Shown here in pieces: positions 1 through 64,000 of a stretch of 64,000 nucleotides of DNA. How positions within the stretch are numbered: position 1 is the stretch's first letter; every line of letters begins with the position of its first letter. The stretch is from a virus: the UHGV virus genome UHGV-0305822, one strand, 5' to 3'. The notes beneath the pieces were generated by a model, which saw nothing but the letters and a program-made list of their open reading frames with translations, ran no database searches and had not been told where the DNA came from. The translations under genes and the position numbers were made by a program.

Positions 1-745
1 GCTCGTTAAAACTGAAATCCGTCCGGTTCCCGAAGCACAATTACTCGATCAACTTTATCGCATATTCCTGGATAAAGGTGTACATTTCCGTGTAGAACAA
101 GTCAATGATGAAAGCATCGTGTTCTACTGGACTCACAGCAACGATTATCTTTGTGACACTATTGCGAAAGAAATCGGTGAGTTACTCAACCCAGCAGAAG
201 GTACCACGAACGCCTGGGTAGAAACGACCGAGACTGAACAACCGAAAGCCGAGGCCGAAAAACAGCAGAAAGACGAACCGCACGTCCTCTGGTACGAAGG
301 TAAGAAGATTAAGGAAATTAAAGAAGCGTTAGAGACCCTCTATCACGACGATTTAGGCATTTACTGGGATAACAGCAAGCTCGTCGTTCGATTGAAGAAA
401 GACGATCGTAACCTCATGGAAGATATTCGTTCTATCGTTAAGCTGATCGATAACGACGCTGTTCGACTTATTTCGATTCATGGTATCGGAAAAGATACCG
501 CTGATGAACTCATGCGTGTGGCTGTTCACGAACACAAGGAGAAAATTCATCAATCCGTTTACAAAGGTGAAACGCTCACCGTTTTGATCGACAACGATGT
601 TGAGGTTTTCAAATCATTAACGAACTTTATGCGAATAGTTTCAACGGATTCTTATATCGAAAAAGCACGTGCCATGGTTCTCGAAAAGATTTTTGATATT
701 TACAACAAAGATTGCGATTGTCCTAATTGTCAAAAACGTCGTTAA
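1..745 (+). CDS. hypothetical protein, 5'-truncated at window edge
   Basis: Frame of ORF 119..745 stays open back to position 2 with no stop; C-terminal DCDCPNC Cys motif; followed by palindrome/hairpin. Confidence 0.55.
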   Translation, partial: LVKTEIRPVPEAQLLDQLYRIFLDKGVHFRVEQVNDESIVFYWTHSNDYLCDTIAKEIGELLNPAEGTTNAWVETTETEQPKAEAEKQQKDEPHVLWYEGKKIKEIKEALETLYHDDLGIYWDNSKLVVRLKKDDRNLMEDIRSIVKLIDNDAVRLISIHGIGKDTADELMRVAVHEHKEKIHQSVYKGETLTVLIDNDVEVFKSLTNFMRIVSTDSYIEKARAMVLEKIFDIYNKDCDCPNCQKRR

Positions 746-769
746 TTAACGACGTTCTAAATTCATCTA

Positions 770-803
770 AGGGGTGGTAATCCGCCCCTCTGTTATTGTA
801 TTT
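770..803 (+). terminator. rho-independent terminator candidate
   Basis: Stem AGGGGTGG/CCGCCCCT with TAAT loop followed by T-rich tract; also perfect palindrome CGTCGTTAATTAACGACG spanning the stop codon (737-754). Confidence 0.5.
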
Positions 804-821
804 ACCTAAAGGAGCATTAAA

Positions 822-1253
822 ATGTTTTTCGTACTAAAAGATGATATCCGTAACTACATTCGTAACAACCCTATTGCTCTGGGCGTTTTAGCAGGTTTCT
901 GTCGTCCAAATACTGATTTCGATTTAGTTAAGTTAGAAGAATATCAGGAAATTGTGAATACTAACTACTTGCACATCTGTAGCTGGGGTAAACGTCCTCG
1001 AGAAGAGTACCCTGTAGGTGAGTTAGGTGACACTATGCATCGTGACCAGAATCTGATGCACGAATTCGTTGAATACACACTGGAAAATCTTAACTATCCG
1101 CTTCTGGTCGACACTGTACCAGAAATGGTTGACGAGTGGTTAAGTCGTGTTTACAATGACCCTACTGCCAGCGCTCTACTGAGTCAGATGTCACAAACTT
1201 CTCGTGATATCGACACCCGTACCCTGATGTACTTAGCACACAACGTTCGCTAA
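822..1253 (+). CDS. hypothetical protein (143 aa)
   Basis: ATG preceded by conserved TTTACCTAAAGGAGCATTAAA ribosome-binding context; no recognisable motif. Confidence 0.6.
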   Translation: MFFVLKDDIRNYIRNNPIALGVLAGFCRPNTDFDLVKLEEYQEIVNTNYLHICSWGKRPREEYPVGELGDTMHRDQNLMHEFVEYTLENLNYPLLVDTVPEMVDEWLSRVYNDPTASALLSQMSQTSRDIDTRTLMYLAHNVR

Positions 1254-1419
1254 CCTCTCTCCGCTATAGGCTTCGGTCTATAGCGGAATTAATTTTCTTT
1301 CCCTTTTCTTTTTTGTTATTTCGACACCGCTTTACTTACTCTCTACTCGACTATTCCTATGCTGGCTGAGGGATGTAAAACGACCTCTTAAACCTTTTTA
1401 CTTATTGTGAGTTAACGCG

Positions 1420-2268
1420 ATGTCTCTTACGTCAAAACAGAAACTGCTAAAACTCATCAACACTGAAAACAATATTGTTCCGCCATTGACCTTCAGTGAT
1501 GTTGATATCGGCGAACCTACTGGTACTGGGGTTGATACCCAGGTGGTTCTGACTTCTAAACTCAAAGGCGATGAGTCTACTACTTTAACTGTGACTTACC
1601 ATCGTCGTAATTTGCCCGAATACCTAACAGGTGAATTGGTATTCGGTAACGACGGTGTTGTAACCGCTACAGATTTGCTTAATGCAATCAACGCAAAATA
1701 CGATTTAAATATCCTGCCGTCGGATATCGTTGATGCGAAAGTTGAAGGTGAAACCCATCAGCTTACCGCTAACGAGAAATCCTACGAATGGTGTGGCGAG
1801 GTGACGCTTACGCTACGCGATCCTATTGATCTGGCTAAATTGTTACCTGTTACTCAATTAGAAAACCTGGTAGAGTATCCGTCCACTAAGAAAGGTAACG
1901 CAGCGGTTTATTCTTATCCAATTGACTTCACCGCAGAAAAAGATTACCTCGATCCGATTACCATTAACGACACTGTCGACCTGGCTGAGTTAGCCACTAA
2001 ACTGGTCAACGTCGTTGATGAGAAATGGGTAAGCGTACCTAAAAACGCTGCTAATAACCTCTACGGTGCTAAGGTTATCTACGATGGCCCTACCGCAGGT
2101 TACGAAGGTGCAAACACAAAGTACACACGTGTGTTGGTACTCGCACTCAGTGGACTGTGTGCTAACCTGACCGGTAATCTGTTAATCCACTTTAACGGTA
2201 CCGATCGTCCGAAGTCGAAGATTGAATTAGCTAAAACTAATTCGGTCTTACCGGGATTCTTAGATTAA
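1420..2268 (+). CDS. hypothetical protein, member 1 of 4-member paralog family (282 aa)
   Basis: N-terminal ~70 aa alignable by eye with ORFs 2282, 5423, 6034 (shared DV.FG.P ... NT.V.LT ... Y.R pattern). Confidence 0.6.
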   Translation: MSLTSKQKLLKLINTENNIVPPLTFSDVDIGEPTGTGVDTQVVLTSKLKGDESTTLTVTYHRRNLPEYLTGELVFGNDGVVTATDLLNAINAKYDLNILPSDIVDAKVEGETHQLTANEKSYEWCGEVTLTLRDPIDLAKLLPVTQLENLVEYPSTKKGNAAVYSYPIDFTAEKDYLDPITINDTVDLAELATKLVNVVDEKWVSVPKNAANNLYGAKVIYDGPTAGYEGANTKYTRVLVLALSGLCANLTGNLLIHFNGTDRPKSKIELAKTNSVLPGFLD

Positions 2269-2281
2269 GAGGATTACAGTA

Positions 2282-2758
2282 ATGACCAGTCAAGAAACTA
2301 TCTTCGACCTTATTAAAAAGGCTAACCCAGACGCTGAGCTTGACACCGCCAAAGTTACATTGGGTGTGCCCGTCGTAAGTACCGGTGCGTACAACACCGA
2401 AGTTACGGTTGCGTCAATTAAGAATCTCGGTTATGCTAATAAGCAAACGTTCCAGTATAACCGCATTGATGCAGGTTTGTATTTCCTCAACGTATTGCCG
2501 AAACTGTTAGTTGAATCAGCCACCACGACTGCGGACCTGCTGCCTGTAATTAACGAGCAGTATGGCTTAACCCTTACTGAAGACGACGTATGGGTAGAGC
2601 AGGTTGGTGAGTTACCGCTGGACGGCAGTGCAATCGAGCACGGCATTTTCTTCCGTCCTGAGTGCCTAACCTGGGTCGGTGGTTTTACAGTGCGCGTTGC
2701 GCGTAAACCGACTGTTGAAACACCGCCAGCTAATCCATCGCGCGCTAAGAAGAAATAA
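2282..2758 (+). CDS. hypothetical protein, paralog family member 2 (158 aa)
   Basis: RBS AAGAGGA; N-terminal similarity to 1420/5423/6034 products. Confidence 0.6.
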   Translation: MTSQETIFDLIKKANPDAELDTAKVTLGVPVVSTGAYNTEVTVASIKNLGYANKQTFQYNRIDAGLYFLNVLPKLLVESATTTADLLPVINEQYGLTLTEDDVWVEQVGELPLDGSAIEHGIFFRPECLTWVGGFTVRVARKPTVETPPANPSRAKKK

Positions 2759-2763
2759 CGACA

Positions 2764-2797
2764 GGGTGGGGTAATCCCACCCTCTTTTCTTTTTTTG
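2764..2797 (+). terminator. rho-independent terminator candidate
   Basis: GGGTGGG...CCCACCC stem followed by TCTTTTCTTTTTTTG. Confidence 0.55.
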
Positions 2798-2819
2798 TGT
2801 AAAAGAGGAGTTAAACGAA

Positions 2820-3410
2820 ATGGCCGAACGTTGGACTAAAGAAGGTATTATTGCTTCGAAAACAGATTTAGAAGGTGGGTACGTGAACGACCCCGACGAT
2901 AAAGGTGGGGAAACCTGTCACGGCGTAACACTAACAACTGCACGCGAATACGGGTATAAAGGGAGAATGAAGGATCTGACCCGTGCGCAGGCGTTTGATA
3001 TTTACGATCGCGGTTGGTGGAAGAAACTTAAACTCGATGAGATTTTAGCTATTTCACCCTTACTCGCAGACCGGATGTTTGATTTTGCTATTAACTCTGG
3101 CCGCGTTAACTGTGTGAAATCGTTACAACGTATTCTGAACGTTTTAAATAACGAAGGGAAACTTTACGCAGATATTGACACCGACGGCGGTATGGGACCT
3201 AAAACGCTAGGTGCCCTGAATGCTTATCTGAATTACCGTAAAGACGAGGGGTTAGGCATCTTAATCTTTGCCTTAATCTCACACCAGGTAACTTACTACA
3301 CAGAAATCTCCGAAAAGCGTAAGAAGAATGAAAAATTCGCTTACGGTTGGTATGCACGTGTGTTCAGGGAAATGCCGGATTATGTAGTGAAGGCGGGGTT
3401 AGTAAAATGA
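2820..3410 (+). CDS. GH108-type lysozyme with putative peptidoglycan-binding domain (endolysin-like)
   Basis: Motif EGGYVNDPDDKGGETCHGVT matches the GH108 signature (EGGY.NDP.D.GG.T..G); C-terminal region resembles PG_binding_3-type domain; RBS AAAGAGGAG. Confidence 0.7.
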   Translation: MAERWTKEGIIASKTDLEGGYVNDPDDKGGETCHGVTLTTAREYGYKGRMKDLTRAQAFDIYDRGWWKKLKLDEILAISPLLADRMFDFAINSGRVNCVKSLQRILNVLNNEGKLYADIDTDGGMGPKTLGALNAYLNYRKDEGLGILIFALISHQVTYYTEISEKRKKNEKFAYGWYARVFREMPDYVVKAGLVK

Positions 3411-3511
3411 ACTGGTTTGCTAAACTCTTAGCGTTATTGTGGAAAGCGTTAACGTCTGGGCGGAAACGTAAAGACGAAAAGCGTGGATACGAATTTTTCT
3501 GGTTTCTATAA
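3407..3511 (+). CDS. small ORF (34 aa, amphipathic/basic), start overlaps lysozyme stop (ATGA)
   Basis: MNWFAKLLALLWKALTSGRKRKDEKRGYEFFWFL; not in ORF track (short); ATGA overlap suggests translational coupling; function unknown. Confidence 0.25.
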   Translation: MNWFAKLLALLWKALTSGRKRKDEKRGYEFFWFL

Positions 3512-3526
3512 GGGAAGGTGTGGGTA

Positions 3527-4192
3527 ATGGAGAAGCTTCAATATAAACGTTTAGACAATAAGTGGTTTGTATTAACGGAGGATTACCATTATCCGTTTAC
3601 GTTACGTGAGATATATCACGACCACGTACACTTAGACCGTGCGGTTTATTTAACGGGTGTATTGCCTGACACACAATTGTGGTTAACGGCACCGAAAGGG
3701 TTCGTTACCGATTTAGCGTCAATTCCTGAACACCTCCAGGGAATTTTCCATCCTGACGGGCCGTGGGCACCTGCGGCCTGCATTCACGACCTACTCTATC
3801 AAAAATGCAGTACGGAACGGAGCTATCCCATGACACCGGGTGGTAACGTTTCGCGTTTTATCGATAAAGAGTTTTCTGACTTAACGTTCCTGCGTATTAT
3901 GCAGTCGTTGGAAATCTCGCCTTATATCTGCCAAACATTTTATAAGGCCGTCGTTGAATTCGGCTGGGATGCCTACGTAGATCCTAATGCAAAGCCATCC
4001 TACAACACTAACGCGTTTCGTACGTTAGATTATAATCGAAACTATTTATTCGTTCGCGAGTTTAAGGAACCTGCAATACCTGACCACGAACGTATTGATA
4101 TCACCACAGATCAGCCCGTTAATGTCAAATACCTGAACATTAAACGTGCTTTTCTGTCTGGGAGGGAAGATGTTTCATCCAAATCCGAGTAA
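3527..4192 (+). CDS. DUF1353-like protein
   Basis: Motif GFVTDLASIP ... AACIHDLLYQ resembles DUF1353 (G..TDGASIP ... HD.LY); ATG at 3527 after GGGAAGGTG (ORF track start 3518 is GTG). Confidence 0.5.
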   Translation: MEKLQYKRLDNKWFVLTEDYHYPFTLREIYHDHVHLDRAVYLTGVLPDTQLWLTAPKGFVTDLASIPEHLQGIFHPDGPWAPAACIHDLLYQKCSTERSYPMTPGGNVSRFIDKEFSDLTFLRIMQSLEISPYICQTFYKAVVEFGWDAYVDPNAKPSYNTNAFRTLDYNRNYLFVREFKEPAIPDHERIDITTDQPVNVKYLNIKRAFLSGREDVSSKSE

Positions 4193-4685
4193 CTTTAAAC
4201 TCAAAGAGTTAGTACCACAGTCTTATATTGCCAAATACGGCGATTCTGCAATTCGGTTTATGAATCCGTTGTTAATGATTTCGCTACAACAGATTCGTAA
4301 CCGTTTCGGTAGAATGGTCATTAACTCAACTACCGCACAACAACGTGGCCTAAGAACCTTAGACTTCTTTATCAATCAAGAAAAGCCTAAAGGCGGTAAC
4401 TATAAACAACGTGCTTTACAACTCTACTCTGATTCAGGAAGTCAACACAAATTCGGTAATGCGATTGACGCAACGTTGTTGGACAGTACCGTAAAGCAGG
4501 TTCACGACTACATCGCCGCTAACCCTGATGAGTTTCCGTTCATTCACTTTATTGAATGCGACATCAGTTGGTTACACATCGACGTTCGTAACCAACCTAA
4601 CATTACTTTCTGGTCACCAAATCGAGGTACTGTGAAAGTGGTTAAGCAAAAACCAATCGATTGGAGCGCCTTAGTCGAGATTTAA
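4170..4685 (+). CDS. peptidase M15-like (zinc D,D- or L-Ala-D-Glu peptidase fold) candidate
   Basis: SQHKFGNAIDA (S.H..G.A.D) and WLHIDV (W.H.D) resemble M15 metal-binding motifs; ATG at 4170 after GGGAGGGAAG; overlaps upstream gene by 23 nt. Confidence 0.45.
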   Translation: MFHPNPSNFKLKELVPQSYIAKYGDSAIRFMNPLLMISLQQIRNRFGRMVINSTTAQQRGLRTLDFFINQEKPKGGNYKQRALQLYSDSGSQHKFGNAIDATLLDSTVKQVHDYIAANPDEFPFIHFIECDISWLHIDVRNQPNITFWSPNRGTVKVVKQKPIDWSALVEI

Positions 4686-4770
4686 CTATTTCTAAGGTGT
4701 TTATACCTTATTTTGTATAAAGACGCTTAGAATGCGTTCTACGCACGATTTGGCGGTTAAAATGAATATA

Positions 4771-4805
4771 CCCTACTCCTTAACGGGAGTAGGGTAGTTT
4801 TTATT
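4771..4805. terminator. bidirectional terminator hairpin between convergent genes
   Basis: Stem CCCTACTCC / GGAGTAGGG, loop TTAACG, followed by TAGTTTTTATT; same stem recurs at 45813 and 46429. Confidence 0.6.
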
Positions 4806-5283
4806 ATTCCGCAGGATGGAGCATTGTTCCGGTGTCAGGAGCTACACCTTCTTTACAGTGGAAGAAAGTAATGCCTTTACCATCACCCGTTTTATATTCT
4901 AAAGTAGAATACGCAAACGTTGGCGTTTTTGAAAGTAACCCATTTACACGGTAGTAACGTTGCCCCGTGATAGGATCGATATTTCCATTAACTTTACCTA
5001 ATAAATCTTTATAAAGTTGGGGTGACTCAATCTTACCATTTGGCCAAGTGGCTACCCAGTTAGCGCCAGTATCGATTACAGTTACTGAACCTAACATTAG
5101 GTTAGTCGAGCTGACGACAGGTTTGTAATTTACAAAATCCTGCTCTACGCCCATACAGGTGTAAATAACCATGTCGTGTGGCTCTACGGGTACAGTTGAG
5201 AATTGGCCATTACTATTCGGTTGTAAAGCACATCCTGCTAATGAAAAAACACCAACCATAGCGATAAGAAAACGTTTTAGCAT
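4804..5283 (-). CDS. predicted lipoprotein (159 aa)
   Basis: N-terminal signal peptide with lipobox LAGC (MLKRFLIAMVGVFSLAGCALQ); convergent to the hydrolase cassette. Confidence 0.6.
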   Translation of the reverse strand: MLKRFLIAMVGVFSLAGCALQPNSNGQFSTVPVEPHDMVIYTCMGVEQDFVNYKPVVSSTNLMLGSVTVIDTGANWVATWPNGKIESPQLYKDLLGKVNGNIDPITGQRYYRVNGLLSKTPTFAYSTLEYKTGDGKGITFFHCKEGVAPDTGTMLHPAE

Positions 5284-5422
5284 GTTTTCACCTTTTATAA
5301 AAAAAGTTAAAAATAATAATTTTACAGACGACCCTTACTGCCATCTGTCATAACTATTAAAACCACTTCTATAATCCGAACAATACTATGCAATCCACCC
5401 TGCCACACACGAGGTAAAAACG

Positions 5423-5968
5423 ATGGCTAAAGCTTTCAATCTGCAGCTCATTGAAGCTGTTAAAGCTAAAAACCCTGAAACTGCTTCTAAACTGACCGTA
5501 AATGATGTCGATTTCGGGGCCGTAGAAGCTTACACCCCGACCGGTAAAAGCGACGCCCGTAACACTAAAGTTGTCCTGACAGCGAAAGAAAGCAGCGCTA
5601 ACTTCACCGGTAATAAAGAATTTCATTATATCCGTCTGGCTTCCGCTAACCTGATTGGTGCCAAAGCTTACCAACAGGAAGGTAGCCTCGACCTGGAAAA
5701 TGACGCTATCGTAACCAAACTCAATCAAGAAATGGTTACTAAAGGTTATGTCGATGACGCGTTCGCTGCAGGTGAACTCACTATTGAGAAAACTAATGGC
5801 GAGAGCGGTGCTAAGGTTTACACTATCAAAGTAAATGCTGGGCACATTAAATTCCTACCAGGTACCATTGCCACCTTCACCTATACCAACCCGGTTCCTC
5901 CGAAGGTAGCTCTGAGCGGCCTGGAAGGTGAACTGGACGGTTTCACCGCACCGTCTCCTAAAGAGTAA
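5423..5968 (+). CDS. hypothetical protein, paralog family member 3 (181 aa)
   Basis: N-terminal similarity to 1420/2282/6034 products; C-terminal GELDGFT motif shared with 6034 product; candidate TATAAT at ~5381. Confidence 0.6.
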   Translation: MAKAFNLQLIEAVKAKNPETASKLTVNDVDFGAVEAYTPTGKSDARNTKVVLTAKESSANFTGNKEFHYIRLASANLIGAKAYQQEGSLDLENDAIVTKLNQEMVTKGYVDDAFAAGELTIEKTNGESGAKVYTIKVNAGHIKFLPGTIATFTYTNPVPPKVALSGLEGELDGFTAPSPKE

Positions 5969-5972
5969 TTAA

Positions 5973-6008
5973 ATCGGGGAGGGGGTAACCTCCCCGATAT
6001 TTCTTTAA
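5973..6008 (+). terminator. rho-independent terminator candidate
   Basis: Stem ATCGGGGAGG / CCTCCCCGAT followed by ATTTCTTT. Confidence 0.55.
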
Positions 6009-6033
6009 CTCGTACTATTAAGGATTTAAGATA

Positions 6034-6564
6034 ATGGCAGCTACTAACCAGATGATGTTGGTCGCGCTTTATAATGCTGCTAACACTGAGCTACCACATC
6101 AGATTACTGATAAAGAAGTGTCCTTTGGTTTGCCTACTGCGCTGGAAGGCGAAGGTAAGAATACCAAAGTTACCATGACTGCACTGCCGGGTTCTGAGAA
6201 TTTCAAAGGCGCAATCGAACTGCATTACGATCGTCTGGAGCCGGGTGTTGTAGGTCGTATTGAACTAACTGACGATCTGTCTCGTTGGGAAGATCAAAAC
6301 GAATTGCGCGCATGGTTACAATATTACATCAATAAAGTTAAACCGGACGATGCTATTCATCCAGCGGACGTTTCTTATTCTACCGAAGACCAGAAAGACG
6401 AACATGAAAACGTCACTCTGCGTACCGTGACGTGCACCGTTACCGAAAAGAACCTCCGTTATAAACCAGGTGTAATGGCAACTTTCGTAATTACGCCGAA
6501 AGTTGTCGATAATCGTATTGACCTGGCCACCACCAACGGTGAGCTGGACGGCTTTACGTCCTAA
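6034..6564 (+). CDS. hypothetical protein, paralog family member 4 (176 aa)
   Basis: N-terminal similarity to 5423 product; C-terminal GELDGFTS. Confidence 0.6.
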   Translation: MAATNQMMLVALYNAANTELPHQITDKEVSFGLPTALEGEGKNTKVTMTALPGSENFKGAIELHYDRLEPGVVGRIELTDDLSRWEDQNELRAWLQYYINKVKPDDAIHPADVSYSTEDQKDEHENVTLRTVTCTVTEKNLRYKPGVMATFVITPKVVDNRIDLATTNGELDGFTS

Positions 6565-6565
6565 G

Positions 6566-6624
6566 AAAAAATAAAAAAAAATACCTACCTCCTATTACGG
6601 GAGGTAGGTATACTATTTTTTTTT
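6566..6624. terminator. bidirectional terminator (A-run, hairpin, T-run)
   Basis: AAAAAATAAAAAAAAA + stem TACCTACCTCC/GGAGGTAGGTA + TTTTTTTTT between convergent genes ending 6564 (+) and 6634 (-). Confidence 0.65.
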
Positions 6625-6633
6625 CGCTGTCGA

Positions 6634-7305
6634 TTACAGCCCTTGCTCTAACGCAAACGCTTTAATTGAATCGTAATCACGTGCTTCAGCCCAAGCCCTG
6701 ACTTCTCTTTTCTGCTCAGACATTGCGTGGTGTAGTCTTTGATCGCGCTCAACGATTGCTGCCAGCAACGTCTTGCACTGTTCTAACGTAAACGGTTCGA
6801 TACGGGTGTTGTTAGCCGTTAACCAATACGCTGGCGCAGTTTCTGACTGAATATAACGACTCAGTGCTACCTGTGACTTCTCATCTGCCTGGAAAGTGAA
6901 ATCACCTACCTGAATCTCAGCATAGCGTGCATCTTGATAACGGAATTCCAAAGCGCTTAGAATTTTCTGAACATCGGTAAAGATGTACCGCACCGTGGAA
7001 CGTAAACCTGTACGAATTTCTTCCAGGTCAATCCCCAACGTGTCGTTAACAAAGTCTTTCGCTTTCTGTAGCGTAAACCGTGCTTCGATTTCAGACATGT
7101 CGTAGTTACGCATTTGTTCCAATGCTTCGCGATCAGACATCCCATCAATCAACTTATAATGCAGTAACGCACAAAACCCTGTACGGCCGTGATCTTCGCT
7201 ACCGATTTTCTCCATGTAGTTACCATGACGGTCAATCGGTAAATCGTGCGCAAAATAACGGCGACGGATTTCTTCTTTCGTTAAGCCTTCACCAGTAGCA
7301 GACAT
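6634..7305 (-). CDS. hypothetical protein (223 aa), last gene of radical-SAM operon
   Basis: Long ORF, start overlaps upstream gene by 25 nt (translational coupling); no confident motif. Confidence 0.5.
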   Translation of the reverse strand: MSATGEGLTKEEIRRRYFAHDLPIDRHGNYMEKIGSEDHGRTGFCALLHYKLIDGMSDREALEQMRNYDMSEIEARFTLQKAKDFVNDTLGIDLEEIRTGLRSTVRYIFTDVQKILSALEFRYQDARYAEIQVGDFTFQADEKSQVALSRYIQSETAPAYWLTANNTRIEPFTLEQCKTLLAAIVERDQRLHHAMSEQKREVRAWAEARDYDSIKAFALEQGL

Positions 7306-7853
7306 TCATCGTCTCCTTTAATCAACCCTAATTCGATTAACAGTTCAAAATCGATATGACGGAATCTTGTGTCGAAGTCCGATTCCCAATCGATACGGAT
7401 ACCCTGGCATTCTTCTGGCGTTAGCTCAGGAAAAATCACGCTATTAAATTTCTCCCGCTCATCGTAAAACCCATCAATCGGTGAGTTCGGGTTACGTGTT
7501 GCGAAGATAGTAATGCCGGGGAAGGACAATGCCAACACAGTGATAGATTCTGCGCTGGGTTCGCTTAAAGAGCGGCGTAGAAACGCAATTTTGTGACGTG
7601 GGAAATCCAATACCCGTTCTTCAAACCCTGGGTTACGTTTTTCAATTTCCGCAACCGACAGGTCAGTAAGTTCGGTGCAGTACATTGGGATGATTACAGT
7701 CACGCCGTGACGAATCAGTAAGCGTTTTACGTCATCGGTGAAATCTTCACCGTTAATCACCACATAACAACCGAATAGCTTACTGTTTTCCAGAAACTTA
7801 TCCAGAAGTCGAATTCTACGCTTCGTAATATTGTTGATCAGAATTGGTTTCAT
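7281..7853 (-). CDS. hypothetical protein (190 aa)
   Basis: Long ORF overlapping both neighbours (7281-7305 and 7816-7853) on same strand. Confidence 0.5.
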   Translation of the reverse strand: MKPILINNITKRRIRLLDKFLENSKLFGCYVVINGEDFTDDVKRLLIRHGVTVIIPMYCTELTDLSVAEIEKRNPGFEERVLDFPRHKIAFLRRSLSEPSAESITVLALSFPGITIFATRNPNSPIDGFYDEREKFNSVIFPELTPEECQGIRIDWESDFDTRFRHIDFELLIELGLIKGDDECLLLVKA

Positions 7854-9138
7854 CTTTGGCTTCTCTTAATAATTTTTCCTTTTGGGCACGTTCACGAACA
7901 CAGCGTGGGCAATAACACATGCTCGTGTCGTGGAACGCTTTTGCTGACGTCGTACCCATCTTCTGTTTCCAGTATTCCGCCACCATCAGTTTCGCTGTCG
8001 TCCAGCCACACTGACGTCGTTCAGCGTGATACGCCTTACGGTCTTCTAACGTCCCTTCCCCGTTCTCGTAAGAAGCCGCTGCGCAGCTACCACAAGCGTG
8101 TTTCATCGGACAACCTAAACAGGTCTCTGGGTAGTTGGTATATTGCGTTTGAATCTCTTCTAACAATTTACCGTTGTCCAGACTGACGAATTCCCGACCT
8201 ACCAACTCAAACACCGCAGAACGCGACGTTACCGTTGACATAAAGCGGTTACAGCCAAAGATCTTACGGTCAAATCCTAAGCACGTCATGTGCGTTAACG
8301 TCCCACAAAACGGACGTAAACGTTCTGGGTTCAGCCGTACGGTGTCATTATACAGTAACTGGTCACGCCAGTTCGGTTCCCAAATCGTATCGAAATCCAA
8401 CCCTTCTGGAATGATGTGCGATAAGATATTACGTGGGTTGGTGTGTAATCCTTTCTCAACCCAGTAATCTATCACATCCATCATCTGTAACGCGATTGAC
8501 GTCGCCATGCTACGTGGCATAACGTCTTCGAAAGTTACGTTTCCAGAAATTGTCCCACCGCCAGTAATGTCAATTAATGACTTCATCCCCGCAGCATAGA
8601 ACGGCAGCGTTTCTAACGTAAAGGTTGCTTTTACGCCGAGCTCTGCAATGCCAACCTCTTTTAAGTAGTTATAGCCACGTACTGCGGCTTCGTAAGAACC
8701 CTGGCGTGTTGTTGTGAAGATACGATAACGGTCATGGGATTCAGGTAAGCCATCAATCGAAACCCCAACCGAAAGTTTATCTTTCCAACGTTCTACAATC
8801 TCACGGTTCAACGGACGATCTAACAGCGTTCCGTTCGTGGAGATACTAAACATAAACGGTCGGTTGTGTTCTTTACACAACTGCTCAGCGGTTTCAAACG
8901 CAGCCAGCAGCAGTTTAGGCTGCATGAACGGCTCACCACCGATAATGTCGATAATAACTTCAACATTCGGTTCGTTTTTATCACGTTCAAAACAGGCGTG
9001 TAAGAAATCAACAATATCCGCCGCTTTGTTGTTACGCGGGTACTTACGTTCGTAACAATATTCGCAGTCCAAGTTACACGAAAGGTTGGTTACGATCTGA
9101 TACGTTAACTGCTTAGGGAATTCATTTACTTGACTCAT
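7816..9138 (-). CDS. radical SAM enzyme with SPASM-type C-terminal Cys cluster (peptide/protein-modifying maturase candidate)
   Basis: N-terminal CNLDCEYC (Cx3Cx2C radical SAM 4Fe-4S motif); GGEPF SAM-binding-like motif; C-terminal FCG...C...C and CLGCPMKHACGSC clusters typical of SPASM auxiliary Fe-S domains. Confidence 0.8.
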   Translation of the reverse strand: MSQVNEFPKQLTYQIVTNLSCNLDCEYCYERKYPRNNKAADIVDFLHACFERDKNEPNVEVIIDIIGGEPFMQPKLLLAAFETAEQLCKEHNRPFMFSISTNGTLLDRPLNREIVERWKDKLSVGVSIDGLPESHDRYRIFTTTRQGSYEAAVRGYNYLKEVGIAELGVKATFTLETLPFYAAGMKSLIDITGGGTISGNVTFEDVMPRSMATSIALQMMDVIDYWVEKGLHTNPRNILSHIIPEGLDFDTIWEPNWRDQLLYNDTVRLNPERLRPFCGTLTHMTCLGFDRKIFGCNRFMSTVTSRSAVFELVGREFVSLDNGKLLEEIQTQYTNYPETCLGCPMKHACGSCAAASYENGEGTLEDRKAYHAERRQCGWTTAKLMVAEYWKQKMGTTSAKAFHDTSMCYCPRCVRERAQKEKLLREAKDETNSDQQYYEA

Positions 9139-10045
9139 TTGCCGCCCCTCTATTACGCCCTGCCATCACTACGCGACGAATATATTCGTACGCCTCTACA
9201 CCGATAGAGAAGGCCAGTTGGTTACATCCCGATTCCAGAACGTTAGGTGCATTCTGGAGTTGGTGCTCACCACCGTCTGCATTAATCCAAAGACTTTCGC
9301 TGCAAACGTTACACCCTTCTTCAAACACTTTACTTACTGTAAAGCCGCATTCACGACCATTTACTACATTCAGTCGTTCAATGTTATCCTGAACCTGATA
9401 GTAGCCGTAAATAAAGTTCATGACGTGGTCAGGCGATAAAGGTTTTGGCATTTTCGCATCTAAGAGTAACGTCATTGCACGGAAACCGTAATGGTAAATC
9501 GCGCTGTGCAGCTGAATAATATCTTCGTGCCAGCGTTTGTCCCCTAAACGGTCCCGTGTCAGGACACCCCAAGTCTGGACATTATCCAGCTCGTAGATCG
9601 TTTCCAGTGCTTCGTAACAGCCTTCGTCAATAAAGCGCATAAACGGGCGCTCAGACGACTTAAACCCATCGATGCTAACGTAGACATTGTCAAACTGTTT
9701 TAGCAACGGGAGATGCGATTTACGCATCTTTAAGCCATTGGTATACAACTGGTGTTTGAGTTCTGGACGAATCACTTTTAATTCGTCAACAAACGCCTCA
9801 ATTTTACGGGTTGCCAGTAATGGCTCACCACCCGTCCACTGAATTTCGGTAATGGTTGGATTAGCTTCCAGCGCTTCCAAAATTCGCTCACGTTGAAACT
9901 CTCGCGGAGAATCTTCACGATTCATGTAATAGGCTCCACCGCAGAAGCTACAATCCAGGTTGCACTTGGACGTAGCGACTACGGACAATACGGTGGGTTT
10001 ATCGTATAAACGATTCGATAACCTTGGTTCTGCATTGGTTGTCAT
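9122..10045 (-). CDS. radical SAM enzyme (second, shorter; partial auxiliary Cys cluster)
   Basis: CNLDCSFCGG (Cx3Cx2C); GGEPLL motif; C-terminal ECGF...CNVCSE Cys cluster; overlaps downstream rSAM start by 17 nt. Confidence 0.75.
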   Translation of the reverse strand: MTTNAEPRLSNRLYDKPTVLSVVATSKCNLDCSFCGGAYYMNREDSPREFQRERILEALEANPTITEIQWTGGEPLLATRKIEAFVDELKVIRPELKHQLYTNGLKMRKSHLPLLKQFDNVYVSIDGFKSSERPFMRFIDEGCYEALETIYELDNVQTWGVLTRDRLGDKRWHEDIIQLHSAIYHYGFRAMTLLLDAKMPKPLSPDHVMNFIYGYYQVQDNIERLNVVNGRECGFTVSKVFEEGCNVCSESLWINADGGEHQLQNAPNVLESGCNQLAFSIGVEAYEYIRRVVMAGRNRGAANESSK

Positions 10046-10066
10046 TGCAGGTGACTCCGGTCGTTT

Positions 10067-10966
10067 TTAAATATAATCAATGGCGAACAAAGGATCGTCG
10101 TCTACGTTAGCACCAGGGGTTAACAAGAATGGAGAGTTATACGCTTCCAAAATACGGTTAAGGTCTTTATAACGGACATTTAAACGTTCTAAATCCGCTA
10201 ACGTTACGTTACGGTCCAACACCGCCGACACTGCTGCTTTCTCTTCGTCAGTTAACGTGACTTTCGTCATTAAGAAACTAACGAGTTTTGCCAGATCCGC
10301 TTCTGTTGACGGATGCTCGCCAATACGCGTTTGAATCAAATGCTGCATCCAAGGCTTACGGATGCGTTTTGTGATTTCGTGTTCATCTGTCAGGGCAACC
10401 CACACGGAACGTTCACGATCCCACACGAACTTATAGCTATACGCCATTAAATCCGCTAAGCAATTAATCCCTAACGCTTCGTACCCTTCAATTTCGATAT
10501 ACGATTCCGTATCGAAATAGTTCTTCGTTTCTGGTGTTACCAGGGTAAAGAAATACGGGAACGAGCCTAAGTAATCCGGTGACCACCAACGACGGGCAAC
10601 CGGTTTTGCGCCCATTTCTTCAAATGGGGTAAAGAACAATTCCATATCTACGGAGTTATTCAAAATCCCGTCACTAAAGAAATATTTACCCGCAACCAGT
10701 TTACCACGCAACTCGGAGTCACCGGTAAAGACCACTACACTTTCTGCCGTCAGATCACGAATCTTAAACGTATTTTCTACACGATAGTTTTTACGATCGG
10801 TGAAGAAACGTCCGCGCACTTTAGGCCATTCGCCCGGCAACTGAGTCAACAGACGAACTTCATCTGCTAAGTGTGCACGTACGGAATCAGGGGAAGAAAT
10901 GTGAAGTGGGTGATTGAAAATTGTTTTGTACGCTAAATGTAAATCATTCTTCATTGATTGCTCCAA
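10067..10966 (-). CDS. hypothetical protein (299 aa), between Cys-rich genes and radical SAM genes
   Basis: Long ORF on operon strand; no recognisable motif. Confidence 0.5.
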   Translation of the reverse strand: MEQSMKNDLHLAYKTIFNHPLHISSPDSVRAHLADEVRLLTQLPGEWPKVRGRFFTDRKNYRVENTFKIRDLTAESVVVFTGDSELRGKLVAGKYFFSDGILNNSVDMELFFTPFEEMGAKPVARRWWSPDYLGSFPYFFTLVTPETKNYFDTESYIEIEGYEALGINCLADLMAYSYKFVWDRERSVWVALTDEHEITKRIRKPWMQHLIQTRIGEHPSTEADLAKLVSFLMTKVTLTDEEKAAVSAVLDRNVTLADLERLNVRYKDLNRILEAYNSPFLLTPGANVDDDPLFAIDYI

Positions 10967-11103
10967 TTATTTCACGGTCAAACAGACATTCAGGGTATAG
11001 AAACCACCGCACCATTGCCTACCGGTGACTTGAAACTCAGTAGTAAACCCGTACGATTAACTCGGTTATTGCGTAATAGACATACTACCACTGGAGGGCT
11101 TAG

Positions 11104-11310
11104 TTACCTTCCCCCCGCACCTTTACTACAGCTACCACTGCACGACCAGCTACATCCGCCGTTACAGTTATAATGGCTTAAAGGTAAACCGGCAAGGTTA
11201 TTGGTTGAAGACACAGTGCCCTGGTTTGCAATATAGTTGTTTGCGTTAGCGGTCGTAATATACCCTTCCGCTGTTACTAACCGATCACGAAGGTTCTTAA
11301 GGCTAATCAC
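11104..11310 (-). CDS. Cys-rich leader+core protein C (short core, ~68 aa)
   Basis: ORF track start 11340 is TTG and overlaps gene B; GTG at 11310 preceded by GGGAGG gives MISLKNLRDRL...HYNCNGGCSWSCSGSCSKGAGGR; N-terminus similar to protein A. Confidence 0.5.
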   Translation of the reverse strand: MISLKNLRDRLVTAEGYITTANANNYIANQGTVSSTNNLAGLPLSHYNCNGGCSWSCSGSCSKGAGGR

Positions 11311-11312
11311 AA

Positions 11313-11711
11313 TTACCTCCCAGAACACCCACCAGAACAACTACCTGAGCAGCCTGCAGAACAGTTTCCTACACACGAGTTAGAACAACTCCCCGTACAG
11401 CTTCCTGAACAGCCACCAGAACAGGTATTCGAACATCCACTACAGCCTGCACTACAACCTGATACACAGTTTGCAGAACACGAAGAACCACAGCCGCCTG
11501 ATGCGTTCCCTGTACAACCACCAGAACAGCTCGAACAGGTCCAGCTACAGCTCCCACCACAGTCATAGTGGTTGCGAGCTTGCCCACCGAATAAGTCTGC
11601 GTTGTTCGTCGCTTTCCCACGAATATAGTTTTGTACTGCACCCGTATTCTTCAATGCAGTGTTGTCAATGTTATTTAGCCGCGCTTGTAGCGCAGGTAAT
11701 CCAATTGCCAT
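11313..11711 (-). CDS. Cys-rich leader+core protein B (132 aa)
   Basis: ~50-aa Cys-free N-terminal segment then HYDCGGSCSWTCS followed by ~80 aa of CSG/CTG repeats (about 25 Cys). Confidence 0.6.
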   Translation of the reverse strand: MAIGLPALQARLNNIDNTALKNTGAVQNYIRGKATNNADLFGGQARNHYDCGGSCSWTCSSCSGGCTGNASGGCGSSCSANCVSGCSAGCSGCSNTCSGGCSGSCTGSCSNSCVGNCSAGCSGSCSGGCSGR

Positions 11712-11721
11712 TTTTCACCTC

Positions 11722-12120
11722 TTAGGTTGGGCCAGAACAGCCACCAGAGCAAGCACCAGAACAACCCGTAGAACAACGGCCCGAGCAAGCACCCCCACAG
11801 GTCCCACTGCAACCTGAGCAGCCACCGGAACACGTTGAACTACATCCAGTACACTGGTTACCGCACGCAGAGGAGCAGCTACCTACACACACTGACGTAC
11901 AGGTGCCCGAACAACTCGTACAGCCATGCGTACAACCGTTTGAGCACGTCCAGCTGCAACTCCCCCCGCAGTCTAACCGACTTGGCGTCCAACCCGAAAA
12001 AGTGTCGGCGGCATTATGTGCTTTCGACGCAACTTGCGGATCAACACGTGGGCCAGTTGCCATTTGGTTCTCTACGTTGGTGATTCGGTCACGTACATTT
12101 TTAACACTGATCGCCATCAC
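11722..12120 (-). CDS. Cys-rich leader+core protein A (132 aa)
   Basis: N-terminal MAISVKNVRDRITNVENQ..., junction RLDCGGSCSWTCS, then Cys/Gly/Ser/Thr repeats; GTG-ATG start with AAGGA RBS. Confidence 0.6.
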   Translation of the reverse strand: MMAISVKNVRDRITNVENQMATGPRVDPQVASKAHNAADTFSGWTPSRLDCGGSCSWTCSNGCTHGCTSCSGTCTSVCVGSCSSACGNQCTGCSSTCSGGCSGCSGTCGGACSGRCSTGCSGACSGGCSGPT

Positions 12121-12128
12121 GTATCCTT

Positions 12129-12174
12129 AAAATAAAAAAGAATGGAGGACTACGCCCATAAGCATAGTTCCTCC
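12129..12174 (-). terminator. terminator hairpin downstream of 401-aa fibre gene, immediately upstream of Cys-rich gene A
   Basis: Minus-strand GGAGGAACTATGCTTATGGGCGTAGTCCTCC hairpin followed by ATTCTTTTTTATTTT. Confidence 0.55.
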
Positions 12175-12184
12175 TGTAATAAAG

Positions 12185-13390
12185 TTATTTCGTACCCGCT
12201 TCTGCCTGAACGTCATCACGGGACGTCAAGTTAGCGTTAACGTGTACTGGAGCCTGAACCACACCACCGTATTTCTTGTGGAGATAGCCTGTGTGTGGGT
12301 TATCCGCCGCAATATGGTTTTGCAGGTTCTGATTCGCCTGACTGATCGCGTTCGTGTTATTCGCAACCTGTTGTTTAAGCGCATCCAGGTTTTGTTGCAG
12401 ATTATCAATTTTCTGATCGGACTCATTACCCCGTTGTTCTAACGCAGCAATGCGCTGAATCGCTTGGTTGAGTTTGGTGCTCAGATCGTTGATATTTTTC
12501 TGTAACTGTAACACTAGCGAATTTAGGTTCGCCAATGCCAATGCCATTTTCTGGTAGTTTTGTGCAACGATGTTAAGTTGGTCGTTCCACGCTTCCAAAG
12601 ATTTGACAACAGCATCAATACGTTTTCCTAACGCTTCATCCGCTTTCTTCAACGCATTAATATCAGTAATGGTTGCATCGATGGCAGACTGTACATCACG
12701 GATAAGTGCACGGATCTCCGTTTCTGTTAACCCGTTAACCTGGTGAATATCCAGATGGTGGACGTTACCCGTGGCGTTAATGTGCGCGTTCAGCGCGTCC
12801 AGGAAATCGTTTTTCAGGCTTTCGAGAATCGCTTTGATGTTCTCAAGCTGTACAGCATCGCCCGCCGTTATCGCATCTTTAATGCCAGCGAGCACTGTAA
12901 TGATATATTCGAAGCCGTAAATATCGCCGACGTCTTTATACGTCGGTGCCGACGGAAATGTATCTGGAACATTTCGCAAGTCTTTAAAGCCAACAGTTCG
13001 ATTATCGAGATTCAACTCAGCAATCGCCTGTTCTATCGCAGTCACGTTTGCCGACTGCGGACCCCCGACCACTTGCGCCGAAACCGTGATATCGGTCGGA
13101 ATCGCGGTGTTCGTTACAACAACCGCCATTACCACTTCCCGGTTCTTCGTCAATTTCTCGTAAGCCGGGTGTGCAAAAATCAACTCATAGTCCGTTCCGC
13201 GCTCATACGTCGCATCGGGGCGGTTAGCAACCCGCAAGCGGAACGTATCAGCATAAAACGGACCGTCAGGAAAAGCAAACGCACGGTTAACTTTACCTGT
13301 ACCTAACGTAACCTGACGCTCCACGGCGTTAGAGGTTAGGGTTCCCGTTAAATCTAAAGGGTATTGGTATACAATGGAGGCCATGGCCAC
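12185..13390 (-). CDS. tail fibre-like protein (401 aa) with C-terminal coiled coil
   Basis: N-terminal FPDGPFY ... GTDYEL motif shared with the three giant ORFs; long heptad-like Q/N/L-rich region. Confidence 0.6.
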   Translation of the reverse strand: MAMASIVYQYPLDLTGTLTSNAVERQVTLGTGKVNRAFAFPDGPFYADTFRLRVANRPDATYERGTDYELIFAHPAYEKLTKNREVVMAVVVTNTAIPTDITVSAQVVGGPQSANVTAIEQAIAELNLDNRTVGFKDLRNVPDTFPSAPTYKDVGDIYGFEYIITVLAGIKDAITAGDAVQLENIKAILESLKNDFLDALNAHINATGNVHHLDIHQVNGLTETEIRALIRDVQSAIDATITDINALKKADEALGKRIDAVVKSLEAWNDQLNIVAQNYQKMALALANLNSLVLQLQKNINDLSTKLNQAIQRIAALEQRGNESDQKIDNLQQNLDALKQQVANNTNAISQANQNLQNHIAADNPHTGYLHKKYGGVVQAPVHVNANLTSRDDVQAEAGTK

Positions 13391-13424
13391 TCTCCTTAAT
13401 CCGAGACGTCCTTGTCTCGTGGCG

Positions 13425-16400
13425 TTAAGATGTAAACATAAGATTGAACTGGAGCTTATCGATATCGCGCGTTTGTGCTGGGTTAACCGCGTCGTACGTG
13501 GTTGCCACGTAGACCGTTAATGTCCCGTCAGCAAACGAGGTTTTCACCGGTGGCGTAGTCCCTGTCTGTCCATCAGTTACAATGACGACAGGTTGAGACG
13601 GGAGTTGATGGAACTGACCCTTAACCGCTTTATACACCAAACCAGATTGCGCTGCTAACTCCGTGTCGGTATACACGATAAACGGTGTGTCGATATCTGT
13701 CTGTTTAATGACAGTGTTCGACTCAACGTCAATCAGCTGAACAGCACCGAACTTCGTACGGTAGCTATCGTATTCATTTTTTGGAATGACAAACGTAGCA
13801 TGTACACGGACTTCTTCGGCGGGCTTAAATCCGGCGTGTTCTTTTTCCAGATAGCTGTTAGCAGTTAACGTTACTGTCTGTTCAGTCATCGTACCACCAG
13901 ACTGGTTTAACCCGTAACGAACTTGGGTTATACCTGTCGGAGCCGCAAGCCTGATTTTTAGTCTACGGTTAGCGGTACCAGGATCGCCTGGCACTCTAAC
14001 ACGCAGGCTCAAAGCCAGATATGCATTCGCACCGGTAGTCGGTTTCGTATACGCACCCAACCACTTCATATTCGCGGTTGCCGCTTGACTGTTCTCAGAA
14101 GCAGTAGCCGCTGCAACGTTCGCAGCAACCGCTTTCTGCCAGAACTGGTCAGCGCAGTTTTCATACGCTACTCTACCGATACTTTTATAACCTGCGTAGG
14201 TTTCCTGTATCGGCAACTTGGGACGTGTTGTGATCCCGCTCAACGCATTCCATCTCTGACCATCGACATACCCTGCACCATTGCTCGCAGATGCCGTGGG
14301 GGCTTTCAGCGGTTGGTTAACCAAGGTTTGAAGTGGACCCGTTTTTCGATCGTACGCCGCCGCAACGTCGTGCTGATCTCTAACGGCAGCGTGTTCTTCT
14401 AATTCACGAACCCTGCCTAGCCGTTTCACTTTATCGATGTTAATAGCAACAATGCGCTTTTTATCGGTTGTAACTGTACCAACAAATAATCGCGAAGTCG
14501 TATCCGGCAGCTTTTCCAGCCCGATCTGATATTGAGCTTTCGAACCTACAAGAGCAGCATGAACATAGAACGTCTGGTTAGCATGGTTTTCTGGGAATTC
14601 ATTGCTTAAATCCACCGACCACGTCGGTAATGTATAGCTATTACTACCGAAATCTAACCTGACCTCTTCCGTCAAATATAGAATCCAGCCTTCCGCAGTC
14701 TCCACACCGGCGATAATAACCGCCTCCCCCCCAGTTGAGAACCTGGTGTCATTAACGAACTCTTCGGCTGTATATGCGTTACCTGAACAGAAGACACGAT
14801 CTGCTTTAGAGAAAATTAGTGCCATCTTGTCCCAATTACCCGCTCCCATGTAGCAGCCTGATTCGGGATTATGTGCAGGGGCCATCTGACGCAACTGTGA
14901 CTTACCGGGAACGCGAGTCCAGCCCGACCCAGGGTCGAAGGTGTACTTCGCAGCGTAACCCAAAGCATTTAGGTCCCCGATATTCCGTATTGTCAGCGTA
15001 TAAGGCAGCCATAGACCGAAGTTTACACCGTCGGCAGAAGCAAAAATGGGCTGGCCTACACGTCGCGTTTTATTACCCGCTTCTTCCCTCAGAGACTGAT
15101 AACTTAAGCCGTAATCAAGGTCTAAGAACCAATCAACGAGTTTGAAAGTAGCCGAGTTAAAACGTAGATAACCGTTTTCTTTGGTCGGGCTCACCATGAA
15201 GTAATAGATGTCGAGGACTCGACGTCCGTTACTCAGGATTTTCATACATGAGACTTGTAATAGGTCGAACTCACAAACAGTGTTAATGCCTAGCAACCAG
15301 AGCGCAAACAACGCGTTGCCGCTTTGGTGTGCTGCACTGATGCGCTCGTTCGCGTAACCATTTGCCTGACCAGATGGTGCGCCATCGACAATCATCCTAA
15401 TCATCTTCTGGCGATCCGCTTCCTCTAACGTCAGTCGTTCTGATGACAAGGCAAAGTTACCGTAGATGTTCCGATATGGGAAGGTTTCCGCTTTCGTCAA
15501 ATACCAACCGTTTAATTGCCCGTGACGCTCCTCAGGAGTCATGCAAGCAGCCATACAGCTTAACTGTTCGTAAAGGGTTGCATCAACTTCTCGACGGTTG
15601 TTGTTCGGGCCATAACCGCTATATCCGGGAACGTCATAAGGTTTACTTGGGTCAACTTCTACTTCGATCGTATAGCGGTTACGCGGATTGGATAACCATA
15701 CTTTGTTTGAGCCACCGATACCGACAGGATGAGAAAGACCAATGGTATAGATAGAACCACGACCTTTATCCCAAGTAAATGTCGCTTCGCCTGAGGTATT
15801 GTTTGGGTTATCGTAACGCAGATAATCAAAAAACTCTTTGCCTTGCGTACTTTTAATAGTAACATTCGGCATCTGGTCCGCATCGTTAATCTGCCAGCAG
15901 GAAAGCATCATTCCTGAGACATTAGGTTTAGCATACGTCGCAAAACAACGATTGTTTGCTTGGCCGCCACCCCACTTACGACTGGTTTCTACAGTTGAGC
16001 CATCCGCGAACGATAGTCTGGTAGTATCAACCTTAATGGGGAAACGTTCGGCACCCTCTAACGTAACTCTGCCCGTTAACGTATCGATTGTGAAACTTGT
16101 TGACCATTGACGGAAATTAATCGTCGTACCGTCGGCAGCCGCAAACCACACGCTGGGGACATGATTCACACGAATAACGCTGTCGCGTACCGCACAAGCA
16201 TGGTTACATTCTGGACCGTGAACAAAGTTGTGACCGATTGTCCATTTAGCCCGTGCCTCTGGCGGGTAATACGTAAAGAACTGACCAGTCTGCGACTCTT
16301 CGGTCTTCTGGCCAATTCTTAGGCAGAGGTTATCTCCGAATTGCCCCATTTCTCCGGTTAGGGTTACACGTTCAAATTCTAACTCAGTATTGGTAGTCAA

Positions 16401-18608
16401 ATCGGCTTTACGTAAACGCCATGCCGCCACGGCATAAGCAGAGTTATTTACCGTGGAACGAAGAAGATAAACGTGATCGTCAACTAACACAACATCGTCA
16501 GCTTCTGGCCAAGGATTCCAGGTTTGTTCCACAGTACCGCTGGGGTTGCCATTACGGTATTTAGGCATTGTAACACGACATACCACCGTGTGTTTACTGT
16601 GGTCCATTGAACCATTGAACAACACCAAATAACGGTTATTATCAGAACCCAGACAAATAATCGCTTCCTGACCACCAACCAATATCGCTTTTAAGGTCAC
16701 TCCAGGATATTTACTCATCCCAACGGGATGGTATTTCACCGAAGTTTGCTGAGGGTTCACAAACACATTCGACGTATTGATATCAGCATAGCCGTAGTAA
16801 ATAGCCTCTGTACCAGGTACACCATTAGAAGCATTACGTAACGAATAAACTTTACCTTGTTGGAATCCTACAACGCCTTTCTGATAGGACTGGTTCTTTG
16901 TAAAACCTGAATAATTACCGAGTGCCGGAATGGGTAAGAAGTTTTTGTTACCGAACTTCGCCCCACCGACAGTCCACGCAGGTAAGATGGTATTCAGTTT
17001 ATCAGAGACTTTCTTAATCTCTTTTGCGAACAACCAGCCTTGACGAGACGTGACGGCTTTATCGCTCGTGGTATCAATCGCATCCCACAACTGTAAGATA
17101 CCATCCACAGTCGCGCTGCCAATCGGGACATTATCCAAATCGGCGGTAGTGTGCGTGTGCTCCTTCACACTTTTATTTTTCAGCACGTTCGCTAACGCTT
17201 TTGTTACCGGTTTAGCGATCGGCATGGTGTTATCCATCTTATCGATACCGAAATCGGTTTTCGTTAAGGTTAACACCATTTTATCGCCCGTCTTAACAAA
17301 CCCTTTACCGTTAACCGTGTAGTCATCGTCAACGTACAAGTCTAACCGGTCTTTTAACTCGGTCACCGCCTTTTGGGAAATAGCAGTGCCTAGTGCTACG
17401 GAGGTTGCGATATTCGTAATCGAAAACACCCCATAAACCGACTCGGTTGCTGTGGGAATATTCGCGTTCAACGTTAGCGGGTTAGACTGCTTCGCTGTAC
17501 CGTATGGTTTTACGGTGTCTGATGGTTTGAAATAGGCATTTGCTTCAAGTAACGTTACAGACGTCAGGTACATGTTCACCATTTCTGGTGTAACCAAATA
17601 CACAGAGTTGTAAACCGGCGCTAATACATCCTGTTCTGTCCCAGAGTGCACCCAAAGCGTATTCAGTCCCGCACTAAATTCAACCGCCAAACCCGATTCG
17701 TTGTTGTCCTGGTCCGCTTTAATCACTAGCGGTTGCGGTGAGGTAATTAACCACTTATCACCACGGATACTGATGATGTGTCCGCCTGCGGTTTTAAACG
17801 TCAGTTCGTTACCGTTCGTGCTACCCCATCGACCGTAAACAGTGCCGAGGGCTTCACCCATTAACTGATCAACGTCTGATTGCTCAATACCCGCCGAACC
17901 CATCAGCGTAGCCAACTCGTCAATCGTCAGTCCAAACGCTTTTGTCGCGTCAACAGCACGTCCCAAAACCGGAAGGGCACCAACATCAGTGGTCGTATAC
18001 TGGTGTGCGTTAGGATTAAGGTGGTGTTGGTATAACTCCTCGTCGAAAACTTTTTTACCGTTCTCGTAAATCAGGTTAGTGACTTCGGTAAACGCTGCAT
18101 CTAACTCTGTTGAACGTTGAACGATTTTCTTACGGATGTCGTTTAACGCTTTAACAACCTCATCCCTCAGAATAGCTTCTTCTAAGTTAGCAGGGGGATC
18201 GATAGGTTGTATAACCGGTGCATACGCCATTAACTCTGACCAGTCCACGTTACGTGGGTCTTTCAGGTCAGTACGAACTAAGAACTTTCCGATTTCAGAT
18301 TGTGGTACACGATACTGGCGTGCTACCCCTAAAATCTCATATTCGATTTCTGTTGCGGTCAGCAACATAAACCCGCCATAAATCTGATCTTGCTCAGCTT
18401 CTGCGAGTTCTTTAAAGTAATAGCCTAAATAGTAGTCCAACCCCTCAATCAGAGTACGACGTCCGTTAGGCGCGGTATCGTCGGCTACTGTGAGTTTTAA
18501 TCCGATACGATAAAAAGGTCCTTCAGGCGGAATGACCACATTAAATCGGTTAGGGTACGTCGCTGTGCTTAACGTACCGTTAAACTGCGCCGCGTCTTCT
18601 CTCGGCAT
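13425..18608 (-). CDS. large tail fibre protein (1727 aa)
   Basis: N-terminal PPEGPFY ... EGLDYYL anchor-like motif; internal fibre-repeat-like segments (ATESVYGV...KAVTELK). Confidence 0.65.
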   Translation of the reverse strand: MPREDAAQFNGTLSTATYPNRFNVVIPPEGPFYRIGLKLTVADDTAPNGRRTLIEGLDYYLGYYFKELAEAEQDQIYGGFMLLTATEIEYEILGVARQYRVPQSEIGKFLVRTDLKDPRNVDWSELMAYAPVIQPIDPPANLEEAILRDEVVKALNDIRKKIVQRSTELDAAFTEVTNLIYENGKKVFDEELYQHHLNPNAHQYTTTDVGALPVLGRAVDATKAFGLTIDELATLMGSAGIEQSDVDQLMGEALGTVYGRWGSTNGNELTFKTAGGHIISIRGDKWLITSPQPLVIKADQDNNESGLAVEFSAGLNTLWVHSGTEQDVLAPVYNSVYLVTPEMVNMYLTSVTLLEANAYFKPSDTVKPYGTAKQSNPLTLNANIPTATESVYGVFSITNIATSVALGTAISQKAVTELKDRLDLYVDDDYTVNGKGFVKTGDKMVLTLTKTDFGIDKMDNTMPIAKPVTKALANVLKNKSVKEHTHTTADLDNVPIGSATVDGILQLWDAIDTTSDKAVTSRQGWLFAKEIKKVSDKLNTILPAWTVGGAKFGNKNFLPIPALGNYSGFTKNQSYQKGVVGFQQGKVYSLRNASNGVPGTEAIYYGYADINTSNVFVNPQQTSVKYHPVGMSKYPGVTLKAILVGGQEAIICLGSDNNRYLVLFNGSMDHSKHTVVCRVTMPKYRNGNPSGTVEQTWNPWPEADDVVLVDDHVYLLRSTVNNSAYAVAAWRLRKADLTTNTELEFERVTLTGEMGQFGDNLCLRIGQKTEESQTGQFFTYYPPEARAKWTIGHNFVHGPECNHACAVRDSVIRVNHVPSVWFAAADGTTINFRQWSTSFTIDTLTGRVTLEGAERFPIKVDTTRLSFADGSTVETSRKWGGGQANNRCFATYAKPNVSGMMLSCWQINDADQMPNVTIKSTQGKEFFDYLRYDNPNNTSGEATFTWDKGRGSIYTIGLSHPVGIGGSNKVWLSNPRNRYTIEVEVDPSKPYDVPGYSGYGPNNNRREVDATLYEQLSCMAACMTPEERHGQLNGWYLTKAETFPYRNIYGNFALSSERLTLEEADRQKMIRMIVDGAPSGQANGYANERISAAHQSGNALFALWLLGINTVCEFDLLQVSCMKILSNGRRVLDIYYFMVSPTKENGYLRFNSATFKLVDWFLDLDYGLSYQSLREEAGNKTRRVGQPIFASADGVNFGLWLPYTLTIRNIGDLNALGYAAKYTFDPGSGWTRVPGKSQLRQMAPAHNPESGCYMGAGNWDKMALIFSKADRVFCSGNAYTAEEFVNDTRFSTGGEAVIIAGVETAEGWILYLTEEVRLDFGSNSYTLPTWSVDLSNEFPENHANQTFYVHAALVGSKAQYQIGLEKLPDTTSRLFVGTVTTDKKRIVAINIDKVKRLGRVRELEEHAAVRDQHDVAAAYDRKTGPLQTLVNQPLKAPTASASNGAGYVDGQRWNALSGITTRPKLPIQETYAGYKSIGRVAYENCADQFWQKAVAANVAAATASENSQAATANMKWLGAYTKPTTGANAYLALSLRVRVPGDPGTANRRLKIRLAAPTGITQVRYGLNQSGGTMTEQTVTLTANSYLEKEHAGFKPAEEVRVHATFVIPKNEYDSYRTKFGAVQLIDVESNTVIKQTDIDTPFIVYTDTELAAQSGLVYKAVKGQFHQLPSQPVVIVTDGQTGTTPPVKTSFADGTLTVYVATTYDAVNPAQTRDIDKLQFNLMFTS

Positions 18609-18621
18609 CGTAAAGACTCCT

Positions 18622-18664
18622 ACTTTTAAATAAAATGGATACCCCTCCCCATTACAGGGAGGGG
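18622..18664 (-). terminator. terminator hairpin between 1401-aa and 1727-aa fibre genes
   Basis: Stem CCCCTCCC/GGGAGGGG followed on minus strand by ATCCATTTTATTTAAAAG. Confidence 0.5.
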
Positions 18665-18702
18665 TTACCTACGGACACACAACTGCCCGCAGGCAGCCTG
18701 TC

Positions 18703-21700
18703 CTAAGTACGATCCCCTAACTGCTTCCCGTTAAGTTCTCGTTTCAGTACAGCCAAAATCCACTTCCACGCTTTACTCGTGATGTGGTACGGATTGCGTT
18801 TCTCCATTAAGAATTGACTTTCGCCGCTACGGAGTTCGAAGCTCTGCGCATTGAGTTGGTCTTGGCGAACACCGTTCTCGTCAGTGACATCTAACGAACA
18901 GGTAAAGTTAAGCTCGTAGCCCTCTGGATTATTGCCTGGTGGTTCTAAGACAATATAAATGTCCTGTCCTACACGTAGGTCCTTTGGCGTAAGGGTAACT
19001 GCTTTACCTGTGTCCGCGCTGGTCGAAAGCGCAAACGGCACGCTATCGATAGCTGATACATACGCGTCCTTCCCAGCATCGCCGATAATCACCTTACCCG
19101 GCCAGTTACACTTCACCGTTCCTGTCACTTTTGCAACACGGTACTGCTGTTTATCAGCACCTTGTGCAAAGCGTAAAATGAGTTTATGCCGATACCGGTT
19201 TGCGGCAGCTTTGGATGTACTCCACTCATTGTTCCAGGAGGCATGAAGTTCACCTTTCTTGGCCATCAAAGCACCACGAGACAGCTTACGTGGGAAGAAT
19301 TGTGCCGGAAGTTGCCCTTCGTGGGAAATCGCTACACTCCCTTGTCCGGTTGGAAGTGCTATTGTTTCAGTAGGGCAATAATTTAACTCGTACACGTGTG
19401 TTGTAGGATCGATCAATTTCTGATAGTAATCGCCGTCCTTACTGTCCGCTAACCAACCAACGGAAGAGTCCGTATACGATTCAAACAGTGAACGTAAATA
19501 GTGATACTTATCGATATCGATGTTACCCGTTTTTGGATCGATCAGTGCATGGTTAATAGTGAGGAAACACTTCTCACTCAAACCATTAAACGCCAAGCCC
19601 ACGCCGTCACCGGTAAAATAGTCTACCAGGTCAAATGGAAGCGTCATTTCTATTTGTCGCAAGTTGATAGTCGTTGAACCAAACTGCGAAAAAGATAGCG
19701 CTAAACGAAGTACACGAGTATTAACATTATAACGATAACGAATCATCCCACGCGGCGCATGGTTCGCGGAGATCTTATCACCGTTTGGACCCCACCCAAT
19801 TAAATCGAGTATTTCGGCGTTTGCTACTTCACCATTAAACAAAACGTCTTTAGTCGTGATTTCAACTGACGTTTCCCTTCCGCCATCCATTAACATCGAA
19901 CCGTTATTCAACTCGAAGCTCTTGTGCCAAACTTCAGAAGTCGAGCCAGCACCTACACCCACCTTACAAGTTTTACTAGTAAGGTTAATACGCACATAAC
20001 GGCGTCCCACTGTACCGCCCTGCGAGCTTGCACACAAAATAAGATCAGGTGCCGCAGACAGTGCCTTGGTCCCTGCAATGTCATCAACATCGAAAACGAA
20101 TGAGCCTTCGAACGTTGGTGCGTTATTTTCCTTCGGGTTAAATGGCGTGAACCAACAATAAGGCGTCGCGCCCTCGGTTGAGAAAATCAACTCTAAGTCA
20201 GATTTAACATTTAATCCGTGGGAATAAGAAAAAAGACCGCGACTTAAGGTACAAAGCGTTCCACCGCTTCCGCTACCTAAGGTTTTTCGATATATTAAAG
20301 CGCGGGGTTCTGGGATAGCACGGTTTAATAACGGCAACCGTGGGTTATCCGTTAACGTCCAGTCTACAGAACTGAGTCCGTGTGCTTTACGAGCGTCGAT
20401 GTGCTCACTAACCTCGGTACTTTTCCCGAAATCAAACGTGGTTTCAAAACTCACGGTTTTATTCGAGTAAGATTCACCGGCAACAATATCAACGTAGCCG
20501 ATATAACCGCGCTCAGGGTCAACTGCAATACTCTGAATTGGCTCAGTACGCGAATACAGAGAACCTGTGAGCATGTTAACGTACAGATAATGACGAATGC
20601 CTACGTGTGTTGTAACGAACTCTTGGAGAAACTCTACGTGCGTTTCAGGGCCACTGAAATAAACGGGGTAGTCACCGTCGTAAACTTCGAATTGCACTGC
20701 TGCGGATTTAGCCGTGTCGCTACACTCAGCTTTAACCGCTACGGTGTAGTTTTCAACGTCTGCTGATGTTTCATACACTGCAACAAGCGGAGACTGGCCT
20801 GTGGCTGCCTGGATACCGTTAATGTAAACTGTAACCGGGCCACCCCCTGCGGCATAAACCCAAAGCTTCGGCTGGCGTGCCCTTACCCGCGTTTTGGCCA
20901 ACACAGTAACAACTGACTGGTCACCCATCTGTGAGGCAGTTTTACCTACCGGAACAGATTGGAAACCCATTAGTGGTGGTTCTTCAATACCTGTCCAGTT
21001 AATGCCCTTACCAGCGCTCACTTTCCCCGTAGGCCAGGTCGTCTCAATTTGGTTGTTCGGTGAGAACCAGTTAAACATCGGCGTAGTTTGCAGGTCAATC
21101 GAACCTGTAACGGCGCTATCAGCTTTCGCACCGTTCAGCAAATAGAAATATTTCAAATCTTGAACGGAGATTGCCGTACCCTGACTATTAAAACGCCAGT
21201 CTGCACCTTTTACCGCAGCAAAATCCGTTACCGACCCTTCTTTCGCGTTCGCAATCGCCGCAGCAACCACATCTAAACGCGCCGAAAGTTCTTTTAAGAT
21301 GTTCGGTACCACTGCACGGTTTTCAACCAAACCGTTCTGGTTAGTTGCGTACCGACCGATACCGTAAACGGTTTGCGAGGCTTTATAAATGCCTAGTTCC
21401 GACCAATCGTGGTGGTGACCTGCATCCGCTAAACCACTAAGCGCCGTATTTAACTCGGTAGACAACGGCTTGTCAACGTCTGCGGTGTTATCCGCTTGCC
21501 CTAACCCCAGATCAGCTTTCGTGATTGTCCTGGAGCCGTCATTCATCGGCTTACCGTTAATCATGGTCGTTTTAGCCACATACCCCGATAAGTCGGTCGA
21601 GTATGGTGCTAACGAAGCCGGTGTTGCAGCAACCCCAGTCGTTTCTGTACCTTTACCTGTTTTAAGTTTAGCGACGCCTTTTTCGGCGGTTGTCGCTTTT

Positions 21701-22908
21701 GTTGGGTCGATAGTCCCCACGATAGGGTCGGCGCGAGAACCTTTACCGGTAAAGCTAATCCCATTACGACCTTCAATGTACACCTTCGAATCGTCAGGGT
21801 CGCCACCGCCACCAGAACCCGCATCTGGATCTTGTTGGTATTCCATCAACGCCGTGGTGGTCAGTAACGGGTTACCGTTCAGGGTGAGTTTGTTCATCCC
21901 TAAAGCATCGCCTGTTGACTCGATGCGTAATGTGTTTTTACCGGCACGCCAGTTGATATAACGTCCTGCACCTGTGCCTTCCAGATGTCCTACCGCTAAT
22001 ACCACAGAACCGTTGGATTTTAACGTAAAACCATCGTTGGCAAAAATGATTTCTGACTCACCGTTTTTCGAACGGAACTGTGCGCGGTTTCCTGACACCG
22101 TACAGTTAAACACGCCCCGTACTTCCGAAGAAATCCAGTGAGAGATATACGTGTCGATAACTGACTGGGGTAAACGAAACGCTTTCAGCTCATCCGTCAG
22201 TGCTTTCAACTTTAACCCGTACGCCATAAAGGTGTCGGGCGTTTTCAAGTTAACAGGATGCGCGTTAATCTGCGCGGATGTGGTTTCGTGCGGGTTCTTC
22301 GCTGCGATATGTGCTGGGTAGTTAAATGCTTCGATTTCTTTACCCAACGCAGTCACTAACGCTTTAACTTCAGCTAATTTGTCTTTAATTAGCTGGTTAG
22401 CGTCGTCGGTTTTCAATTCAATATCGTGAACTGCCGACGCTAAATATTTTTTGTTCAGCAAATCCGCCCAGGACGTTGCTGCTGGCGTCGCTGGATATAA
22501 CGATGGTCTACCGTCTAATAACAACCAGTCAGCACTGACTGGGTTATTCAAATATTTCACCAGTTCATCGAGAATGTCAACAAACGGGTCGTAGAACGTA
22601 CCGCCGAGCATTTGTCCTTCAAAGGTTACGATACCCTTGATGGATGGGTTGATAAGGTGTACCCCACAATACACGTTGGCTGCTACCGAGTCATCCAGTT
22701 CCGTCAGCTGATATTGCAGTTCGTAGTCCACCCCACGACTCAGTGGGGTGGTTGAACCTGGTTGTCTGACGACCAAATCTTCAAAGAACGGGCGGTGGTC
22801 TAAAATCACCACCCGATCGTTGTTGTTCTCTGACCCGATGATACGCTCCTCTAAGAAGTGATTCTCGGCTTTCGTCCCCCGAGGATCGTAAGGATACGCT
22901 TTCATCAA
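18703..22908 (-). CDS. large tail fibre protein (1401 aa)
   Basis: N-terminal HRPFF ... GVDYEL motif; ATTAEKGVAKLKTG...AATPASL resembles the phage fibre repeat A[ST]xxxxG..[KR]LAT...AVTP..L. Confidence 0.65.
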   Translation of the reverse strand: MMKAYPYDPRGTKAENHFLEERIIGSENNNDRVVILDHRPFFEDLVVRQPGSTTPLSRGVDYELQYQLTELDDSVAANVYCGVHLINPSIKGIVTFEGQMLGGTFYDPFVDILDELVKYLNNPVSADWLLLDGRPSLYPATPAATSWADLLNKKYLASAVHDIELKTDDANQLIKDKLAEVKALVTALGKEIEAFNYPAHIAAKNPHETTSAQINAHPVNLKTPDTFMAYGLKLKALTDELKAFRLPQSVIDTYISHWISSEVRGVFNCTVSGNRAQFRSKNGESEIIFANDGFTLKSNGSVVLAVGHLEGTGAGRYINWRAGKNTLRIESTGDALGMNKLTLNGNPLLTTTALMEYQQDPDAGSGGGGDPDDSKVYIEGRNGISFTGKGSRADPIVGTIDPTKATTAEKGVAKLKTGKGTETTGVAATPASLAPYSTDLSGYVAKTTMINGKPMNDGSRTITKADLGLGQADNTADVDKPLSTELNTALSGLADAGHHHDWSELGIYKASQTVYGIGRYATNQNGLVENRAVVPNILKELSARLDVVAAAIANAKEGSVTDFAAVKGADWRFNSQGTAISVQDLKYFYLLNGAKADSAVTGSIDLQTTPMFNWFSPNNQIETTWPTGKVSAGKGINWTGIEEPPLMGFQSVPVGKTASQMGDQSVVTVLAKTRVRARQPKLWVYAAGGGPVTVYINGIQAATGQSPLVAVYETSADVENYTVAVKAECSDTAKSAAVQFEVYDGDYPVYFSGPETHVEFLQEFVTTHVGIRHYLYVNMLTGSLYSRTEPIQSIAVDPERGYIGYVDIVAGESYSNKTVSFETTFDFGKSTEVSEHIDARKAHGLSSVDWTLTDNPRLPLLNRAIPEPRALIYRKTLGSGSGGTLCTLSRGLFSYSHGLNVKSDLELIFSTEGATPYCWFTPFNPKENNAPTFEGSFVFDVDDIAGTKALSAAPDLILCASSQGGTVGRRYVRINLTSKTCKVGVGAGSTSEVWHKSFELNNGSMLMDGGRETSVEITTKDVLFNGEVANAEILDLIGWGPNGDKISANHAPRGMIRYRYNVNTRVLRLALSFSQFGSTTINLRQIEMTLPFDLVDYFTGDGVGLAFNGLSEKCFLTINHALIDPKTGNIDIDKYHYLRSLFESYTDSSVGWLADSKDGDYYQKLIDPTTHVYELNYCPTETIALPTGQGSVAISHEGQLPAQFFPRKLSRGALMAKKGELHASWNNEWSTSKAAANRYRHKLILRFAQGADKQQYRVAKVTGTVKCNWPGKVIIGDAGKDAYVSAIDSVPFALSTSADTGKAVTLTPKDLRVGQDIYIVLEPPGNNPEGYELNFTCSLDVTDENGVRQDQLNAQSFELRSGESQFLMEKRNPYHITSKAWKWILAVLKRELNGKQLGDRT

Positions 22909-22918
22909 AAAATTCTCC

Positions 22919-25900
22919 TTAATCGCGAATGATTACCGCCTGCACTTTATTGTTGGTGTCGATAAACGACATTACGCGCTCCTTGTTAAGATAAGGAGGT
23001 ATCGGTAACGCAGCGTAATCCGCCAGGTTGTTATTAAATTCAGTTGCCACTAACGCATTAAGCGTTTCAGGGTCTGAACTGACACCGGTCAATTCCATAA
23101 CGCGCACACGATTTAATGAGGAATAGTTGCTAATATAGTCTAACAACGTACCATAGACTTTATTCGCGGTTGTGCTATCTGCCGTAGAACGGATGTTGGC
23201 ACGAACTTCATCCTCATAAAGTCCCCCTAAACCGTAGTAAATAGGGGTATACGGATCGTTAACGATAGGTGCGATATTGAACCCTGTTAGACGGTCAGTT
23301 AGAGGGATTTTCTGCGTAGCTCCCCCTGCTGCCGTGCAACTTACGTATTTATCAGTCGCAGATAAAAACACCACGATGGTATACGTAGTGCCCGCTAAGG
23401 TCAATGTTGCGTTAAACGTTATTGCGTTATTTGCAGCACGGGTGTGGGTAAACGTTACGTCAGGTTGTAACGTATTCCACGGCGCAGGCGTAACACGCTT
23501 CGTTGGTGTGAAACCTAACACTACCGATTTCCCGCTACCGAAGTTCAAACCGAACCCTGCGTAACAATATTCACCGTTGCTGTCAGTTAAACGATAACCA
23601 CGAGTGATAAGTAACGACAACCGCATAAACTCGCCGTCGGTGTTTTTCCAACAACCTAAAACAGTTTCTAGCACCGTGCCGGTTTTTGCGTTGCTTTCTG
23701 TTTCCCAACTTACCCGCATTCCTGCGTTCTTAAAAGCTGGGAACATGTTGTGGATAAACCCGTGTAGGTTATCGCTTACCCCTTTCGCGTCAAAAATCCA
23801 CTTGGATGCGAGCTGGTCGTATTTCACCCCGTCTAAAGCTTTATACTGCCCACCGGCAACATAACGCCAATCTGCTTCACCGCGTACTACTGCCTGGAGT
23901 CCAGAAGCCCAGCAAGGTGCGCCTACCGTTAAGTTAGCTAACCCAAGCGTTGCACGTGACGCGGAGCGCTGAATGTGTGCGTTGTCATCGGCTTTATGAT
24001 CTTTCAGTTCACGGAAATCACCCAACCGTGTGACATTACGCATCTCCGTAACGAACACCTCAGAAATGTCGTTAACACCAATCAACCCTACACGCGTCAT
24101 GGTATCCGTTTCAGCCTGACTGTAGCTGTCGTGGACAATATACTTCGCTTTGTTATCAACGATATCAACAAAAATCCCTGCGTAGATTTCTGTATTCAAT
24201 TTCGGAAAACGTTCACTGACGTTAATCGTCATCAACGGAACGTCGTATGTTTCACCACCGATAAAATACGTTGAAGCTGGAAGCGTGACCAGAATTTTGT
24301 CTTTGACCGTAAGGTCTATTAAGTCGTTACCAGACTCACCAAAACGTATAATGTCAAGACGTGCCTCCGAGTCAACGCCGCTGACAGCGCGCTCCAATTT
24401 TTCAATCTGGGAAGTCTGCGCCATTACCACACTCCCATCGAGTGCTAAAGTCGCATCATCCACATCCAGACCAAATTTAATCAGACCACGTTGCGCTGTG
24501 GTTGCGTTCCCAGTACCAAAAGCGGTAAACGGGTGTTGGTGAACTTTAGGCGAGTATTTATCTAACTCCGCACGTTGTGCTGTAGAAATCGGTAAATCGA
24601 CATCGGGCGTATTCGCAACGTTACCTAAACCAAAGGTAATCTTATCGATAGTAACCGAGCTGGTAAGTTGCATGTCGTTAATGTACGATTTAACTGCAAC
24701 TAATTTACCGGTGAACTCCGCATCGAGTTTTTCAATCAGTGCTGGCGTTGCTGCAAGGTTTTCAGCGGTACCGAACTCATCGGTCAACTGCCAAGCTGCC
24801 AGAGCTGTTGTATCGGTCGCGGTAGGGAGAATAAAGGTCGCTACGAACGGCGAGGCTTTTATCCCGCTACCGGTGATCGTAACCGTTGTTGTCGAGTTTG
24901 CGTAGAATAAACCTGTACCACCTGCGGTATTGCCTGGTAGATACGGGGCCACGGTGGTGGGGTCTAAAAGTTTTTTACCACGCCACTGTAACCCTCGATC
25001 ATCAGGATACAACATAAGCTGGTTAGTACCTGCTTGGAACGTTACGGGGTTGTTACCCACGTTAACATCAGTAGAACCTTGACCGATGAACTTAATGGAT
25101 TTCGGATCAACGACAAACTGAGCGCCTAAACGTGTTTCGTCAACAACATCCGGTGCTTTCTTAATGGTAACCGTGTTACCTTTGTTTTGCGAACTAATGG
25201 TAACGGCGTCGGCAACATTATTGATCAGCGATTTAAAGTGGTGCTGATTCTCTAATGCTTCTAACGCGGCGTCCATGTTATTGAAGTTAATCCGACCGCT
25301 ATACGTTTTACTGTTTACGGTAATAACGACGTCAAACACATTCCCTGTACGCTTCAGTTGAAAACGTAGCGTAAAATCCCCATCCGGTATTGCCGGATTA
25401 GGAGCTTGTGAAATATACCGAACTGCCGGTACCGGACTCCCGTAACCGTGCAACGCCAGTTCGATAGTAAGAGTACCGGACCAGACTTCACCGCTAATCT
25501 CTACGTACTTACCGGAGTTACTACCAGGATTTTCGTAGAAACGTAAACCAACCCTACCGACCGCTTCATTACCAGACGCTGTTTTACGACCAGTAACAAT
25601 AAAGTCTATATCTTGCAGGTTGGCAGGCACCGCATTAAAGTTAGCACTGAAACCGCTTTTCGCTCCTGTGTAACGAAGCGCGCCGTGATATCTGTGACCT
25701 CTACTAACATAGCTTTCGCTAAAATAAGGACTCACGTATTTCGACATCGAAACCGGATCAACTTCCGTCGTGAACGAAGTAAAACCCGGAAGTGTGGTAA
25801 TCGTGCCGTTAACGTTCTTGCTCGCCGATTCACGAAGCAGTTTTTTCTGTGCGGTTAACGTTGCTTGTGTTGGGTACTTAGCATTAACGTAATCCGTTAA

Positions 25901-27241
25901 CTGCTGTTTCGTTTTCCCGTAAGCTAACGCGGCATCCGACGCAATACCATTCAGCTCTAACGCACGGATCGGACCCCACGTATCGGTGTGCGGGTTGTCC
26001 TTACGTGTAACGTGTTCGTGTGCAGGCGCGTTACGATACAGCTGCTCAACTAACTGATGGTATTTGACTATTAACTGGTAGACATCGTTATCGACGTCAG
26101 GTTCTGGTGCGCCGGGTAAAGAACGAATTTGAATATAATCGTTTTCGGCCGCATACCAGTTTAAATTAATGTTCGTTTTAAACTTCAACCATTTAGCAAC
26201 ATCCGTTTTCGAATACCCTGCCGAGAACTCATCAGGCGGTGTATCGACATTGAATGTGTAATCCATGGTCTGTTTATTTGTTTTTACTACGATGACGTAA
26301 ACACCGTTTCCGGGTTGACGGGTTACACTAAAATCGATATCGTTTTTTAACTCATCGTCAGTTAAACCGTTGATTAACGTATAATCGTAGTTTGTTGAAC
26401 CGCTACCAATAGCGACCGTTAAGACCAGTGAGATTTTGCGCTGTTTTAGCTGCAACCGTAGAATACTTGCACCGCCGTTAGCATAACAGAGCATCCAATC
26501 GATCTGTTCGTTTGGATTCAATTTCGTCATGTCTGGCAGAATAGCAGGAATTCTGTGTTTCACTGACAGGGCGTAGTCGTTAAAGGTTGCAGTTTTATAA
26601 CTCAAGCTATAACGATGACGGGTAGTGTTGTAGGTGAAGCCACCTTTATTGTCGTATACGGCATACTGCTCGGAAGTGATAACCTTGCTATTAGCACGGT
26701 ATTCTAAATCCAGGGTATTGCGTGCGATGGGGTTAAGTCGACTCACGACTTCCCCTAACGAATCGCCTAATCCAGCAATAGCCTGCATTAATTCCAGTTC
26801 ACCTTTCCAATTCTCCCAATCGAACTGGATATCGACCGGCGGAAAGTAAACGTCCCCGATGACGGTGTCCCACTGACACGCAGACGGGTATTTATCTTTA
26901 TTGAGTTCGCGTTCTGCGGTAATCTGTTGTTGGGTAGCCTGACCACAACCAACGGCGTGGTAATCTACCGTAAAATTCGATTTGTATTTGTCATTAACAA
27001 TCCAAATCATCCCGTGAATGAGATAGGCTGTGCGCAACATACCGGTCTCGTACGGGTGTGTAATAACGTAATCGTCGCCTAAGGTCAGTGTTTTGCCGCC
27101 GCTCTTGACCACCAGGGATGTGGTGAAAAAAGGGGCGTGGGCAGGTACCAACATTCGGTATTTCGTACCAATGACGGCGACCGCTTCACCGGTTATTTTA
27201 TTCCCCGGTTTTTTGAAGTGTGGGTCTAGGACGACAGCCAT
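22919..27241 (-). CDS. large tail fibre protein (1440 aa)
   Basis: N-terminal HAPFF ... GDDYVI motif; TTAQRGLIKFG fibre-repeat-like segment; only 10 nt from next gene (co-transcribed). Confidence 0.65.
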   Translation of the reverse strand: MAVVLDPHFKKPGNKITGEAVAVIGTKYRMLVPAHAPFFTTSLVVKSGGKTLTLGDDYVITHPYETGMLRTAYLIHGMIWIVNDKYKSNFTVDYHAVGCGQATQQQITAERELNKDKYPSACQWDTVIGDVYFPPVDIQFDWENWKGELELMQAIAGLGDSLGEVVSRLNPIARNTLDLEYRANSKVITSEQYAVYDNKGGFTYNTTRHRYSLSYKTATFNDYALSVKHRIPAILPDMTKLNPNEQIDWMLCYANGGASILRLQLKQRKISLVLTVAIGSGSTNYDYTLINGLTDDELKNDIDFSVTRQPGNGVYVIVVKTNKQTMDYTFNVDTPPDEFSAGYSKTDVAKWLKFKTNINLNWYAAENDYIQIRSLPGAPEPDVDNDVYQLIVKYHQLVEQLYRNAPAHEHVTRKDNPHTDTWGPIRALELNGIASDAALAYGKTKQQLTDYVNAKYPTQATLTAQKKLLRESASKNVNGTITTLPGFTSFTTEVDPVSMSKYVSPYFSESYVSRGHRYHGALRYTGAKSGFSANFNAVPANLQDIDFIVTGRKTASGNEAVGRVGLRFYENPGSNSGKYVEISGEVWSGTLTIELALHGYGSPVPAVRYISQAPNPAIPDGDFTLRFQLKRTGNVFDVVITVNSKTYSGRINFNNMDAALEALENQHHFKSLINNVADAVTISSQNKGNTVTIKKAPDVVDETRLGAQFVVDPKSIKFIGQGSTDVNVGNNPVTFQAGTNQLMLYPDDRGLQWRGKKLLDPTTVAPYLPGNTAGGTGLFYANSTTTVTITGSGIKASPFVATFILPTATDTTALAAWQLTDEFGTAENLAATPALIEKLDAEFTGKLVAVKSYINDMQLTSSVTIDKITFGLGNVANTPDVDLPISTAQRAELDKYSPKVHQHPFTAFGTGNATTAQRGLIKFGLDVDDATLALDGSVVMAQTSQIEKLERAVSGVDSEARLDIIRFGESGNDLIDLTVKDKILVTLPASTYFIGGETYDVPLMTINVSERFPKLNTEIYAGIFVDIVDNKAKYIVHDSYSQAETDTMTRVGLIGVNDISEVFVTEMRNVTRLGDFRELKDHKADDNAHIQRSASRATLGLANLTVGAPCWASGLQAVVRGEADWRYVAGGQYKALDGVKYDQLASKWIFDAKGVSDNLHGFIHNMFPAFKNAGMRVSWETESNAKTGTVLETVLGCWKNTDGEFMRLSLLITRGYRLTDSNGEYCYAGFGLNFGSGKSVVLGFTPTKRVTPAPWNTLQPDVTFTHTRAANNAITFNATLTLAGTTYTIVVFLSATDKYVSCTAAGGATQKIPLTDRLTGFNIAPIVNDPYTPIYYGLGGLYEDEVRANIRSTADSTTANKVYGTLLDYISNYSSLNRVRVMELTGVSSDPETLNALVATEFNNNLADYAALPIPPYLNKERVMSFIDTNNKVQAVIIRD

Positions 27242-27309
27242 TATCTACTCCTATAGTCCGTGGGCGTCGAAGTTCATACTATGACTTGAATCTATAGAGG
27301 AAAAGAGCT

Positions 27310-28572
27310 GTGACTACTGCTTATCAAGTGCGGCCCGACAGCGCTTTTGGCTTCTCTCGAGAGTCCCGTACCTGGGGAGCCATCGATGTCACGCAACCCT
27401 TAAATACGTTGTGTTCAGACTACCACACCTTTGAGATCGGTTTAAGTGCACTTGGTAAAGACTATACGTTAGTCAGCCAATACCATCTTGCCGAACTACA
27501 AAACCGAACAGACACTTTACAAGATTGGTTAAATGAAAAAGCCGGAAACGTCATCCCTACTCTAAAAGCCGGATTGCCGAAACTCGAATTCAGTTGGGCA
27601 CATTACCAATCGATTAATGCCGACGTACCCGTTGAAACGTACCTGTGTCCGCCTGGGTACCACCACAGTCAAGATTTCAGCTTAGACGATGCTGATGACG
27701 TTGTCATCGTTTGTGAGGACAAGTGGAAGGACAAATACCGTAATAGTGTACTGTACAACATTAACGGTCAATGGGTACCGCACCAGACAGATACCGTAGG
27801 TGTCCGATTACCCGGGGCCGGTAAAATCGTACGGAGAGCCTGTACGCCAGATATCGGCTGTATGGTTTTTGGTCAGTTAGGGAATGTTAAAACTTACCCC
27901 ATTGCCAACCTTACCCTAAACAAGCTCGACACTACACGTGACTATTACTCCACGCTAATGATTTCGCTGCCCGAATCTATTACGGGAAAAACGGTGGGTT
28001 TCGTCATCGGTGGACTGTTACGTTGGTTGCCTCCGGGCGGTTATTTCTCCGACCGTGCGATCATGATTTCTTTGCCGAATTTTGATCTTGCTCGGACCGT
28101 TCTGGAAACCCGTCGCTATTACGACTGGGACGCCATCGGTGTGGGTGATTTATCAACGCCTACTAATGTCCAACGTATTCGCAACCCCGAAACATTAAAG
28201 GCGCTTTTACTCCACGAGTCTTCGTTTATCTTTACGGTAGATAATCCGTATTTAGAAGAAGAGGTTGTGGGTGTATCGCATAACGCAGTTTGGGGACGTT
28301 GTTATCTCAAGGACCCTAGCGATCCTGATTCTGAAAAACCATTAGGGTACTTAAATAATCGCTTCGGAAAGACCGTGGGCTATTGGCCTACATGGGAGGA
28401 GGGTGAGTGGGTATTTAACACCACCGAATTCGACAGTCAAAACTACGTCTTTCGTGAAGCCCGGTGGTATAATCAGAAGAAGATTAACGACGCGCAAGCA
28501 ATCGTCGGTCCATTCGGTCCCTGGGAAAAAGTGTATTTAGAAATGCATCGCTTTAGAGCACGAAAAAAATAA
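27310..28572 (+). CDS. hypothetical protein (420 aa), divergent from fibre operon
   Basis: GTG start with GAGGAAAAGAG RBS; 68-nt divergent intergenic region; no motif recognised. Confidence 0.5.
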   Translation: MTTAYQVRPDSAFGFSRESRTWGAIDVTQPLNTLCSDYHTFEIGLSALGKDYTLVSQYHLAELQNRTDTLQDWLNEKAGNVIPTLKAGLPKLEFSWAHYQSINADVPVETYLCPPGYHHSQDFSLDDADDVVIVCEDKWKDKYRNSVLYNINGQWVPHQTDTVGVRLPGAGKIVRRACTPDIGCMVFGQLGNVKTYPIANLTLNKLDTTRDYYSTLMISLPESITGKTVGFVIGGLLRWLPPGGYFSDRAIMISLPNFDLARTVLETRRYYDWDAIGVGDLSTPTNVQRIRNPETLKALLLHESSFIFTVDNPYLEEEVVGVSHNAVWGRCYLKDPSDPDSEKPLGYLNNRFGKTVGYWPTWEEGEWVFNTTEFDSQNYVFREARWYNQKKINDAQAIVGPFGPWEKVYLEMHRFRARKK

Positions 28573-28578
28573 AGTAAC

Positions 28579-28621
28579 CTCCTACCCTCTAAGAGGGTAG
28601 GAGTAGCACGTTTTTTTTTTC
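28579..28621. terminator. bidirectional terminator
   Basis: A-run, stem CCTACCC / GGGTAGG, then TTTTTTTTTT; between genes ending 28572 (+) and 28624 (-). Confidence 0.65.
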
Positions 28622-28623
28622 GC

Positions 28624-28830
28624 TTAGTCTTTTTTGTAGACAATTGCGTTACCGTGCAGTTTGTTGTTGCCGGAAATACCGATAACTTTGAATGCGTCGC
28701 CGCCAATTTTTTCAGCTTCAGCAGCCAGCTTACCCGTTACATGATCAACGGTGTCGCCGAAAGCGCTAACGTTACCGATTTTCTTAAACTCTTCTGGAAT
28801 ATGCTCAGCAGAAGAGAACTCTTTAATAGA
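28624..28830 (-). CDS. DUF1471 (BhsA/YdgH/McbA-like) domain protein without signal peptide
   Basis: C-terminal GGDAFKVIGISGNNKLHGNAIVYKK resembles the DUF1471 consensus (GA..Y.I.S.SG.N...GTA..YK); ATG at 28830 after GGAGAG RBS (ORF track start 28851). Confidence 0.45.
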   Translation of the reverse strand, partial: SIKEFSSAEHIPEEFKKIGNVSAFGDTVDHVTGKLAAEAEKIGGDAFKVIGISGNNKLHGNAIVYKKD

Positions 28831-29039
28831 CATAACAGCTCTCCATTTCAAAAGGAAGGTGGTCTAAGACCGACGTGTGTTACAACCGAAGCATAAGATA
28901 GCTCCTCCCCGTAGGGAGGAGTAGAGTGCGCGAAAAAAGTGGCCTGCTTAACTAAACGATGGGTTTAAGAAAAGTGTTGATAAAAAGCTTTACCAACGTC
29001 AGGTCACAATATATAAACACAACGTAAGAAAAAGGGGAA

Positions 29040-30005
29040 TTATTGCGGAGGTGATGTCGGACCATGTTTACCTTGGTGAATGTGAACGCTAAAGGTAATA
29101 CCGGAAATAATGGCATCTTTAACCGTAAAGACACCCACGCCTTCACCCGTACCACCGTATTTGAAGTTCTTAGCGACTTCCAAATTACCGGTGAACATCG
29201 CTTCATTCCCTTCCTGTTTAAAGTTCGGCGTTTTGAACGTTGTCGAACTGCCCGCTTCTGTTAACCAGGTTTGTGTTTTAAACGTAACGGAATTCGCTGC
29301 TTCCGTATTGCGGACTTCGCATTTTTCATTAATCGTTTTCGTTTCCAGGTTAATAGAGCGCTTTGAATAAATGAACGCATCTTCTTTGTTGATGTTCACT
29401 TTTGAAAGCATCGCATTCTCAAACCCGAGATCATCTTCAACCGAGTTAATGTAATACTTGTTTCCTTTATGGTCAACGCACTGCCACGTACCGTTTGCAT
29501 TATCAAACTGAAACAACCACGCCGCTTTCTCGCCATTCACCATACTTGTTCTTAGCGTGATATGTTTGTCAATCGTCGAAACGTTCAACACATACGCATT
29601 GGACAAGTCATCCGCCATTTGGTTTTCGGGGTCAGCCGACCACGCATAAACCGCATCTTCTAATCGCTTAACGTTAGCGAAGTTCAGATCAATCCAAAAA
29701 TAAATATCGGTTTTCCCCAAACGTAACAAGATAACGTAGTCTTCTCGTTTAACGTCAGGGGAATTAATTCGGTTGGAGTTAAACTTCCACCACTTTGCTG
29801 TTATCGTGTTACCCGTCTTAATGGTTAGGTTATCTGTTGCACCAGATGTTTCATGCGTCTTTTCAGTTGCTGAAGAAACAGATTGCACCACGGTAGGGTT
29901 AGCAAAGTTGGTTTCAATTGGTATCACTTTTACCCGATCTGTACCACGGGGTTTGTCTTCCGCGACGATACCAATTGAGAAAAAATCAACACTGGATTTC
30001 TCCAT
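29040..30005 (-). CDS. putative virion (tail/baseplate-associated) protein (321 aa)
   Basis: First gene of minus-strand structural block; beta-rich composition; placement only, no motif match. Confidence 0.4.
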   Translation of the reverse strand: MEKSSVDFFSIGIVAEDKPRGTDRVKVIPIETNFANPTVVQSVSSATEKTHETSGATDNLTIKTGNTITAKWWKFNSNRINSPDVKREDYVILLRLGKTDIYFWIDLNFANVKRLEDAVYAWSADPENQMADDLSNAYVLNVSTIDKHITLRTSMVNGEKAAWLFQFDNANGTWQCVDHKGNKYYINSVEDDLGFENAMLSKVNINKEDAFIYSKRSINLETKTINEKCEVRNTEAANSVTFKTQTWLTEAGSSTTFKTPNFKQEGNEAMFTGNLEVAKNFKYGGTGEGVGVFTVKDAIISGITFSVHIHQGKHGPTSPPQ

Positions 30006-30325
30006 CGGGACGTTCCTTAGATCGGAATTGATTTCAGATATATTTTACTTAAGTGAATAGGGACTGAACTGGTACTTCAGTCCCTACGGACACGTTACCC
30101 TTTTAGTACCTTTCGTTAAAGGTTACTAAAAATTACATTATGTCCCTTTATTCTGCTACTCGGGATACCGGTAGGGGGTAGGGGGCATTATGTATACGGA
30201 TATAAATAGCGGAGGTATACGGAGTATACCGACATACTCTTCCCAGAGGAACGTAGTGACTTCCTTATACCTCTTTTACAATCCATAATAATAGCCTTCC
30301 CTTCATTGGGATTAGCGAGTAAATC

Positions 30326-31063
30326 ATGAGAGAATTATTAGACGATATCTTTACCAACACCAGTTTAGAACTTTCTTCTACGGTGGTTAACGAACTAATA
30401 AAACAATCGCAACCTGCCAAGTTAATCGATGCTGGAACAATTAAACCTGAAGATTATCCAGACAGTGACGTTATCGACTGCTTGATTGACGAATACGTGA
30501 TAGGTAGTTACGCCAACCGCGTCTTCTTTGTTTTTAATACCGAAACCAGTGTCATGTTAATCTATAAGTTGATCAGTGGTGCCGAACTTGAAGTAATGGC
30601 TGACCACATTCGTCTCCTTGCGAACACGCCTACTAGTATCGCTGATGTGCTTATTGGGAACGGTTGGCCTTTACCACCACTATTCTCTTACTTCCCTCTG
30701 TTTAGAAATGGGATAGGGTTACTCCGAAATGCGGAAAACCTTCCCGATAACGTCGAGTTATCACTGCTTGGGCCCGGCATCGATCTTTGTCCATTAGAAG
30801 ACGAGGGCACGCTGTATGGTTTACGCATTTATGTTTCTGTGTTAGAGGGATACCGTATCATCGAGTTAATTGCATCAGACTTAGCAAAACAGATCCCTGA
30901 TGTAGAAACGATTTCTAAAGCTACCCACCTGGTTGAGATTAACCCGGACGATCCCTTATTGAAATATCACGAGAAAATTGATCTTCGTAAAATCGCCACG
31001 ATGAGAGGGTGGGGTTGTGCTGAGATTACGAAGGACTATCTGCTGTTAATTAAAACCGCGTAA
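30326..31063 (+). CDS. hypothetical protein, family with conserved C-terminal GW...LL module (member 1)
   Basis: N-terminus MRELLDDIFT similar to 32897 product (MKVHLDDIFKT); C-terminal MRGWGCAEITKDYLLLIKTA. Confidence 0.55.
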   Translation: MRELLDDIFTNTSLELSSTVVNELIKQSQPAKLIDAGTIKPEDYPDSDVIDCLIDEYVIGSYANRVFFVFNTETSVMLIYKLISGAELEVMADHIRLLANTPTSIADVLIGNGWPLPPLFSYFPLFRNGIGLLRNAENLPDNVELSLLGPGIDLCPLEDEGTLYGLRIYVSVLEGYRIIELIASDLAKQIPDVETISKATHLVEINPDDPLLKYHEKIDLRKIATMRGWGCAEITKDYLLLIKTA

Positions 31064-31093
31064 TTAAGAAAACCGAAAAAAGGAGAATATACC

Positions 31094-31648
31094 ATGTTTC
31101 AAACTGAACTGAAAAATGAAATTATCCAAACCCTTGAAAAAGGCGTAGGCGAACATTTCTTTGTCCGTCCTTATACCGTACTGACCAATACCATTATTCA
31201 GCCAGGTGCGATGATAGTAGGGGTAAGTGTACAAGCTGTAGAGGAAACCCCACTGCGTCGCAACATCACACGTAAAACCCATATCCCGTTTAGAACAGGT
31301 TTTACAGATTACTTTCAGAGCTTACTGAAAGATAGCGGTTGGAAAACAGGCAGCTTCTTCCACGAAGGGAAGACTTCCACGCTCGTTTATAAAGAGAACA
31401 CCAAGTATCTGGTCGATTTTCTCTTAGCGCGTCAGTATACTTTCTTTCCAACCCCTACTGACTGCACCCCAGACAACCCAGGTAAGTTATTAAACCAAAG
31501 CGAAGCCGAAGCACTCTTTACAAGACTTCGGAATGAGCAGTGCGATGTTGACGACTGGGAAACGTTGATCGCGGTCGCTAAAGCCCACGGTTGGTATACC
31601 GTACGTAAACTCGGCCAGCAGTTGTTGTTCTTAGCTTACCCTGCTTAA
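31094..31648 (+). CDS. hypothetical protein, GW...QLLF family (member 2)
   Basis: C-terminus AHGWYTVRKLGQQLLFLAYPA. Confidence 0.55.
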   Translation: MFQTELKNEIIQTLEKGVGEHFFVRPYTVLTNTIIQPGAMIVGVSVQAVEETPLRRNITRKTHIPFRTGFTDYFQSLLKDSGWKTGSFFHEGKTSTLVYKENTKYLVDFLLARQYTFFPTPTDCTPDNPGKLLNQSEAEALFTRLRNEQCDVDDWETLIAVAKAHGWYTVRKLGQQLLFLAYPA

Positions 31649-31677
31649 GTAACGAAAAAACCTAAAGGAGAGTAAAA

Positions 31678-32829
31678 ATGCGAAATATTATTTCTAAACC
31701 AGGTCATGCCAAAATCCTAAAAGAACTGATGGACAGATGCTATAATCGGACTTGGTCGCTACCAAGCTTAACCATCGAATCTTCATTACAACGTGAGTTG
31801 TTTGGTTATGTCATGGGCTGCTGTGTACTTACTGAATACAATGAGATTATCGCGCCTGTCGATGTCTGTACTTCCGATGAAGAAATTGAAGGTTACCAGT
31901 TCACAGCTTACACAAATTGTGGACTAAATTACCGTAAACTCGTTGTTAGGGAAATGAGTAGCAACCGGAAGATTATGTTTAAGGTATTCCCAAGTGGTAA
32001 AGTCAGTAATTTATGTCTTCAGCTTGAGAAAGTGCCCTTTCACGGTGCGGACATTTTAACTAAACCGGAGCTCGCGTTATTAAGCGGGTTAATTGGTTTT
32101 GAAGCAAAAACCATCAAAGTTGAGCAGGAACTTACACGAAACGATTTCGGCTCAACTTGGTACGAAAGTTTCTTCCGCTACGAAATGTTAAGTGATAAAG
32201 CTATCAAACTCACTTACCGTTCTACCGACGACATCGTTTACCACATTTTAATTAGCGGCGAACCCCACCAGATTATTGAAGTCGAAGGAGAAAAATCCGT
32301 GCGTACCTTAAAAGATGAATTAACTGATTTTGTTAACAAAATTGATAGCGTGGGTATCAGTGAATTATTATTCCCGATTCAACATCCAGAGTTGCTTGAC
32401 GAGAAATGTGAAAACATGGTTATGGCGGTGCATTTACTTCCTGACCATCTTGCTATCTACCGTACACTTTCTAAGAACCAACTTAAAGTGTGGTGTCTGT
32501 TAAAAGACCTTTTAACAGAGGCGGGGTGGTCGTGTAGTGTAGATGTTAACTGTGAAGGAGTTGCGTTCTTCATCACAATAGGCAATCGTAGTTTTTCTGT
32601 CGATTTACCTACTCGCAGCTATTACGATTTCTTCCCGACCGCAGAAGGACGTACTGAAAAAGAACCCGCATTACTGCTCAGTGCTAAGTCGTCCAATGCG
32701 CTAATGGCGCAACTAAAGGCAAAAGACGAGAAACTGGATGCTTTACATCTACCTATAATCGGAAAAGATTACGGTTGGGCTGACGTGCAAAAATACGGCA
32801 GCCAACTGTTGTTTGTTGCTGACCTTTAA
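31678..32829 (+). CDS. hypothetical protein, GW...QLLF family (member 3)
   Basis: C-terminus DYGWADVQKYGSQLLFVADL. Confidence 0.55.
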   Translation: MRNIISKPGHAKILKELMDRCYNRTWSLPSLTIESSLQRELFGYVMGCCVLTEYNEIIAPVDVCTSDEEIEGYQFTAYTNCGLNYRKLVVREMSSNRKIMFKVFPSGKVSNLCLQLEKVPFHGADILTKPELALLSGLIGFEAKTIKVEQELTRNDFGSTWYESFFRYEMLSDKAIKLTYRSTDDIVYHILISGEPHQIIEVEGEKSVRTLKDELTDFVNKIDSVGISELLFPIQHPELLDEKCENMVMAVHLLPDHLAIYRTLSKNQLKVWCLLKDLLTEAGWSCSVDVNCEGVAFFITIGNRSFSVDLPTRSYYDFFPTAEGRTEKEPALLLSAKSSNALMAQLKAKDEKLDALHLPIIGKDYGWADVQKYGSQLLFVADL

Positions 32830-32896
32830 TAAGTGAAAATACACTTTCTCTAACTGCCGCGCTTTAGTCGCGGCTTTTGTTAAGAAGGAAATAGAA

Positions 32897-33670
32897 ATGA
32901 AAGTCCATTTAGACGATATCTTTAAAACCGAACCGTATATGATCGAAGGTCCGCTAACATCACTACTACTCGCCGATAGATTAGATCGTACGCTGCAATT
33001 ACAATCGATCGAATCTGCACCCGTTGACGATGTAGAGCGTTACGAGCGCATCAACTATACGCGTGGTGAGTATCGTCGCTATAAGCCAAATTCACTAAGC
33101 GTTAAACTTTGGAAAGTAAGCACAGGTAAGGTATTAACTTATCGCACTGTCGGTAGTTATTACATTCAACAAGCCAAAGAATGGCTAGAGAAAGTTAAAG
33201 AACTGAACTTCGATCTACTGAGCAAAAAACTGCGCGATCATAACGCTAGTTTGCCGATACGTAATTATTTCTCCACGATTGAAAATAGCCGTTGTTTCGT
33301 TTCTCGCGAATCCATGATATTACCTGGGGATGATGTTCAGACAACACTAAAAGATGTGGTTGTGAAGAAAATCTTTCATGAATCTGAACACGTTGGGTTT
33401 CGTATCTATCTGACGCACAAGAGACCATTTACCGTGATTCACGTTGTTACCGCACCCGAAGGCTCAGCGGTTATTCGAGAACTTCCTGATGCTCGAGACC
33501 GTTGCCCTAATGAGCCGCTTTATTTAATGTCAGGAACAAAATCAACCGCGTTGATGTCCCGTTACAGCATGTTAGATGTTGTTGACGCTGCTATGAAACT
33601 AGGTTGGAAAGAAGTGCAGCAACATGGTAAACAATTGCTGTTTATTGCCGATGTAAAACTTAATCAATAG
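32897..33670 (+). CDS. hypothetical protein, GW...QLLF family (member 4)
   Basis: C-terminus KLGWKEVQQHGKQLLFIADVKLNQ. Confidence 0.55.
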   Translation: MKVHLDDIFKTEPYMIEGPLTSLLLADRLDRTLQLQSIESAPVDDVERYERINYTRGEYRRYKPNSLSVKLWKVSTGKVLTYRTVGSYYIQQAKEWLEKVKELNFDLLSKKLRDHNASLPIRNYFSTIENSRCFVSRESMILPGDDVQTTLKDVVVKKIFHESEHVGFRIYLTHKRPFTVIHVVTAPEGSAVIRELPDARDRCPNEPLYLMSGTKSTALMSRYSMLDVVDAAMKLGWKEVQQHGKQLLFIADVKLNQ

Positions 33671-33682
33671 TGAGGTGGTACC

Positions 33683-34261
33683 GTGTACCGATTAATAGAA
33701 ATGCGAAAAGACGTTTGGTTGGAAAACCTCGTCGATGGGGAGCTTGAGGGAATAGAGCTTTCCTTACCAGAAAGAGCGGACACGGTATTGGTCTTTCTGA
33801 TAAAACAGGCAGCGAAGGAACCGGTAGGAATCTTCAGCGTGGACTATAAAGACCCACGAGGGATTCATTTACGGAACATTTGCAGTGGTTTAGAAAGCTT
33901 ACCGGCTAATCCGTTCTTAAACTACGCAAAACGTAAACTCCAGCCAGGGCAACATCTCTGGGTAGTTCTAGCGCCTGATACACGCATTATACGTGACGAC
34001 CTGACTGCGTTTGTCCAAGCAACGAAAGTCAGTTTGTACAATCCTAATGCGGATCGTACCGATATGCCGTTTACAATCACCTTAGAAGACGATGGAACGC
34101 AAGAGGGTATTGAGGCAATTACGGAATTAGTAAACTCTTATCCGGTAGCGTCTATTGAGTTAGAAAACCCAAACCGATTACCGTTGGGTGATTTACTCGA
34201 ATGGATTGAGCTGAATACCGAGTTCCTCATTAACTCCCGGCAGTACCGGTTCGATGTATAA
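33683..34261 (+). CDS. hypothetical protein (192 aa)
   Basis: GTG start after GAGGTGG; followed by strong terminator. Confidence 0.5.
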   Translation: MYRLIEMRKDVWLENLVDGELEGIELSLPERADTVLVFLIKQAAKEPVGIFSVDYKDPRGIHLRNICSGLESLPANPFLNYAKRKLQPGQHLWVVLAPDTRIIRDDLTAFVQATKVSLYNPNADRTDMPFTITLEDDGTQEGIEAITELVNSYPVASIELENPNRLPLGDLLEWIELNTEFLINSRQYRFDV

Positions 34262-34265
34262 CATC

Positions 34266-34298
34266 GGTGGGGGTAAACCCCCCACCTTTTATTTTTTT
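34266..34298 (+). terminator. rho-independent terminator
   Basis: Stem GGTGGGGG / CCCCCACC, loop TAAA, then TTTTATTTTTTTG. Confidence 0.65.
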
Positions 34299-34391
34299 GT
34301 TCGTTAATATTAAAAATAATTTCAGATATATATTACCTAGGTGAGAGTACAAAAGCTCTCACTTAATAAAACCATTTTAGGAGTATTAAAG

Positions 34392-34763
34392 ATGAAAAAC
34401 GAATTATTTAAAGACCCGTTTGTTGTATTAATGATCGTTACTCGCGCTGCCACTAACCCAGAAAACCTGAAACGTTTACTTACTAACGAAGCATACCTTA
34501 TCGAACAGCGTGACGCGCAGTTAGCCAAACCGCACGCTGAAGGCCAGGCGAAAGACCTTATCTCTATTTTCCGTAACGAAGAATGGCGTAAAAACAACGA
34601 GCTGTCCGACAACTTGACGGTTGCAATTGCAAAACTCTTGACACTGTTCAATCTTGACAAAGACATTAACCAAAGCCTTTCTACAGAAGAGCGTCTGGAA
34701 ATGATAAGAGGTATCGGAGATAGTTATACACAGATTAAAGCATTACCCAACACAGTTATTTAA
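34392..34763 (+). CDS. hypothetical protein (123 aa)
   Basis: ATG at 34392 preceded by TTTTAGGAGTATTAAAG (ORF track start 34341 is upstream non-ATG). Confidence 0.5.
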   Translation: MKNELFKDPFVVLMIVTRAATNPENLKRLLTNEAYLIEQRDAQLAKPHAEGQAKDLISIFRNEEWRKNNELSDNLTVAIAKLLTLFNLDKDINQSLSTEERLEMIRGIGDSYTQIKALPNTVI

Positions 34764-34809
34764 TTTCATAATTTGTGGGAATTTCCCCATAACCCGAAGG
34801 AGCATTTCA

Positions 34810-35271
34810 ATGAAAACCTTTATCACATTCTTAATAACCATTTTAACTTTCGGCCTCAATAGCGCACACGCCGCTATCAACAGCTGGGAACAAATACAAA
34901 ACCCTGGCCAGGCAGTTTACGAAATTGAAGACACCGCCGGAAACGGACTGTCTATCAACTGTGACACAGAAACTGCGAATCGCAAATTTTACGGTCGCAT
35001 GGTTTGGTATTACGGTGAACCCGTAGGTGCAACTAACGCTGAAGATAACACGATGGATATTGTCGTAAACGGCAAAACCTATAACATCCCTACCGTGGAC
35101 GGTAGTGACAAAGCAGAACACGCTTGGGTTGCTTTCGTTAATGCTATCGGTAATGCCAAAACTTTCAGTGTGAGTATCAATGGTAACGATGCCGCTAACT
35201 TTACCGTAGAAGGCGAACGTCTGTCTGAAACTTTCTTCCAAAACTGTGGACACACCCGTCCTAACAAATAA
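34810..35271 (+). CDS. secreted protein (signal peptide), 153 aa
   Basis: N-terminal MKTFITFLITILTFGLNSAHA signal-like sequence; RBS GAAGGAG. Confidence 0.55.
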   Translation: MKTFITFLITILTFGLNSAHAAINSWEQIQNPGQAVYEIEDTAGNGLSINCDTETANRKFYGRMVWYYGEPVGATNAEDNTMDIVVNGKTYNIPTVDGSDKAEHAWVAFVNAIGNAKTFSVSINGNDAANFTVEGERLSETFFQNCGHTRPNK

Positions 35272-35293
35272 TTATTAGTCTTTTTTAGAGTGC

Positions 35294-35686
35294 GTGAAAA
35301 TGAATATCAGAACTATACTTTATACCATCATTATTTTCTGTGCGGTCGGAATTACTGGCACTTATGCTTTCGGTGATTCGGATGTCCGCTATTACGAACC
35401 GGCTCCTGACTCACCGATTATCAACCCGGATGAGACGCCTACGTTAATGCGCAGTTTCGGTAAACTACAAGTTTATCGTTTAGTGCGTGGTGAAACGTGT
35501 ACGGGATTACTCATTGCTGACACCCGTGCACAAGTCTACCAACGTCTGACGGATATCGCCTGCGAACAACCAAAGGTAATGTCGGTTAGCATCCATCCGC
35601 TATCAGTTGGTAACTATACCGCTGTGGACTTCTTTCACAACGCCGAATTAATCGGACGCGTTACCTTAAATCGTCCTGCCGAATAA
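35294..35686 (+). CDS. secreted/membrane-anchored protein, 130 aa
   Basis: Hydrophobic N-terminus ILYTIIIFCAVGITGTYA; start may be ATG at 35300. Confidence 0.5.
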   Translation: MKMNIRTILYTIIIFCAVGITGTYAFGDSDVRYYEPAPDSPIINPDETPTLMRSFGKLQVYRLVRGETCTGLLIADTRAQVYQRLTDIACEQPKVMSVSIHPLSVGNYTAVDFFHNAELIGRVTLNRPAE

Positions 35687-35704
35687 TCTAAAGGAGTAGT
35701 TACA

Positions 35705-36190
35705 ATGAAACGTTTACACACTCTGATGTTCTTTCTGGTTTTCTTGTTTATCGGTGTCACACCAAGTGTAGATGCGGCCTCCGTAGACGAATTGCTTACC
35801 TGTGATGGAAACGCTTGGGAAGGTCAGCCAAATGCGTGCCCAAACATCAACGACTTGTACGATACCGATAAGTCGTTTAAAGCCGTTGTTGATAAAACAT
35901 TAGACCCTGTGGGACTGGATGGTATGTTCGGCTCTAAAGGTTACATGGATGGCCCTGGCGGTAACATGTATCCGGTAAACATCAACAACAAAATCTGGAT
36001 TGAAAGTGGCGGTTGTAAAGCTAACGCTTGTGGTTGGGAATACATCGTAACGCTATACAACCCACACACCAAGAAACTCGTCGGTTATTACTACAACATC
36101 GACCCCGGTTATCTGATCTGGTTCGGTGATATCGGTGTTGCCGAATTCGCTTACCTGGTTAAGAAATACGTAGAACAATCTAAATACTAA
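35705..36190 (+). CDS. secreted Ivy-like protein (inhibitor-of-vertebrate-lysozyme fold candidate)
   Basis: Signal peptide MKRLHTLMFFLVFLFIGVTPSVDA; segment ESGGCKANACGWEYIVTLY...YYNIDPG parallels the Ivy CKPHDC loop region (SACKPHDCGSQRIAVMW...FSTIDEK) recalled from E. coli Ivy, but with N in place of the key His. Confidence 0.4.
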   Translation: MKRLHTLMFFLVFLFIGVTPSVDAASVDELLTCDGNAWEGQPNACPNINDLYDTDKSFKAVVDKTLDPVGLDGMFGSKGYMDGPGGNMYPVNINNKIWIESGGCKANACGWEYIVTLYNPHTKKLVGYYYNIDPGYLIWFGDIGVAEFAYLVKKYVEQSKY

Positions 36191-36201
36191 GGACTTTTAT
36201 C

Positions 36202-36612
36202 ATGAAAACTATCATCAATACTCTTCTCATTGCAATGGCTGTTCTGTTCTCTGTCAACGCTACAGCAAAAACAATACAGTTGCCAGACAATATTAAGTAC
36301 GTCAATAGCACCGATGATTTCTATTGTACGGAAATTGACGGCTTGTACTGCCAGGCGAAGAGTCTGTTTAAATACAAAGGTAGCAGATACGTATTCATCG
36401 TTGAGCAGGGTGGTGCCTGGTGTTACGACAGCCCAATGTCCGTACTCAACCTCGAAACGTGGAAGGCCCAACGTCTCGAATACAACGACAAACGTCTGTG
36501 CTCTGGTAATAACAAACCATTCTTCGAAGTCGTAGATGGTGTGCCAATGGTAGGGATATTAGACACTTCGGAAAAACCTATCGTTGTAGCTATGGATAAA
36601 CTTAAAATTTAA
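36202..36612 (+). CDS. secreted protein (signal peptide), 136 aa, 4 Cys
   Basis: MKTIINTLLIAMAVLFSVNATA signal-like N-terminus. Confidence 0.55.
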   Translation: MKTIINTLLIAMAVLFSVNATAKTIQLPDNIKYVNSTDDFYCTEIDGLYCQAKSLFKYKGSRYVFIVEQGGAWCYDSPMSVLNLETWKAQRLEYNDKRLCSGNNKPFFEVVDGVPMVGILDTSEKPIVVAMDKLKI

Positions 36613-36622
36613 GGAGTAACTC

Positions 36623-37012
36623 ATGCGTCTCGTCTGCGTTTTAGCATTCTTCTTCTCCCTGAGTGTAGCAGCATCTACTCAAGTTAACGATTTACTGCTA
36701 ACCCCAAACAACAATACCGATTACCAGTACAATCCTCCGGGGTTTGAAGTTTGTGAAGTCGGTGAAACAATCTGCCAAGAAGTCGGCGCAGACGGGCGCT
36801 ATATTCTGGTAAAAGCTGATGGTGGCACAATGTGTCCCGCAGGTTATTACTTTCTGCTCGATTCCGTCGCAAGAGAGGTTCTTCCTATCACCACGAAAAC
36901 GTGCGACCCTACCGTTGTCTTAACTCTCGCTAAAAGCAAATCTCGCGACCGTTACCTGATCGTTATCGAAGAACGGGGCAAGATGGCTGGTGCTATCGAA
37001 TTAGATCATTGA
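36623..37012 (+). CDS. secreted protein (signal peptide), 129 aa, 4 Cys
   Basis: MRLVCVLAFFFSLSVAAS signal-like N-terminus; RBS AAGGAG. Confidence 0.55.
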   Translation: MRLVCVLAFFFSLSVAASTQVNDLLLTPNNNTDYQYNPPGFEVCEVGETICQEVGADGRYILVKADGGTMCPAGYYFLLDSVAREVLPITTKTCDPTVVLTLAKSKSRDRYLIVIEERGKMAGAIELDH

Positions 37013-37021
37013 GTGTAGTCT

Positions 37022-37050
37022 TGGCCCCGATACGTTCGGGGTCCTTTTTA
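37022..37050 (+). terminator. rho-independent terminator
   Basis: Stem GGCCCCGA / TCGGGGTCC followed by TTTTT. Confidence 0.6.
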
Positions 37051-37078
37051 CGACATGTTTACCTAAAGGAGTATTAAA

Positions 37079-37555
37079 ATGCAATTATCTAACGTTTACC
37101 AAGCTGCGCAATTTCATCATGACCTGTCGGCTAAACCTGAACAAATTCGCCACAACTTAACGGTGGCCTGGAAACTGCTGCGTATCGCCGAAGCCTCGCG
37201 CCTTAACGATCAGTCGACGATTATCGAAACGGTGCGCACACTACATCCAGTCGACCTGGAAACAATCTGGACCTTTGATTTAACCCGAATTTATCACCGT
37301 CGTTTTAATGCGGCAGTTGATGCGATCCGTCCTTACTTTCACCACCTGCGAACAACACGCGAAAATGACACCGCACTTGAGTGGGTATTGGTACAAAGCG
37401 TATGGAGCGACTACATTTATCTCCTTTCTTTAGAGACGGGTGAATGTATCGTTGCTAACGAAGTTTTTTCAAGTAACGCAGAAATGTATCGTTCCTTCGC
37501 GACGATTAAAGGTGAAACACAACCTATTTTATCACTCACGCACTTAGGGCTGTAA
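37079..37555 (+). CDS. hypothetical protein (158 aa)
   Basis: Conserved upstream TTTACCTAAAGGAGTATTAAAATG context, nearly identical to that of ORF 822. Confidence 0.55.
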   Translation: MQLSNVYQAAQFHHDLSAKPEQIRHNLTVAWKLLRIAEASRLNDQSTIIETVRTLHPVDLETIWTFDLTRIYHRRFNAAVDAIRPYFHHLRTTRENDTALEWVLVQSVWSDYIYLLSLETGECIVANEVFSSNAEMYRSFATIKGETQPILSLTHLGL

Positions 37556-37559
37556 TTAG

Positions 37560-37592
37560 CCCGGCCCCGTTTACTCGGGGCTTCTTTTTTTG
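37560..37592 (+). terminator. rho-independent terminator
   Basis: Stem GCCCCG / CGGGGC followed by TTCTTTTTTT. Confidence 0.6.
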
Positions 37593-37611
37593 ATCTAAAA
37601 GGAAAGACCAG

Positions 37612-38220
37612 ATGAACGAAATTACATTAGTTCGTTTTCTTGAAGCGATGCAAAATGCAGAGCGCTTTTCGCATACGCCTTTATTCATTGACTTAATGGA
37701 AGAAGAAGTAGAGGGCTTCCTGGCATACCCACGCTTACGGGAATATTTTAAACGCAAAACACCGACTGCTTACGAAAAGTTGGTTTACGCGCTTGAAAAC
37801 AGTACAACACTGTTAACGTCGCCTTTTAAGGCGTTGGAGGCTTTAGACCCGGCTGGTACCACAAGTATCCCACAACGTGTTGTGTTCTACTATATCGACC
37901 ACGATCGAATTAAAGCCGATGTTGTTAACTGGATCTCTGAAAACGCAGTTCCTGAAACACGCACTTTTAATCTCTGTCCCGTAGAAGAAGGGTGGAAGGT
38001 CGGTAGCCACTATTCTTACCCGTACCAATCCATTAAATCGCCGTTTTTATACCCGGTTTATCTGGATGATGTTACACCTGGAAATTGTATCCCGGTAACA
38101 AATCTGATCTGTACATTGACAATGGAAGTCTTAGCCACAAAGGCGGGACAGGTTTGGGTAGAAAACACGAAGAACGTCGATTATTGGACTTCAATGGGTT
38201 ATCACCTGTACACCAAATAA
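37612..38220 (+). CDS. hypothetical protein (202 aa)
   Basis: Long ORF with AAAGGAAAG RBS; no metallophosphatase (Mre11/SbcD) motifs. Confidence 0.5.
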   Translation: MNEITLVRFLEAMQNAERFSHTPLFIDLMEEEVEGFLAYPRLREYFKRKTPTAYEKLVYALENSTTLLTSPFKALEALDPAGTTSIPQRVVFYYIDHDRIKADVVNWISENAVPETRTFNLCPVEEGWKVGSHYSYPYQSIKSPFLYPVYLDDVTPGNCIPVTNLICTLTMEVLATKAGQVWVENTKNVDYWTSMGYHLYTK

Positions 38221-38225
38221 CGTTT

Positions 38226-38268
38226 GGGAGAACCTTCGGGTTCTCCCTTTCTTTATTTTTTTCTTTTT
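38226..38268 (+). terminator. rho-independent terminator
   Basis: Stem GGGAGAACC / GGTTCTCCC, loop TTCG, then long T-rich tract. Confidence 0.65.
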
Positions 38269-38298
38269 ACACCACACTCCGTCTTTATGGAGGTGGGT

Positions 38299-40803
38299 AT
38301 GCTAAAAGTTGAACGCATTATACTCAAAGGTTTTACGGGGATGGGGTTACATGAAATTGAAACCTTCGATTTCACTATCCAGTCTCCAACAACAATTATC
38401 CTGGGTGGGAACGGCTGCGGGAAAACCAGTCTACTGTCTGTGTTCTTACCCTTAGCACCGGCTAAAACCGAATTTAGGGACGGCGGTTCTTACACAAACT
38501 ACTGTTTAGTTGGCGATCAACGCTATCGATTCAAAGTTGCCCGTAAAGGCAACTCTTTGGTTTGTGATATTGAGAACTTGACCACGGGGACAAAGATCGT
38601 CGAGCAAGGTAATGCGAAAGTCTACAACTCCCGTGTTGAAGAAATCACGGGTATTACGAAAGAGATTAAAGAACTATTAAATGGTGAGGTGTTGTTAACC
38701 GATGCGGGAACCGAATTACGCCGCAAATGGTTTTACCGTTTAAGTACCTCTGACCTCACTTACGCGTTAGGGTTTTATCAGCGTTTACGTAAAAACCTTA
38801 CTGCCTTAAATGGGGGTATTGAAATCACCAGCCGCAAGATCGCCGAATTACGGACGCGTGTTATTGAGAACGAGGAAGAACGGCAGCAGTTAGCGACGAG
38901 ATTAAAAGGTTTGGAATCGGATTTACGTGAACTGAACCGAGAAATCGAACAGTTGCCAGGATTAAATCGTGCCGTCACCATCGAAACAATCCAAGCGTTA
39001 TTAAACAGCTTGGGCCCAACCATCGACGCAATATTACAACATCGTGGTGGCCTGCCTACTGATGAACAGATACTGACCGCGCGACAAAACGAAGCTACGG
39101 CCCGCGAAGCTGTCGTGTCTACTGAAACAGAGGTATCGATGTTGAATAAAGACTTGTCGTTATTAATGGATGAGTCGACACGACAAGACTACCTGATGCG
39201 GAATCACGAAGGTCTCAAGAATACGCTGGCACGTTTACGTGAGTTACTTACCAAATGGGACACCGAACATCTCTTTCCGGGTCTATTTAACGACAACATC
39301 AATTTAGACCAACTTCGTGCGGCTACAGATGCGCGTGTTTGGGGGCAACGGTTGGGAACAACACTAGACGCAATTCATTCAACCGAAAAACTTAACGTTT
39401 TGGAAGAACGACTTCTGGTGATGGATCAAAAAACCGCAGGGATGCGGGATAGACTCCAGCGAGTGGAGAACGTTTTACAGAATTTAAATCACGAACGTAA
39501 TCACTACTTAGAAACAGCGGAAGTGGATTGCCCGCAGTGTCGGTTTAAGTTTCGGCCCGGTGTTACGCGTTCTTTACCTGAACTTGAGTCTTCGATTCGC
39601 GGACAACAACAGCAGCGCACGGAACTGCAAACACAGTTAGAGGCCCTATTACGCGATCGTGTTGAATTAGAATCTGATGTAACTTATATGCGGCAGGTTC
39701 GTGAGATTGTACTGACGTATTCAAAGGACCCGGTATTGAGCATGTTCTTTAAGCGTTTGCAAGAACGTAACGTTTTCACAGAATCACGCGAACAGTTCGG
39801 GAGTCTATGCGCAGCGTTTGACAGTGAGTTGTACTCTGCTATTGAGTACCATGAAACCCGACAACGGTTAGTGAAGGCGGAAAAAGAATGGCAGGATGCC
39901 GTAGCGGCCGTTGGTAACGTCGATGGTGCTTTACAACAGAAAATCGCCTTCCAACAGTCACGATTAGGTAAAGCCACAGAAATGCTCTCAATGCGTCGTA
40001 GAGAGCACGAACTGGCTAACACGACACTTACCTATCTGGTGAATGTTAAACGTGCTGTAGATGATTTCAGTGCGTTATTCGAACGGTTAGAGAGTGATGT
40101 TAAGGTTACGTTGACAAATACGGTCGTCGAGGAACTCTTACGTGCACGAGAAGGGAAGCTGGATGCTTTTACAACCGCACGCGAACGTTATCGTCAGATG
40201 GAAAATGAATTGAATCAGCTCAACAGTTTGGAACGCGAACTTGCTGACTTACAAGCCCAGCAGTTCAATAACAAACTGATGATTCAAGCCTTCTCGCCAG
40301 AAAAGGGTGTACTTAGAAAGTATTTTTACAACGCTATCGTTAGAATCACAGAGTTAATGACGCGTTATATCGAACAAGTCTGGACGTACCCCATGCGCGT
40401 TATGCCTTGTGACCTCACTGACGGCGATTTGGATTATACTTTTCCTGTCCAGCTAAAAACGCATCCTGAGCCTGTTCCTGACGTGCGTAAAGGGTCTAAG
40501 GCGCAGCGTGCGATATTTAATCTGATGTTCAGGCTGACCGCGTACAAAGCGCTGAAGTTGCATCAGTTTCCGTTGCTTTTGGATGAGCCTTCGGAAGGCA
40601 TGGATGAGGAGCACCGTAACAACCTGGTCGGCTTTATTAAAACGTTAGCAAACTCGGGAGAATTTTCTCAACTGTTGGTAGTCTCCCACGAAGCCGAGGT
40701 TCATTCTAAACTTAATGAAGCATCGTACTGTGTCATCGAACCGGAAGGGGTGACATTGCCTGCGGTGTATAACGAAGGAGTAAAAATTGTTTATGCAAAC
40801 TGA
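38299..40803 (+). CDS. Rad50/SbcC-like ABC-type ATPase with zinc hook
   Basis: Walker A GGNGCGKTS near N-terminus; long coiled-coil-like middle with central CPQC (zinc-hook-like); C-terminal LLLDEPSEGMD Walker B/D-loop; ATG at 38299 after GGAGGTGGG (ORF track start 38224). Confidence 0.7.
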   Translation: MLKVERIILKGFTGMGLHEIETFDFTIQSPTTIILGGNGCGKTSLLSVFLPLAPAKTEFRDGGSYTNYCLVGDQRYRFKVARKGNSLVCDIENLTTGTKIVEQGNAKVYNSRVEEITGITKEIKELLNGEVLLTDAGTELRRKWFYRLSTSDLTYALGFYQRLRKNLTALNGGIEITSRKIAELRTRVIENEEERQQLATRLKGLESDLRELNREIEQLPGLNRAVTIETIQALLNSLGPTIDAILQHRGGLPTDEQILTARQNEATAREAVVSTETEVSMLNKDLSLLMDESTRQDYLMRNHEGLKNTLARLRELLTKWDTEHLFPGLFNDNINLDQLRAATDARVWGQRLGTTLDAIHSTEKLNVLEERLLVMDQKTAGMRDRLQRVENVLQNLNHERNHYLETAEVDCPQCRFKFRPGVTRSLPELESSIRGQQQQRTELQTQLEALLRDRVELESDVTYMRQVREIVLTYSKDPVLSMFFKRLQERNVFTESREQFGSLCAAFDSELYSAIEYHETRQRLVKAEKEWQDAVAAVGNVDGALQQKIAFQQSRLGKATEMLSMRRREHELANTTLTYLVNVKRAVDDFSALFERLESDVKVTLTNTVVEELLRAREGKLDAFTTARERYRQMENELNQLNSLERELADLQAQQFNNKLMIQAFSPEKGVLRKYFYNAIVRITELMTRYIEQVWTYPMRVMPCDLTDGDLDYTFPVQLKTHPEPVPDVRKGSKAQRAIFNLMFRLTAYKALKLHQFPLLLDEPSEGMDEEHRNNLVGFIKTLANSGEFSQLLVVSHEAEVHSKLNEASYCVIEPEGVTLPAVYNEGVKIVYAN

Positions 40804-40972
40804 TTGGTTCCGTCGTATTGTGGATGCGGCAGGGTTTGGCTTCATGTCCATTCTAGCGGTTCTTTATGTCATGTTTTGTGTGGTGATGATTTTATGGGTA
40901 GTTTCATCTTATCTGATTAAACTATCGTGGGGTTCAATTTGGCGTCAACGCGAATGCGAATGGCGGAATTAG
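40793..40972 (+). CDS. small membrane protein (59 aa)
   Basis: Hydrophobic stretch FGFMSILAVLYVMFCVVMILWVVSSYLI; ATG at 40793 overlapping upstream stop. Confidence 0.4.
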   Translation: MQTDWFRRIVDAAGFGFMSILAVLYVMFCVVMILWVVSSYLIKLSWGSIWRQRECEWRN

Positions 40973-40982
40973 GAGAGGGAAT

Positions 40983-41081
40983 ATGGTTGTAGGGGTTCTG
41001 TTAACACTTGGCTCGTTGTGGTTAATTGGTAAAGGTTTAAACTGGCTGATTAAACGTCACCGTTGGGCGTTCGAAGATTAA
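40983..41081 (+). CDS. small hydrophobic peptide (32 aa)
   Basis: MVVGVLLTLGSLWLIGKGLNWLIKRHRWAFED, AGGAGAGGGA RBS; not in ORF track (short). Confidence 0.3.
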   Translation: MVVGVLLTLGSLWLIGKGLNWLIKRHRWAFED

Positions 41082-41138
41082 CCACCCAAATAATCCAGAA
41101 GATACCCTCCGGTGTGAGGGTATTGACAGGAGCAGAAA

Positions 41139-41267
41139 ATGACCACGATAAACGCTACGAATGTAGCGATATCCGCACTATACGACGCGGAACTTTCATG
41201 GGGTGGATTAATGATCACCACAGCCATATTAGCCGCTGCGGCTTTCGTCATCGCGCGTTGGTTTTAA
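41139..41267 (+). CDS. small hydrophobic peptide (42 aa)
   Basis: MTTINATNVAISALYDAELSWGGLMITTAILAAAAFVIARWF, AGGAG RBS 6 nt upstream; not in ORF track (short). Confidence 0.3.
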   Translation: MTTINATNVAISALYDAELSWGGLMITTAILAAAAFVIARWF

Positions 41268-41298
41268 TTTTACTTTTTTGCGTCTCTAAGGTTTGCAA

Positions 41299-41742
41299 AT
41301 GGAAATTTATTTGTTGAACGCATCTTCTAAAGTCGGTGAACGACAAGCTGCCGATTTACTCAAACTACACTACCGTTACTTGGACCACCAGGCTACATTA
41401 CTGAAAATCAAAACGTCGGTGCCGAAGTTAAATGCGCGACAGCTGATCGAAGGTAACTGCATAGTTCTGGTGTATCAGGATGATGTCGCGGTAGGATACT
41501 GTAGTTATCGGAATCGTAACGGTTCACTTAAGATACGTTCGGTATACGTGCTCCCAGACTATCGTCAACGGGGTGTAATGAAAGAGATTTTCAAAGCAAT
41601 TGCAGCTGATGAAGTTTTCGGCGAGATTGTTACTGGCATGTATGCGAAATGTAAAGAAGCAAAAGAGTATTTCATCCGACGCGGCTATCAAGCGGTTTAC
41701 TCACACGATCGTGAGTGGGTCGATTTTAGCAAAACATTCTAA
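41299..41742 (+). CDS. GNAT-family N-acetyltransferase candidate
   Basis: VYVLPDYRQRGVMKEIF resembles the GNAT acetyl-CoA-binding motif A region; ATG at 41299 (ORF track start 41293 is TTG). Confidence 0.4.
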   Translation: MEIYLLNASSKVGERQAADLLKLHYRYLDHQATLLKIKTSVPKLNARQLIEGNCIVLVYQDDVAVGYCSYRNRNGSLKIRSVYVLPDYRQRGVMKEIFKAIAADEVFGEIVTGMYAKCKEAKEYFIRRGYQAVYSHDREWVDFSKTF

Positions 41743-41808
41743 AAACAATAAAGCTCTCTTGGCGTACCTCACTATGAGTGTGAGAAATTTACGTCAGGAG
41801 AGCTAATT

Positions 41809-42054
41809 ATGTTAAAATCGTACGGAGTGGGTGGTTTGGATACGAGTATTTGTTGGAAAGAATACGAACGTGCGAAAGCGTTCTTACAGCATCCCAATGT
41901 GGGGACGATAGGTAAGGTCTGTTTCGGCAAACCTTCACTGACGGCTTGTATCCAAGGGGCTTTAGGGACGTTGCCACCCGAATCACATTTCGAGCCTGAG
42001 GAGAATATGAATGTTCACAGAGAACCCATCAATTTACGGCATACCGTTGAATGA
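41809..42054 (+). CDS. hypothetical protein (81 aa)
   Basis: ORF with GGAGAG RBS. Confidence 0.4.
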   Translation: MLKSYGVGGLDTSICWKEYERAKAFLQHPNVGTIGKVCFGKPSLTACIQGALGTLPPESHFEPEENMNVHREPINLRHTVE

Positions 42055-42379
42055 AATTGATATTCTGCAAATTTGTTATCAATGTGGTGACTTCGGTAAG
42101 ACGCAGGTAACGCCGTTAGTTAAGCTTTTAGGTTACTTGCCTGAAATCGAGTTGCCTTTTGTTAAACCCAGTTTAGTTCGTCGCGCATCGTGTCGTGAAG
42201 CTTATTTGCTCTGGAAACACAATATTTCAGTAGAGAATGTCTGGGACCGTATGAACGATCATCAGTTCCGTGAGCAGGTCGTCCACACGCTTAACTTGTC
42301 ACTGACTATGCAGCGCCTGGGCTTACAACACGAAGGTTTAGAAGCGGCGGTCAAGCAATGGATTACGAAAAATCGATAA
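42011..42379 (+). CDS. hypothetical protein (122 aa)
   Basis: ORF overlapping upstream gene end; GAGGAGAA RBS. Confidence 0.45.
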   Translation: MFTENPSIYGIPLNEIDILQICYQCGDFGKTQVTPLVKLLGYLPEIELPFVKPSLVRRASCREAYLLWKHNISVENVWDRMNDHQFREQVVHTLNLSLTMQRLGLQHEGLEAAVKQWITKNR

Positions 42380-42466
42380 TGGGTAAAACATATATCGCTA
42401 TACTTGTCGAGCTATCAATCGGCGGTACACGTTTTAATACTACACATCAACTCCGGGCGTTTCGTT

Positions 42467-42964
42467 ATGTTAACGGTACGTAAAGAATCTGAAATTGGTA
42501 ACGATCTTTTTAATGCGCCCGAAGACTATAAAGTCGTTACCATTAACTGCGTAGGAGCGATGGGTCGCGGTATTGCACTCGCGTGTCGTGAACGCTACCC
42601 CAACCTTTATCAGGATTATCGTAAGCGGTGTCGTGAAGACGAAATTAAGATTGGAAGCGTTTACGTTTACTCTGACGAAAAGTGTATCTTGCTCCCCACG
42701 AAAACACATTGGCGTTTAAAATCCCAGGTTTCTTATGTTACTGCGGGCATTACCGCATTAGCAGACTGTGTTGAGGATCTGGATACCAGCGTTGCTATCC
42801 CTCCGTTGGGAATGGCAAATGGGTGGTTAGATTCCTGGGAAAGACAAGAAATCTTTTTGTGGCTTTACAAAAAACTTGAACCGAGGAGGCAGCGCTACAC
42901 GTTATACTTACCTGATAAGCTGTACCAAGAAGCAGAGTCATTAATTCCAAACTCTTTTAAATAG
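42467..42964 (+). CDS. TARG1/DarG-like macrodomain protein (ADP-ribose hydrolase candidate)
   Basis: NCVGAMGRGIALACRERYP parallels TARG1 DCRMGAGIAVLFKKKFG; later AIPPLGMANGWLDSWERQ parallels SMPRIGCGLDRLQWENV (comparison from memory); ATG at 42467 (ORF track start 42404 is TTG). Confidence 0.6.
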   Translation: MLTVRKESEIGNDLFNAPEDYKVVTINCVGAMGRGIALACRERYPNLYQDYRKRCREDEIKIGSVYVYSDEKCILLPTKTHWRLKSQVSYVTAGITALADCVEDLDTSVAIPPLGMANGWLDSWERQEIFLWLYKKLEPRRQRYTLYLPDKLYQEAESLIPNSFK

Positions 42965-43064
42965 ATATTATCATTAGGGCACACAACAAAGGAGTATTAG
43001 CTGTCCGCGCCGTCATTTCGTCTTACGGAATACGGAAATGTATAAATCCAACTGGAGAAACAAA

Positions 43065-43763
43065 ATGTTTCGTATCTTCTTTCTTTTACTGGTAACACTT
43101 TTCGCGTTTAACGCACAGGCGTCAACGTCAACGCCACATTCTAAGCATCAGCGTGAGTTTGCACAAATCCAACATCGGTTCGAAAAAGTCAGCCCGTTAA
43201 TTGTGGAAATCTCACGAAAGCAGGGCGTTGATCCCAAGCTGATGATTACGCTGATTTATCGTGAATCGCGTTTTGATCCCAAGGCTTACAACAAAAGCTC
43301 ACGAGCGCACAGCCTGGTACAAATGCTTCCAAGTACCAAGCGTAATCTGCTAAAGCTTTATGGAAAAGAATTAGGTCTTAGTCAGAACGCCGATTTGTAT
43401 AATCCGCGTAACGCTGTTTTGCTGGCTACCGCGTATGTTAAACATCTTGAGAAGGGGTTAACCAAACGACTCAAACGCAAGCCCACCATGGCTGAAATTG
43501 CGTTAGCTTACCACTGGGGTGAAAGTGGCGCTCACACGCGAATCAAAAGCAAATCTCGAGCAGCACAACGAGAAATGGCAGGCTTTATGAAAGACGCCGC
43601 GTTCTATAGCGCGAAAATCGATGTGCCTGTTGTTGTGGGCTCGGCCCCACGTCAGCTTGCGTTTGCGAAGAAAACACCACGTCAGATTCAACTGGCGGAA
43701 GTTAGTAGAATTTGGGATACGATAAACATGAGTTTTCCAATCAATAGAGGAGTTACCCTTTGA
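43065..43763 (+). CDS. secreted lytic transglycosylase (SLT domain) candidate
   Basis: Signal peptide MFRIFFLLLVTLFAFNAQA; YRESRFDPKAYNKSSRAHSLVQMLPST resembles the SLT catalytic ES ... G(L)MQ(L/I)(M)P motif; ATG at 43065 after GGAGAA. Confidence 0.55.
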   Translation: MFRIFFLLLVTLFAFNAQASTSTPHSKHQREFAQIQHRFEKVSPLIVEISRKQGVDPKLMITLIYRESRFDPKAYNKSSRAHSLVQMLPSTKRNLLKLYGKELGLSQNADLYNPRNAVLLATAYVKHLEKGLTKRLKRKPTMAEIALAYHWGESGAHTRIKSKSRAAQREMAGFMKDAAFYSAKIDVPVVVGSAPRQLAFAKKTPRQIQLAEVSRIWDTINMSFPINRGVTL

Positions 43764-44269
43764 GCATCGTAGTAACCGATTGGTATAAAGGCATTACAAA
43801 AGCCGCACAATTGACCGCGAAAGACGTTTACAGTATCGTCCGAAGCAGTATCGAAGACGAGATTAAGTCGGATGAAGAATTCGCAGAGAAACACGAATTT
43901 TACGATGCTTTACCCACAGCATTCGGTGACGACGAAGAAGAAGGTTTAGAGTTTGACTGGAACGTCAACCTTGCCTTGTTGTGGATTTGTGGTTTACGAC
44001 CAACGGTAAAAGAAACCGAAGAAGGGAAAGTCTTGCTTTGGAATTTTACCGGGCAGTATAACCGTAATTTAGTCTTTAAACAGGCGTATATGGACGCTAC
44101 TGTAGAACTTCAAAATCTACTGCTTGGCGAAAACACATACTGCCAACGCAGTTTCTTAACGATTCTGGAAAAACTTGTGTCGACACACAAAGTCTGGCGT
44201 AAAGAAGACGCCCCGGAACATATGTTCATTTTAGAGTACGCTGTCATTCCAAATCAGCCGTTCTTCTAA
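43760..44269 (+). CDS. hypothetical protein (169 aa)
   Basis: TTG start overlapping upstream stop, GAGGAG RBS. Confidence 0.45.
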   Translation: MSIVVTDWYKGITKAAQLTAKDVYSIVRSSIEDEIKSDEEFAEKHEFYDALPTAFGDDEEEGLEFDWNVNLALLWICGLRPTVKETEEGKVLLWNFTGQYNRNLVFKQAYMDATVELQNLLLGENTYCQRSFLTILEKLVSTHKVWRKEDAPEHMFILEYAVIPNQPFF

Positions 44270-44275
44270 CCTCTA

Positions 44276-44313
44276 CCCCTTACCCTATACGGAGTAAGGG
44301 GTACTTTTATTTT
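44276..44313 (+). terminator. terminator candidate
   Basis: CCCCTTA ... TAAGGGG stem with long loop followed by TACTTTTATTTT. Confidence 0.4.
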
Positions 44314-44335
44314 CATTCCCTAAAGGAGCAGAGTT

Positions 44336-44815
44336 ATGATAAAATTCATTTGGCGTTATCCAACGCGTTTTTGGTTTGTGGTACTTGAACTGTGTATGGT
44401 TCTTGTAGCGGTTACTTTTGTCGAAGCACCCGCCTCGCAGTTGGCCATTTTCTGCCTTTTCGTGACTGTCCCTGTATGGGTGATTGCGAAGGTTATTAAG
44501 TTCGTCATGGTGTGTTGGGCGAATTATACCTGTCCGTATAAGCCTAAACAAATCATGAAATGGCTGATGTATATTGAAGAACGTTTACCGGCGCAACATA
44601 AATTACTGGGCTGGTCGTCAATGTTGGATATTGCGCTAGAAACCAATGCAAAGTTCCCCGGTGCGAAAAACCCGTATTTGTTGATGGCGGTAATTGTTGC
44701 ACAACAAAAACTGGCAGGTGACCGTTGGTTGCCAGAAGAAGCGAAAGCGTATATCCGTAAACATCCAAAAGCTTTTTACTCGGTAGGACAATGGCGTAAC
44801 TTGCCTTTATTTTAA
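44336..44815 (+). CDS. membrane protein (159 aa)
   Basis: Two hydrophobic segments (FWFVVLELCMVLVAVTFV; LAIFCLFVTVPVWVIAKVI); RBS AAAGGAG. Confidence 0.55.
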   Translation: MIKFIWRYPTRFWFVVLELCMVLVAVTFVEAPASQLAIFCLFVTVPVWVIAKVIKFVMVCWANYTCPYKPKQIMKWLMYIEERLPAQHKLLGWSSMLDIALETNAKFPGAKNPYLLMAVIVAQQKLAGDRWLPEEAKAYIRKHPKAFYSVGQWRNLPLF

Positions 44816-44868
44816 CTTTTTACATAACCCTTAGTTGATTTGAACAAACCTAAAAGAGGACTATTAAA

Positions 44869-45804
44869 ATGACTTTTCCATCTGAAGTAATTTACGAACT
44901 GGCTAACACTCTACGTCGTCACTATAGCAGCAAAATGATGCAAACCCACGTGGGTGCGACTGCTGACTTTTTGCGCGGCCATTTCCTGGGCAATAACCCA
45001 CCGTCGATTACACAGGAAACGGTTTTCTCTATCGATCGTGCCTCCTTAATTCTTCCAATCGACCACGCCATTGCGGTTCAAGAAGGGAATACGTTCAACT
45101 TCTCTATGGGAATGCGACATTCGTCTAATGTCGTTAACTCAAGCATGGGAAATGACCCGTCTTTCGCACACAACACGCACTCTGTAGAACATGGTAACTG
45201 GTTCGTTGCTGTAGAACAAGGCGTGAATCAGTATGACGTTGTTGCAGCTCGCGATGAGTCTTTCTTTGAGCTGGGACAGATTTCTCGCCGTCGTGAAATT
45301 GCGCTTGACCTACGTCAAGGTAATATCGGATTAAGTGGGACCAGTGTTTATTTCATCCTGAGCAGTTGGGCACATGTAAGTTACGTGCTGAAAAATGCCA
45401 GCCCGACGTTCCACGCAACGATGGTAGAATTTCGTAGCCTTGATGTAGGAAATCATGACGAAGAAGAAACGGTACCTAGCACAGAAGTCGCCGTCTGTGA
45501 AGACTACGATGATCTGAAATCTGTACTCGTTAAGCGTGATGTTTTCGAATCGTTAAACCTGGATTTCCCCGGTGACGAAAATGAAATATCCGTAGCTGAT
45601 CTGGTAGAAGCGTTGTGTCAGAAAGACCAAGCTAATGAGATCAGTGACGAAGAAGCAGAACTCTTCCAAGTTCAACAACTCGTCAGCAAGGTTATCGGTG
45701 GACAGGGAATCGTTGACACTCTTATGGCTCTACCGCCGAAGAAACGTACTCAGAAGTACATTCGTGAACTGGTTCTTGAAAACCTTGGTCAAACCAAAAA
45801 GTAA
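44869..45804 (+). CDS. hypothetical protein (311 aa)
   Basis: Long ORF, AAAGAGGA RBS. Confidence 0.55.
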   Translation: MTFPSEVIYELANTLRRHYSSKMMQTHVGATADFLRGHFLGNNPPSITQETVFSIDRASLILPIDHAIAVQEGNTFNFSMGMRHSSNVVNSSMGNDPSFAHNTHSVEHGNWFVAVEQGVNQYDVVAARDESFFELGQISRRREIALDLRQGNIGLSGTSVYFILSSWAHVSYVLKNASPTFHATMVEFRSLDVGNHDEEETVPSTEVAVCEDYDDLKSVLVKRDVFESLNLDFPGDENEISVADLVEALCQKDQANEISDEEAELFQVQQLVSKVIGGQGIVDTLMALPPKKRTQKYIRELVLENLGQTKK

Positions 45805-45812
45805 TTTAAATC

Positions 45813-45846
45813 CCCTACTCCTCCGGGAGTAGGGTTAATTCTTTTT
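45813..45846 (+). terminator. rho-independent terminator
   Basis: Stem CCCTACTCC / GGAGTAGGG, loop TCCG, then TTAATTCTTTTT. Confidence 0.65.
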
Positions 45847-45865
45847 CCACCTTAGGAGTATTAAA

Positions 45866-46417
45866 ATGTTTCCATCGTCTGAATATTTAACTCATCTGGC
45901 TTACGGTATTCGCCGTGGTTCTGTTTTCCGCACACGTTTAAAGGATATAAATTTCCTGGCTAATTTCTTATTTGATCGTTTGTGGGATGGCGATAGTGTT
46001 TACAAAAAGATCACCGTAACACAACTTTATTCCCTTATAGCAGCATCTGAAATTGTGCCTACTGATATTCGTCGATTTAAACGACAGCATAACGGGGAGG
46101 TTACAATCAGCTTTCTTGATCGTTCTCCTATTACCGTTGAAATCGACGATCGTATTGACGCTAATAGTGAAATGTCTGGTTGGAAGATTCTGTTTGATTG
46201 TGGCAATCGTTATGCGGTACTTGGTTCCTCTGATGAGCGCGACTTCCCTTTCGACAAACCTTACTACTACCTCAGTGAAGATGATTTCCCGGATAAAGAA
46301 TCTAACATCTTTTTAAACGGAGACACAGTTTACTTCATTTTTCGTACCTGGAACGATGTTGCTGCTATGATTGCTCAAGGCGTCATCGATTACCGTAAAC
46401 TAGAAGTCGACATTTAA
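45866..46417 (+). CDS. hypothetical protein (183 aa)
   Basis: ATG after TTAGGAGTATTAAA. Confidence 0.55.
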   Translation: MFPSSEYLTHLAYGIRRGSVFRTRLKDINFLANFLFDRLWDGDSVYKKITVTQLYSLIAASEIVPTDIRRFKRQHNGEVTISFLDRSPITVEIDDRIDANSEMSGWKILFDCGNRYAVLGSSDERDFPFDKPYYYLSEDDFPDKESNIFLNGDTVYFIFRTWNDVAAMIAQGVIDYRKLEVDI

Positions 46418-46428
46418 AATAAAAGCTA

Positions 46429-46460
46429 CCCTACTCCTTCGGGAGTAGGGTAATCTTTTT
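46429..46460. terminator. bidirectional terminator
   Basis: Stem CCCTACTCC / GGAGTAGGG, loop TTCG, flanked by A-rich and T-rich tracts; between convergent genes. Confidence 0.65.
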
Positions 46461-47082
46461 AGTTAACTAACCCGTTAGCTTTAAGAATCTCTAACATTTG
46501 GTTGTTTAACTCTTTTAATTTTTTGTTCTCTTCTGTCAACGCAGCAACTTTCTCACCTAATGGAATAGATTCACGAATTTTATTTTTTCGTGCCGCTTCC
46601 ATCTGCAAGTGTTGTTCCTCCGTTACCTTCCCTTCATACTCGAGCGTTGTAATTTCAACTTTCGGCTCAATCCCTAGTGTATGCGTGAGAATATCTGAAA
46701 CGTCTTTTGTTATAGACGACACTTTCACGTAATCCGGTACCAGTGCCAAATCTACCACTAACACATTTCGTTGATACGTGATCCCGGATAAACCTGGGTA
46801 TGATTCCAGATAGGTGTCAGGTATGTATACAACTTGACCGTCCCGAGATTTAAATGTCAGAATAGACGCACTAACATTCGCATCTGCTAAATATTCTTCA
46901 CGTCCTAGCCCTACTGGCTGGTAATACGAGTTATAAACGTCAATATTCTGACGTACTAAATCTGGGAAGGTACGTGACGCTTCTACCGTATAAATGACCG
47001 TCTCGGCTAAAGTAAATGGTGTTTTTACTTTAAACAGTCCCGTGGTGTTGACCGGTACCTGGAGTGGTAAACGCGTAGCCAT
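46459..47082 (-). CDS. hypothetical protein (207 aa)
   Basis: Long minus-strand ORF, C-terminal coiled-coil-like EENKKLKELNNQMLEILK. Confidence 0.5.
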   Translation of the reverse strand: MATRLPLQVPVNTTGLFKVKTPFTLAETVIYTVEASRTFPDLVRQNIDVYNSYYQPVGLGREEYLADANVSASILTFKSRDGQVVYIPDTYLESYPGLSGITYQRNVLVVDLALVPDYVKVSSITKDVSDILTHTLGIEPKVEITTLEYEGKVTEEQHLQMEAARKNKIRESIPLGEKVAALTEENKKLKELNNQMLEILKANGLVN

Positions 47083-47085
47083 TCA

Positions 47086-48459
47086 TTACTCCTCGTCTAA
47101 CTCGGTGTACCATTTCGCTTTCCGAGACAGGATACGATATTCTACGTTGTCGTATTCAAACACCCAGAAGTAGTTATCAGGGTCGGCCTCATCGACCAGT
47201 TTTACAACATCTAAGCTGGTTTGATACGGGTGGTATTCTTCCGCAGCAATAAGTGCCTGGAAGAATAACGCCAACCATTCGGTCGTTGTTTTCGACATAC
47301 GCGCAATATCAGGGTTAGTCGTCGCAATTAACGCATAATCCGGGATAGTTTCGTGTAAGGTCGCTTTCCGTGTATCGTTTTCCGGCCCACTGATTACAAC
47401 ACAGTTTAATGATTTATAAACTGTTGGTAAGTCAGTTACGTCTGTTGTAGGTTTACTGATCGTTTTAGTATTTCTTTCTGCTACCGTCTGGTCTGCCCAT
47501 TCTCCAAACCGACTGATAGCTTTGACCCAGAAATCATATGGAAGGATGGGGGAATAAAGCGCCGCCACATCTTCCTCATTGGGTATCCCACGAATTTTCC
47601 ATCCAGGGACAATTGTAAATTTCGTGGTAGTGAAAATTTCGGGAAATACTTTTACCCCGATAGGGACAGTAAAGCTAGAATTAGCGAGAATATGTTCTCG
47701 CAACGCTTGCTTTATTTTCGTTGGGTTTTTTCCCGCACGTCCGTAGATAATAACCGACATTGGGACAACTAGGGTAGACTCGTAGTTTTCTTGATCGTGC
47801 CAAGTATAGTAGTTGGTTTGGATGGCGGTATAAGGAAACCCTGCCATTAACTCATTGATTTTCTTATGGTGTTCGGTAAGGTTAAACCCTTCCATCGCCT
47901 TTTCAACGACTGACTTGGTCGACAAAAATGTGTCGATTGGTGAAATCGGCATCTGTACTTCGATTTCGAACCCTGTGTAATCTTGATCGAAGTCTTCATC
48001 CGAGAACCAAACAATGATCTGATTATCTACATCAGTGTCATCTTGTACTTGATCTGCCGTTACTTCATATTTCCAGCTCACCCAACGTGGGAACCAGTTA
48101 CTGTTCGTCTGTATCATCGCACCAGACTGAACACCAGAAATGGTTGATTGGAATTGGCCTAATAACAGGCGCTGGAATTCGAGTTCGTCATTTCTCAGAT
48201 TCCCCAAGATGGCTTGCTGGTAAATCCATTGAGAAACGGTTAGAATATGATCAGAAAATTCGGCTGGTACAACAACCGTCTGTTTTTCTCGTTTAGACGT
48301 AAAAGTCACCAATTGAACTTGCAAATTGGTTTTAGTAAACGTCTGTTTACTCTTCGCGTACGAGAGTGTCAAATCCGACAGCTCGCCCACCGGAGCGGTG
48401 ACGCCGTCCTGATTGTCAAACAGTGCCGGTATCTGAATAAAACCTTGTAAGTCTAACAT
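47086..48459 (-). CDS. hypothetical protein (457 aa)
   Basis: Long minus-strand ORF, 3 nt from downstream gene; no motif recognised. Confidence 0.55.
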   Translation of the reverse strand: MLDLQGFIQIPALFDNQDGVTAPVGELSDLTLSYAKSKQTFTKTNLQVQLVTFTSKREKQTVVVPAEFSDHILTVSQWIYQQAILGNLRNDELEFQRLLLGQFQSTISGVQSGAMIQTNSNWFPRWVSWKYEVTADQVQDDTDVDNQIIVWFSDEDFDQDYTGFEIEVQMPISPIDTFLSTKSVVEKAMEGFNLTEHHKKINELMAGFPYTAIQTNYYTWHDQENYESTLVVPMSVIIYGRAGKNPTKIKQALREHILANSSFTVPIGVKVFPEIFTTTKFTIVPGWKIRGIPNEEDVAALYSPILPYDFWVKAISRFGEWADQTVAERNTKTISKPTTDVTDLPTVYKSLNCVVISGPENDTRKATLHETIPDYALIATTNPDIARMSKTTTEWLALFFQALIAAEEYHPYQTSLDVVKLVDEADPDNYFWVFEYDNVEYRILSRKAKWYTELDEE

Positions 48460-48484
48460 AATTAAAAATACTCCGAGGTGAGCA

Positions 48485-48988
48485 ATGGGTTCATTTTTTA
48501 AAGTGCTTCCGTTCTTCCTTCAGATGTTAATGGAAGCATTTAAACCAGGAGAAGGAGAAAACGTATCAAGAGCAAGCAAGATAATGACTTTAATCATCAC
48601 GATCTTGTTGTCGTATTCTGGCTTCGTCTCCTACGCCTATGTACAACAGTTTCACGCGCTCGTTGCAGTGCAGTCTCATGACACTTATATGTCGCAGTCT
48701 TACCAAGAGATGAAACAAGATCGAGATAAACTAAAAGAAGATAATGGGAAGTTATACGACAGGCTCTTCGTTTGCCTCGGCCAGAAACCGCCATATGAAA
48801 GCACGTTTAATTCATCGAAAGCGAGCGGTACGGCGAAGGATCTGTCTTCGACAAAACCAGAAACTCCTGTTAATCCAGCTTCAACACCAGAACAACGTAA
48901 AGAGGCTTCGGCGAGACCTGTTGGCAATTTAAATGCGAACAGCTTTCGACAGGAGATCATAAAGACGCTAACGTCTTCTAAGGAGTGA
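48485..48988 (+). CDS. membrane-anchored protein (167 aa)
   Basis: Internal hydrophobic segment IMTLIITILLSYSGFVSYAYV; charged/low-complexity C-terminus. Confidence 0.5.
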   Translation: MGSFFKVLPFFLQMLMEAFKPGEGENVSRASKIMTLIITILLSYSGFVSYAYVQQFHALVAVQSHDTYMSQSYQEMKQDRDKLKEDNGKLYDRLFVCLGQKPPYESTFNSSKASGTAKDLSSTKPETPVNPASTPEQRKEASARPVGNLNANSFRQEIIKTLTSSKE

Positions 48989-48991
48989 TTG

Positions 48992-49447
48992 ATGAAAATG
49001 CTGTTATTCATCATGATGGTGTTCGTGGGGTTGGTGAGTAATAGCTACGGCGACGAAGTTAAACGTCCAGCTTATAGGCCACTGGAACTTCCTCCTACAC
49101 CGCCAATAATGGTGAATTGGAAAATTGACAATAACGCAATGCGTGAGTATGTTGCGGACGTCAACACCTATGCTTACTACGTTTATGTCTACACCCGAAA
49201 TTTAAACCAACAAGCCGTTAAACGTGGCTGGAGCCCACCAATGCTGGCTCCACTTTGTGAGCGTTATGAGTTACCGAAGTTACATGTTGTACCCGAACGC
49301 TTATCTCTTGACGAAAGCTCTTTAACGCCCCAGGAGATTAGCCGTGACCTATCGCGTAAACTCAATAATTTGTTGTGGAATTACCGTTCCGACCGTCAGA
49401 CACTACTCGATTCGTACAACCAATACTTGACATCGTGTTTGTACTGA
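48992..49447 (+). CDS. secreted protein (signal peptide), 151 aa
   Basis: MKMLLFIMMVFVGLVSNSYG signal-like N-terminus without lipobox Cys; ATG at 48992. Confidence 0.5.
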   Translation: MKMLLFIMMVFVGLVSNSYGDEVKRPAYRPLELPPTPPIMVNWKIDNNAMREYVADVNTYAYYVYVYTRNLNQQAVKRGWSPPMLAPLCERYELPKLHVVPERLSLDESSLTPQEISRDLSRKLNNLLWNYRSDRQTLLDSYNQYLTSCLY

Positions 49448-49451
49448 CACC

Positions 49452-49493
49452 CCCTCCTGTACCCATTCGTGGTACAGGAGGGTCTTTCTTTTT
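49452..49493 (+). terminator. rho-independent terminator
   Basis: Stem CCCTCCTGTACC / GGTACAGGAGGG followed by TCTTTCTTTTT. Confidence 0.65.
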
Positions 49494-49537
49494 AACGTTT
49501 GTAACTATTTTAATGTAGACTAACAGGAGAATTCAAC

Positions 49538-50272
49538 ATGACCTACCCAAAAATTGTCACCCCGTACACCCCGACGCTGGTTATTGGCGCTGATGCTGAA
49601 ACCAAATCATTACGTCCCGATGCTTATCTGTTAAGTGCGGGTTTAGTGGCTTTTGACGTCCCTACATTGAAAATGGTAGGTTCCTCATACATCAGGATCG
49701 ATCCTAACGATCCTAAAGCAAAAGCCATTTTCCACGAAGACCCACAAACCGTTGGTTGGTGGGAAGGTAAAGGCGAACCCGAATACGCACCGTCTCGTGA
49801 AGCCTATGCGGAAGCGTGGGGTGGGACGACAGCATTGCCAGACGCGCTCTGGGCGATGCAAAAATGGCTCGGGGAGATCACCGCAAAACATGAGTTTGTG
49901 ATTACCATGCGTGGCCCTGACTTCGATGCGCCGATTTTCATGAACGCATTCGCACAATGTGATATTCCGCCAGGGAAGTTCCGTAAATTCAGTGCACTGG
50001 ATAGCGATCGTACCGCAGAACGTTTAGCCTTTGCATTTGGGTTCGAGCCTGACCTAACCGTAGAGCAAATTTACTGGACACGCGGTAAGCCCGCTTTTGA
50101 GCACCACGCAATGTGGGATGCAGCAAAAGAAGCCTACACCACGGCACGTATTTACCACCTCGCTTTGGTCACTCGCCAATACGGGTTTGAACGCGCCAAA
50201 GCCTGTCACGAAGAACTGAAAACGGGCGAGTATGTTGCGCCGCAGATTCGTGATCAATTAACCAGGGATTAA
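49538..50272 (+). CDS. DEDDh-type 3'-5' exonuclease (DnaQ-like) candidate
   Basis: VIGADAETKSL (DxE Exo I motif) and HHAMWDA (H-x4-D Exo III motif). Confidence 0.55.
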   Translation: MTYPKIVTPYTPTLVIGADAETKSLRPDAYLLSAGLVAFDVPTLKMVGSSYIRIDPNDPKAKAIFHEDPQTVGWWEGKGEPEYAPSREAYAEAWGGTTALPDALWAMQKWLGEITAKHEFVITMRGPDFDAPIFMNAFAQCDIPPGKFRKFSALDSDRTAERLAFAFGFEPDLTVEQIYWTRGKPAFEHHAMWDAAKEAYTTARIYHLALVTRQYGFERAKACHEELKTGEYVAPQIRDQLTRD

Positions 50273-50274
50273 GA

Positions 50275-51795
50275 ATGAAGAACGTTGATGTTGCAGTAAT
50301 TTACACGGATGGTAGCCATTTGACCTCCCCGCTCGGTACAGGAGCGGGGATTCATGGATACTTATTTAATCGTGAAGCGATTGAGGATGGTCGGGTTTAC
50401 CGCCATCCCTCTATTCCCGAGGGGATTACGACGTCAGGATACCGCCAGATAAACAAGGATGAAAAACTTCCACCTTTACCAGAAACCGTGGAGTTTATTG
50501 ACGGCGTTGTGCCTGTACCAAAAATGTCACACTCCGACGTTGCAGAACTCGTGGCTTTCCTGACCGTCTTCGAACACGCACCTTTCGTTGCCAAAAACTA
50601 TGTTATCTATATCGATGCCTCTTACGTTGTCAACACGTATAACGATTGGATTGATGGTTGGGCTGCACGCGGCTGGCGTCGTGCAGACGGTACGCCTATT
50701 GCGAACTTGGAATTAATCCAACGGATGTGGGAAGTTAAACAGCGGTTAAAGAAAGAAGGGAAAGGTATCCGTGTCCTTAAAATTAAAGGGCATTCAGGAC
50801 GCTATGGAAACGAGCGTGCCGACGAGTTAGCACGGAAAGGTTCAAGTATTTCGGCTCGAGGTGATGGGTTAGACTATACACCGTATTGGTCAAAAGACGA
50901 GATGCCTGAGGAAGAACAGCAACCAGAAGTTGTTGGTGAAGGTGTCAATTTGTCTGCTTTTCCCGATATCTGTGTTACGAAGTTCTGTTACCCGATGGTG
51001 AACGAACCGCATCCCACTGTTACAGTTAACGGTAATAAACTTTATTACATGTTCGGTGGGAACCATGCAAAACAGAAGGACGATATCGTCTTCGTTGGTA
51101 AGTACATTCCAGATGCACAATTCTGCGTAATGTTTACCAAAGAACCATGGAACAACGTATACGAGTTGGTAAATACCCACTCTGCGAAAGCGTGGGAAGG
51201 GGTGCCCCGTTTACGTCAGTTTGATCCCATCGCCGTTGTTTTTAACTTATTCGTAAAACGTAAGAAGTTCGCAGAAGCCGCAGGTAACGGTATTCCTGTC
51301 GATCGGATGCATTTTAGCGAAGACAAAAACCTGTGGATGTTTGAAGATCTTTCGATTACACGAATTCTTCGTCCCGCGTTATTGTCTTATCGCTGCATTA
51401 CGATTCGTGATGAGCTTGCAGGTTGGTTACGCGATGCCATGGAGGGGAAAAACTCAGTCGTAATGAACGACATTACTGACCTGCTTTACGATGAGAAAGG
51501 TAAGCCGAAGAAAGACTTTTATCGTAACGTAGATAAAGGTTTTGACGTAACCATCCATATCCCTGGTAGCAAAAACAAGGTTAAAACCATCCTTACTCGA
51601 GGTATCGACATACCGACGCGTACGGAAATCAACCGTATGAAAGAACCAGAAGGACGATTCTACGTGGCGGTAAGGCGTCCAGAACGGCAGTATATCGAAT
51701 ATGCGTTGGTTTATATTGGGGAAAAATATCATGGGTTGTGGTGTGGCTATTATTCAAACAAACGAATATTGACGGATAAGGAGCTTGAATGCTGA
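50275..51795 (+). CDS. RNase HI domain fused to ~310-aa C-terminal domain of unknown function
   Basis: VAVIYTDGS; DVAELVAFL; IDASYVVNTYNDWIDGWAARGWRRADGTPIAN; KGHSGRYGNERADELARKG all parallel E. coli RNase HI motifs (TDGS; NN.MEL.A; TDSQYV..GI..W...W..RGW.TA; KGH.G...NE..DELA). Confidence 0.75.
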   Translation: MKNVDVAVIYTDGSHLTSPLGTGAGIHGYLFNREAIEDGRVYRHPSIPEGITTSGYRQINKDEKLPPLPETVEFIDGVVPVPKMSHSDVAELVAFLTVFEHAPFVAKNYVIYIDASYVVNTYNDWIDGWAARGWRRADGTPIANLELIQRMWEVKQRLKKEGKGIRVLKIKGHSGRYGNERADELARKGSSISARGDGLDYTPYWSKDEMPEEEQQPEVVGEGVNLSAFPDICVTKFCYPMVNEPHPTVTVNGNKLYYMFGGNHAKQKDDIVFVGKYIPDAQFCVMFTKEPWNNVYELVNTHSAKAWEGVPRLRQFDPIAVVFNLFVKRKKFAEAAGNGIPVDRMHFSEDKNLWMFEDLSITRILRPALLSYRCITIRDELAGWLRDAMEGKNSVVMNDITDLLYDEKGKPKKDFYRNVDKGFDVTIHIPGSKNKVKTILTRGIDIPTRTEINRMKEPEGRFYVAVRRPERQYIEYALVYIGEKYHGLWCGYYSNKRILTDKELEC

Positions 51796-52457
51796 TCGTT
51801 TATAGTGAGGTCTTGTCAAAAGCCCCTCGGTTTTTACAAACTCACTTTATGTATAACGCACGGCAGTATTGGGGCTTTAAAGCCCCTTACTCCGAAGATT
51901 GGGAAGTTGTGGAAAAGTTAGCATTTGTGTTTTCTCTTTCGTTGTTGTGGGAGATCATTGCACTATACAACGCAGGTTGTGATATCCCGGAGAACGGCTT
52001 TTTCCAACAACACCTATTCCAAAAATTCACAGCATCGGTAGAAAATCATGAAGTGCGCAAGGAGTGTATCGGCTACGCCGAGCATTCTGAAGAATTGAGA
52101 AAGATTTCCAAATTAGTTATCACGCGGACATGGGCTGAATTCGAAACTTACCCCGAAAAAATAATTTGGTTTAATCGTGAACAGTTTATTAAAGAGGCAG
52201 TCAGTCAACATCCCGTTCGATTAATCGTGTTAAAGCCGTCCGATCTCGCCTTACGCCACACCTATTCGTCTCCAGAGGAAATCGTTTTTTCCTCTGGAAC
52301 AACAGATTATGGTATTTTTAAACAAGGAGATTCTTGGATTCTTCCACACGATTTAGACGGGTATTTGCTCAGTAGCGATCAAATACATTCGGGTTATGAC
52401 TCACAGGTGAAGGAGTTTACAGTCGATCCTTTTTTCGCTAAAAATATTCTTAGATAG
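51789..52457 (+). CDS. hypothetical protein (222 aa)
   Basis: ATG overlapping upstream stop. Confidence 0.5.
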   Translation: MLIVYSEVLSKAPRFLQTHFMYNARQYWGFKAPYSEDWEVVEKLAFVFSLSLLWEIIALYNAGCDIPENGFFQQHLFQKFTASVENHEVRKECIGYAEHSEELRKISKLVITRTWAEFETYPEKIIWFNREQFIKEAVSQHPVRLIVLKPSDLALRHTYSSPEEIVFSSGTTDYGIFKQGDSWILPHDLDGYLLSSDQIHSGYDSQVKEFTVDPFFAKNILR

Positions 52458-52493
52458 ATATTATCCAGGTGTAACACCATTGGAGTTATTAAA

Positions 52494-53231
52494 ATGCTAA
52501 AAGTTTATGTCCCTCAATTACAACGTATCAATCCCTCGTTGTTCGAGGGAATCTTTTATAAAATTTGGCCGCAATACTTCAATGAACATTTGAAGGACCC
52601 AAAGTGGTCAACCGTACAAGGAGAATTCTTTTATACCGCACAGACTGCCTGCACAAACGTCTTTACTCGTCTCATCGCTGAAGTTATTGAGGGCGTCAAT
52701 ACCAACCGAAACTTTGACCTTCGCGACGTCATAATAGATCTCTCAGGGGTCTTCGATAACTACGATTGTGATGACGCCGTATTCGAGCATTTCTCTTCTG
52801 AGGATGTCTGGGAAGCCGTTTATCAATGGCTAGAATACTACGTGAACTTTCTACTCTCTCCAGAGATGTTAGAAAGTTTCAATAAAGCACTCTACCCCAT
52901 TTATAACGACTTAATGAACGTTAAACGGACAAAGAACCTCGTCGGTTTCTGGTTTTCGATTTACGACGCCGAAAGCAGATTGTGGGAAAAAGAAATGATT
53001 GCTTTTGGTATCGAGCGCGGTGATTACGACGAATTGTATCGCGGTTATTGGCCCTTCGATCATCGTGAAAACAGTTGTCAAGGCAATCCGTACTTGTGGT
53101 CTTTTTATTTCTGTAATCAGACTGGTGTTATTTATCTTGAAGACGCTGGCGTACAAATCCCTAACGGTGCTGACGTAACATACTGCCAGTTACGTAAAGA
53201 CCGTGACGACATCATTTATCAGGGCTATTAA
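52494..53231 (+). CDS. hypothetical protein (245 aa)
   Basis: ATG after GGAGTTATTAAA. Confidence 0.5.
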   Translation: MLKVYVPQLQRINPSLFEGIFYKIWPQYFNEHLKDPKWSTVQGEFFYTAQTACTNVFTRLIAEVIEGVNTNRNFDLRDVIIDLSGVFDNYDCDDAVFEHFSSEDVWEAVYQWLEYYVNFLLSPEMLESFNKALYPIYNDLMNVKRTKNLVGFWFSIYDAESRLWEKEMIAFGIERGDYDELYRGYWPFDHRENSCQGNPYLWSFYFCNQTGVIYLEDAGVQIPNGADVTYCQLRKDRDDIIYQGY

Positions 53232-53232
53232 C

Positions 53233-53775
53233 ATGAAAATACTTATCGATTTCTCACTCAGTGAGTCACGGGGCAAATTAAACAAACTGTTAAGTGGGAT
53301 GCGTAGCCGCGTTGCGTTTGAACTGCACGACGCGATAGCAGTACATGAGAACAAGATTTCTGAAGAACACAGTGGGGTCGAAATTACTATCCTGGATTCA
53401 GAAGCGATGGTGAATAATCTCATTGAACAGTTAGAGCGAAAAATCCATTCGGCCATGACATACCCACATTTGGTGCGGGTAACTGATCCCGATACGGATA
53501 TTCACCTGATTCTTGAGAAAGCCTTTCTACATGCCGCGCATTACTTACAGAATAATGCTCCAGATACCCTCGATGAAGTGTATGTCGCCATATTGCAGCG
53601 ACAATCTTCAACGACGGATATAATAGACACAACGTGTTGGAGCGATATTCTTACCAACGAAACAATGTCCCGTATCCGGGATATTTTCCTTGAGACACTC
53701 GGGTTAGTTGAGAAAATCTGCCATGCCGAGCTCATCTACCTGTCATCAAAATACGGTCAACCTAAAGGAGTATAA
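53233..53775 (+). CDS. hypothetical protein (~180 aa)
   Basis: In-frame ATG right after upstream stop (ORF track start 53203 overlaps previous gene). Confidence 0.5.
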   Translation: MKILIDFSLSESRGKLNKLLSGMRSRVAFELHDAIAVHENKISEEHSGVEITILDSEAMVNNLIEQLERKIHSAMTYPHLVRVTDPDTDIHLILEKAFLHAAHYLQNNAPDTLDEVYVAILQRQSSTTDIIDTTCWSDILTNETMSRIRDIFLETLGLVEKICHAELIYLSSKYGQPKGV

Positions 53776-53777
53776 TC

Positions 53778-54302
53778 GTGGATATTTTAATTCAGCTTCG
53801 TAAGAAAACAACCATTGCCACACCGATAGCGCTAGAGGAGAAAATCTCTGGCGCAGTTGCACGCAAGCTCTGTGGTGCTCATGGCTTTAGCGACCATCAG
53901 GAGCGGGTCGTTACTGTCGCCACATTACACAACTTACGTCACACAGTGCATTACTGTTTAGTTGACAACGTCACCATCACTCTTGATGATAACGTAAATG
54001 TCGACCAACTGCGACGCGAAATTGTCCACAAGATCGAGGCTTACAATAGACGTTTCGATCGGGCGTGTACGCGTTTAACTAATGACGAGGCACTACGAAA
54101 ACGTTTGAAACTTGAAATCGAATATGCAGCGCAACGATACGGGATTGGCGGTACCGAACCGTGTCTGACTGAACAAGAAATCACGTTAGCAATTGAGGTT
54201 TATACCACTCTCTGTTGCGCCATCCTAAAAGAGACCAACCACGAAATTACAAAAGCGTTGTTAAACACCGCAGACAAACTCTCCCCAATTTTAGGACAAT
54301 AA
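53778..54302 (+). CDS. hypothetical protein (174 aa)
   Basis: GTG start after AAAGGAG. Confidence 0.5.
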   Translation: MDILIQLRKKTTIATPIALEEKISGAVARKLCGAHGFSDHQERVVTVATLHNLRHTVHYCLVDNVTITLDDNVNVDQLRREIVHKIEAYNRRFDRACTRLTNDEALRKRLKLEIEYAAQRYGIGGTEPCLTEQEITLAIEVYTTLCCAILKETNHEITKALLNTADKLSPILGQ

Positions 54303-54303
54303 A

Positions 54304-54792
54304 ATGAACGTAAATGATATTATCAATCTTAGTAAAAGTGATATTGTGCACGAATTTCTCAATCACGGTGCGCGTGTAAGAAAAGAAATTGAAGAAAAGT
54401 TGACCCCAATGGTTGCTTCCACTCCTTGGATGGCAGGATACGCCGCTGCCTACTTCAGTTGCCAGAGCGGAAAAGCATACATAGCTAACCTGTTTGATTT
54501 CTTCAATCCATCAAACGACCACATAACAGAAACAGACGTTCGACAACGCCTTCGCGATTGCCGGTATCAGTTCTTAAGAAATGTTACTGATGCGTACAAT
54601 TTAGAGCAATTTCCTACACCGATTGTTCCCTATACAGAACCGGAATGGGAAAATTTTTATAGACGAATTTGGATTGGTGGGTCTTACGTGGCAGATATAA
54701 TGGAAATCATCGAACGTAGTGAAAACCAACTTGCTCTGCAACTATGGGAGTGGTTAAAAGCTAATTATCCTGATTACGTCAAAATCGACTAA
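54304..54792 (+). CDS. hypothetical protein (162 aa)
   Basis: ATG 2 nt after upstream stop. Confidence 0.5.
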   Translation: MNVNDIINLSKSDIVHEFLNHGARVRKEIEEKLTPMVASTPWMAGYAAAYFSCQSGKAYIANLFDFFNPSNDHITETDVRQRLRDCRYQFLRNVTDAYNLEQFPTPIVPYTEPEWENFYRRIWIGGSYVADIMEIIERSENQLALQLWEWLKANYPDYVKID

Positions 54793-54798
54793 TACACA

Positions 54799-54829
54799 CC
54801 CTAGCTTCGGCTAGGGTTACTTTATTTTT
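54799..54829 (+). terminator. rho-independent terminator
   Basis: Stem CCCTAGC / GCTAGGG, loop TTCG, then TTACTTTATTTTT. Confidence 0.6.
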
Positions 54830-54851
54830 AACCATTTTAGGAGAATAAACC

Positions 54852-55778
54852 ATGTATTTGTACAAAAGTAAAAAAGTAAAAGGTATTAAAGACTGCCTTA
54901 GACAAATGGGGTCTCAGCATCTTGAAAATGTCATGGAAGAAAACCGAATAAAGGAAAATCCTGTCTCGAAATGGATAAAAAAGAATCGTAACCATTTAAC
55001 CAATGCCTTTATACCTTACGACGCTGAGTTAGGTCTCAAAGATCCCCGTTCCCTTCACGCACAAACATTGGCAATTGGATGGCTATACGGTGGTGCTTCC
55101 TTAATATCCAACCAAGCACTTAGAGAACTTGTTTTCGAGACTGAGATGCCCAGTAAATTCCCTGAAGAATGGTTGGACTTTATACCTACTTGGACTGTGG
55201 CAATCGACGTAGGTAAAGAGGATGAGACTTTCTTTCTCGGCTATCGAAAAAACGGGAAGAGAAGGTTTATCATAATTGCCACAAATACTGATTACGGGTT
55301 AACAGAAGGCGTTACCACAATTGCCACTTGTTCGTTAGAGCTTCGTAGTGCAGGGAACGGGCTTGTGGAAATCGACTATGCCGACGGTGTGGAAAACGAA
55401 CAAGAAAAGATGTTGTGGTTATCTCTGGCCAAAGCCGCCACTTCGATGATATTTCTGTGCACGCTAATCCCGCCTAACTACAGGGAGACTTTTAATGATA
55501 TTAAGTTCAAGGAAATCAAAAAGAACGGTAGTATTAGTTACGACGTTAAACCTCGTGAACGCGATGTTAAGATAGATATCACGCCAGGACAAGTGAATTA
55601 TCTAAAAGGGTTTAACACTGACTTGAAAACCATGCAGGGTATCAAACATGCTAAGGCTGCCCACATCCGTCGCGCACACTGGCGCAGATATTGGGTCGGC
55701 CCTAGAAATGGTGAAAGAAAGAGAAAACTTTGTTGGATTCCACCTACCTTTGTCCGTGGCTACGTACCCCACAATTAA
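54852..55778 (+). CDS. hypothetical protein, HIRRAHW family member 1 (308 aa)
   Basis: C-terminus AAHIRRAHWRRYWVG...WIPPTFVRGY paralogous to next gene. Confidence 0.55.
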   Translation: MYLYKSKKVKGIKDCLRQMGSQHLENVMEENRIKENPVSKWIKKNRNHLTNAFIPYDAELGLKDPRSLHAQTLAIGWLYGGASLISNQALRELVFETEMPSKFPEEWLDFIPTWTVAIDVGKEDETFFLGYRKNGKRRFIIIATNTDYGLTEGVTTIATCSLELRSAGNGLVEIDYADGVENEQEKMLWLSLAKAATSMIFLCTLIPPNYRETFNDIKFKEIKKNGSISYDVKPRERDVKIDITPGQVNYLKGFNTDLKTMQGIKHAKAAHIRRAHWRRYWVGPRNGERKRKLCWIPPTFVRGYVPHN

Positions 55779-55802
55779 GCTAAAGTGTTTAGGAGTATTA
55801 AA

Positions 55803-56702
55803 ATGACAACGAATAATAGACTTTACGGGAAAGCGCTAAGACGCATGAGTGAACAAATAGAAAAGGCACACCAAACAATTCACGGATTAGATCAGTGTCG
55901 CTTTATTCGGTTCATTAACGAGCATAAACGTCAAATACCCGTAACGTTTATGCCAGTTAAAGATCCGACCTATCGTGAGTATGGCGTTACCGAACAGATT
56001 CCCAGACTGATTAAGCAGTCTCTGGGACTAGGATGGCAATACGCTGCTGTTGAAATCATCTCGGATGAAGAACTGATGGCGCTCTTAGCAAAAACTGAGA
56101 GACTAAAAAATATCCCGTACTTCTGGATAGAAACCATCCCTTCATTTACTTTCTCGGTTACTGTAAATCTCGACGAATGTCCAATCACGTTATTTATCGG
56201 AAGACGTCTTTACGAAGGTGAAGAAGTTCTCTTTGTGATGTCATGCGAAGAACATGACGAGTCGGTATACATGGAGTTTGAGATTTACACGATCGATAAA
56301 AGTAATGATGATTTCGTGGAGTTAAAGCCGCTCCTTACTTCGGTTAAGGAGAATCAACGACTACTCGACGCCGTCTATATCGGGCTATATCTTTCATCAC
56401 GAATTAAGCGAACCGAACGCGAGAAGAAAGAATTTCGCGGAAGGTCCATTCGTTATGTTCCTGATACAGAAATTCGCCCACGTAGTGAAGCAGTCGTTTT
56501 AGATGTAAGTCCGGTACAATGGGAAGATATAGAGCAGCAACGCAAGGAAGGACACGAGGTTTGTTTGGCGATTTATTGTGCCGCACATATCCGTCGTGCG
56601 CATTGGAAGCGTGTATGGTGTGGTAAAATGTCAGAAATGCGCTGGCGCGAATGGCGATGGATAGCGCCGAGTTACATTTCTGGATTTTATCGTGGGAAAT
56701 AA
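55803..56702 (+). CDS. hypothetical protein, HIRRAHW family member 2 (~300 aa)
   Basis: C-terminus AAHIRRAHWKRVWCG...WIAPSYISGF; ATG at 55803 after TTAGGAGTATTAAA. Confidence 0.55.
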   Translation: MTTNNRLYGKALRRMSEQIEKAHQTIHGLDQCRFIRFINEHKRQIPVTFMPVKDPTYREYGVTEQIPRLIKQSLGLGWQYAAVEIISDEELMALLAKTERLKNIPYFWIETIPSFTFSVTVNLDECPITLFIGRRLYEGEEVLFVMSCEEHDESVYMEFEIYTIDKSNDDFVELKPLLTSVKENQRLLDAVYIGLYLSSRIKRTEREKKEFRGRSIRYVPDTEIRPRSEAVVLDVSPVQWEDIEQQRKEGHEVCLAIYCAAHIRRAHWKRVWCGKMSEMRWREWRWIAPSYISGFYRGK

Positions 56703-56710
56703 ATAGTTTA

Positions 56711-56759
56711 CCCCTAGACCGTGTGGTCTAGGGGTAACTTTACTTTTTTTTATTTTTTG
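56711..56759. terminator. bidirectional terminator
   Basis: Stem CCCCTAGACC / GGTCTAGGGG, loop GTGT, then TTTACTTTTTTTTTATTTTTT; between convergent genes. Confidence 0.65.
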
Positions 56760-57505
56760 TTTGCCTTAAGCGCTTTTAAGCGTTCGGCAGTAACGTTCAG
56801 GCATTCGATTAACTCGTTAACCTGTTTCATGAACAGACCAAACAGCTCCACCCAATCGGACGCAAAATCTAACATCATCGTCAGTTCTTTTGCTACATTC
56901 GGATGAATGTTTTGTTCAGACAAGATTTCCGACGTAGTGCGAATGGACTCGATTGACTTGTCGATGTTCGTCCGTAAACGTTTCGTAATTTCAACGTTCA
57001 GGGCTTTAGCACGATTGAACGCAACGTCAATCTCAGACGCGCTGTGGTACGTCTTCTCAATTGGTCGCTGGTCAATAACGTTATTAGTGTACGATTTCGC
57101 TAATAAGTTAACCAGGTCTTTCGGGTTAACATTACGTAACGGCAAATTAACGTTTTTATAACGGAAACCAATCGGTAATGACAGTACCCCCACATCATGT
57201 GTAAGGGCCGAAAGTTGTTTATCGACCGGCAGCAGAATACCCGTATAGATGTTTTGTAGTGAACTCCATACGGATTCTAAGCGGTTCAAGTGATCCATCA
57301 CGTAGGTATTAAACCCAGGTGGGACGATAACCAACATTCCCGCAAAGTGTAGGAATTTTTCTTGTTGCATCCACTTGGAAACGTCCGACATCTCGTCATA
57401 AGTGGTTAATGCAATCTCTTGTTGAGGGCCGCTAAACCCTTTCGGTAAGATTGCAGACGCTTTAGCGGCGAAGCTAGATAACGCTGCAAGTGGATTTACA
57501 TTCAT
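56750..57505 (-). CDS. hypothetical protein (251 aa)
   Basis: Isolated minus-strand ORF between plus-strand blocks. Confidence 0.5.
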   Translation of the reverse strand: MNVNPLAALSSFAAKASAILPKGFSGPQQEIALTTYDEMSDVSKWMQQEKFLHFAGMLVIVPPGFNTYVMDHLNRLESVWSSLQNIYTGILLPVDKQLSALTHDVGVLSLPIGFRYKNVNLPLRNVNPKDLVNLLAKSYTNNVIDQRPIEKTYHSASEIDVAFNRAKALNVEITKRLRTNIDKSIESIRTTSEILSEQNIHPNVAKELTMMLDFASDWVELFGLFMKQVNELIECLNVTAERLKALKANKK

Positions 57506-57603
57506 TCTAAAACCTCGGATTATAAGTCAGGGTTACATAGTAAAGTCTTTTTACAGTTCACCCAAACCTTATGACCGAGACTCTTCCATAAAGGTAAAGC
57601 TCG

Positions 57604-57903
57604 ATGAAAATCAAATTACTGACTCGAAACACCACACCGCGTTTAGAACCGGAAATTTATCTGACGCCTGTTAAAAAAGGTCAGAACGGTAAACCTATTC
57701 AAGTTGGAAAAGTCTTGAGCGTAACGTCGTGCCCGAGCGGTAAACGTGTTATGGAACTGGAAATTGACGAGCGTAACAAACGCCGTTTCGAGTCTATTGA
57801 AAACCCTTATCCTGAAAATGCGGAAGAAGTTACTGAGTGGGTAGAGACCTACTTTGAATTCTGGCACAACCGCCGTCTTCTTCTTCCGACCAAGAATCGT
57901 TAA
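57604..57903 (+). CDS. hypothetical protein (99 aa)
   Basis: ATG-initiated ORF upstream of recombinase-like gene. Confidence 0.45.
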   Translation: MKIKLLTRNTTPRLEPEIYLTPVKKGQNGKPIQVGKVLSVTSCPSGKRVMELEIDERNKRRFESIENPYPENAEEVTEWVETYFEFWHNRRLLLPTKNR

Positions 57904-57918
57904 TTATCGGAGCGCTAA

Positions 57919-59415
57919 ATGGCAGGCCCAACTAAGCAAGTTATCGGTGAAGTAATTCGTCCACGTTTTAACGTTTACACCATCATGGATCATGCCTTAG
58001 GTAACTACGAAAAAGGTGAAGATGGTTTGTACTACCTTAACGGTGGTTTTGCCCACATCATGGGTTTCGCAGGTCGCGGTAACACCTTTAAATCCACCTT
58101 GTTAGATTTCTGTATTTTCCAAATCCTGCAACGTTATAAAGCAGAGTGGGGTTCTAAGTACGATACAGAAGTGTCCGCTGCCCTCGATCGTTTAGAAACT
58201 GGGTACATCTCTGCCATGAACGCCAACGGTATCGACGACGGAACATCCGTACTGGAGCTTATCCACGAAGGTCGTTATAACCTGGTCGGTTCTGACGTAA
58301 TGCCCGGGGAACAGTATTACAGTGATTATATTCGTGATGAAGTTGAAAAACGCTTCAAACAGTATATGTCTGGTAAGACCCGCGTAACACCGTTCCCCGA
58401 TCCGGTTCGTCGTAAGTTAAAAGAAATCCTGGACCCCTGGCTTTATTCTATCGACTCCCTGTCAGAGTGGCATTCCAGTTCGCTGGAAGACAAGCACGCA
58501 AAAACGGATATCGGGGATTCTGATCAGAACATCCTGAACGCCCACGATGCGCTGCAAAAATCGAATATGATGAGCCGCTGGCCGTCTGCGTTTGCACGCG
58601 GTGGTTTTTACATGGGCTTCGTGGCACAGATGGCCGATGACTCTGGGAAAGCGATGGCGGGTGGCCGACAGGCACAAAAAGCAAATGCGAAAATTCTCGA
58701 CGACGCCAACGACGATCTAAAATTCGCAGGTATTCCTCGCCGTCAGCTTAGCTTCTTAACAAACTCTTTTATCGTCGCGACGAAATCAGGGGAACTGAAG
58801 AAAGACCAGAGCTATAACGCACAGACCGGTGTTAACGAAGAACTTTATCCGACGTCACGTTCTAAAGCGATGAATGCGTCGGTAAACGACTTGAAGATTA
58901 TCACCTTTACCCAGTATCGTGCGAAGGGTGGTCACACCGGTGTGAAATTCCAGATGATCTTCTCTCAGGAAATGGGTCTGTTGTATCACCTGAGCCTGTG
59001 GCATTATTTAAGTGACACGCTGAAGAAGTCAGACTTTGGTTTCACATCAAGCGGTAGTGGAGGTTCCATCAAAGAACTTGACATTCTACCTGGTGTGAAA
59101 TTCCAACGCACGACAATCCGTGATATGATTTCTGATAACGCACGCTTACGTCGCGCTTTAGAAATCACTGCGGCAATTGCGTATATGCAAAACAACTACC
59201 ATCGTCTTGAAATGAAGTATCATCTCAGCATGGGTGAGATTTACAAACTGATTGACGAGAAGTGGGACTGGAATGAAATTCTGGATAACACGGTAGAATA
59301 CTGGATGTTTAAAGACCAGGAAACCAAAGGCGGTAAACGTACACTGACTGCACGTACCATTCTGGGTATGGCTGTTGATGGACTAGAACCGAAGTTCCTG
59401 ACGAAAAAGAAATAA
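57919..59415 (+). CDS. RecA-superfamily recombinase candidate (UvsX-like)
   Basis: GGFAHIMGFAGRGNTFKSTLL parallels the unusual T4 UvsX P-loop region (GG..SGL.ILAGPSKSFKSN) recalled from memory; not a canonical GxxxxGK[ST]. Confidence 0.35.
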   Translation: MAGPTKQVIGEVIRPRFNVYTIMDHALGNYEKGEDGLYYLNGGFAHIMGFAGRGNTFKSTLLDFCIFQILQRYKAEWGSKYDTEVSAALDRLETGYISAMNANGIDDGTSVLELIHEGRYNLVGSDVMPGEQYYSDYIRDEVEKRFKQYMSGKTRVTPFPDPVRRKLKEILDPWLYSIDSLSEWHSSSLEDKHAKTDIGDSDQNILNAHDALQKSNMMSRWPSAFARGGFYMGFVAQMADDSGKAMAGGRQAQKANAKILDDANDDLKFAGIPRRQLSFLTNSFIVATKSGELKKDQSYNAQTGVNEELYPTSRSKAMNASVNDLKIITFTQYRAKGGHTGVKFQMIFSQEMGLLYHLSLWHYLSDTLKKSDFGFTSSGSGGSIKELDILPGVKFQRTTIRDMISDNARLRRALEITAAIAYMQNNYHRLEMKYHLSMGEIYKLIDEKWDWNEILDNTVEYWMFKDQETKGGKRTLTARTILGMAVDGLEPKFLTKKK

Positions 59416-59459
59416 ATAGGCTCGGGTAGGGTAAACCCTACCCGACCTAAGGAGTCATC

Positions 59460-59759
59460 ATGCGTTATCAAACGGAGATTGTGGAACGCTTAAGTGAAGG
59501 ATTGGCAAGTGTTAATTTAGAAACAGCGGCCGAATTTCGTGAAGCCTTCACTCACCCGTTTCCCGATCTGGAATCCTTTTGTTTAAAGGTCGCTGAGTAT
59601 TACTCGAATCTATTAGTACGTTACGGGTATGCGCCAGTACGTTCCGAACTTCCTGAAAACACGGAAGCTATCAGCTACTGGATTGACCTGCTTGAAGCAG
59701 AAACGTTATCCAATTTACGTAAGGCGGTAGACAATGAAACTCGAACCAGCGCGGCGTAA
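59460..59759 (+). CDS. hypothetical protein (99 aa)
   Basis: ATG after TAAGGAG. Confidence 0.45.
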   Translation: MRYQTEIVERLSEGLASVNLETAAEFREAFTHPFPDLESFCLKVAEYYSNLLVRYGYAPVRSELPENTEAISYWIDLLEAETLSNLRKAVDNETRTSAA

Positions 59760-60402
59760 AAAGGCGGAAGCCTACGCCTTACAAATCTTAAAGTTGGTAG
59801 ACCCTTCTGGCATTAATGCCGAAGCCGCGAAGAAAGCCTTCGCACGAATGACCGACGAACAGTTTAACCGACTTCGTAACGGTTTGCCTATTTACAACCC
59901 GGTGGGAAGTAAAGTCGAAATTGACCACCTGCGCAATATCGAGGTGTGCAAAATTCTCGGGGTAAACCTGGAGCAACGACTCTGGTTAACAGAACCAAAA
60001 ACGGGTGTTTATCACCGTACTCGTTACCCTCACTTAGTCTTACGCTTGCCTGTCCGTCGTCAGACACAGATGCAAGAAAAGAAAATGGCGGTTGCGAAAA
60101 ACGACAAAGTTCGCGATAAGCTCTCCGGTCAAGTCGTCGGACCTTCCAAAGCATCCGGGGTGTCCTTCCCAGAGGCATACATCATGTACTCCGATGGTCA
60201 CGACTGGACACTGAAAGAGTTCTTGTGGGCGCGTGGTGGTAACGACGCACTACAACGTGCTTTCTATCAATCGCTGCGCCAAACCGGTAAAGGGCGTATT
60301 GATTTGCCTGGAGCGGAGCGAACAAGTTCTAAAGCAACGCGTACGTGGTCGGCGTACCTAAAAGCGATGCATATCGGTAACAACATAGGCCATCCGTCAT
60401 GA
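59734..60402 (+). CDS. hypothetical protein (222 aa)
   Basis: ORF overlapping upstream gene end. Confidence 0.45.
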   Translation: MKLEPARRKKAEAYALQILKLVDPSGINAEAAKKAFARMTDEQFNRLRNGLPIYNPVGSKVEIDHLRNIEVCKILGVNLEQRLWLTEPKTGVYHRTRYPHLVLRLPVRRQTQMQEKKMAVAKNDKVRDKLSGQVVGPSKASGVSFPEAYIMYSDGHDWTLKEFLWARGGNDALQRAFYQSLRQTGKGRIDLPGAERTSSKATRTWSAYLKAMHIGNNIGHPS

Positions 60403-61121
60403 GATTATCTCGGCGTTTCTTAATCGATATTGATACGTTATTTGATACGCGTTTAGGTTGGGTAAAAGCCGTTAAGCCTGAAAGCTTAGCATTGCTAGAC
60501 TACGATGTTTATCGTCGTCGCTATACAGAAGCTTGGGCTGGCGTACTTGGATTTGAAAAATGGGATGAAGAGTGGCGGAAGCGGGATAAGCGCGCGTTGA
60601 TTAATGCGCAACCTACTGAATTATTGGCAACAATGAAAAACGAATTCGAGTGTATGTTGCTTGAAATCGAAATGCATTCGCCAATTGAAAAACCCACCCT
60701 GACCATCAATACGTGGCCTTATACGGATTTAACAGGCGAAGAACTTCAAGCCTTTTTGAATCTGTTTCGGATGTACTACAATAACGTACAAGTTGAATTG
60801 GTGTCTTGGTCGTTAGAAGATCTCACACCGGGGAGATTGTCGTTGGCGTGGGATTGCTGGATAATGTACGATTGGTTCGAGTGGATTAAGCTTAACGCTA
60901 CGCACTTGAAAAAACCAATTCCGAGCTTTACCATCACACACCCTGCCATGCTCACACCAGAACTGACCGGAGTGTTGGTTGAACAAATCAAACAAGACGG
61001 CGTTAACCCGTTTAAGGAACATATCCGGTTTATGGCAGAGTGGGTCGGTGTCGACCCACGAGATGCCGCTTTATTTAGTCTTGCTCGCCCTGCTCAGGAC
61101 GTGCAAACGCCGCCGTCATAA
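60399..61121 (+). CDS. hypothetical protein (240 aa)
   Basis: ATGA overlap with upstream stop. Confidence 0.5.
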   Translation: MRLSRRFLIDIDTLFDTRLGWVKAVKPESLALLDYDVYRRRYTEAWAGVLGFEKWDEEWRKRDKRALINAQPTELLATMKNEFECMLLEIEMHSPIEKPTLTINTWPYTDLTGEELQAFLNLFRMYYNNVQVELVSWSLEDLTPGRLSLAWDCWIMYDWFEWIKLNATHLKKPIPSFTITHPAMLTPELTGVLVEQIKQDGVNPFKEHIRFMAEWVGVDPRDAALFSLARPAQDVQTPPS

Positions 61122-61539
61122 TGGACTTAACATCGATTTGTTCACCTACTGGTGCCAGCTCCCCTTCTGTTACTTCAACATCAGGAATAACAGGAACGGG
61201 GGGCTGGTAGCCCTGGGTTTCTTCGATTTCCTCATCGTGACGACGTATTTTGATATTACCACGTTGCATGAGGATGCTATTAAGTGCATTCGCCAAATCT
61301 TGGTTAGCTTCGCTGTTTTTCTGTGCAGCAGCGACGCGACGTTTGGAAATGATTTGTTTATCGACGTCGTTAAGCAAAGACCCCAGCCGGTCTACCGTTT
61401 TCAAGTCTTTGTGTGCTTGAGGATCGTCTAAGATGAGATTCACAATCCGTACACGGGCTTGTTGCGTTTGGCGGAGAAGCGATTCTTCGTCGTCCACATC
61501 TCCATCAAACGCCTGATATTTCACTTCTTCGTCAGCCAT
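61075..61539 (-). CDS. acidic hypothetical protein (154 aa)
   Basis: Minus-strand ORF with GAGGT RBS 8 nt upstream of ATG; 47-nt convergent overlap with 60399..61121. Confidence 0.4.
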   Translation of the reverse strand: MADEEVKYQAFDGDVDDEESLLRQTQQARVRIVNLILDDPQAHKDLKTVDRLGSLLNDVDKQIISKRRVAAAQKNSEANQDLANALNSILMQRGNIKIRRHDEEIEETQGYQPPVPVIPDVEVTEGELAPVGEQIDVKSIMTAAFARPEQGEQD

Positions 61540-61610
61540 TCTTACTACCTCAATTTCAAAAAGAAGTCAGACAGATATTATCTACGTGAGACATTCTTTA
61601 GGAGTGAATT

Positions 61611-62159
61611 ATGTTAACAGGAATAATAACTCGTTTTAAACAACGGTTAGAGAATAATCGTTTAAAAGCCCTCAGAGAGTCTCTGAAGCAGGAGTTCCAT
61701 AAGAACACCCACAACCCCTATGTCAGAGTCTTTACCGGCTTACAATTGCTTACGTTGCCTTTAAACATAAATGAAGAACCTTTTCGTCCCAGCCTTCGCG
61801 GTTTCCTCGAATTGCGTATTAATAACATTGACCTCGTTTATCAACGTTTGGCATTTCTCATTAATGAATACCAACGAGCAATTAACAGGAGTTCAATAGA
61901 ATGGCTACCATTACCTGATGCTTTAAATAAACGAAACGACTTGGCGGAATACCGATGGCTAGACACTTATTTTGGGACGTCCAGTCCTGAGGTTGCCGCT
62001 TATAAGCTGGGTAAATTACTCGCGCTAATTCAACCCTATGAATCGGCGTTCCTTAAACCGGAGTCCGACGAAGACAAAGCGCTGGTAAATCAAACAGCGC
62101 ATTTATTCCGGGAGTTGGAAACGTTGATTGAACACTACCTTTTAGAACGTCCTATTTAA
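61611..62159 (+). CDS. hypothetical protein (182 aa)
   Basis: ATG after TTAGGAGTGAATT. Confidence 0.5.
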   Translation: MLTGIITRFKQRLENNRLKALRESLKQEFHKNTHNPYVRVFTGLQLLTLPLNINEEPFRPSLRGFLELRINNIDLVYQRLAFLINEYQRAINRSSIEWLPLPDALNKRNDLAEYRWLDTYFGTSSPEVAAYKLGKLLALIQPYESAFLKPESDEDKALVNQTAHLFRELETLIEHYLLERPI

Positions 62160-62192
62160 TAAACCAGTAACCCCTTGTAACAAGGTGATGTG

Positions 62193-63035
62193 ATGGATAG
62201 CAAAAAAGTAAGTGTGGTCGTGGACGCTGAAGACGAACGTGCAGGCGGACCACTTCAAACACTATATTGGAATTATAAAGAATTGATCGGGTGGAAGCCT
62301 TCGGATTATAAACTCGCCGTCGCCAAACATATTCTGTCTCCAGAATTTAAAACACGTTCAAAAGCAACGATGGACGATCGAATACAACGTATCTCCACGA
62401 AGCTGAGTTCAGGTAACATCCCTGCACTACCTGTCGATCTTACCTGGCGAGGTTTTACAGAAGGGTTGGTGATTACCGGAGTGGAAACACTGCGGATTTG
62501 TGTAACCACTTACCGAGGACACTTCAAAACAAAAACCGTATCTGAAATTACCACACGCGTGCGTGAAGATCTCGCTCGGGATTTGTTCGAAGATAACGAC
62601 GAACGACCTAAAGAGTCTGCAACTGCGCAATTGAACCGTTATTTCCAGAACTGTGGTGAGACCGCAAAGATGATGGTACATCCGTTATCTCGGCTAACTT
62701 GGACTATCTTCGCAAACATGAAAATGAATGCGGACTGGTGGTACCGTCTTTCCACAAACTTCGTTAACGATCCTGCTAACTGTGAGCAGACGCCGTCGAA
62801 ACGAAATGATTTGCGGCACAACATGCAGCACAATCTAAGGTTAAAAAAGAAGTTTTCCTGGAAATGGTTTATGAGGGTACTCAAGGCAATTGATGTTCGT
62901 AGTTTCGAAATCCTTCTGACCTTAAGGCGTCAGAAAGACAATAAAATCTACGAAGTTCAGGTCACGGTAAACCTTGACGAATACCAAATTGGAGACCAGA
63001 ATGAAAATCGACCAAATAACCAGTCAGATAAATAA
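62193..63035 (+). CDS. hypothetical protein (~280 aa)
   Basis: GTG-ATG tandem start. Confidence 0.5.
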   Translation: MDSKKVSVVVDAEDERAGGPLQTLYWNYKELIGWKPSDYKLAVAKHILSPEFKTRSKATMDDRIQRISTKLSSGNIPALPVDLTWRGFTEGLVITGVETLRICVTTYRGHFKTKTVSEITTRVREDLARDLFEDNDERPKESATAQLNRYFQNCGETAKMMVHPLSRLTWTIFANMKMNADWWYRLSTNFVNDPANCEQTPSKRNDLRHNMQHNLRLKKKFSWKWFMRVLKAIDVRSFEILLTLRRQKDNKIYEVQVTVNLDEYQIGDQNENRPNNQSDK

Positions 63036-64000
63036 AGGTCAGTCAGCAATCGATAATTCCGTTAATACGGCAAAGAACGCCGCAAACCGCGTACAATCGA
63101 CGGTGGAGAATGCGGAGCGTGGTATTAAAAGCACGGTCGATAGCGTCAACCGATTATCAGAACGTGCTGGTGAAACATTCAACAAACTGATTGGCGGTGG
63201 TAACGAACTGACCAGCAAAATTGGTAACCTTTTTGGCGGTAGCGATACCGCCAGTGTTGGGGGGAGTAAGACTGCGGGGAGTTCGGCTTCCGGTGTATCT
63301 CCAGGACAAAAGGTTCCCGGTTTTGCATCTAATACCAAAGAAACACTTCCTGTCCTCGATCCACAAAAGCGTGACGTTTCTGAACCTTTTAAGAAAAAGG
63401 ATGAAGATGGTCTAAAAGCGCTAGACTACCTAAGTCCGGGTGGGATGGGGAAACTGTTAAATAAAGGGTGGGACAGCATCGGCAGCTTAACCGACTCTGT
63501 TTTATCAGGTATCGGCACCGACTTTAACTCAGTGAAAAAACGTCTCGAAGGGACGATGAACATTGCTGGGCAACTGGCTAAACTCCCCTCGGAAGTTAGT
63601 CAAGAAGTCAACGGCTTTATGTCCGAAGTTAACAGTATGCGTTATCAAATCACCTCGATCGTTGATGACGTACAGCATACTTTCGACAGCTACAAAGACT
63701 TAGACGACTTCTTAGCCATCGATAACCTGATTAACAGCTTTAAAGGCAGCAACAGTTTCTCCACGTTAGACATTAATACCTCTTCAGCATTGATTTATGG
63801 CCTGTCTACCAAACTGAACAGTTATGGCTTACCGGCTAAAATCGAACCGATGCTTCAAGCGATTACTGATGCACAAGCGAAAGAGGTACTGTACGGCGAG
63901 CTGATGATTCAGGCGGCAGCGACAGGTAATCTGGATTCAACGGAATACTATCTAGATAAACTCCAACCGGGGCAAGGGACTCAGATCGCAACCACCGTTA
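63001..64000 (+). CDS. hypothetical protein, 3'-truncated at window edge (Gly/Ser-rich N-terminus; possible structural protein)
   Basis: ATG at 63001; frame open with no stop to position 64000; not in ORF track because incomplete. Confidence 0.5.
   Translation, partial: MKIDQITSQINKGQSAIDNSVNTAKNAANRVQSTVENAERGIKSTVDSVNRLSERAGETFNKLIGGGNELTSKIGNLFGGSDTASVGGSKTAGSSASGVSPGQKVPGFASNTKETLPVLDPQKRDVSEPFKKKDEDGLKALDYLSPGGMGKLLNKGWDSIGSLTDSVLSGIGTDFNSVKKRLEGTMNIAGQLAKLPSEVSQEVNGFMSEVNSMRYQITSIVDDVQHTFDSYKDLDDFLAIDNLINSFKGSNSFSTLDINTSSALIYGLSTKLNSYGLPAKIEPMLQAITDAQAKEVLYGELMIQAAATGNLDSTEYYLDKLQPGQGTQIATTV

Follow-up and report, generated by a model that had tools for sequence, protein, structure and literature searches.

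A highly diverged Ivy-like protein carried by an SPN3US-like jumbo phage and by Escherichia coli islands, tentatively proposed as a periplasmic blocker of phage entry

Introduction

Ivy is a chromosomally encoded inhibitor of animal lysozyme, and its physiological role is still debated. The window analysed in this work, a 64,000-nucleotide stretch of the virus genome UHGV-0305822, contains a small gene whose product resembles Ivy around a short loop closed by two cysteines. Two questions are raised by this locus: whether the resemblance reflects common descent, and what a phage might do with such a protein. The initial annotation had suggested that the protein could modulate the cell-wall enzymes of the phage itself, or could have diverged to a new target. 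The Ivy fold and family are already known, and one preprint has drawn attention to the E. coli branch of the proteins described below. New here are a member carried by a phage, the change in its loop, the operon of exported proteins in which it lies and the cassette common to phage and islands.

Results

The window belongs to an SPN3US/phiEaH2-like jumbo phage of E. coli, Shigella and Salmonella. One virion protein shares 83% identity with that of Erwinia phage phiEaH2 and 78% with that of Salmonella phage SPN3US, both relatives of this phage, and further structural and replication genes of the window match PHROGs. Near-identical Ivy-like proteins are found on 223-227 kb contigs in Salmonella and Shigella isolate assemblies, on a 64-kb metagenome scaffold and, in IMG/VR, on contigs of 220-225 kb. 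A circular 221,873-bp record from a urinary E. coli isolate, deposited as a "plasmid", represents a relative with 80% nucleotide identity. When the Ivy-like protein was compared by tblastn with 50,697 GenBank phage records, no match was obtained.

Table 1. Features of the window that are relevant to the Ivy-like gene, with their positions, strand and the basis of each assignment.
Feature	Position	Strand	Remarks
GH108 + PG_binding_3 endolysin, candidate target in cis	2820..3410	+	Domain matches
Intrinsic terminator of upstream unit	34266..34286	+	Followed by a promoter-like phage motif, 34319-34342
Six-gene operon	34374..37012	+	Intergenic gaps 10-46 nt; terminators at both ends
Shine-Dalgarno AGGAG	35692..35696	+	9 nt 5' of the Ivy-like ATG; read from sequence
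Ivy-like ORF	35705..36190	+	ATG to TAA, 161 aa; ORF list and sequence
Sec-type signal peptide of Ivy-like protein (predicted)	35705..35776	+	Residues 1-24; predicted cleavage after VDA
Six-residue loop C104-K-A-N107-A-C109	36014..36031	+	Tip of beta2-beta3 hairpin; counterpart of Ivy CKPHDC
136-aa secreted protein (phrog_8968)	36202..36612	+	Directly 3' of Ivy-like gene
Intrinsic terminator ending operon	37023..37043	+	
SLT-family lytic transglycosylase, candidate target in cis	43038..43763	+	Pfam SLT, E 8.8e-15; own Sec signal sequence

The Ivy-like open reading frame is a real one, and its product displays the signal-peptide features that had been claimed for it. Read from the sequence, the first 24 residues (MKRLHTLMFFLVFLFIGVTPSVDA) consist of a charged n-region, a hydrophobic h-region and a V-x-A site, and pLDDT is low across residues 1-25 in both AlphaFold2 models of the protein. 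The product is predicted to be exported to the periplasm via this Sec signal peptide, with a mature part of approximately residues 25-161. Compared with the allele of a related phage, the gene has a dN/dS of 0.18, which indicates that it is maintained and fits a functional gene under purifying selection.

As shown in Table 1, the gene is part of an operon, whose products are, in order, proteins of 129 aa, 153 aa (YfjT-like), 130 aa, 161 aa (Ivy-like), 136 aa and 129 aa. Five of the six have signal peptides, and none is evident in the first 129-aa protein. The operon mates of the Ivy-like gene mostly encode small exported proteins and are not lysis genes, and in four phage lineages the Ivy-like gene lies next to the 136-aa gene. 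The motif TATATTAC, which we take to be a phiKZ-type early promoter, shows no enrichment in the window (2 sites, 2.25 expected). In Seoulvirus pEa_SNUABM_29, a syntenic 165-aa secreted protein was considered as a hidden Ivy homologue and rejected, as it resembles a neighbouring paralogue family instead.

The Ivy-like protein falls outside the boundary of the curated Ivy family. Pfam Ivy (PF08816) gave no match to it even at E <= 10, phmmer retrieved zero matches from the PDB, and the NCBIfam Ivy model NF007443 reached an E value of 0.0013 and 18.6 bits, the cut-off being 180. Its closest E. coli homologues score 14-17 bits on Pfam Ivy, for which the threshold is 21. Pairwise BLASTP with E. coli Ivy gave an E value of 2e-5 across 52 residues; the Ivy sequence used here is 99% identical to database Ivy proteins.

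The family link emerged at the level of profiles. A profile named A2 was made from the Ivy-like protein and its seven closest full-length homologues (8 sequences). Searched against 177,635 PDB sequences, it ranked Ivy second and third with an E value of 0.76, below a spurious mannanase, a result that, coming from a shallow 8-sequence alignment, is suggestive but insufficient alone. The same profile retrieved 53 proteins from 1.8 billion representatives, and the distant full-length relatives among them have a C-[EQK]-x-H-[NAD]-C loop in the equivalent place. Pfam Ivy is matched by 28 of the 31 aligned family members, with scores above the 21-bit threshold for P0177 (22 bits), P0187 (31), P0182 (36), P0192 (38) and P0212 (44). 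When families were aligned with 15 canonical Ivy proteins by hhalign, the probability was 93.2% for the narrow family and 99.0% (E 6e-18) for the wider one, and both runs placed CKANAC exactly on CKPHDC.

The predicted fold points in the same direction. A first AlphaFold2 model, based on the 8-sequence alignment, had a pLDDT of 65, and its eight best PDB matches by Foldseek were Ivy chains. A second model, based on 26 sequences, reached a pLDDT of 85.3 and a pTM of 0.76; its top 8 PDB matches were again all Ivy chains (TM 0.60-0.68, probability 1.00), the next match having a probability of 0.18. The Ivy-like protein is thus predicted to adopt the alpha/beta fold of Ivy, an antiparallel sheet flanked by helices, and the structural comparison proposed earlier came out as anticipated. 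In the BFVD viral fold library no fold match was found.

From the transitive profile links, the hhalign alignments and the fold matches to Ivy only, we conclude that the protein is almost certainly a remote and highly diverged member of the Ivy superfamily. The empty Pfam and phmmer searches could be taken to mean that the likeness is fortuitous and the protein unrelated, a reading made hardly credible by the transitive links, the 99% hhalign probability and the exclusive matches to the Ivy fold. The proposed HMM search against the Ivy family therefore had a mixed outcome: the direct Pfam match failed, and the transitive, profile-level link held (hhalign 93-99%). With a link to the Ivy family and a related predicted fold both found, the initial annotation stood as regards identity. 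The motifs that it had given for E. coli Ivy (CKPHDC, IAVMW and FSTIDEK) proved correct in the alignment with PDB 1GPQ/1XS0, and the parallel that it had drawn between the segment ESGGCKANACGWEYIVTLYNPHTKKLVGYYYNIDPG, which corresponds to residues 100-135, and the Ivy disulfide loop region goes beyond chance according to BLASTP, hhalign and Foldseek.

The loop itself aligns column for column with that of Ivy (CKANAC against CKPHDC) by both hmmsearch and hhalign. C104 and C109 are invariant across the 31 family members and are flanked by strands in the predicted model; they probably form a disulfide that closes the loop. At least 90% of the family also have a second pair of cysteines, C33 and C45, which may form another. 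Between its invariant flanks the loop interior varies (N/H/D; A/S; A/T). Asn107 is aligned to the His of CKPHDC, so the noted replacement of the inhibitory His by Asn is borne out. In the clade formed by the phage and the E. coli islands, the fourth loop position is Asn in 13 of 17 cluster representatives, His in three and Asp in one, and His is found in 22 of 26 distant relatives; some E. coli alleles retain it in a CKAHAC loop. With the inhibitory His replaced, classical inhibition of C-type lysozyme may be lost. The C-terminal parts also differ. The segment LSIDGKTVLFAAL...NHPD.FN, invariant in the 15 canonical Ivy proteins, has no counterpart in the Ivy-like protein, and the hhalign alignments stop before it; the model of the Ivy-like protein ends in an amphipathic helix (residues 145-159).

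Homologues of the Ivy-like protein with 59-67% identity are also encoded on E. coli chromosomes (P0002-P0015), and one island allele was detected by megablast in 138 of 5,426 complete genomes. Their setting is always a CP4-like island, with dynamin GTPase/YjcZ/patatin genes on one side and DUF932, antirestriction, RadC and CbeA/CbtA genes on the other, and toxin-antitoxin genes are among the neighbours. In the E. coli island loci examined, the Ivy-like gene is present without a phage lysin. In an E. coli O121 island it is adjoined by a 136-aa gene whose product is 80% identical to that of the phage, and of 24 fetched loci with a full-length Ivy-like gene, 19 keep the pair. The commonest E. coli allele (P0002 type) has no 136-aa partner, and the commonest island type bears a 54-codon remnant of the 130-aa gene that lies upstream in the phage. 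The 130-, 136- and 129-aa families have their native home in SPN3US-like phages. Since the islands keep the phage gene order together with cassette families native to these phages, transfer of the cassette from phage to island would be the simplest reading.

Between two related phages, the Ivy-like protein is the most diverged product of the cassette (64% identity, the others 76-96%). Positive selection on the gene was considered and rejected: dS is saturated from the Ivy-like gene onward, which, with the dN/dS of 0.18, indicates a mosaic (recombination) boundary under purifying selection. No PADLOC-DB 2.0 model was matched by the Ivy-like protein, by the products of neighbouring genes in the operon or by P0002 and P0011 of the E. 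coli branch.

Discussion

What could a diverged Ivy protein do in a jumbo phage? According to published work, the CKPHDC loop of Ivy is essential for inhibition (PMC4262234), and inhibitors of the Ivy type place a hairpin loop in the active site of the enzyme (PMC7677548). Two other publications describe inhibition of lytic transglycosylases by Ivy proteins, in addition to lysozyme (PMC10139938, PMC3660660), and E. coli Ivy was found to inhibit lytic transglycosylases weakly in vitro (PMC10139938). By analogy, the odds are slightly in favour of the phage protein being an inhibitor of a peptidoglycan glycosidase.

A phenotype has been described for a probable member of the E. coli branch. CRISPRi knockdown of Hypo_04657 of E. 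coli O121 raised the efficiency of plating of phage T7; this protein has an Ivy-like domain and a CKANTC loop, and the authors proposed that it inhibits T7 lysozyme (PHAGEPACK preprint, 2024, bioRxiv 10.1101/2024.04.20.590424). The plating phenotype comes from a single CRISPRi knockdown, with polar effects possible. Hypo_04657 is tied to the island homologues P0002-P0015 by species and by the CKANTC loop only, a loop found in the island clusters P0011, P0012 and P0015. T7 lysozyme, however, is an amidase of the cytoplasm, whereas gp16 of the same phage has a transglycosylase motif of the SLT type that is used at entry; gp16 therefore seems to us a more plausible periplasmic target of the O121 protein.

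Taken together, these features lead us to propose a three-step explanation, in which a secreted, diverged Ivy inhibits incoming wall-cutting enzymes and to which, as a whole, we give a probability of about 0.4. After Sec export, the protein would take up the Ivy fold, and the C104-C109 disulfide would make a rigid six-residue loop, with C33/C45 maybe forming a second bond. As in Ivy, the loop would then enter the active-site cleft of a peptidoglycan glycosidase of lysozyme fold and block the enzyme; Asn107 would stand in for the Ivy His in hydrogen bonding and would alter which enzyme is recognised. The likeliest targets in the periplasm would be the wall-cutting enzymes brought by other phage particles. 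Superinfecting phages would thereby be excluded and the cell protected from lysis from without, in the manner of T4 Spackle, and copies captured by islands would act as a host anti-phage factor.

Several observations were counted in favour of such a role in exclusion or defence: the operon of small exported proteins, the antirestriction and toxin-antitoxin neighbours in the islands, the T7 plating phenotype, the variable loop interior, the dN/dS of 0.18 and the precedent of Spackle. Counted against it were the replaced His, the missing Ivy C-terminal segment, the weak action of E. coli Ivy on transglycosylases, the lack of a PADLOC model match and a dN/dS that bears no sign of positive selection. 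The assignment of the target to enzymes of incoming phage is, on this analysis, tentative. More doubtful still is the general form of the proposal, according to which proteins with the CK[AS][NHD][AT]C loop would be a mobile family of periplasmic entry blockers: the jumbo phage would keep out rival or sister phages by disabling the enzymes with which their virions cut peptidoglycan (e.g. those of SLT type, as in T7 gp16), islands of E. coli would have captured the cassette from the phage as an innate defence, and the loop residue would set which enzyme is blocked.

Control of the phage's own enzymes, the role first suggested for the protein, was weighed against this proposal. The phage does encode lysozyme-type enzymes, as had been noted, namely a GH108 endolysin and an SLT-family transglycosylase (Table 1). 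The Ivy-like protein might restrain the latter, or GH108 once released, and so time lysis, in a manner comparable to the Brucella SagA/PhiA pair. Such regulation is physically possible for SLT, which is exported to the same compartment by a cleavable signal peptide, and the literature cites the inhibition of lytic transglycosylases by Ivy proteins in vitro (Clarke et al. 2010, cited in PMC10139938, PMC3660660). The GH108 enzyme, although present in the phage, has no export signal in its sequence. Moreover, both enzyme genes are distant from the Ivy-like gene (7 kb for SLT and 32 kb for GH108) and belong to other transcription units, and the islands of E. coli retain the Ivy-like gene with no phage lysin beside it. 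The gene for SLT is conserved across 138 related jumbo phages, whereas an Ivy-like match was obtained in none of that GenBank phage collection, which indicates that SLT works without an Ivy-like partner. Regulation of the phage's own enzymes is thus unlikely, and divergence to a new target is favoured over it.

The new target need not be a glycosidase. The Ivy scaffold could have been re-used on another periplasmic partner, for instance a receptor, porin or envelope-stress sensor, perhaps in concert with the 136-aa protein, whose gene adjoins the Ivy-like gene in the four phage lineages and at most of the island loci that were examined. The loss of the key His and of the canonical Ivy C-terminus, the position of the protein below the Pfam threshold and the mostly exported operon neighbours, to which no function is assigned, would all suit such a change. 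However, the most conserved part of the family is the disulfide loop, the sole feature tied to enzyme inhibition, and the commonest E. coli allele does without the 136-aa partner, so that we regard re-use on a different kind of target as improbable.

The classical role of Ivy accounts for the locus least well. The gene would then be a fitness gene guarding the infected cell, or the bacterium bearing the island, from C-type lysozyme of the gut, and membership of the Ivy superfamily, predicted periplasmic location, the His-retaining CKAHAC alleles and hosts that are enteric bacteria of humans and animals agree with it. But Asn replaces the lysozyme-contacting His in the phage allele and in most of the clade, a chromosomal ivy is already present in E. 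coli, and a lytic jumbo phage would gain little from protection against vertebrate lysozyme within one cycle. This role is very unlikely.

Inhibition of the enzymes of incoming phages, the reading that we prefer, would have several implications. The presence of a diverged Ivy on a lytic jumbo phage and on defence-rich islands points to phage-phage and phage-host conflict as a natural setting of the fold. If the proposal is true, a bacterial lysozyme-inhibitor fold has been re-used as antiviral immunity, and the anti-phage defences known so far gain a periplasmic layer that acts at the level of entry. Specificity could be studied simply through the natural N/H/D variation of the loop, and a single small soluble protein would suffice for a direct test of the proposal.

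Among known systems, the closest is Ivy itself (YkfE; P. aeruginosa Ivyp1/Ivyp2; PF08816; PDB 1GPQ, 1XS0, 1UUZ, 4PS6). Ivy and the Ivy-like protein have in common Sec export, a periplasmic location, about 135 mature residues and a Cys-x4-Cys loop at the equivalent hairpin, followed by Gly. Their sequences are only about 17-19% identical. The canonical loop has Pro and Asp (CKPHDC), both of which are missing from CKANAC, and the extra conserved pair C33/C45 is a feature of the Ivy-like family, not of Ivy. Furthermore, Ivy is a core gene regulated by Rcs, whereas the Ivy-like gene lies on a jumbo phage and on mobile islands. The island homologues share with the phage gene the CK[AS][NHD][AT]C-GW loop and often the same downstream 136-aa gene; they differ in that they are often annotated with a 65-aa N-terminal extension and that some alleles keep the His. 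MliC/PliC, PliG, PliI and Brucella PhiA are likewise periplasmic inhibitors that place a loop in the active site of a glycosidase. None of these was matched by the Ivy-like protein in Pfam, among PDB sequences or by fold; Ivy alone was.

T4 Spackle (gp61.3) is an exported periplasmic inhibitor of the tail lysozyme of superinfecting phage (PMC7677548), and it was chosen as the functional model for this activity. Like Spackle, the Ivy-like protein is phage-encoded, small and exported by a signal peptide, and it would also be periplasmic and contain a disulfide. The function of Spackle is proven and that of the Ivy-like protein inferred. The Ivy-like protein has no match to Spackle in PHROGs, the PDB or BFVD. 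Spackle is a helical bundle that acts by an allosteric mechanism, whereas an Ivy fold is predicted and loop insertion is proposed for the protein of this phage, which, if the proposal is true, would add to Spackle a second mechanistic class of lysin inhibitors encoded by phages.

Secreted-protein cassette and its counterparts in E. coli islands

Pieces of the phage secreted-protein cassette, the six-gene operon that contains the Ivy-like gene, are present in E. coli CP4-like islands, where the phage gene order is kept (the loci compared are listed in the table below). Some of these islands carry the Ivy-like gene together with the 136-aa gene, at 64-80% identity to the phage, and in others the 130-aa gene survives as a 54-codon remnant immediately 5' of the Ivy-like gene. 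This pattern suggests that genes have passed from a lytic jumbo phage into chromosomal islands.

Three cassette proteins, assigned to phrog_9424, phrog_8968 and phrog_5248, match one another's PHROG profiles and had no match in Pfam or PADLOC. They appear to be paralogues, and their family native to SPN3US-like jumbo phages. The cassette also encodes a YfjT-family protein, whose gene is present in two copies in the close phage relative L001. Since YfjT is a gene of the E. coli CP4-57 island, this protein may be a further periplasmic protein common to phage and islands. The phage relatives L001 and L010 additionally encode a DUF1471 protein and, as this family comprises enterobacterial periplasmic stress proteins, it is another host-like exported protein in this phage.

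Features of the phage and of related loci (L001, close phage relative; L010, NZ_CP173450.1; other L numbers, loci in E. coli CP4-like islands)
Feature	Position	Strand	Remarks
Two radical-SAM proteins, 439 and 306 aa	window 7816-10045	-	adjacent; both phrog_1802
DUF1471 protein, 69 aa	window ~28490-28700; L001 2788-2997 (-); L010 3249-3458 (-)		YdgH/BhsA-like; window position by offset from L001
Motif ATTTCAGATATATWTTACYTARGTGA	window 30031-30054, 34319-34342, 52447-52470, 61564-61587	+	with two weaker copies
Loci compared for cassette sharing	window 34374-37012; L009 5806-6909; L004 9818-10483; L024 6001-7104
YfjT-family protein, 153 aa	window 34810-35271; L001 8598-9551		secreted; PF27224 in close relative's precomputed annotation
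phrog_9424 protein	window 35294-35686		small, secreted, Cys-containing
phrog_8968 protein	window 36202-36612		small, secreted, Cys-containing
phrog_5248 protein	window 36623-37012		small, secreted, Cys-containing
SMC/AAA_15-like protein, 859 aa	window 38224-40803
GNAT acetyltransferase	window 41293-41742
Macro-domain protein	window 42404-42964
SLT-family transglycosylase	window 43038-43763		putative endolysin in relatives' annotation

Promoter-like motif and other phage genes

The motif ATTTCAGATATATWTTACYTARGTGA lies shortly 5' of the ribosome-binding sites of plus-strand genes in the window, and its copy at 34319 is preceded by a strong terminator. The ~60-bp element containing it has counterparts of ~85% identity between the genes of SPN3US-like phages and Erwinia jumbo phages, and probably represents a phage-specific promoter class.

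The Sec signal peptide of the SLT enzyme (MFRIFFLLLVTLFAFNAQA) is strongly hydrophobic and looks cleavable. On this prediction, a peptidoglycan-cleaving enzyme would be exported in the course of infection without the need for a holin. Two adjacent radical-SAM genes are also present. The GNAT acetyltransferase and Macro-domain genes lie near each other, downstream of the SMC/AAA_15-like gene, and may have host-takeover or anti-defence functions.

Related phages and distant Ivy-family proteins

The genome of a related jumbo phage (NZ_CP173450.1, 221,873 bp, circular) is recorded as a plasmid from an E. coli isolate of urinary origin, and the same Ivy-like protein as in the window is encoded on 223-227 kb contigs recurring across many Salmonella and Shigella isolate assemblies. 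Together, these records suggest that an undescribed SPN3US/phiEaH2-like phage is present in a carrier state or through pseudolysogeny, or has contaminated the cultures.

Domain fusions occur in distantly related members of the Pfam Ivy family: P0212 has a caspase (Peptidase_C14) domain fused C-terminally, and P0173, P0175 and P0216 have a Cys-rich C-terminal domain of ~150 aa in common. These fusion architectures suggest that Ivy-like modules serve other purposes in addition to simple lysozyme inhibition.

Follow-up and report, generated by a model that had tools for sequence, protein, structure and literature searches.

Does a Rad50-like ATPase gene without a nuclease gene beside it still serve DNA-end processing, or has its product taken on another role? 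The question is raised by an 834-aa open reading frame (ORF) at positions 38299-40803 (plus strand) of a 64,000-nucleotide stretch of viral DNA (UHGV-0305822; hereafter, the window), which encodes an SbcC/Rad50-like split ABC ATPase. An earlier sequence-only reading recognized Walker A, a central CPQC and a C-terminal LLLDE in the product, and left two options, namely that the nuclease partner is encoded elsewhere or that the ATPase has another role. All three motifs are in place, and the features of the gene are as follows.

38226 to 38247, plus strand: terminator-like GC-rich hairpin and T-run (9-bp stem with 6 GC pairs, TTCG loop, T-rich tail).
38289 to 38293, plus strand: Shine-Dalgarno sequence GGAGG, 5 nt before the SbcC ATG.
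38299 to 40803, plus strand: SbcC/Rad50-like ABC ATPase, 834 aa, ortholog of Asesino gp207, SPN3US gp186 and phiKZ gp165.
38404 to 38427, plus strand: Walker A (P-loop) GGNGCGKT, residues 36-43; G36, N38, G39, G41 and K42 invariant in 28 homologs.
39529 to 39540, plus strand: CPQC, residues 411-414; C411 and C414 invariant in 28 homologs and also present in phiKZ gp165.
39529 to 39564, plus strand: predicted zinc-hook motif CPQCRFKFRPGV, residues 411-422; C411, C414, F418, P420 and G421 invariant.
40495 to 40506, plus strand: degenerate ABC signature SKAQ, residues 733-736; S733 and Q736 invariant.
40570 to 40605, plus strand: Walker B and D-loop PLLLDEPSEGMD, residues 758-769, with LLLDE at 759-763; D762, E763 and D769 invariant.
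40684 to 40689, plus strand: H-loop (switch histidine), S796-H797; both invariant.

The hairpin marks the end of an upstream transcription unit just 5' of the SbcC gene. Walker A lies in the N-terminal lobe of the split ABC head, and the signature, Walker B, D-loop and H-loop lie in the C-terminal lobe. The hook and all of the ATPase motifs are invariant in the 28 homologs, down to 30% identity, and phiKZ gp165 carries Walker A, the hook and the Walker B-to-H-loop region at matching positions. The SKAQ signature aligns with SAGQ of Chaetomium thermophilum Rad50. No invariant glutamine was found in the N-terminal lobe of the 28 homologs, the candidate position reading LNGE in the window protein and LTGK in phiKZ; judged from the alignment, another residue may stand in place of the Rad50 Q-loop glutamine in the window SbcC.

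The "SbcC-like" family phrog_77 matches residues 1-833 of the product (E=4.5e-91, 307.8 bits), and the best PDB sequence matches are Rad50 heads. The Pfam SMC_N model scored 34.6 bits, under its 40-bit cutoff, and the NCBIfam Rad50 model NF002244 scored 41 bits against a threshold of 847. When an SbcC profile was aligned by hhalign with the single E. coli SbcC sequence, only the segment from Walker B to the H-loop aligned, at 31% probability.

In the AF2 model (pLDDT 83.3), helical arms at residues 154-405 and 426-664 flank a loop of about 20 residues (406-425) that contains CPQC, with helix 365-405 before it and helix 426-474 after it. The arms have their midpoint at residue 410, and the hook falls there, midway between the ATPase lobes. 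SbcC is thus modelled as two helical arms of about 250 residues with the CxxC hook at the turn of a long hairpin, that is, a predicted zinc hook. The CPQC had been read as a zinc hook from the letters, and in the model it sits where such a hook belongs in a helical hairpin, between two long arms. The best Foldseek match of the model is C. thermophilum Rad50 (7zr1_D, E=1.3e-17). The match to phrog_77, the best PDB sequence and fold matches to Rad50 and the position of the hook at the hairpin turn indicate that the product was rightly assigned to the Rad50/SbcC class.

The fold search alone cannot separate Rad50 from other SMC-like ATPases, because Smc5/6, condensin and MukB were also returned (E 1e-12 to 1e-16) and LmuB and JetC score well too. 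These matches would suit an SMC-like ATPase acting alone, with no nuclease, to organise or segregate the phage's large DNA in the phage nucleus. However, no globular SMC hinge domain was found in the model, where only the CxxC loop, a feature specific to Rad50/SbcC, parts the arms. No kleisin or KITE-like partner was seen adjoining SbcC, and the best matches in both sequence and fold are Rad50.

The window belongs to a phiKZ-like (Chimalliviridae) jumbo phage. Over its full length, SbcC is 71% identical to gp207 of Erwinia phage Asesino, 58% to gp186 of Salmonella phage SPN3US and 22% to gp165 of phiKZ, and its flanks are syntenic with Asesino gp193-gp223. The neighbours of SbcC are conserved phage proteins of unassigned function, a GNAT protein and a macro-domain protein, the latter two encoded 0.5-1.6 kb downstream. 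The SbcC protein is not mentioned by name in the Chimalliviridae core-genome paper or in the Asesino paper. Megablast of the SbcC gene against GenBank phages gave no match, and the relatives were reached by protein-level search. IMG/VR contigs match the window at 96% identity; one of them, IMGVR_UViG_3300029126_000001 (225 kb), aligns with window positions 28295-50801 in a single 22.5-kb alignment at 95.97% nucleotide identity. A look-up of the exact SbcC sequence in an assembly collection returned nothing, and this 96%-identical contig was used in place of the window's own source contig. With no megablast match in GenBank phages and 96% identity to IMG/VR contigs, the phage represents a distinct species-level lineage.

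The absence of metallophosphatase motifs, which had been noted for the ORFs next to SbcC, extends to the whole 64-kb window. A regular expression for the metallophosphatase motif set gave no match, and the lowest E value was 0.84 in tblastn with SPN3US SbcD and 1.3 when a 51-sequence SbcD profile was run on the six-frame translation (positive control, 2.4e-138). The ORF at 42404-42964 was considered as a nearby nuclease on account of its match to phrog_335 ("phosphatase") and was rejected, as Pfam shows a macro domain.

Beyond the window, where the sequence-only reading had proposed to look for an SbcD/Mre11 gene, an SbcD ortholog was found about 86-87 kb from SbcC in three near-identical or closely related contigs of 220-225 kb. 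In IMGVR_UViG_3300029126_000001, a contig of the same phage species, SbcC lies at 53,684-56,185 and SbcD at about 143,104-144,249, which places them approximately 87 kb apart. The spacing is the same, about 86 kb, in the two further contigs, in which SbcD was recovered by a scan with the closest SbcD protein. By extrapolation from the 96%-identical contig, the SbcD partner of the window phage is predicted to be encoded about 87 kb away, on the same strand and about 64 kb past the window's right end. The distance in SPN3US and Stratton is about 90-147 kb. Thomas et al. (2016, PMC5105663) identified SbcD as SPN3US gp27 and described SbcC and SbcD as "drastically separated" in these phages.

The SbcD ortholog matches phrog_100 (E=8.5e-64). 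Across 51 sequences, its metal ligands D22, H24, D58, H101, H180, H212 and H214 do not vary, and neither do the calcineurin-like phosphoesterase motifs I-V to which they belong (D22-x-H24, G57-D58, H101, H180-G181 and H212-x-H214); motif III reads GTPSHD instead of the GNHD of E. coli SbcD and Mre11. For the AF2 model of SbcD (pLDDT 91.6), the best Foldseek match in PDB was E. coli SbcD (7yzo_A, E=4.6e-13); six Mre11 structures came next, and the next class, LpxH, appeared at E values of at least 2e-5. In hhalign, SbcD aligned with E. coli SbcD over motifs I-III at 89.8% probability. A profile of four SbcD orthologs found no match among PDB sequences at E<=1, and Pfam Metallophos scored 15.1 bits on SPN3US SbcD, under its 21.5-bit cutoff.

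SbcC and SbcD are near-universal in jumbo phages (PMC7824862). Searches of GenBank phages returned 290 records for SbcC and 290 for SbcD, and the counts per genus were almost the same. By itself, co-occurrence speaks only weakly for a partnership, since the core genes of Chimalliviridae all co-occur by definition, and the presence of SbcD could be coincidental if SbcC were an SMC-like organiser. In the phiKZ-like family SbcC and SbcD never lie side by side, which would also fit such a role. Nevertheless, a protein of the Mre11/SbcD fold with intact metal ligands is kept in the same genomes, and together with the hook loop this makes an ATPase acting without a nuclease very unlikely.

The gene product is therefore most probably SbcC, the Rad50-like ATPase subunit of an SbcCD complex that belongs to the phage itself and is of the DNA-end-processing, Mre11-Rad50 type. 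Following the paradigm of Mre11-Rad50, SbcCD and T4 gp46/47, two SbcC and two SbcD subunits would assemble into the complex. With ATP bound, the heads of SbcC would close on a DNA end or hairpin; hydrolysis would license cutting and resection by SbcD. The resected ends may then feed recombination-dependent replication and concatemer processing of the genome of about 225 kb. Genetics in the relatives SPN3US and phiKZ shows that they need this function. In SPN3US the SbcC, gp186, is essential, and its amber mutants are non-viable (PMC5105663). In phiKZ, no transposon insertions were tolerated in orf165, and fitness fell when orf165 or orf065 was knocked down by antisense (PMC12676376, PMC12571901). 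The separation of SbcC from SbcD is a family trait of phiKZ-like genomes, in which linked genes are scattered, and gives no sign of a different function.

A role in defence or anti-defence, for example as an LmuB-like sensor of DNA ends or as a decoy against a host Rad50-like defence, was also considered. Lamassu LmuB belongs to the same superfamily, its structures are among the fold matches, and the PADLOC LmuB model PDLC03859 matches SbcC over its full length (E=4.7e-18). The macro-domain and GNAT genes downstream are of kinds at times tied to conflict systems. In the HMM comparison with defence ATPases, however, this best PADLOC match reached 63.7 bits, far under the 308 bits of the phage SbcC family, and LmuB is itself Rad50-like. 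No genes for defence partners lie near SbcC, LmuA- and LmuC-like genes included. The SbcC gene belongs to the phage core and not to a host defence island: it is conserved, syntenic and essential across phiKZ-like phages and not patchy in distribution. A defence or anti-defence function is thus extremely improbable. Of the two options in the sequence-only reading, a partner encoded elsewhere is the one favoured by the distant SbcD gene; the other role that it had in mind, in defence or anti-defence, is unsupported.

As the probable SbcC subunit of SbcCD, the window protein shows no functional difference from SPN3US gp186, phiKZ gp165 and Asesino gp207, which are orthologs of 830-836 aa with a CPxCxxxF[RK]PG hook at the same position and whose SbcD gene is distant too (PMC5105663). 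The predicted two-subunit architecture and end-processing role for recombination-dependent replication resemble those of T4 gp46/gp47 and T5 D13/D12. The T4 counterparts of SbcC and SbcD are essential, as in SPN3US, and small ORFs lie near them, including the transmembrane gp47.1 (PMC5105663). [quoted passage not shown] Thomas et al. reported no BLASTP-detectable similarity to T4 proteins (PMC5105663).

Features that SbcC has in common with E. coli SbcCD and with archaeal and eukaryotic Mre11-Rad50 are a split ABC head, an antiparallel coiled coil (its pairing being predicted here) and the CxxC hook, and the phage SbcD shares the Mre11 fold and phosphoesterase motifs I-III. Sequence similarity to these systems is very weak. 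The signature reads SKAQ in place of SGG[EQ], and the Q-loop glutamine may be absent. The E. coli genes overlap in an sbcDC operon, whereas the phage genes are unlinked.

Three short hydrophobic ORFs of 59, 32 and 42 aa had been listed downstream of SbcC. They are present, each has a Shine-Dalgarno-like site, and relatives keep each of them as a coding sequence.

40787 to 40972, plus strand: small single-pass membrane ORF of 61 aa if it starts at a conserved TTG (40787), or of 59 aa if it starts at an ATG (40793); phrog_16515.
40983 to 41081, plus strand: small hydrophobic ORF, 32 aa, with LGSLWLIGK..W.IK conserved out to SPN3US-level relatives; phrog_13448, E=6.6e-14.
41139 to 41267, plus strand: small hydrophobic ORF of 42 aa that has a transmembrane segment at its C-terminal end; conserved in close relatives.

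Each contains one hydrophobic segment (best 19-residue Kyte-Doolittle window, 1.8-2.8). Rfam and tRNA scans of the window found nothing, so the short-ORF region is not accounted for by known RNA. In SPN3US, an ORF of 43 aa that resembles the 42-aa ORF stands in its place. An 84-aa alternative frame that overlaps the 42-aa ORF (41063-41317) was rejected, with 38-39% amino acid identity in relatives of 87% identity, compared to 64% for the 42-aa ORF. The first small ORF is probably translationally coupled to SbcC because it overlaps the SbcC stop codon; its likely TTG start lies 6 nt past GGAG. It is equivalent in position to SPN3US gp187, a small transmembrane ORF that abuts the SbcC stop (Thomas et al. 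2016, PMC5105663).

The three small membrane ORFs form a clade-specific cassette, which is kept across SPN3US and the related Erwinia-phage clade and not in phiKZ. They may be functional partners of SbcC, for instance tethers to a membrane or compartment as proposed for T4 gp47.1, or an unrelated cassette. A partnership would fit the stop-codon overlap and the start site of the first ORF, as well as the transmembrane ORF abutting SbcC in every relative examined in SPN3US and that clade, and the same idea was raised by Thomas et al. for SPN3US gp187 (PMC5105663). On the other hand, gene overlap is common in dense phage genomes, and relatives differ in how many small ORFs they carry (3 to 5), the window having 3 and not 4-5. 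The cassette is also missing in phiKZ although SbcC is kept there, and phiKZ orf165.1 lies on the opposite strand and is hydrophilic. We therefore consider a functional partnership with SbcC unlikely. More specifically, the cassette might anchor or regulate SbcCD at a membrane or at the boundary of the phage nucleus, an idea already raised informally for gp187 (PMC5105663) that we regard as quite unlikely. If true, such anchoring would amount to spatial control of a potentially dangerous nuclease in a nucleus-forming phage.

The separated arrangement of SbcC and SbcD has already been published for the phiKZ-like family (PMC5105663), and the finding is real but ordinary. The role of the small membrane ORFs and the site of SbcCD action with respect to the phage nucleus are modest questions that the literature has already raised. 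The correct label for the gene is the SbcC subunit of a phage SbcCD complex, which is of little importance beyond annotation. The missing adjacent nuclease should not be taken as evidence of a new function; in phiKZ-like jumbo phages, genes with linked functions are documented to lie scattered.

One long plus-strand open reading frame (ORF) was found at the SbcC locus, both in the ORF list and by translation. A Shine-Dalgarno sequence, GGAGG (38289-38293), lies 5 nt ahead of the ATG at 38299, indicating that this is a biologically sensible start. The Walker A, CPQC and C-terminal motifs named in the sequence-only reading were all present in the 834-aa product.

37563-37582, plus strand: strong terminator-like hairpin
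38226-38247, plus strand: strong terminator-like hairpin, just upstream of SbcC
38299-40803, plus strand: SbcC ORF, ATG 38299, stop 40801-40803, 834 aa
SbcC residues 36-43: Walker A, GGNGCGKT
SbcC residues 411-414: CPQC
SbcC residues 758-769: Walker B plus D-loop, PLLLDEPSEGMD
SbcC residues 796-797: H-loop, SH

The two hairpins bracket a 202-aa ORF (37612-38220; phrog_9964, unknown function), which suggests that a separate transcription unit starts with SbcC.

SbcC matched phrog_77, "SbcC-like subunit of palindrome specific endonuclease," over residues 1-833 (E = 4.5e-91, 307.8 bits). The best general family matches, Pfam SMC_N (34.6 bits; curated cutoff, 40 bits) and NCBIfam Rad50 (41 bits; curated cutoff, 847 bits), were both below threshold. 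The closest sequences of solved structure were the Rad50 head domains of Chaetomium thermophilum and Pyrococcus furiosus. In a Foldseek search of the PDB with the AlphaFold2 model, the top structure was C. thermophilum Rad50 (7zr1_D, E = 1.3e-17), ahead of Smc5/6, condensin, MukB, Lamassu LmuB and JetC. The family, head-domain and fold matches indicate that the Rad50/SbcC class had been assigned correctly.

Invariant positions in an alignment of 28 homologs, the most divergent of them 30% identical, were the Walker A residues, both hook cysteines (C411 and C414), S733, Q736, D762-E763, D769 and H797. The signature motif is degenerate (SKAQ, aligned to SAGQ of C. thermophilum Rad50), and the Rad50 Q-loop glutamine is apparently replaced in residues ~125-135 (LNGE in the window, LTGK in phiKZ). 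phiKZ gp165 is colinear with the window SbcC (22% identity, E = 2e-46), with its hook at residue 412 and the same extended motif, CPxCxxxF[RK]PG.

The SbcC model (mean pLDDT, 83.3) has a predicted architecture of head, arms and hook. A beta-rich N-terminal lobe (1-104) and a C-terminal lobe (672-834) are joined by helical arms (154-405 and 426-664), and the 20-residue loop between the arms (406-425) bears CPQC. The hook lies at the midpoint of the interlobe region (residue 410). A hook outside a coiled coil would have counted against the original assignment; the model instead places it between two helical arms. A hinge domain was absent from the model. The hook in place of a hinge, and the retention of an Mre11-fold partner in the same genomes, make a stand-alone SMC-like organizer role for SbcC unlikely. 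A defense-type ATPase is likewise unlikely: the best match to the PADLOC defense-system models, LmuB, scored only 63.7 bits, whereas the phage SbcC family scored 307.8. Moreover, Lamassu partner genes are absent nearby, and the SbcC gene is core and essential, the essentiality being taken from literature on orthologs (PMC5105663).

A megablast search of GenBank phages gave zero matches. With tblastn, SbcC matched 290 phage records, every one a phiKZ-like jumbo phage; the top matches were Erwinia phages Asesino, Stratton and phiEaH2 (70-71% identity), followed by Salmonella phage SPN3US and its relatives (58%). The gene order flanking SbcC is that of Asesino gp193-gp223, including the downstream macro-domain protein and endolysin. 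Asesino is a Chimalliviridae phage with demonstrated nucleus formation (PMC11724907). Two IMG/VR contigs of 220-225 kb encode an SbcC 99% identical to that of the window. IMGVR_UViG_3300029126_000001 aligned with window positions 28295-50801 as one 22.5-kb block at 95.97% nucleotide identity, and the two are therefore effectively the same phage species.

The absence of a neighboring metallophosphatase held across the whole 64-kb window. An Mre11/SbcD motif regex over all six-frame segments had no match, and the best E values against the window were 0.84 for SPN3US SbcD (tblastn) and 1.3 for a 51-sequence SbcD profile with filters off; the same profile found SPN3US SbcD at 2.4e-138 as a positive control. 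One nearby ORF labeled "phosphatase" in PHROG (42404-42964, plus strand) was rejected as the nuclease because it encodes a macro domain; the label is misleading.

In related genomes the partner was found far from SbcC. The distances the other way round assume a circular or circularly permuted map.

SPN3US: SbcC 168,900-171,407; SbcD 21,020-22,168; ~147 kb apart, ~90 kb the other way
Stratton: SbcC 170,203-172,707; SbcD 21,846-22,997; ~147 kb apart, ~93 kb the other way
phiKZ: orf165 169,093-171,585; orf065 ~55.1-55.8 kb; ~113 kb apart, ~164 kb the other way
IMGVR_UViG_3300029126_000001 (96% identical to the window): SbcC 53,684-56,185; SbcD ~143,104-144,249, same strand; ~87 kb apart

The last contig bears out the suggestion that the partner is elsewhere, and a spacing of ~86 kb was found in two more contigs of the lineage, allowing circular permutation. 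Since the window ends 23 kb past SbcC, the SbcD gene of this phage is expected ~64 kb beyond the right edge.

SbcD matched phrog_100 (E = 8.5e-64), and its metal-ligand residues D22, H24, D58, H101, H180, H212 and H214 were invariant in 51 sequences. Searched against the PDB, its AF2 model (pLDDT, 91.6) came closest to E. coli SbcD from the SbcCD complex (7yzo_A, E = 4.6e-13). Six Mre11 structures ranked after it, and the class below these, LpxH, was weaker by seven orders of magnitude. In hhalign, motifs I-III aligned with those of E. coli SbcD (89.8% probability), with GTPSHD as motif III in place of GNHD. Judged by its conserved catalytic residues and predicted fold, the distant partner is a real Mre11/SbcD. 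The distribution of the two genes matches: SbcD tblastn also returned exactly 290 phage records, with genus counts almost as for SbcC.

The SbcC/SbcD family departs from the canonical catalytic motifs at the SKAQ signature and SbcD motif III (residues 97-102), and apparently also at the Q-loop. A conserved ORF of ~275 aa directly follows the distant SbcD in SPN3US, Stratton and ChrisDB, its start overlapping the SbcD stop; it is a possible additional partner. In three loci from relatives, outside the window, it lies at L002 10166-11002, L014 2637-3473 and L015 2631-3452.

The three tiny hydrophobic ORFs (59, 32 and 42 aa) reported after SbcC were present.

40793-40972, plus strand: first small ORF, 59 aa from ATG, or 61 aa from TTG 40787
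40983-41081, plus strand: second small ORF, 32 aa
41139-41267, plus strand: third small ORF, 42 aa

All have a Shine-Dalgarno-like site, and each product contains a single strongly hydrophobic segment. All three are kept in relatives of 96-99% and 87% identity, with most substitutions at third codon positions. The 87% relatives have ACG in place of the first ATG, while an in-frame TTG two codons upstream, 6 nt past GGAG, is conserved in five of five sequences, indicating that TTG 40787 is probably the real start. The SbcC stop codon falls within this ORF whichever start is used. The family of the 32-aa ORF is phrog_13448 (E = 6.6e-14); the 59-aa ORF gave a weak match to phrog_16515. An Asesino homolog of the 32-aa ORF (KX397364.2; 58% identity, phrog_13448) lacks GenBank annotation; it lies between gp208 and gp209 at ~173,590-173,700 (11695-11805 of the extracted locus, L001). 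Three to five small hydrophobic ORFs directly follow SbcC in every examined member of the clade of SPN3US and related Erwinia phages. In contrast, phiKZ lacks the cassette, and its orf165.1 is hydrophilic and on the opposite strand.

Other genes of the window were as follows.

13425-18608, 18703-22908 and 22919-27241, minus strand: three consecutive giant ORFs, 1727, 1401 and 1440 aa
41293-41742, plus strand: GNAT acetyltransferase, just 3' of the small ORFs
42404-42964, plus strand: macro-domain (Appr-1-p processing) protein, likewise
43038-43763, plus strand: SLT-domain transglycosylase (endolysin), Pfam SLT E = 8.8e-15

The giant ORFs are mutual distant paralogs (24-32% identity over subregions) and resemble the baseplate/fiber paralog family of SPN3US gp168 and phiKZ ORF145 (PMC5105663). 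The endolysin has a hydrophobic, signal-peptide-like N terminus (MFRIFFLLLVTLFAFNAQAS), which suggests that it is secreted or signal anchored. Neither tRNA genes nor Rfam families above the gathering threshold were found in the whole 64-kb window.

Thomas et al. 2016 (PMC5105663) predicted SPN3US gp186 (phiKZ ORF165) to be an SbcC subunit, showed with amber mutants that it is essential, and named gp27 as the SbcD subunit; they described the two genes as drastically separated in these phages. [quoted passage not shown] Both subunits are practically universal among jumbo phages (Iyer et al. 2021, PMC7824862). A phiKZ transposon screen gave zero insertions in orf165 (PMC12676376), and antisense knockdown of core genes 065 ("nuclease") and 165 ("SbcC-like nuclease") lowers phage fitness (PMC12571901). 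With SbcC, a separated SbcD, essentiality and the small gp187 published for orthologs, each element of the original finding is already in print.

By analogy with Mre11-Rad50, SbcCD and T4 gp46/47, the complex would contain SbcC and SbcD in two copies each. The SbcC heads would engage on DNA ends or hairpins, driven by ATP, and license SbcD to cleave and resect. The products may feed recombination-dependent replication and help to maintain concatemers. More speculatively, the small ORFs may tether or regulate SbcCD. The ATPase without an adjacent nuclease is thus a real observation, rightly classified, and the separation of SbcC and SbcD (~87 kb) is a published trait of the family.

Follow-up and report, generated by a model that had tools for sequence, protein, structure and literature searches.

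The interval 41299-42964 of UHGV-0305822 (the 'window' being the whole stretch of 64,000 nucleotides that was analysed) carries, all on the + strand, a gene for a GNAT acetyltransferase, two small genes (orf81 and orf122) and a macrodomain gene. The earlier note had described a GNAT-like open reading frame lying two small same-strand genes upstream of a macrodomain, and both the order and the two domain assignments are confirmed. The source is a jumbo phage with SPN3US and Asesino among its relatives. Within this genome, which would be of the nucleus-forming (Chimalliviridae-type) kind, the interval belongs to a block of co-oriented and probably co-transcribed genes, in the order SbcC-like ATPase, small membrane ORFs, GNAT, orf81, phrog_11720 protein, macrodomain and SLT transglycosylase. 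Since megablast found no match to the region among 50,697 phage records, comparisons were made at the protein level. A scan for sigma-70 promoters and terminators gave no signal over the shuffled background, and no convincing + strand terminator lies between the GNAT and macrodomain genes. Jumbo phages of the SPN3US/Asesino type transcribe with their own RNA polymerases.

The block is anchored upstream by the SbcC/SMC-like ATPase gene (38299-40803, + strand; phrog_77, SbcC-like, 8e-92; Pfam SMC_N), whose start is not firmly placed (TTG 38224 opens the longest ORF) and which is syntenic across all related loci. Its product is the ortholog of SPN3US gp186, an essential protein. Between it and the GNAT gene are three small hydrophobic ORFs on the + strand (40787-40972, 40983-41081 and 41139-41267, together spanning 40787-41267), kept in the close relatives L003-L006, with one of them (tm2) weakly conserved in SPN3US and Asesino. 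The downstream anchor, an SLT-domain lytic transglycosylase with a signal-like segment at its N-terminus (43038-43763, + strand; Pfam SLT, 8.8e-15; phrog_4067, 6e-47), follows the macrodomain gene in all related loci. Inside the interval, orf122 (42011-42379, + strand) encodes a 122-aa protein matching phrog_11720 at 1.6e-29; it overlaps orf81 by 44 nt and has a Shine-Dalgarno sequence, GAGGAG, 7 nt before its ATG. Within the clade, 46 phage records carry this gene, which is missing from Caitlin, ChrisDB and L020 and has no Pfam or PDB relatives. The counterparts in SPN3US and Asesino are gp191 and gp212 for the GNAT, gp192 and gp213 for orf81, and gp196 and gp217 for the macrodomain; the genetics of SPN3US and the Asesino paper hold no data on gp191-196 or gp212-213.

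The acetyltransferase and its relatives

The GNAT gene (41299-41742, + strand) starts with ATG, an alternative TTG being located 6 nt upstream, and encodes a protein of 147 aa in which residues 83-99 are VYVLPDYRQRGVMKEIF. The profile search that the earlier note had called for places it above the Pfam gathering cut-offs of Acetyltransf_1 (33.1 bits versus 20.7), Acetyltransf_7 (32.9 versus 27) and Acetyltransf_10 (27.0 versus 23.6), and phrog_3810, annotated 'acetyltransferase', matches it at 1e-25. Its AF2 model (pLDDT 93, pTM 0.85) has the mixed alpha/beta topology of GNATs. Foldseek comparison of this model with the PDB gave 577 matches at E<=1e-3; the best 50 listed consist entirely of GNATs and reach a TM of 0.74. 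The structural matches are generic GNATs, several protein N-acetyltransferases among them, and include PaiA (a spermidine/spermine acetyltransferase), ArsN and the tabtoxin-resistance protein. The product is a genuine acetyltransferase-fold protein, belonging to a small family confined to the SPN3US/Asesino-related phage clade. Searched against 1.84 billion proteins, the family profile gives no more than 7 representative clusters at E<=1e-30.

Alignments (A1 and A3) locate motif A, the acetyl-CoA pyrophosphate loop, at R89-Q-R-G92-V-M94 (41563-41580, + strand). The consensus of this motif is Q/R-x-x-G-x-G/A, and its final G/A position is an invariant Met in the family; in place of G92, SPN3US has K and Wellington has Y. 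Where GNATs usually carry their catalytic Tyr, the family has an invariant Phe, F125. With an atypical motif A and Phe instead of this Tyr, the protein may have unusual catalysis or none. Helix alpha1 also holds invariant residues, and the dN/dS ratio of the gene (against L005) is 0.05.

Beyond the family, the next matches of the profile are RimI-like: TIGR01575 is the top NCBIfam family for 9 of the 10 tested, and one of the 10 exceeds the TIGR01575 cut-off. Against the PDB, the profile reaches Ard1 and Naa50 at about 1e-3. Profile and fold searches thus put RimI (the N-alpha-acetyltransferase of ribosomal protein bS18, at its alanine, and of EF-Tu) and the NAT enzymes Ard1 and Naa50 nearest to the phage protein among cellular proteins and solved structures, and they share with it the GNAT fold and a similar size. 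Unlike RimI, the latter has a motif A ending in Met, has Phe at the catalytic Tyr position and falls far below the cut-off of the RimI equivalog model (17.4 bits against TIGR01575, cut-off 86.4); the best weak match in NCBIfam is ArsN2, slightly above TIGR01575. TIGR01575 is often the best model for many small GNATs, and the label 'RimI-like' is therefore a soft one. With that reservation, the nearest cellular relatives appear to be protein N-alpha-acetyltransferases of the RimI/NAT type. A RimI-type prediction was already published for the SEGD1 ortholog AMR59843.1, cited as closest to the ribosomal-protein GNATs (Iyer et al. 2021). The GNAT of the window is predicted to act on a protein of the translation apparatus and not on an ADP-ribose pathway.

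Structural neighbours such as PaiA, ArsN and the tabtoxin-resistance protein, the ArsN2 match and the active spermidine acetyltransferases encoded by related phages (PMC9992855) speak for another role, namely acetylation of a small molecule (polyamine, antibiotic or metabolite) unrelated to the macrodomain and to orf81, the adjacency to orf81 being then an inherited order. The enzymes tested in phiEaH2 and Caitlin are GNATs of the same phage clade, but they are SpeG-like, are encoded about 95 genes away from the GNAT-family gene and have their own accessions (YP_007237670 and YP_009292176, versus YP_007237764 and YP_009292274 for the family discussed here). Equating the window protein with them was rejected, as these accessions belong to other genes, and in those phages the niche is already filled. 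The window has no SpeG-like spermidine N-acetyltransferase gene. In addition, RimI-like proteins are nearest by profile search, and the invariant alpha1 residues together with the constant downstream orf81 suggest a specific macromolecular partner. A small-molecule substrate is accordingly regarded as rather unlikely.

A GNAT toxin-antitoxin module of the TacAT or AtaRT type was considered and rejected: PADLOC is empty for the GNAT and its neighbours and there is no RHH partner, the genes upstream being small hydrophobic ORFs with no DUF1778/RHH antitoxin among them. Other small phage-encoded GNATs modify host or defence proteins. AcrVA5 acetylates Cas12a. Rac of phiKMV-like phages acetylates the alpha subunit of RNA polymerase (work cited in PMC7824862). 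The window GNAT has no detectable specific sequence relationship with Rac or AcrVA5.

The macrodomain and its linkage to the acetyltransferase

The macrodomain gene (42404/42467-42964, + strand; its homologues start at ATG 42467) encodes a stand-alone DarG2-like macrodomain of 165 aa, assigned by Pfam (Macro, 25.5 bits, cut-off 22), PDB, NCBIfam and PADLOC. The best PDB matches are the DarG proteins of Mycobacterium tuberculosis (5m3i, 7.5e-26) and Thermus aquaticus (5m31, 9e-21). The DarG models of NCBIfam (antitoxin_DarG) and PADLOC match at 2e-36 and 2e-37, respectively, the former over positions 7-155 of its 338 positions with 125.9 bits, below the cut-off of 250. The remaining PDB matches comprise a macro domain-containing protein (7omu, 2.3e-11), Poa1-like phosphatases (0.02-0.05), an eIF5A chain (0.78) and SCO6735 (0.86), with no MacroD-type chain at E<=1. 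The catalytic residues N27 (42545-42547) and K79 (42701-42703) align with N23/K78 of PhiKZ gp104 and N22/K80 of the T. aquaticus protein, and both are invariant in alignment A5. The protein has the macrodomain subtype and catalytic residues of DarG from the DarTG2 systems of T. aquaticus and M. tuberculosis (PDB 5M31, 5M3E, 5M3I); it differs in being without the C-terminal DarT-binding half. No DarT lies next to the gene in the window, unlike at 12 of the viral-contig loci examined, and neither a sirtuin nor an ADP-ribosyltransferase adjoins it.

The protein is 62% identical to Asesino gp217 (YP_009290835.1), whose gene likewise lies between SbcC and SLT and which is described as AdfM, the anti-DarT factor macro (PMC13309987; Morgan et al., Cell Rep 2026). 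The AdfM set comprises PhiKZ gp104, PhiPA3 gp108, Goslar gp83 and Asesino gp217; PhiKZ gp104 is a DarG2-like hydrolase that strips the ADP-ribose placed by DarT2 from ssDNA thymidines, and the representatives from PhiKZ, PhiPA3 and Asesino localize to the phage nucleus, into which AdfM is imported (PMC13309987). The window protein resembles them as a stand-alone DarG2-like macrodomain of about 165 aa from a chimallivirus-type jumbo phage, with the same slot and the catalytic Asn and Lys. Compared with the biochemically tested PhiKZ gp104 it is 35% identical, its own activity and nuclear import being putative. Orthology and the conserved Asn and Lys suggest that it is an AdfM-type DNA ADP-ribosylglycohydrolase.

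The earlier note had proposed a linked modification/reversal pathway, in which the GNAT would acetylate a target, or its acetyl group would reach ADP-ribose, and the macrodomain would hydrolyse O-acetyl-ADP-ribose or reverse the coupled modification. TARG1-type macrodomains, the class that includes DarG, are able to deacylate O-acyl-ADP-ribose. The premise of an O-acetyl-ADP-ribose hydrolase nevertheless fits poorly with a protein whose relatives are DarGs and not MacroDs, and for which a DNA substrate has been demonstrated in orthologs; the absence of an adjoining sirtuin or ADP-ribosyltransferase also counts against the pathway. The nuclear location of AdfM also differs from the cytoplasmic translation proteins on which a RimI-like enzyme would be expected to act.

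Apart from the common strand and the lack of a convincing terminator, the pathway proposal finds its support in co-occurrence, which holds in part. Linkage of GNAT and macrodomain is kept in the closest relatives (SPN3US, Erskinevirus, Machinavirus and Wellingtonvirus), and both genes are present in every member of the SPN3US-like clade, as well as in the more distant L109 and L110. In IMG/VR, a GNAT is found at 15 of 80 macrodomain loci, all of them clade loci; three distant GNAT relatives (P0156, P0157 and P0159) are not in IMG/VR and were located in Logan contigs. Outside the clade the association does not stand. The macrodomain gene is spread over many genera, with about 283 phage records. 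The GNAT family has about 50, and these come from jumbo phages of Erwinia, Salmonella, E. coli or Proteus, apart from one labelled only 'Bacteriophage'. About 230 other records, besides sister genera, have the macrodomain and no GNAT (Derbicusvirus, pVa-21, phiKZ-like and N4-like phages). CR5, Derbicus and Vibrio pVa-21 retain SbcC, macrodomain and SLT in the absence of GNAT, orf81 and orf122. A Pfam scan of 131 neighbouring ORFs found a GNAT within 2.5 kb of the macrodomain at none of 38 representative non-clade loci, the same scan revealing 12 DarT, 1 NADAR and 1 Mom. Conversely, three GNATs stand in tandem in L106-L108, and NrdB comes after them instead of the macrodomain.

Even where both genes are present, they are separated by one to six genes, whose identity also changes. 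For one genome with about 260 genes, two or three of them GNATs, the chance that a GNAT falls within three genes of the macrodomain is estimated at a few percent, which makes adjacency on its own weak evidence. Synteny of the whole block, within which the two genes vary independently, accounts for the linkage. A linked pathway is thus extremely unlikely, and the alternative of independent factors, also raised in the earlier note, is the one favoured by the evidence. As part of the explanation given below, the proximity probably reflects an inherited gene order around a variable cassette rather than a shared pathway; as far as comparative data go, a functional tie specific to one lineage may still exist.

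The EF-Tu-like protein orf81

The gene that follows the GNAT, orf81 (41809-42054, + strand; phrog_28329/phrog_12626), encodes 81 aa homologous to an N-terminal fragment of EF-Tu, as indicated by NCBIfam, PDB and Smith-Waterman comparisons. Alignment to the real E. coli TufA delimits an EF-Tu-like block at residues 17-52, KEYERAKAFLQHPNVGTIGKVCFGKPSLTACIQGAL (41857-41964, + strand), which matches EF-Tu residues about 3-36 (strand beta1, P-loop and helix alpha1) and extends to about residue 48 in Asesino. The similarity to this part of EF-Tu (residues about 3-48, including the elf18 region) is statistically significant: Smith-Waterman scores are above those of all 2000 shuffles, the top NCBIfam families of four diverged members are EF-Tu, the top 59 PDB matches of the family profile are EF-Tu N-termini (E 5e-7 to 1.6e-4), and in a search of 5.8 billion proteins the non-family matches are EF-Tu fragments only. 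The longest unbroken stretch of identity between a member and EF-Tu is 12 residues (HVNVGTIGHVDH), and the name 'putative elongation factor Tu' already exists for the gene in some GenBank records. Unlike EF-Tu, the family is short (41-112 aa), begins with a helix of its own (CW.EY.R) and has a degenerate P-loop, GKVCFGKP in the window versus an intact GxxxxGK[ST]; the G2-G5 motifs and domains 2 and 3 of EF-Tu are missing. By these comparisons, orf81 is a homologous EF-Tu fragment and not a GTPase.

Recent capture of a host tuf gene was rejected, since, at residues that are identical, the third codon position agrees in no more than 7 of 18 to 8 of 13 cases; nucleotide identity with tuf across the aligned block is 52-65%. 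The similarity to EF-Tu is one kept in the protein. A fusion of GNAT and orf81 by stop-codon read-through was likewise discarded, two stops separating the genes, which share a frame in the window and have different frames in SPN3US.

The position of orf81 is highly regular, as it is the next gene after the GNAT in 17 of 17 clade loci examined and in 15 of 15 clade loci from IMG/VR. However, the EF-Tu-like block is degenerate in Wellington-like phages and lost from the truncated homologue found in the same position in the distant L110, and orf81 is absent from L109, so that the pairing is not universal. These losses, the poor AF2 model of orf81 alone (pLDDT 51, uninformative) and the atypical motif A and Phe of the GNAT would fit a catalytically dead, binding-only GNAT followed by a decaying and functionless remnant. 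Strong purifying selection on both genes (dN/dS 0.15 for orf81, in addition to the low ratio of the GNAT) argues against such decay, as do good Shine-Dalgarno sites on both (GGAG, 8 nt before the ATG of orf81) and the motif H.NVG.IG, which is invariant in 27 family members although third-codon positions are scrambled relative to tufA. This reading is considered improbable.

The P-loop region raises a further idea, namely that orf81 would serve as decoy against a toxin or defence system directed at EF-Tu, with the macrodomain or the GNAT in the same anti-toxin response. The Salmonella Rhs toxin TreTu ADP-ribosylates the P-loop of EF-Tu at D21 (PMC9825190). The hosts are Enterobacterales, and the members from Erwinia phages keep HVNVGTIGHVDH exactly, with the equivalent of D21 included. 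Strand beta1 of EF-Tu is buried in the established structure, and the conserved part of orf81 would correspond to this strand rather than to a surface epitope. At the D21 equivalent the window has Cys and SPN3US has Ala, leaving a TreTu-type D21 decoy a weak candidate. AdfM orthologs act on DNA, and a literature search turned up no phage-defence ADP-ribosyltransferase targeting EF-Tu. A decoy is on these grounds very unlikely.

Two probably separate functions and a putative EF-Tu module

Probably, the interval combines two functionally separate things, an AdfM ortholog on the one hand and a translation-directed GNAT with orf81 as partner on the other. The macrodomain would remove ADP-ribose placed by DarT2 on ssDNA thymidines, as AdfM does. 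The GNAT would acetylate a protein of the translation apparatus, with orf81, a degenerate copy of the EF-Tu N-terminus, as its putative conserved partner. EF-Tu is acetylated by RimI (PMC9079301), and because it is a known RimI substrate, EF-Tu or the orf81 fragment would be, with low confidence, the most likely target or adaptor of the GNAT.

A bolder version holds that, in SPN3US/Erskinevirus-like jumbo phages, GNAT and orf81 form a two-gene module aimed at EF-Tu, an idea that is tentative and more likely wrong than right by a wide distance. The phage GNAT would acetylate EF-Tu, with orf81 serving as adaptor, regulator, competitor or decoy, and translation would be retuned or made refractory to EF-Tu-targeting host toxins.

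Taken as originally posed, the question yields one further, divergent ortholog of AdfM and a protein from a phage GNAT family that had been annotated before, and the proximity of the two genes is not to be taken as a pathway. The testable lead lies elsewhere, in an EF-Tu fragment (the first 35-50 residues) under purifying selection beside a RimI-like GNAT in nucleus-forming phages. If true, the EF-Tu module would put a captured piece of a host translation factor to a use that has not been described before, and a joint action of GNAT and orf81 on EF-Tu would be a new route by which phages manipulate or shield the translation machinery.

Gene block and the phage that carries it

Between 38.2 and 43.8 kb of the window, the ORF listing gives closely packed genes on the + strand. 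An SbcC/SMC-like ATPase gene (ending at 40803) is followed by three small hydrophobic ORFs (40787-41267), the gene of a 147-aa GNAT containing VYVLPDYRQRGVMKEIF (41299-41742), orf81 (41809-42054, 81 aa) and orf122 (42011-42379, 122 aa), each with its own PHROG family and a good Shine-Dalgarno site, the macrodomain ORF (42404/42467-42964), which passes Pfam Macro, and an SLT transglycosylase gene (43038-43763). The earlier note had placed a GNAT two small genes upstream of the macrodomain gene on the same strand; ORF positions, Pfam and PHROG agree with it. In T4, membrane anchoring of gp46/47 (SbcCD) by the small transmembrane protein gp47.1 has been proposed (Thomas et al. 2016), and the hydrophobic ORFs after the SbcC-like gene could be analogous to gp47.1.

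No nucleotide-level match to the region was found among 50,697 phage records. The closest protein-level relatives (34-65% identity) are the jumbo phages SPN3US (Seoulvirus) and Erwinia Erskinevirus, Machinavirus and Wellingtonvirus, and 85-99% identical copies lie on four IMG/VR contigs of 107-225 kb. Elsewhere, the window carries genes typical for the SPN3US-like group, i.e. those of three giant paralogous virion proteins, RNase H and a UvsX-like recombinase. The giant structural proteins (1727, 1401 and 1440 aa) are encoded adjacently on the - strand (13425-27241) and cross-match phrog_7449, phrog_8078 and phrog_7557; a shorter fourth paralogue lies at 12185-13390. A radical SAM domain protein (phrog_1802, 1.9e-114; 7816-9138, - strand) is encoded inside the structural region. 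Two adjoining genes (44869-45804 and 45866-46417; 311 and 183 aa), with mutual cross-matches of ~1e-5 in relatives, are probably diverged paralogues.

The macrodomain and its DarG-type relatives

As judged from sequence, the macrodomain is an AdfM (anti-DarT factor macro), a new member of a recently characterised family. Its best solved relatives in the PDB search are the DarG macrodomains of Mycobacterium tuberculosis (7.5e-26) and Thermus aquaticus (9e-21), and the DarG model of PADLOC matches at 2e-37; NCBIfam antitoxin_DarG also matches (2e-36), but only through the macro half of the model, which sets the protein apart from DarG. It resembles Asesino gp217 (YP_009290835.1) in synteny and by 62% identity, and PhiKZ gp104 in its catalytic Asn and Lys, invariant in the alignment (N27/K79 in the window, N23/K78 in PhiKZ, N22/K80 in T. 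aquaticus). PhiKZ gp104, named AdfM, strips DarT2-made ADP-ribose off ssDNA, rescues DarT2 toxicity, is required for infection of DarTG2 hosts and is imported into the phage nucleus; the same AdfM set includes Asesino gp217, which localises to the nucleus when fused to GFP (Morgan et al., Cell Rep 2026, PMC13309987). The macro frame is open for 21 codons 5′ of the likely ATG (42404-42466), and SPN3US gp195 (7719-7967 of its locus) is a separately annotated small gene with a 50-nt overlap with the macro gene start, so start-site annotation is uncertain in the SPN3US-like clade.

The premise that macrodomains also hydrolyse O-acetyl-ADP-ribose misfits this subtype, since its relatives are of the DarG/AdfM type, no MacroD-type chain occurs among its PDB matches and DarG2 macrodomains, according to the authors, target exclusively DNA ADP-ribosylation (PMC13309987). 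Membership of this DarG2-like subtype also counts against a pathway linking acetylation by the GNAT to de-ADP-ribosylation by the macrodomain.

The GNAT and its linkage to the macro gene

The GNAT assignment is borne out by profile search, with three Pfam GNAT families above gathering threshold and phrog_3810 'acetyltransferase' at 1e-25, and by a confident GNAT fold in the AlphaFold model (pLDDT 93). Foldseek matches of this model are generic GNATs, with the protein acetyltransferases HP0935, Coxiella RimI, NatC, Ard1 and Naa50 near the top among those listed and PaiA and ArsN likewise present; the family profile retrieves YjcF first from the PDB, then Ard1 and Naa50 (~1e-3). With 7 clusters at E<=1e-30 among 1.84 billion representative proteins, the family is very small, and nine of ten tested next-best profile matches have RimI (TIGR01575) as best NCBIfam family, one above cut-off. 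AMR59843.1, which Iyer et al. 2021 place nearest to GNATs acting on ribosomal proteins, is SEGD1 gp196, the ortholog of the window GNAT. Profile and fold suggest kinship with the protein acetyltransferase RimI, from which the window GNAT differs by a score of 17.4 bits against the RimI model, far under the 86.4 cut-off, by an invariant Met in motif A (R-x-x-G-x-M) and by an invariant Phe at the usual catalytic Tyr position. Its dN/dS of 0.05 denotes strong purifying selection. Identity with the spermidine acetyltransferases shown for phiEaH2 and Caitlin was rejected, as other genes encode those enzymes. On these profile data, the GNAT belongs to a RimI-like phage family that is restricted to this clade and had been annotated before.

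Linkage to the macro gene across related phages, a check proposed in the earlier note, holds in part. SPN3US, Asesino, phiEaH2, Caitlin and Wellington all preserve the gene order SbcC, GNAT, macro, SLT, with variable spacing (four genes between GNAT and macro in the first four phages, six in Wellington, two in the window). In Vibrio phage pVa-21 and the sister genus Derbicusvirus (CR5, Derbicus), SbcC, macro and SLT are retained without GNAT, orf81 or orf122, while three contigs with distant GNAT relatives (L106-L108) carry three tandem GNATs, then an NrdB-like gene, and no macrodomain there. The macro gene occurs in 283 phage records, including phiKZ-like, Phabio-like, Serratia and Erwinia Ea35-70-like jumbo phages, N4-like coliphages and actinophages, versus 50 for the GNAT family, which come from jumbo phages of Erwinia, Salmonella, E. 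coli or Proteus except for one labelled only 'Bacteriophage', with zero Cronobacter phage records.

Among 80 IMG/VR loci with macrodomain relatives, the GNAT family was found in 15, all of the SPN3US-like clade, unchanged with HMMER filters off. A Pfam scan for unrelated GNATs (131 ORFs of 100-260 aa, <=2.5 kb from macro, 38 non-clade representative loci) yielded no acetyltransferase beyond the positive control; it returned 12 DarT, one NADAR and one Mom. These DarT neighbours are true DarTG modules, and since DarT adjoins macro in 12/38 representative loci, complete modules are present on many contigs of viral or prophage origin. Full-length DarG (350-400 aa) occurs in 24 of the 80 viral contigs with DarG-like macrodomains (loci L043-L104).

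The linked pathway finds some echo in the distant contigs L109 and L110, where GNAT and macro are again neighbours within the SbcC-SLT block; it is not supported, given these distributions and the retention of either gene without the other. Judging by their differing distributions, spacing and neighbours, GNAT and macro vary independently within a conserved backbone, and of the two readings in the earlier note, independent factors are favoured from these comparisons. The GNAT gene lies in a variable cassette flanked by the SbcC and AdfM genes. Its slot 3′ of SbcC is expanded to two tandem genes in Wellington-like phages (3594-4049 and 4046-4528 of L009) and in L109 (4541-4969 and 5001-5462), and to three in L106-L108 (L106 3983-5522).

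The EF-Tu-like neighbour orf81

The gene following GNAT is an orf81 homologue in 17/17 clade loci examined, some of which lack orf122; all three genes are found in the same taxa, GNAT in 50 phage records, orf81 in 48 and orf122 in 46. In GenBank, orf81 is already annotated as 'putative elongation factor Tu' in some records, and no published study of the family was found in a literature search. Its EF-Tu-like block (41857-41964, + strand) corresponds to a degenerate EF-Tu N-terminus (beta1, P-loop, alpha1). EF-Tu models are the best NCBIfam families for four diverged members (3e-4, 6e-6, 0.016 and 0.008), the top 59 PDB matches of a six-member profile are EF-Tu N-termini (5e-7 to 1.6e-4) and EF-Tu fragments are the sole non-family matches in a 5.8-billion-protein collection. 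Local alignments with E. coli TufA score 58-84, versus 27-30 +/- 4.5 for shuffles (0/2000 reach the observed score). Asesino gp213 carries HVNVGTIGHVDH, 12 residues identical to EF-Tu and exact in Erwinia-phage members. H.NVG.IG is invariant in 27 members, the P-loop is degenerate and dN/dS is 0.15. Because third-codon positions are scrambled, the similarity reflects old, protein-level conservation, and recent DNA capture of a host EF-Tu gene was rejected.

Alone, orf81 has no confident AlphaFold fold (pLDDT 51). The block is degenerate in Wellington-like phages and truncated away in L110, where a 41-aa homologue (4249-4374) directly between GNAT and macro gene keeps the family N-terminal helix (MFNR..LDTDVCW) and has a poly-Glu tail in place of the block; the L109 locus has no orf81 homologue.

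RimI is the enzyme responsible for EF-Tu N-acetylation (PMC9079301), and since a RimI-like GNAT adjoins an EF-Tu N-terminal fragment, a possible module touching EF-Tu is suggested, in which GNAT and orf81 would be a two-gene pair acting on this factor. The pairing of a GNAT with an EF-Tu fragment is the sole element here that could prove new biology.
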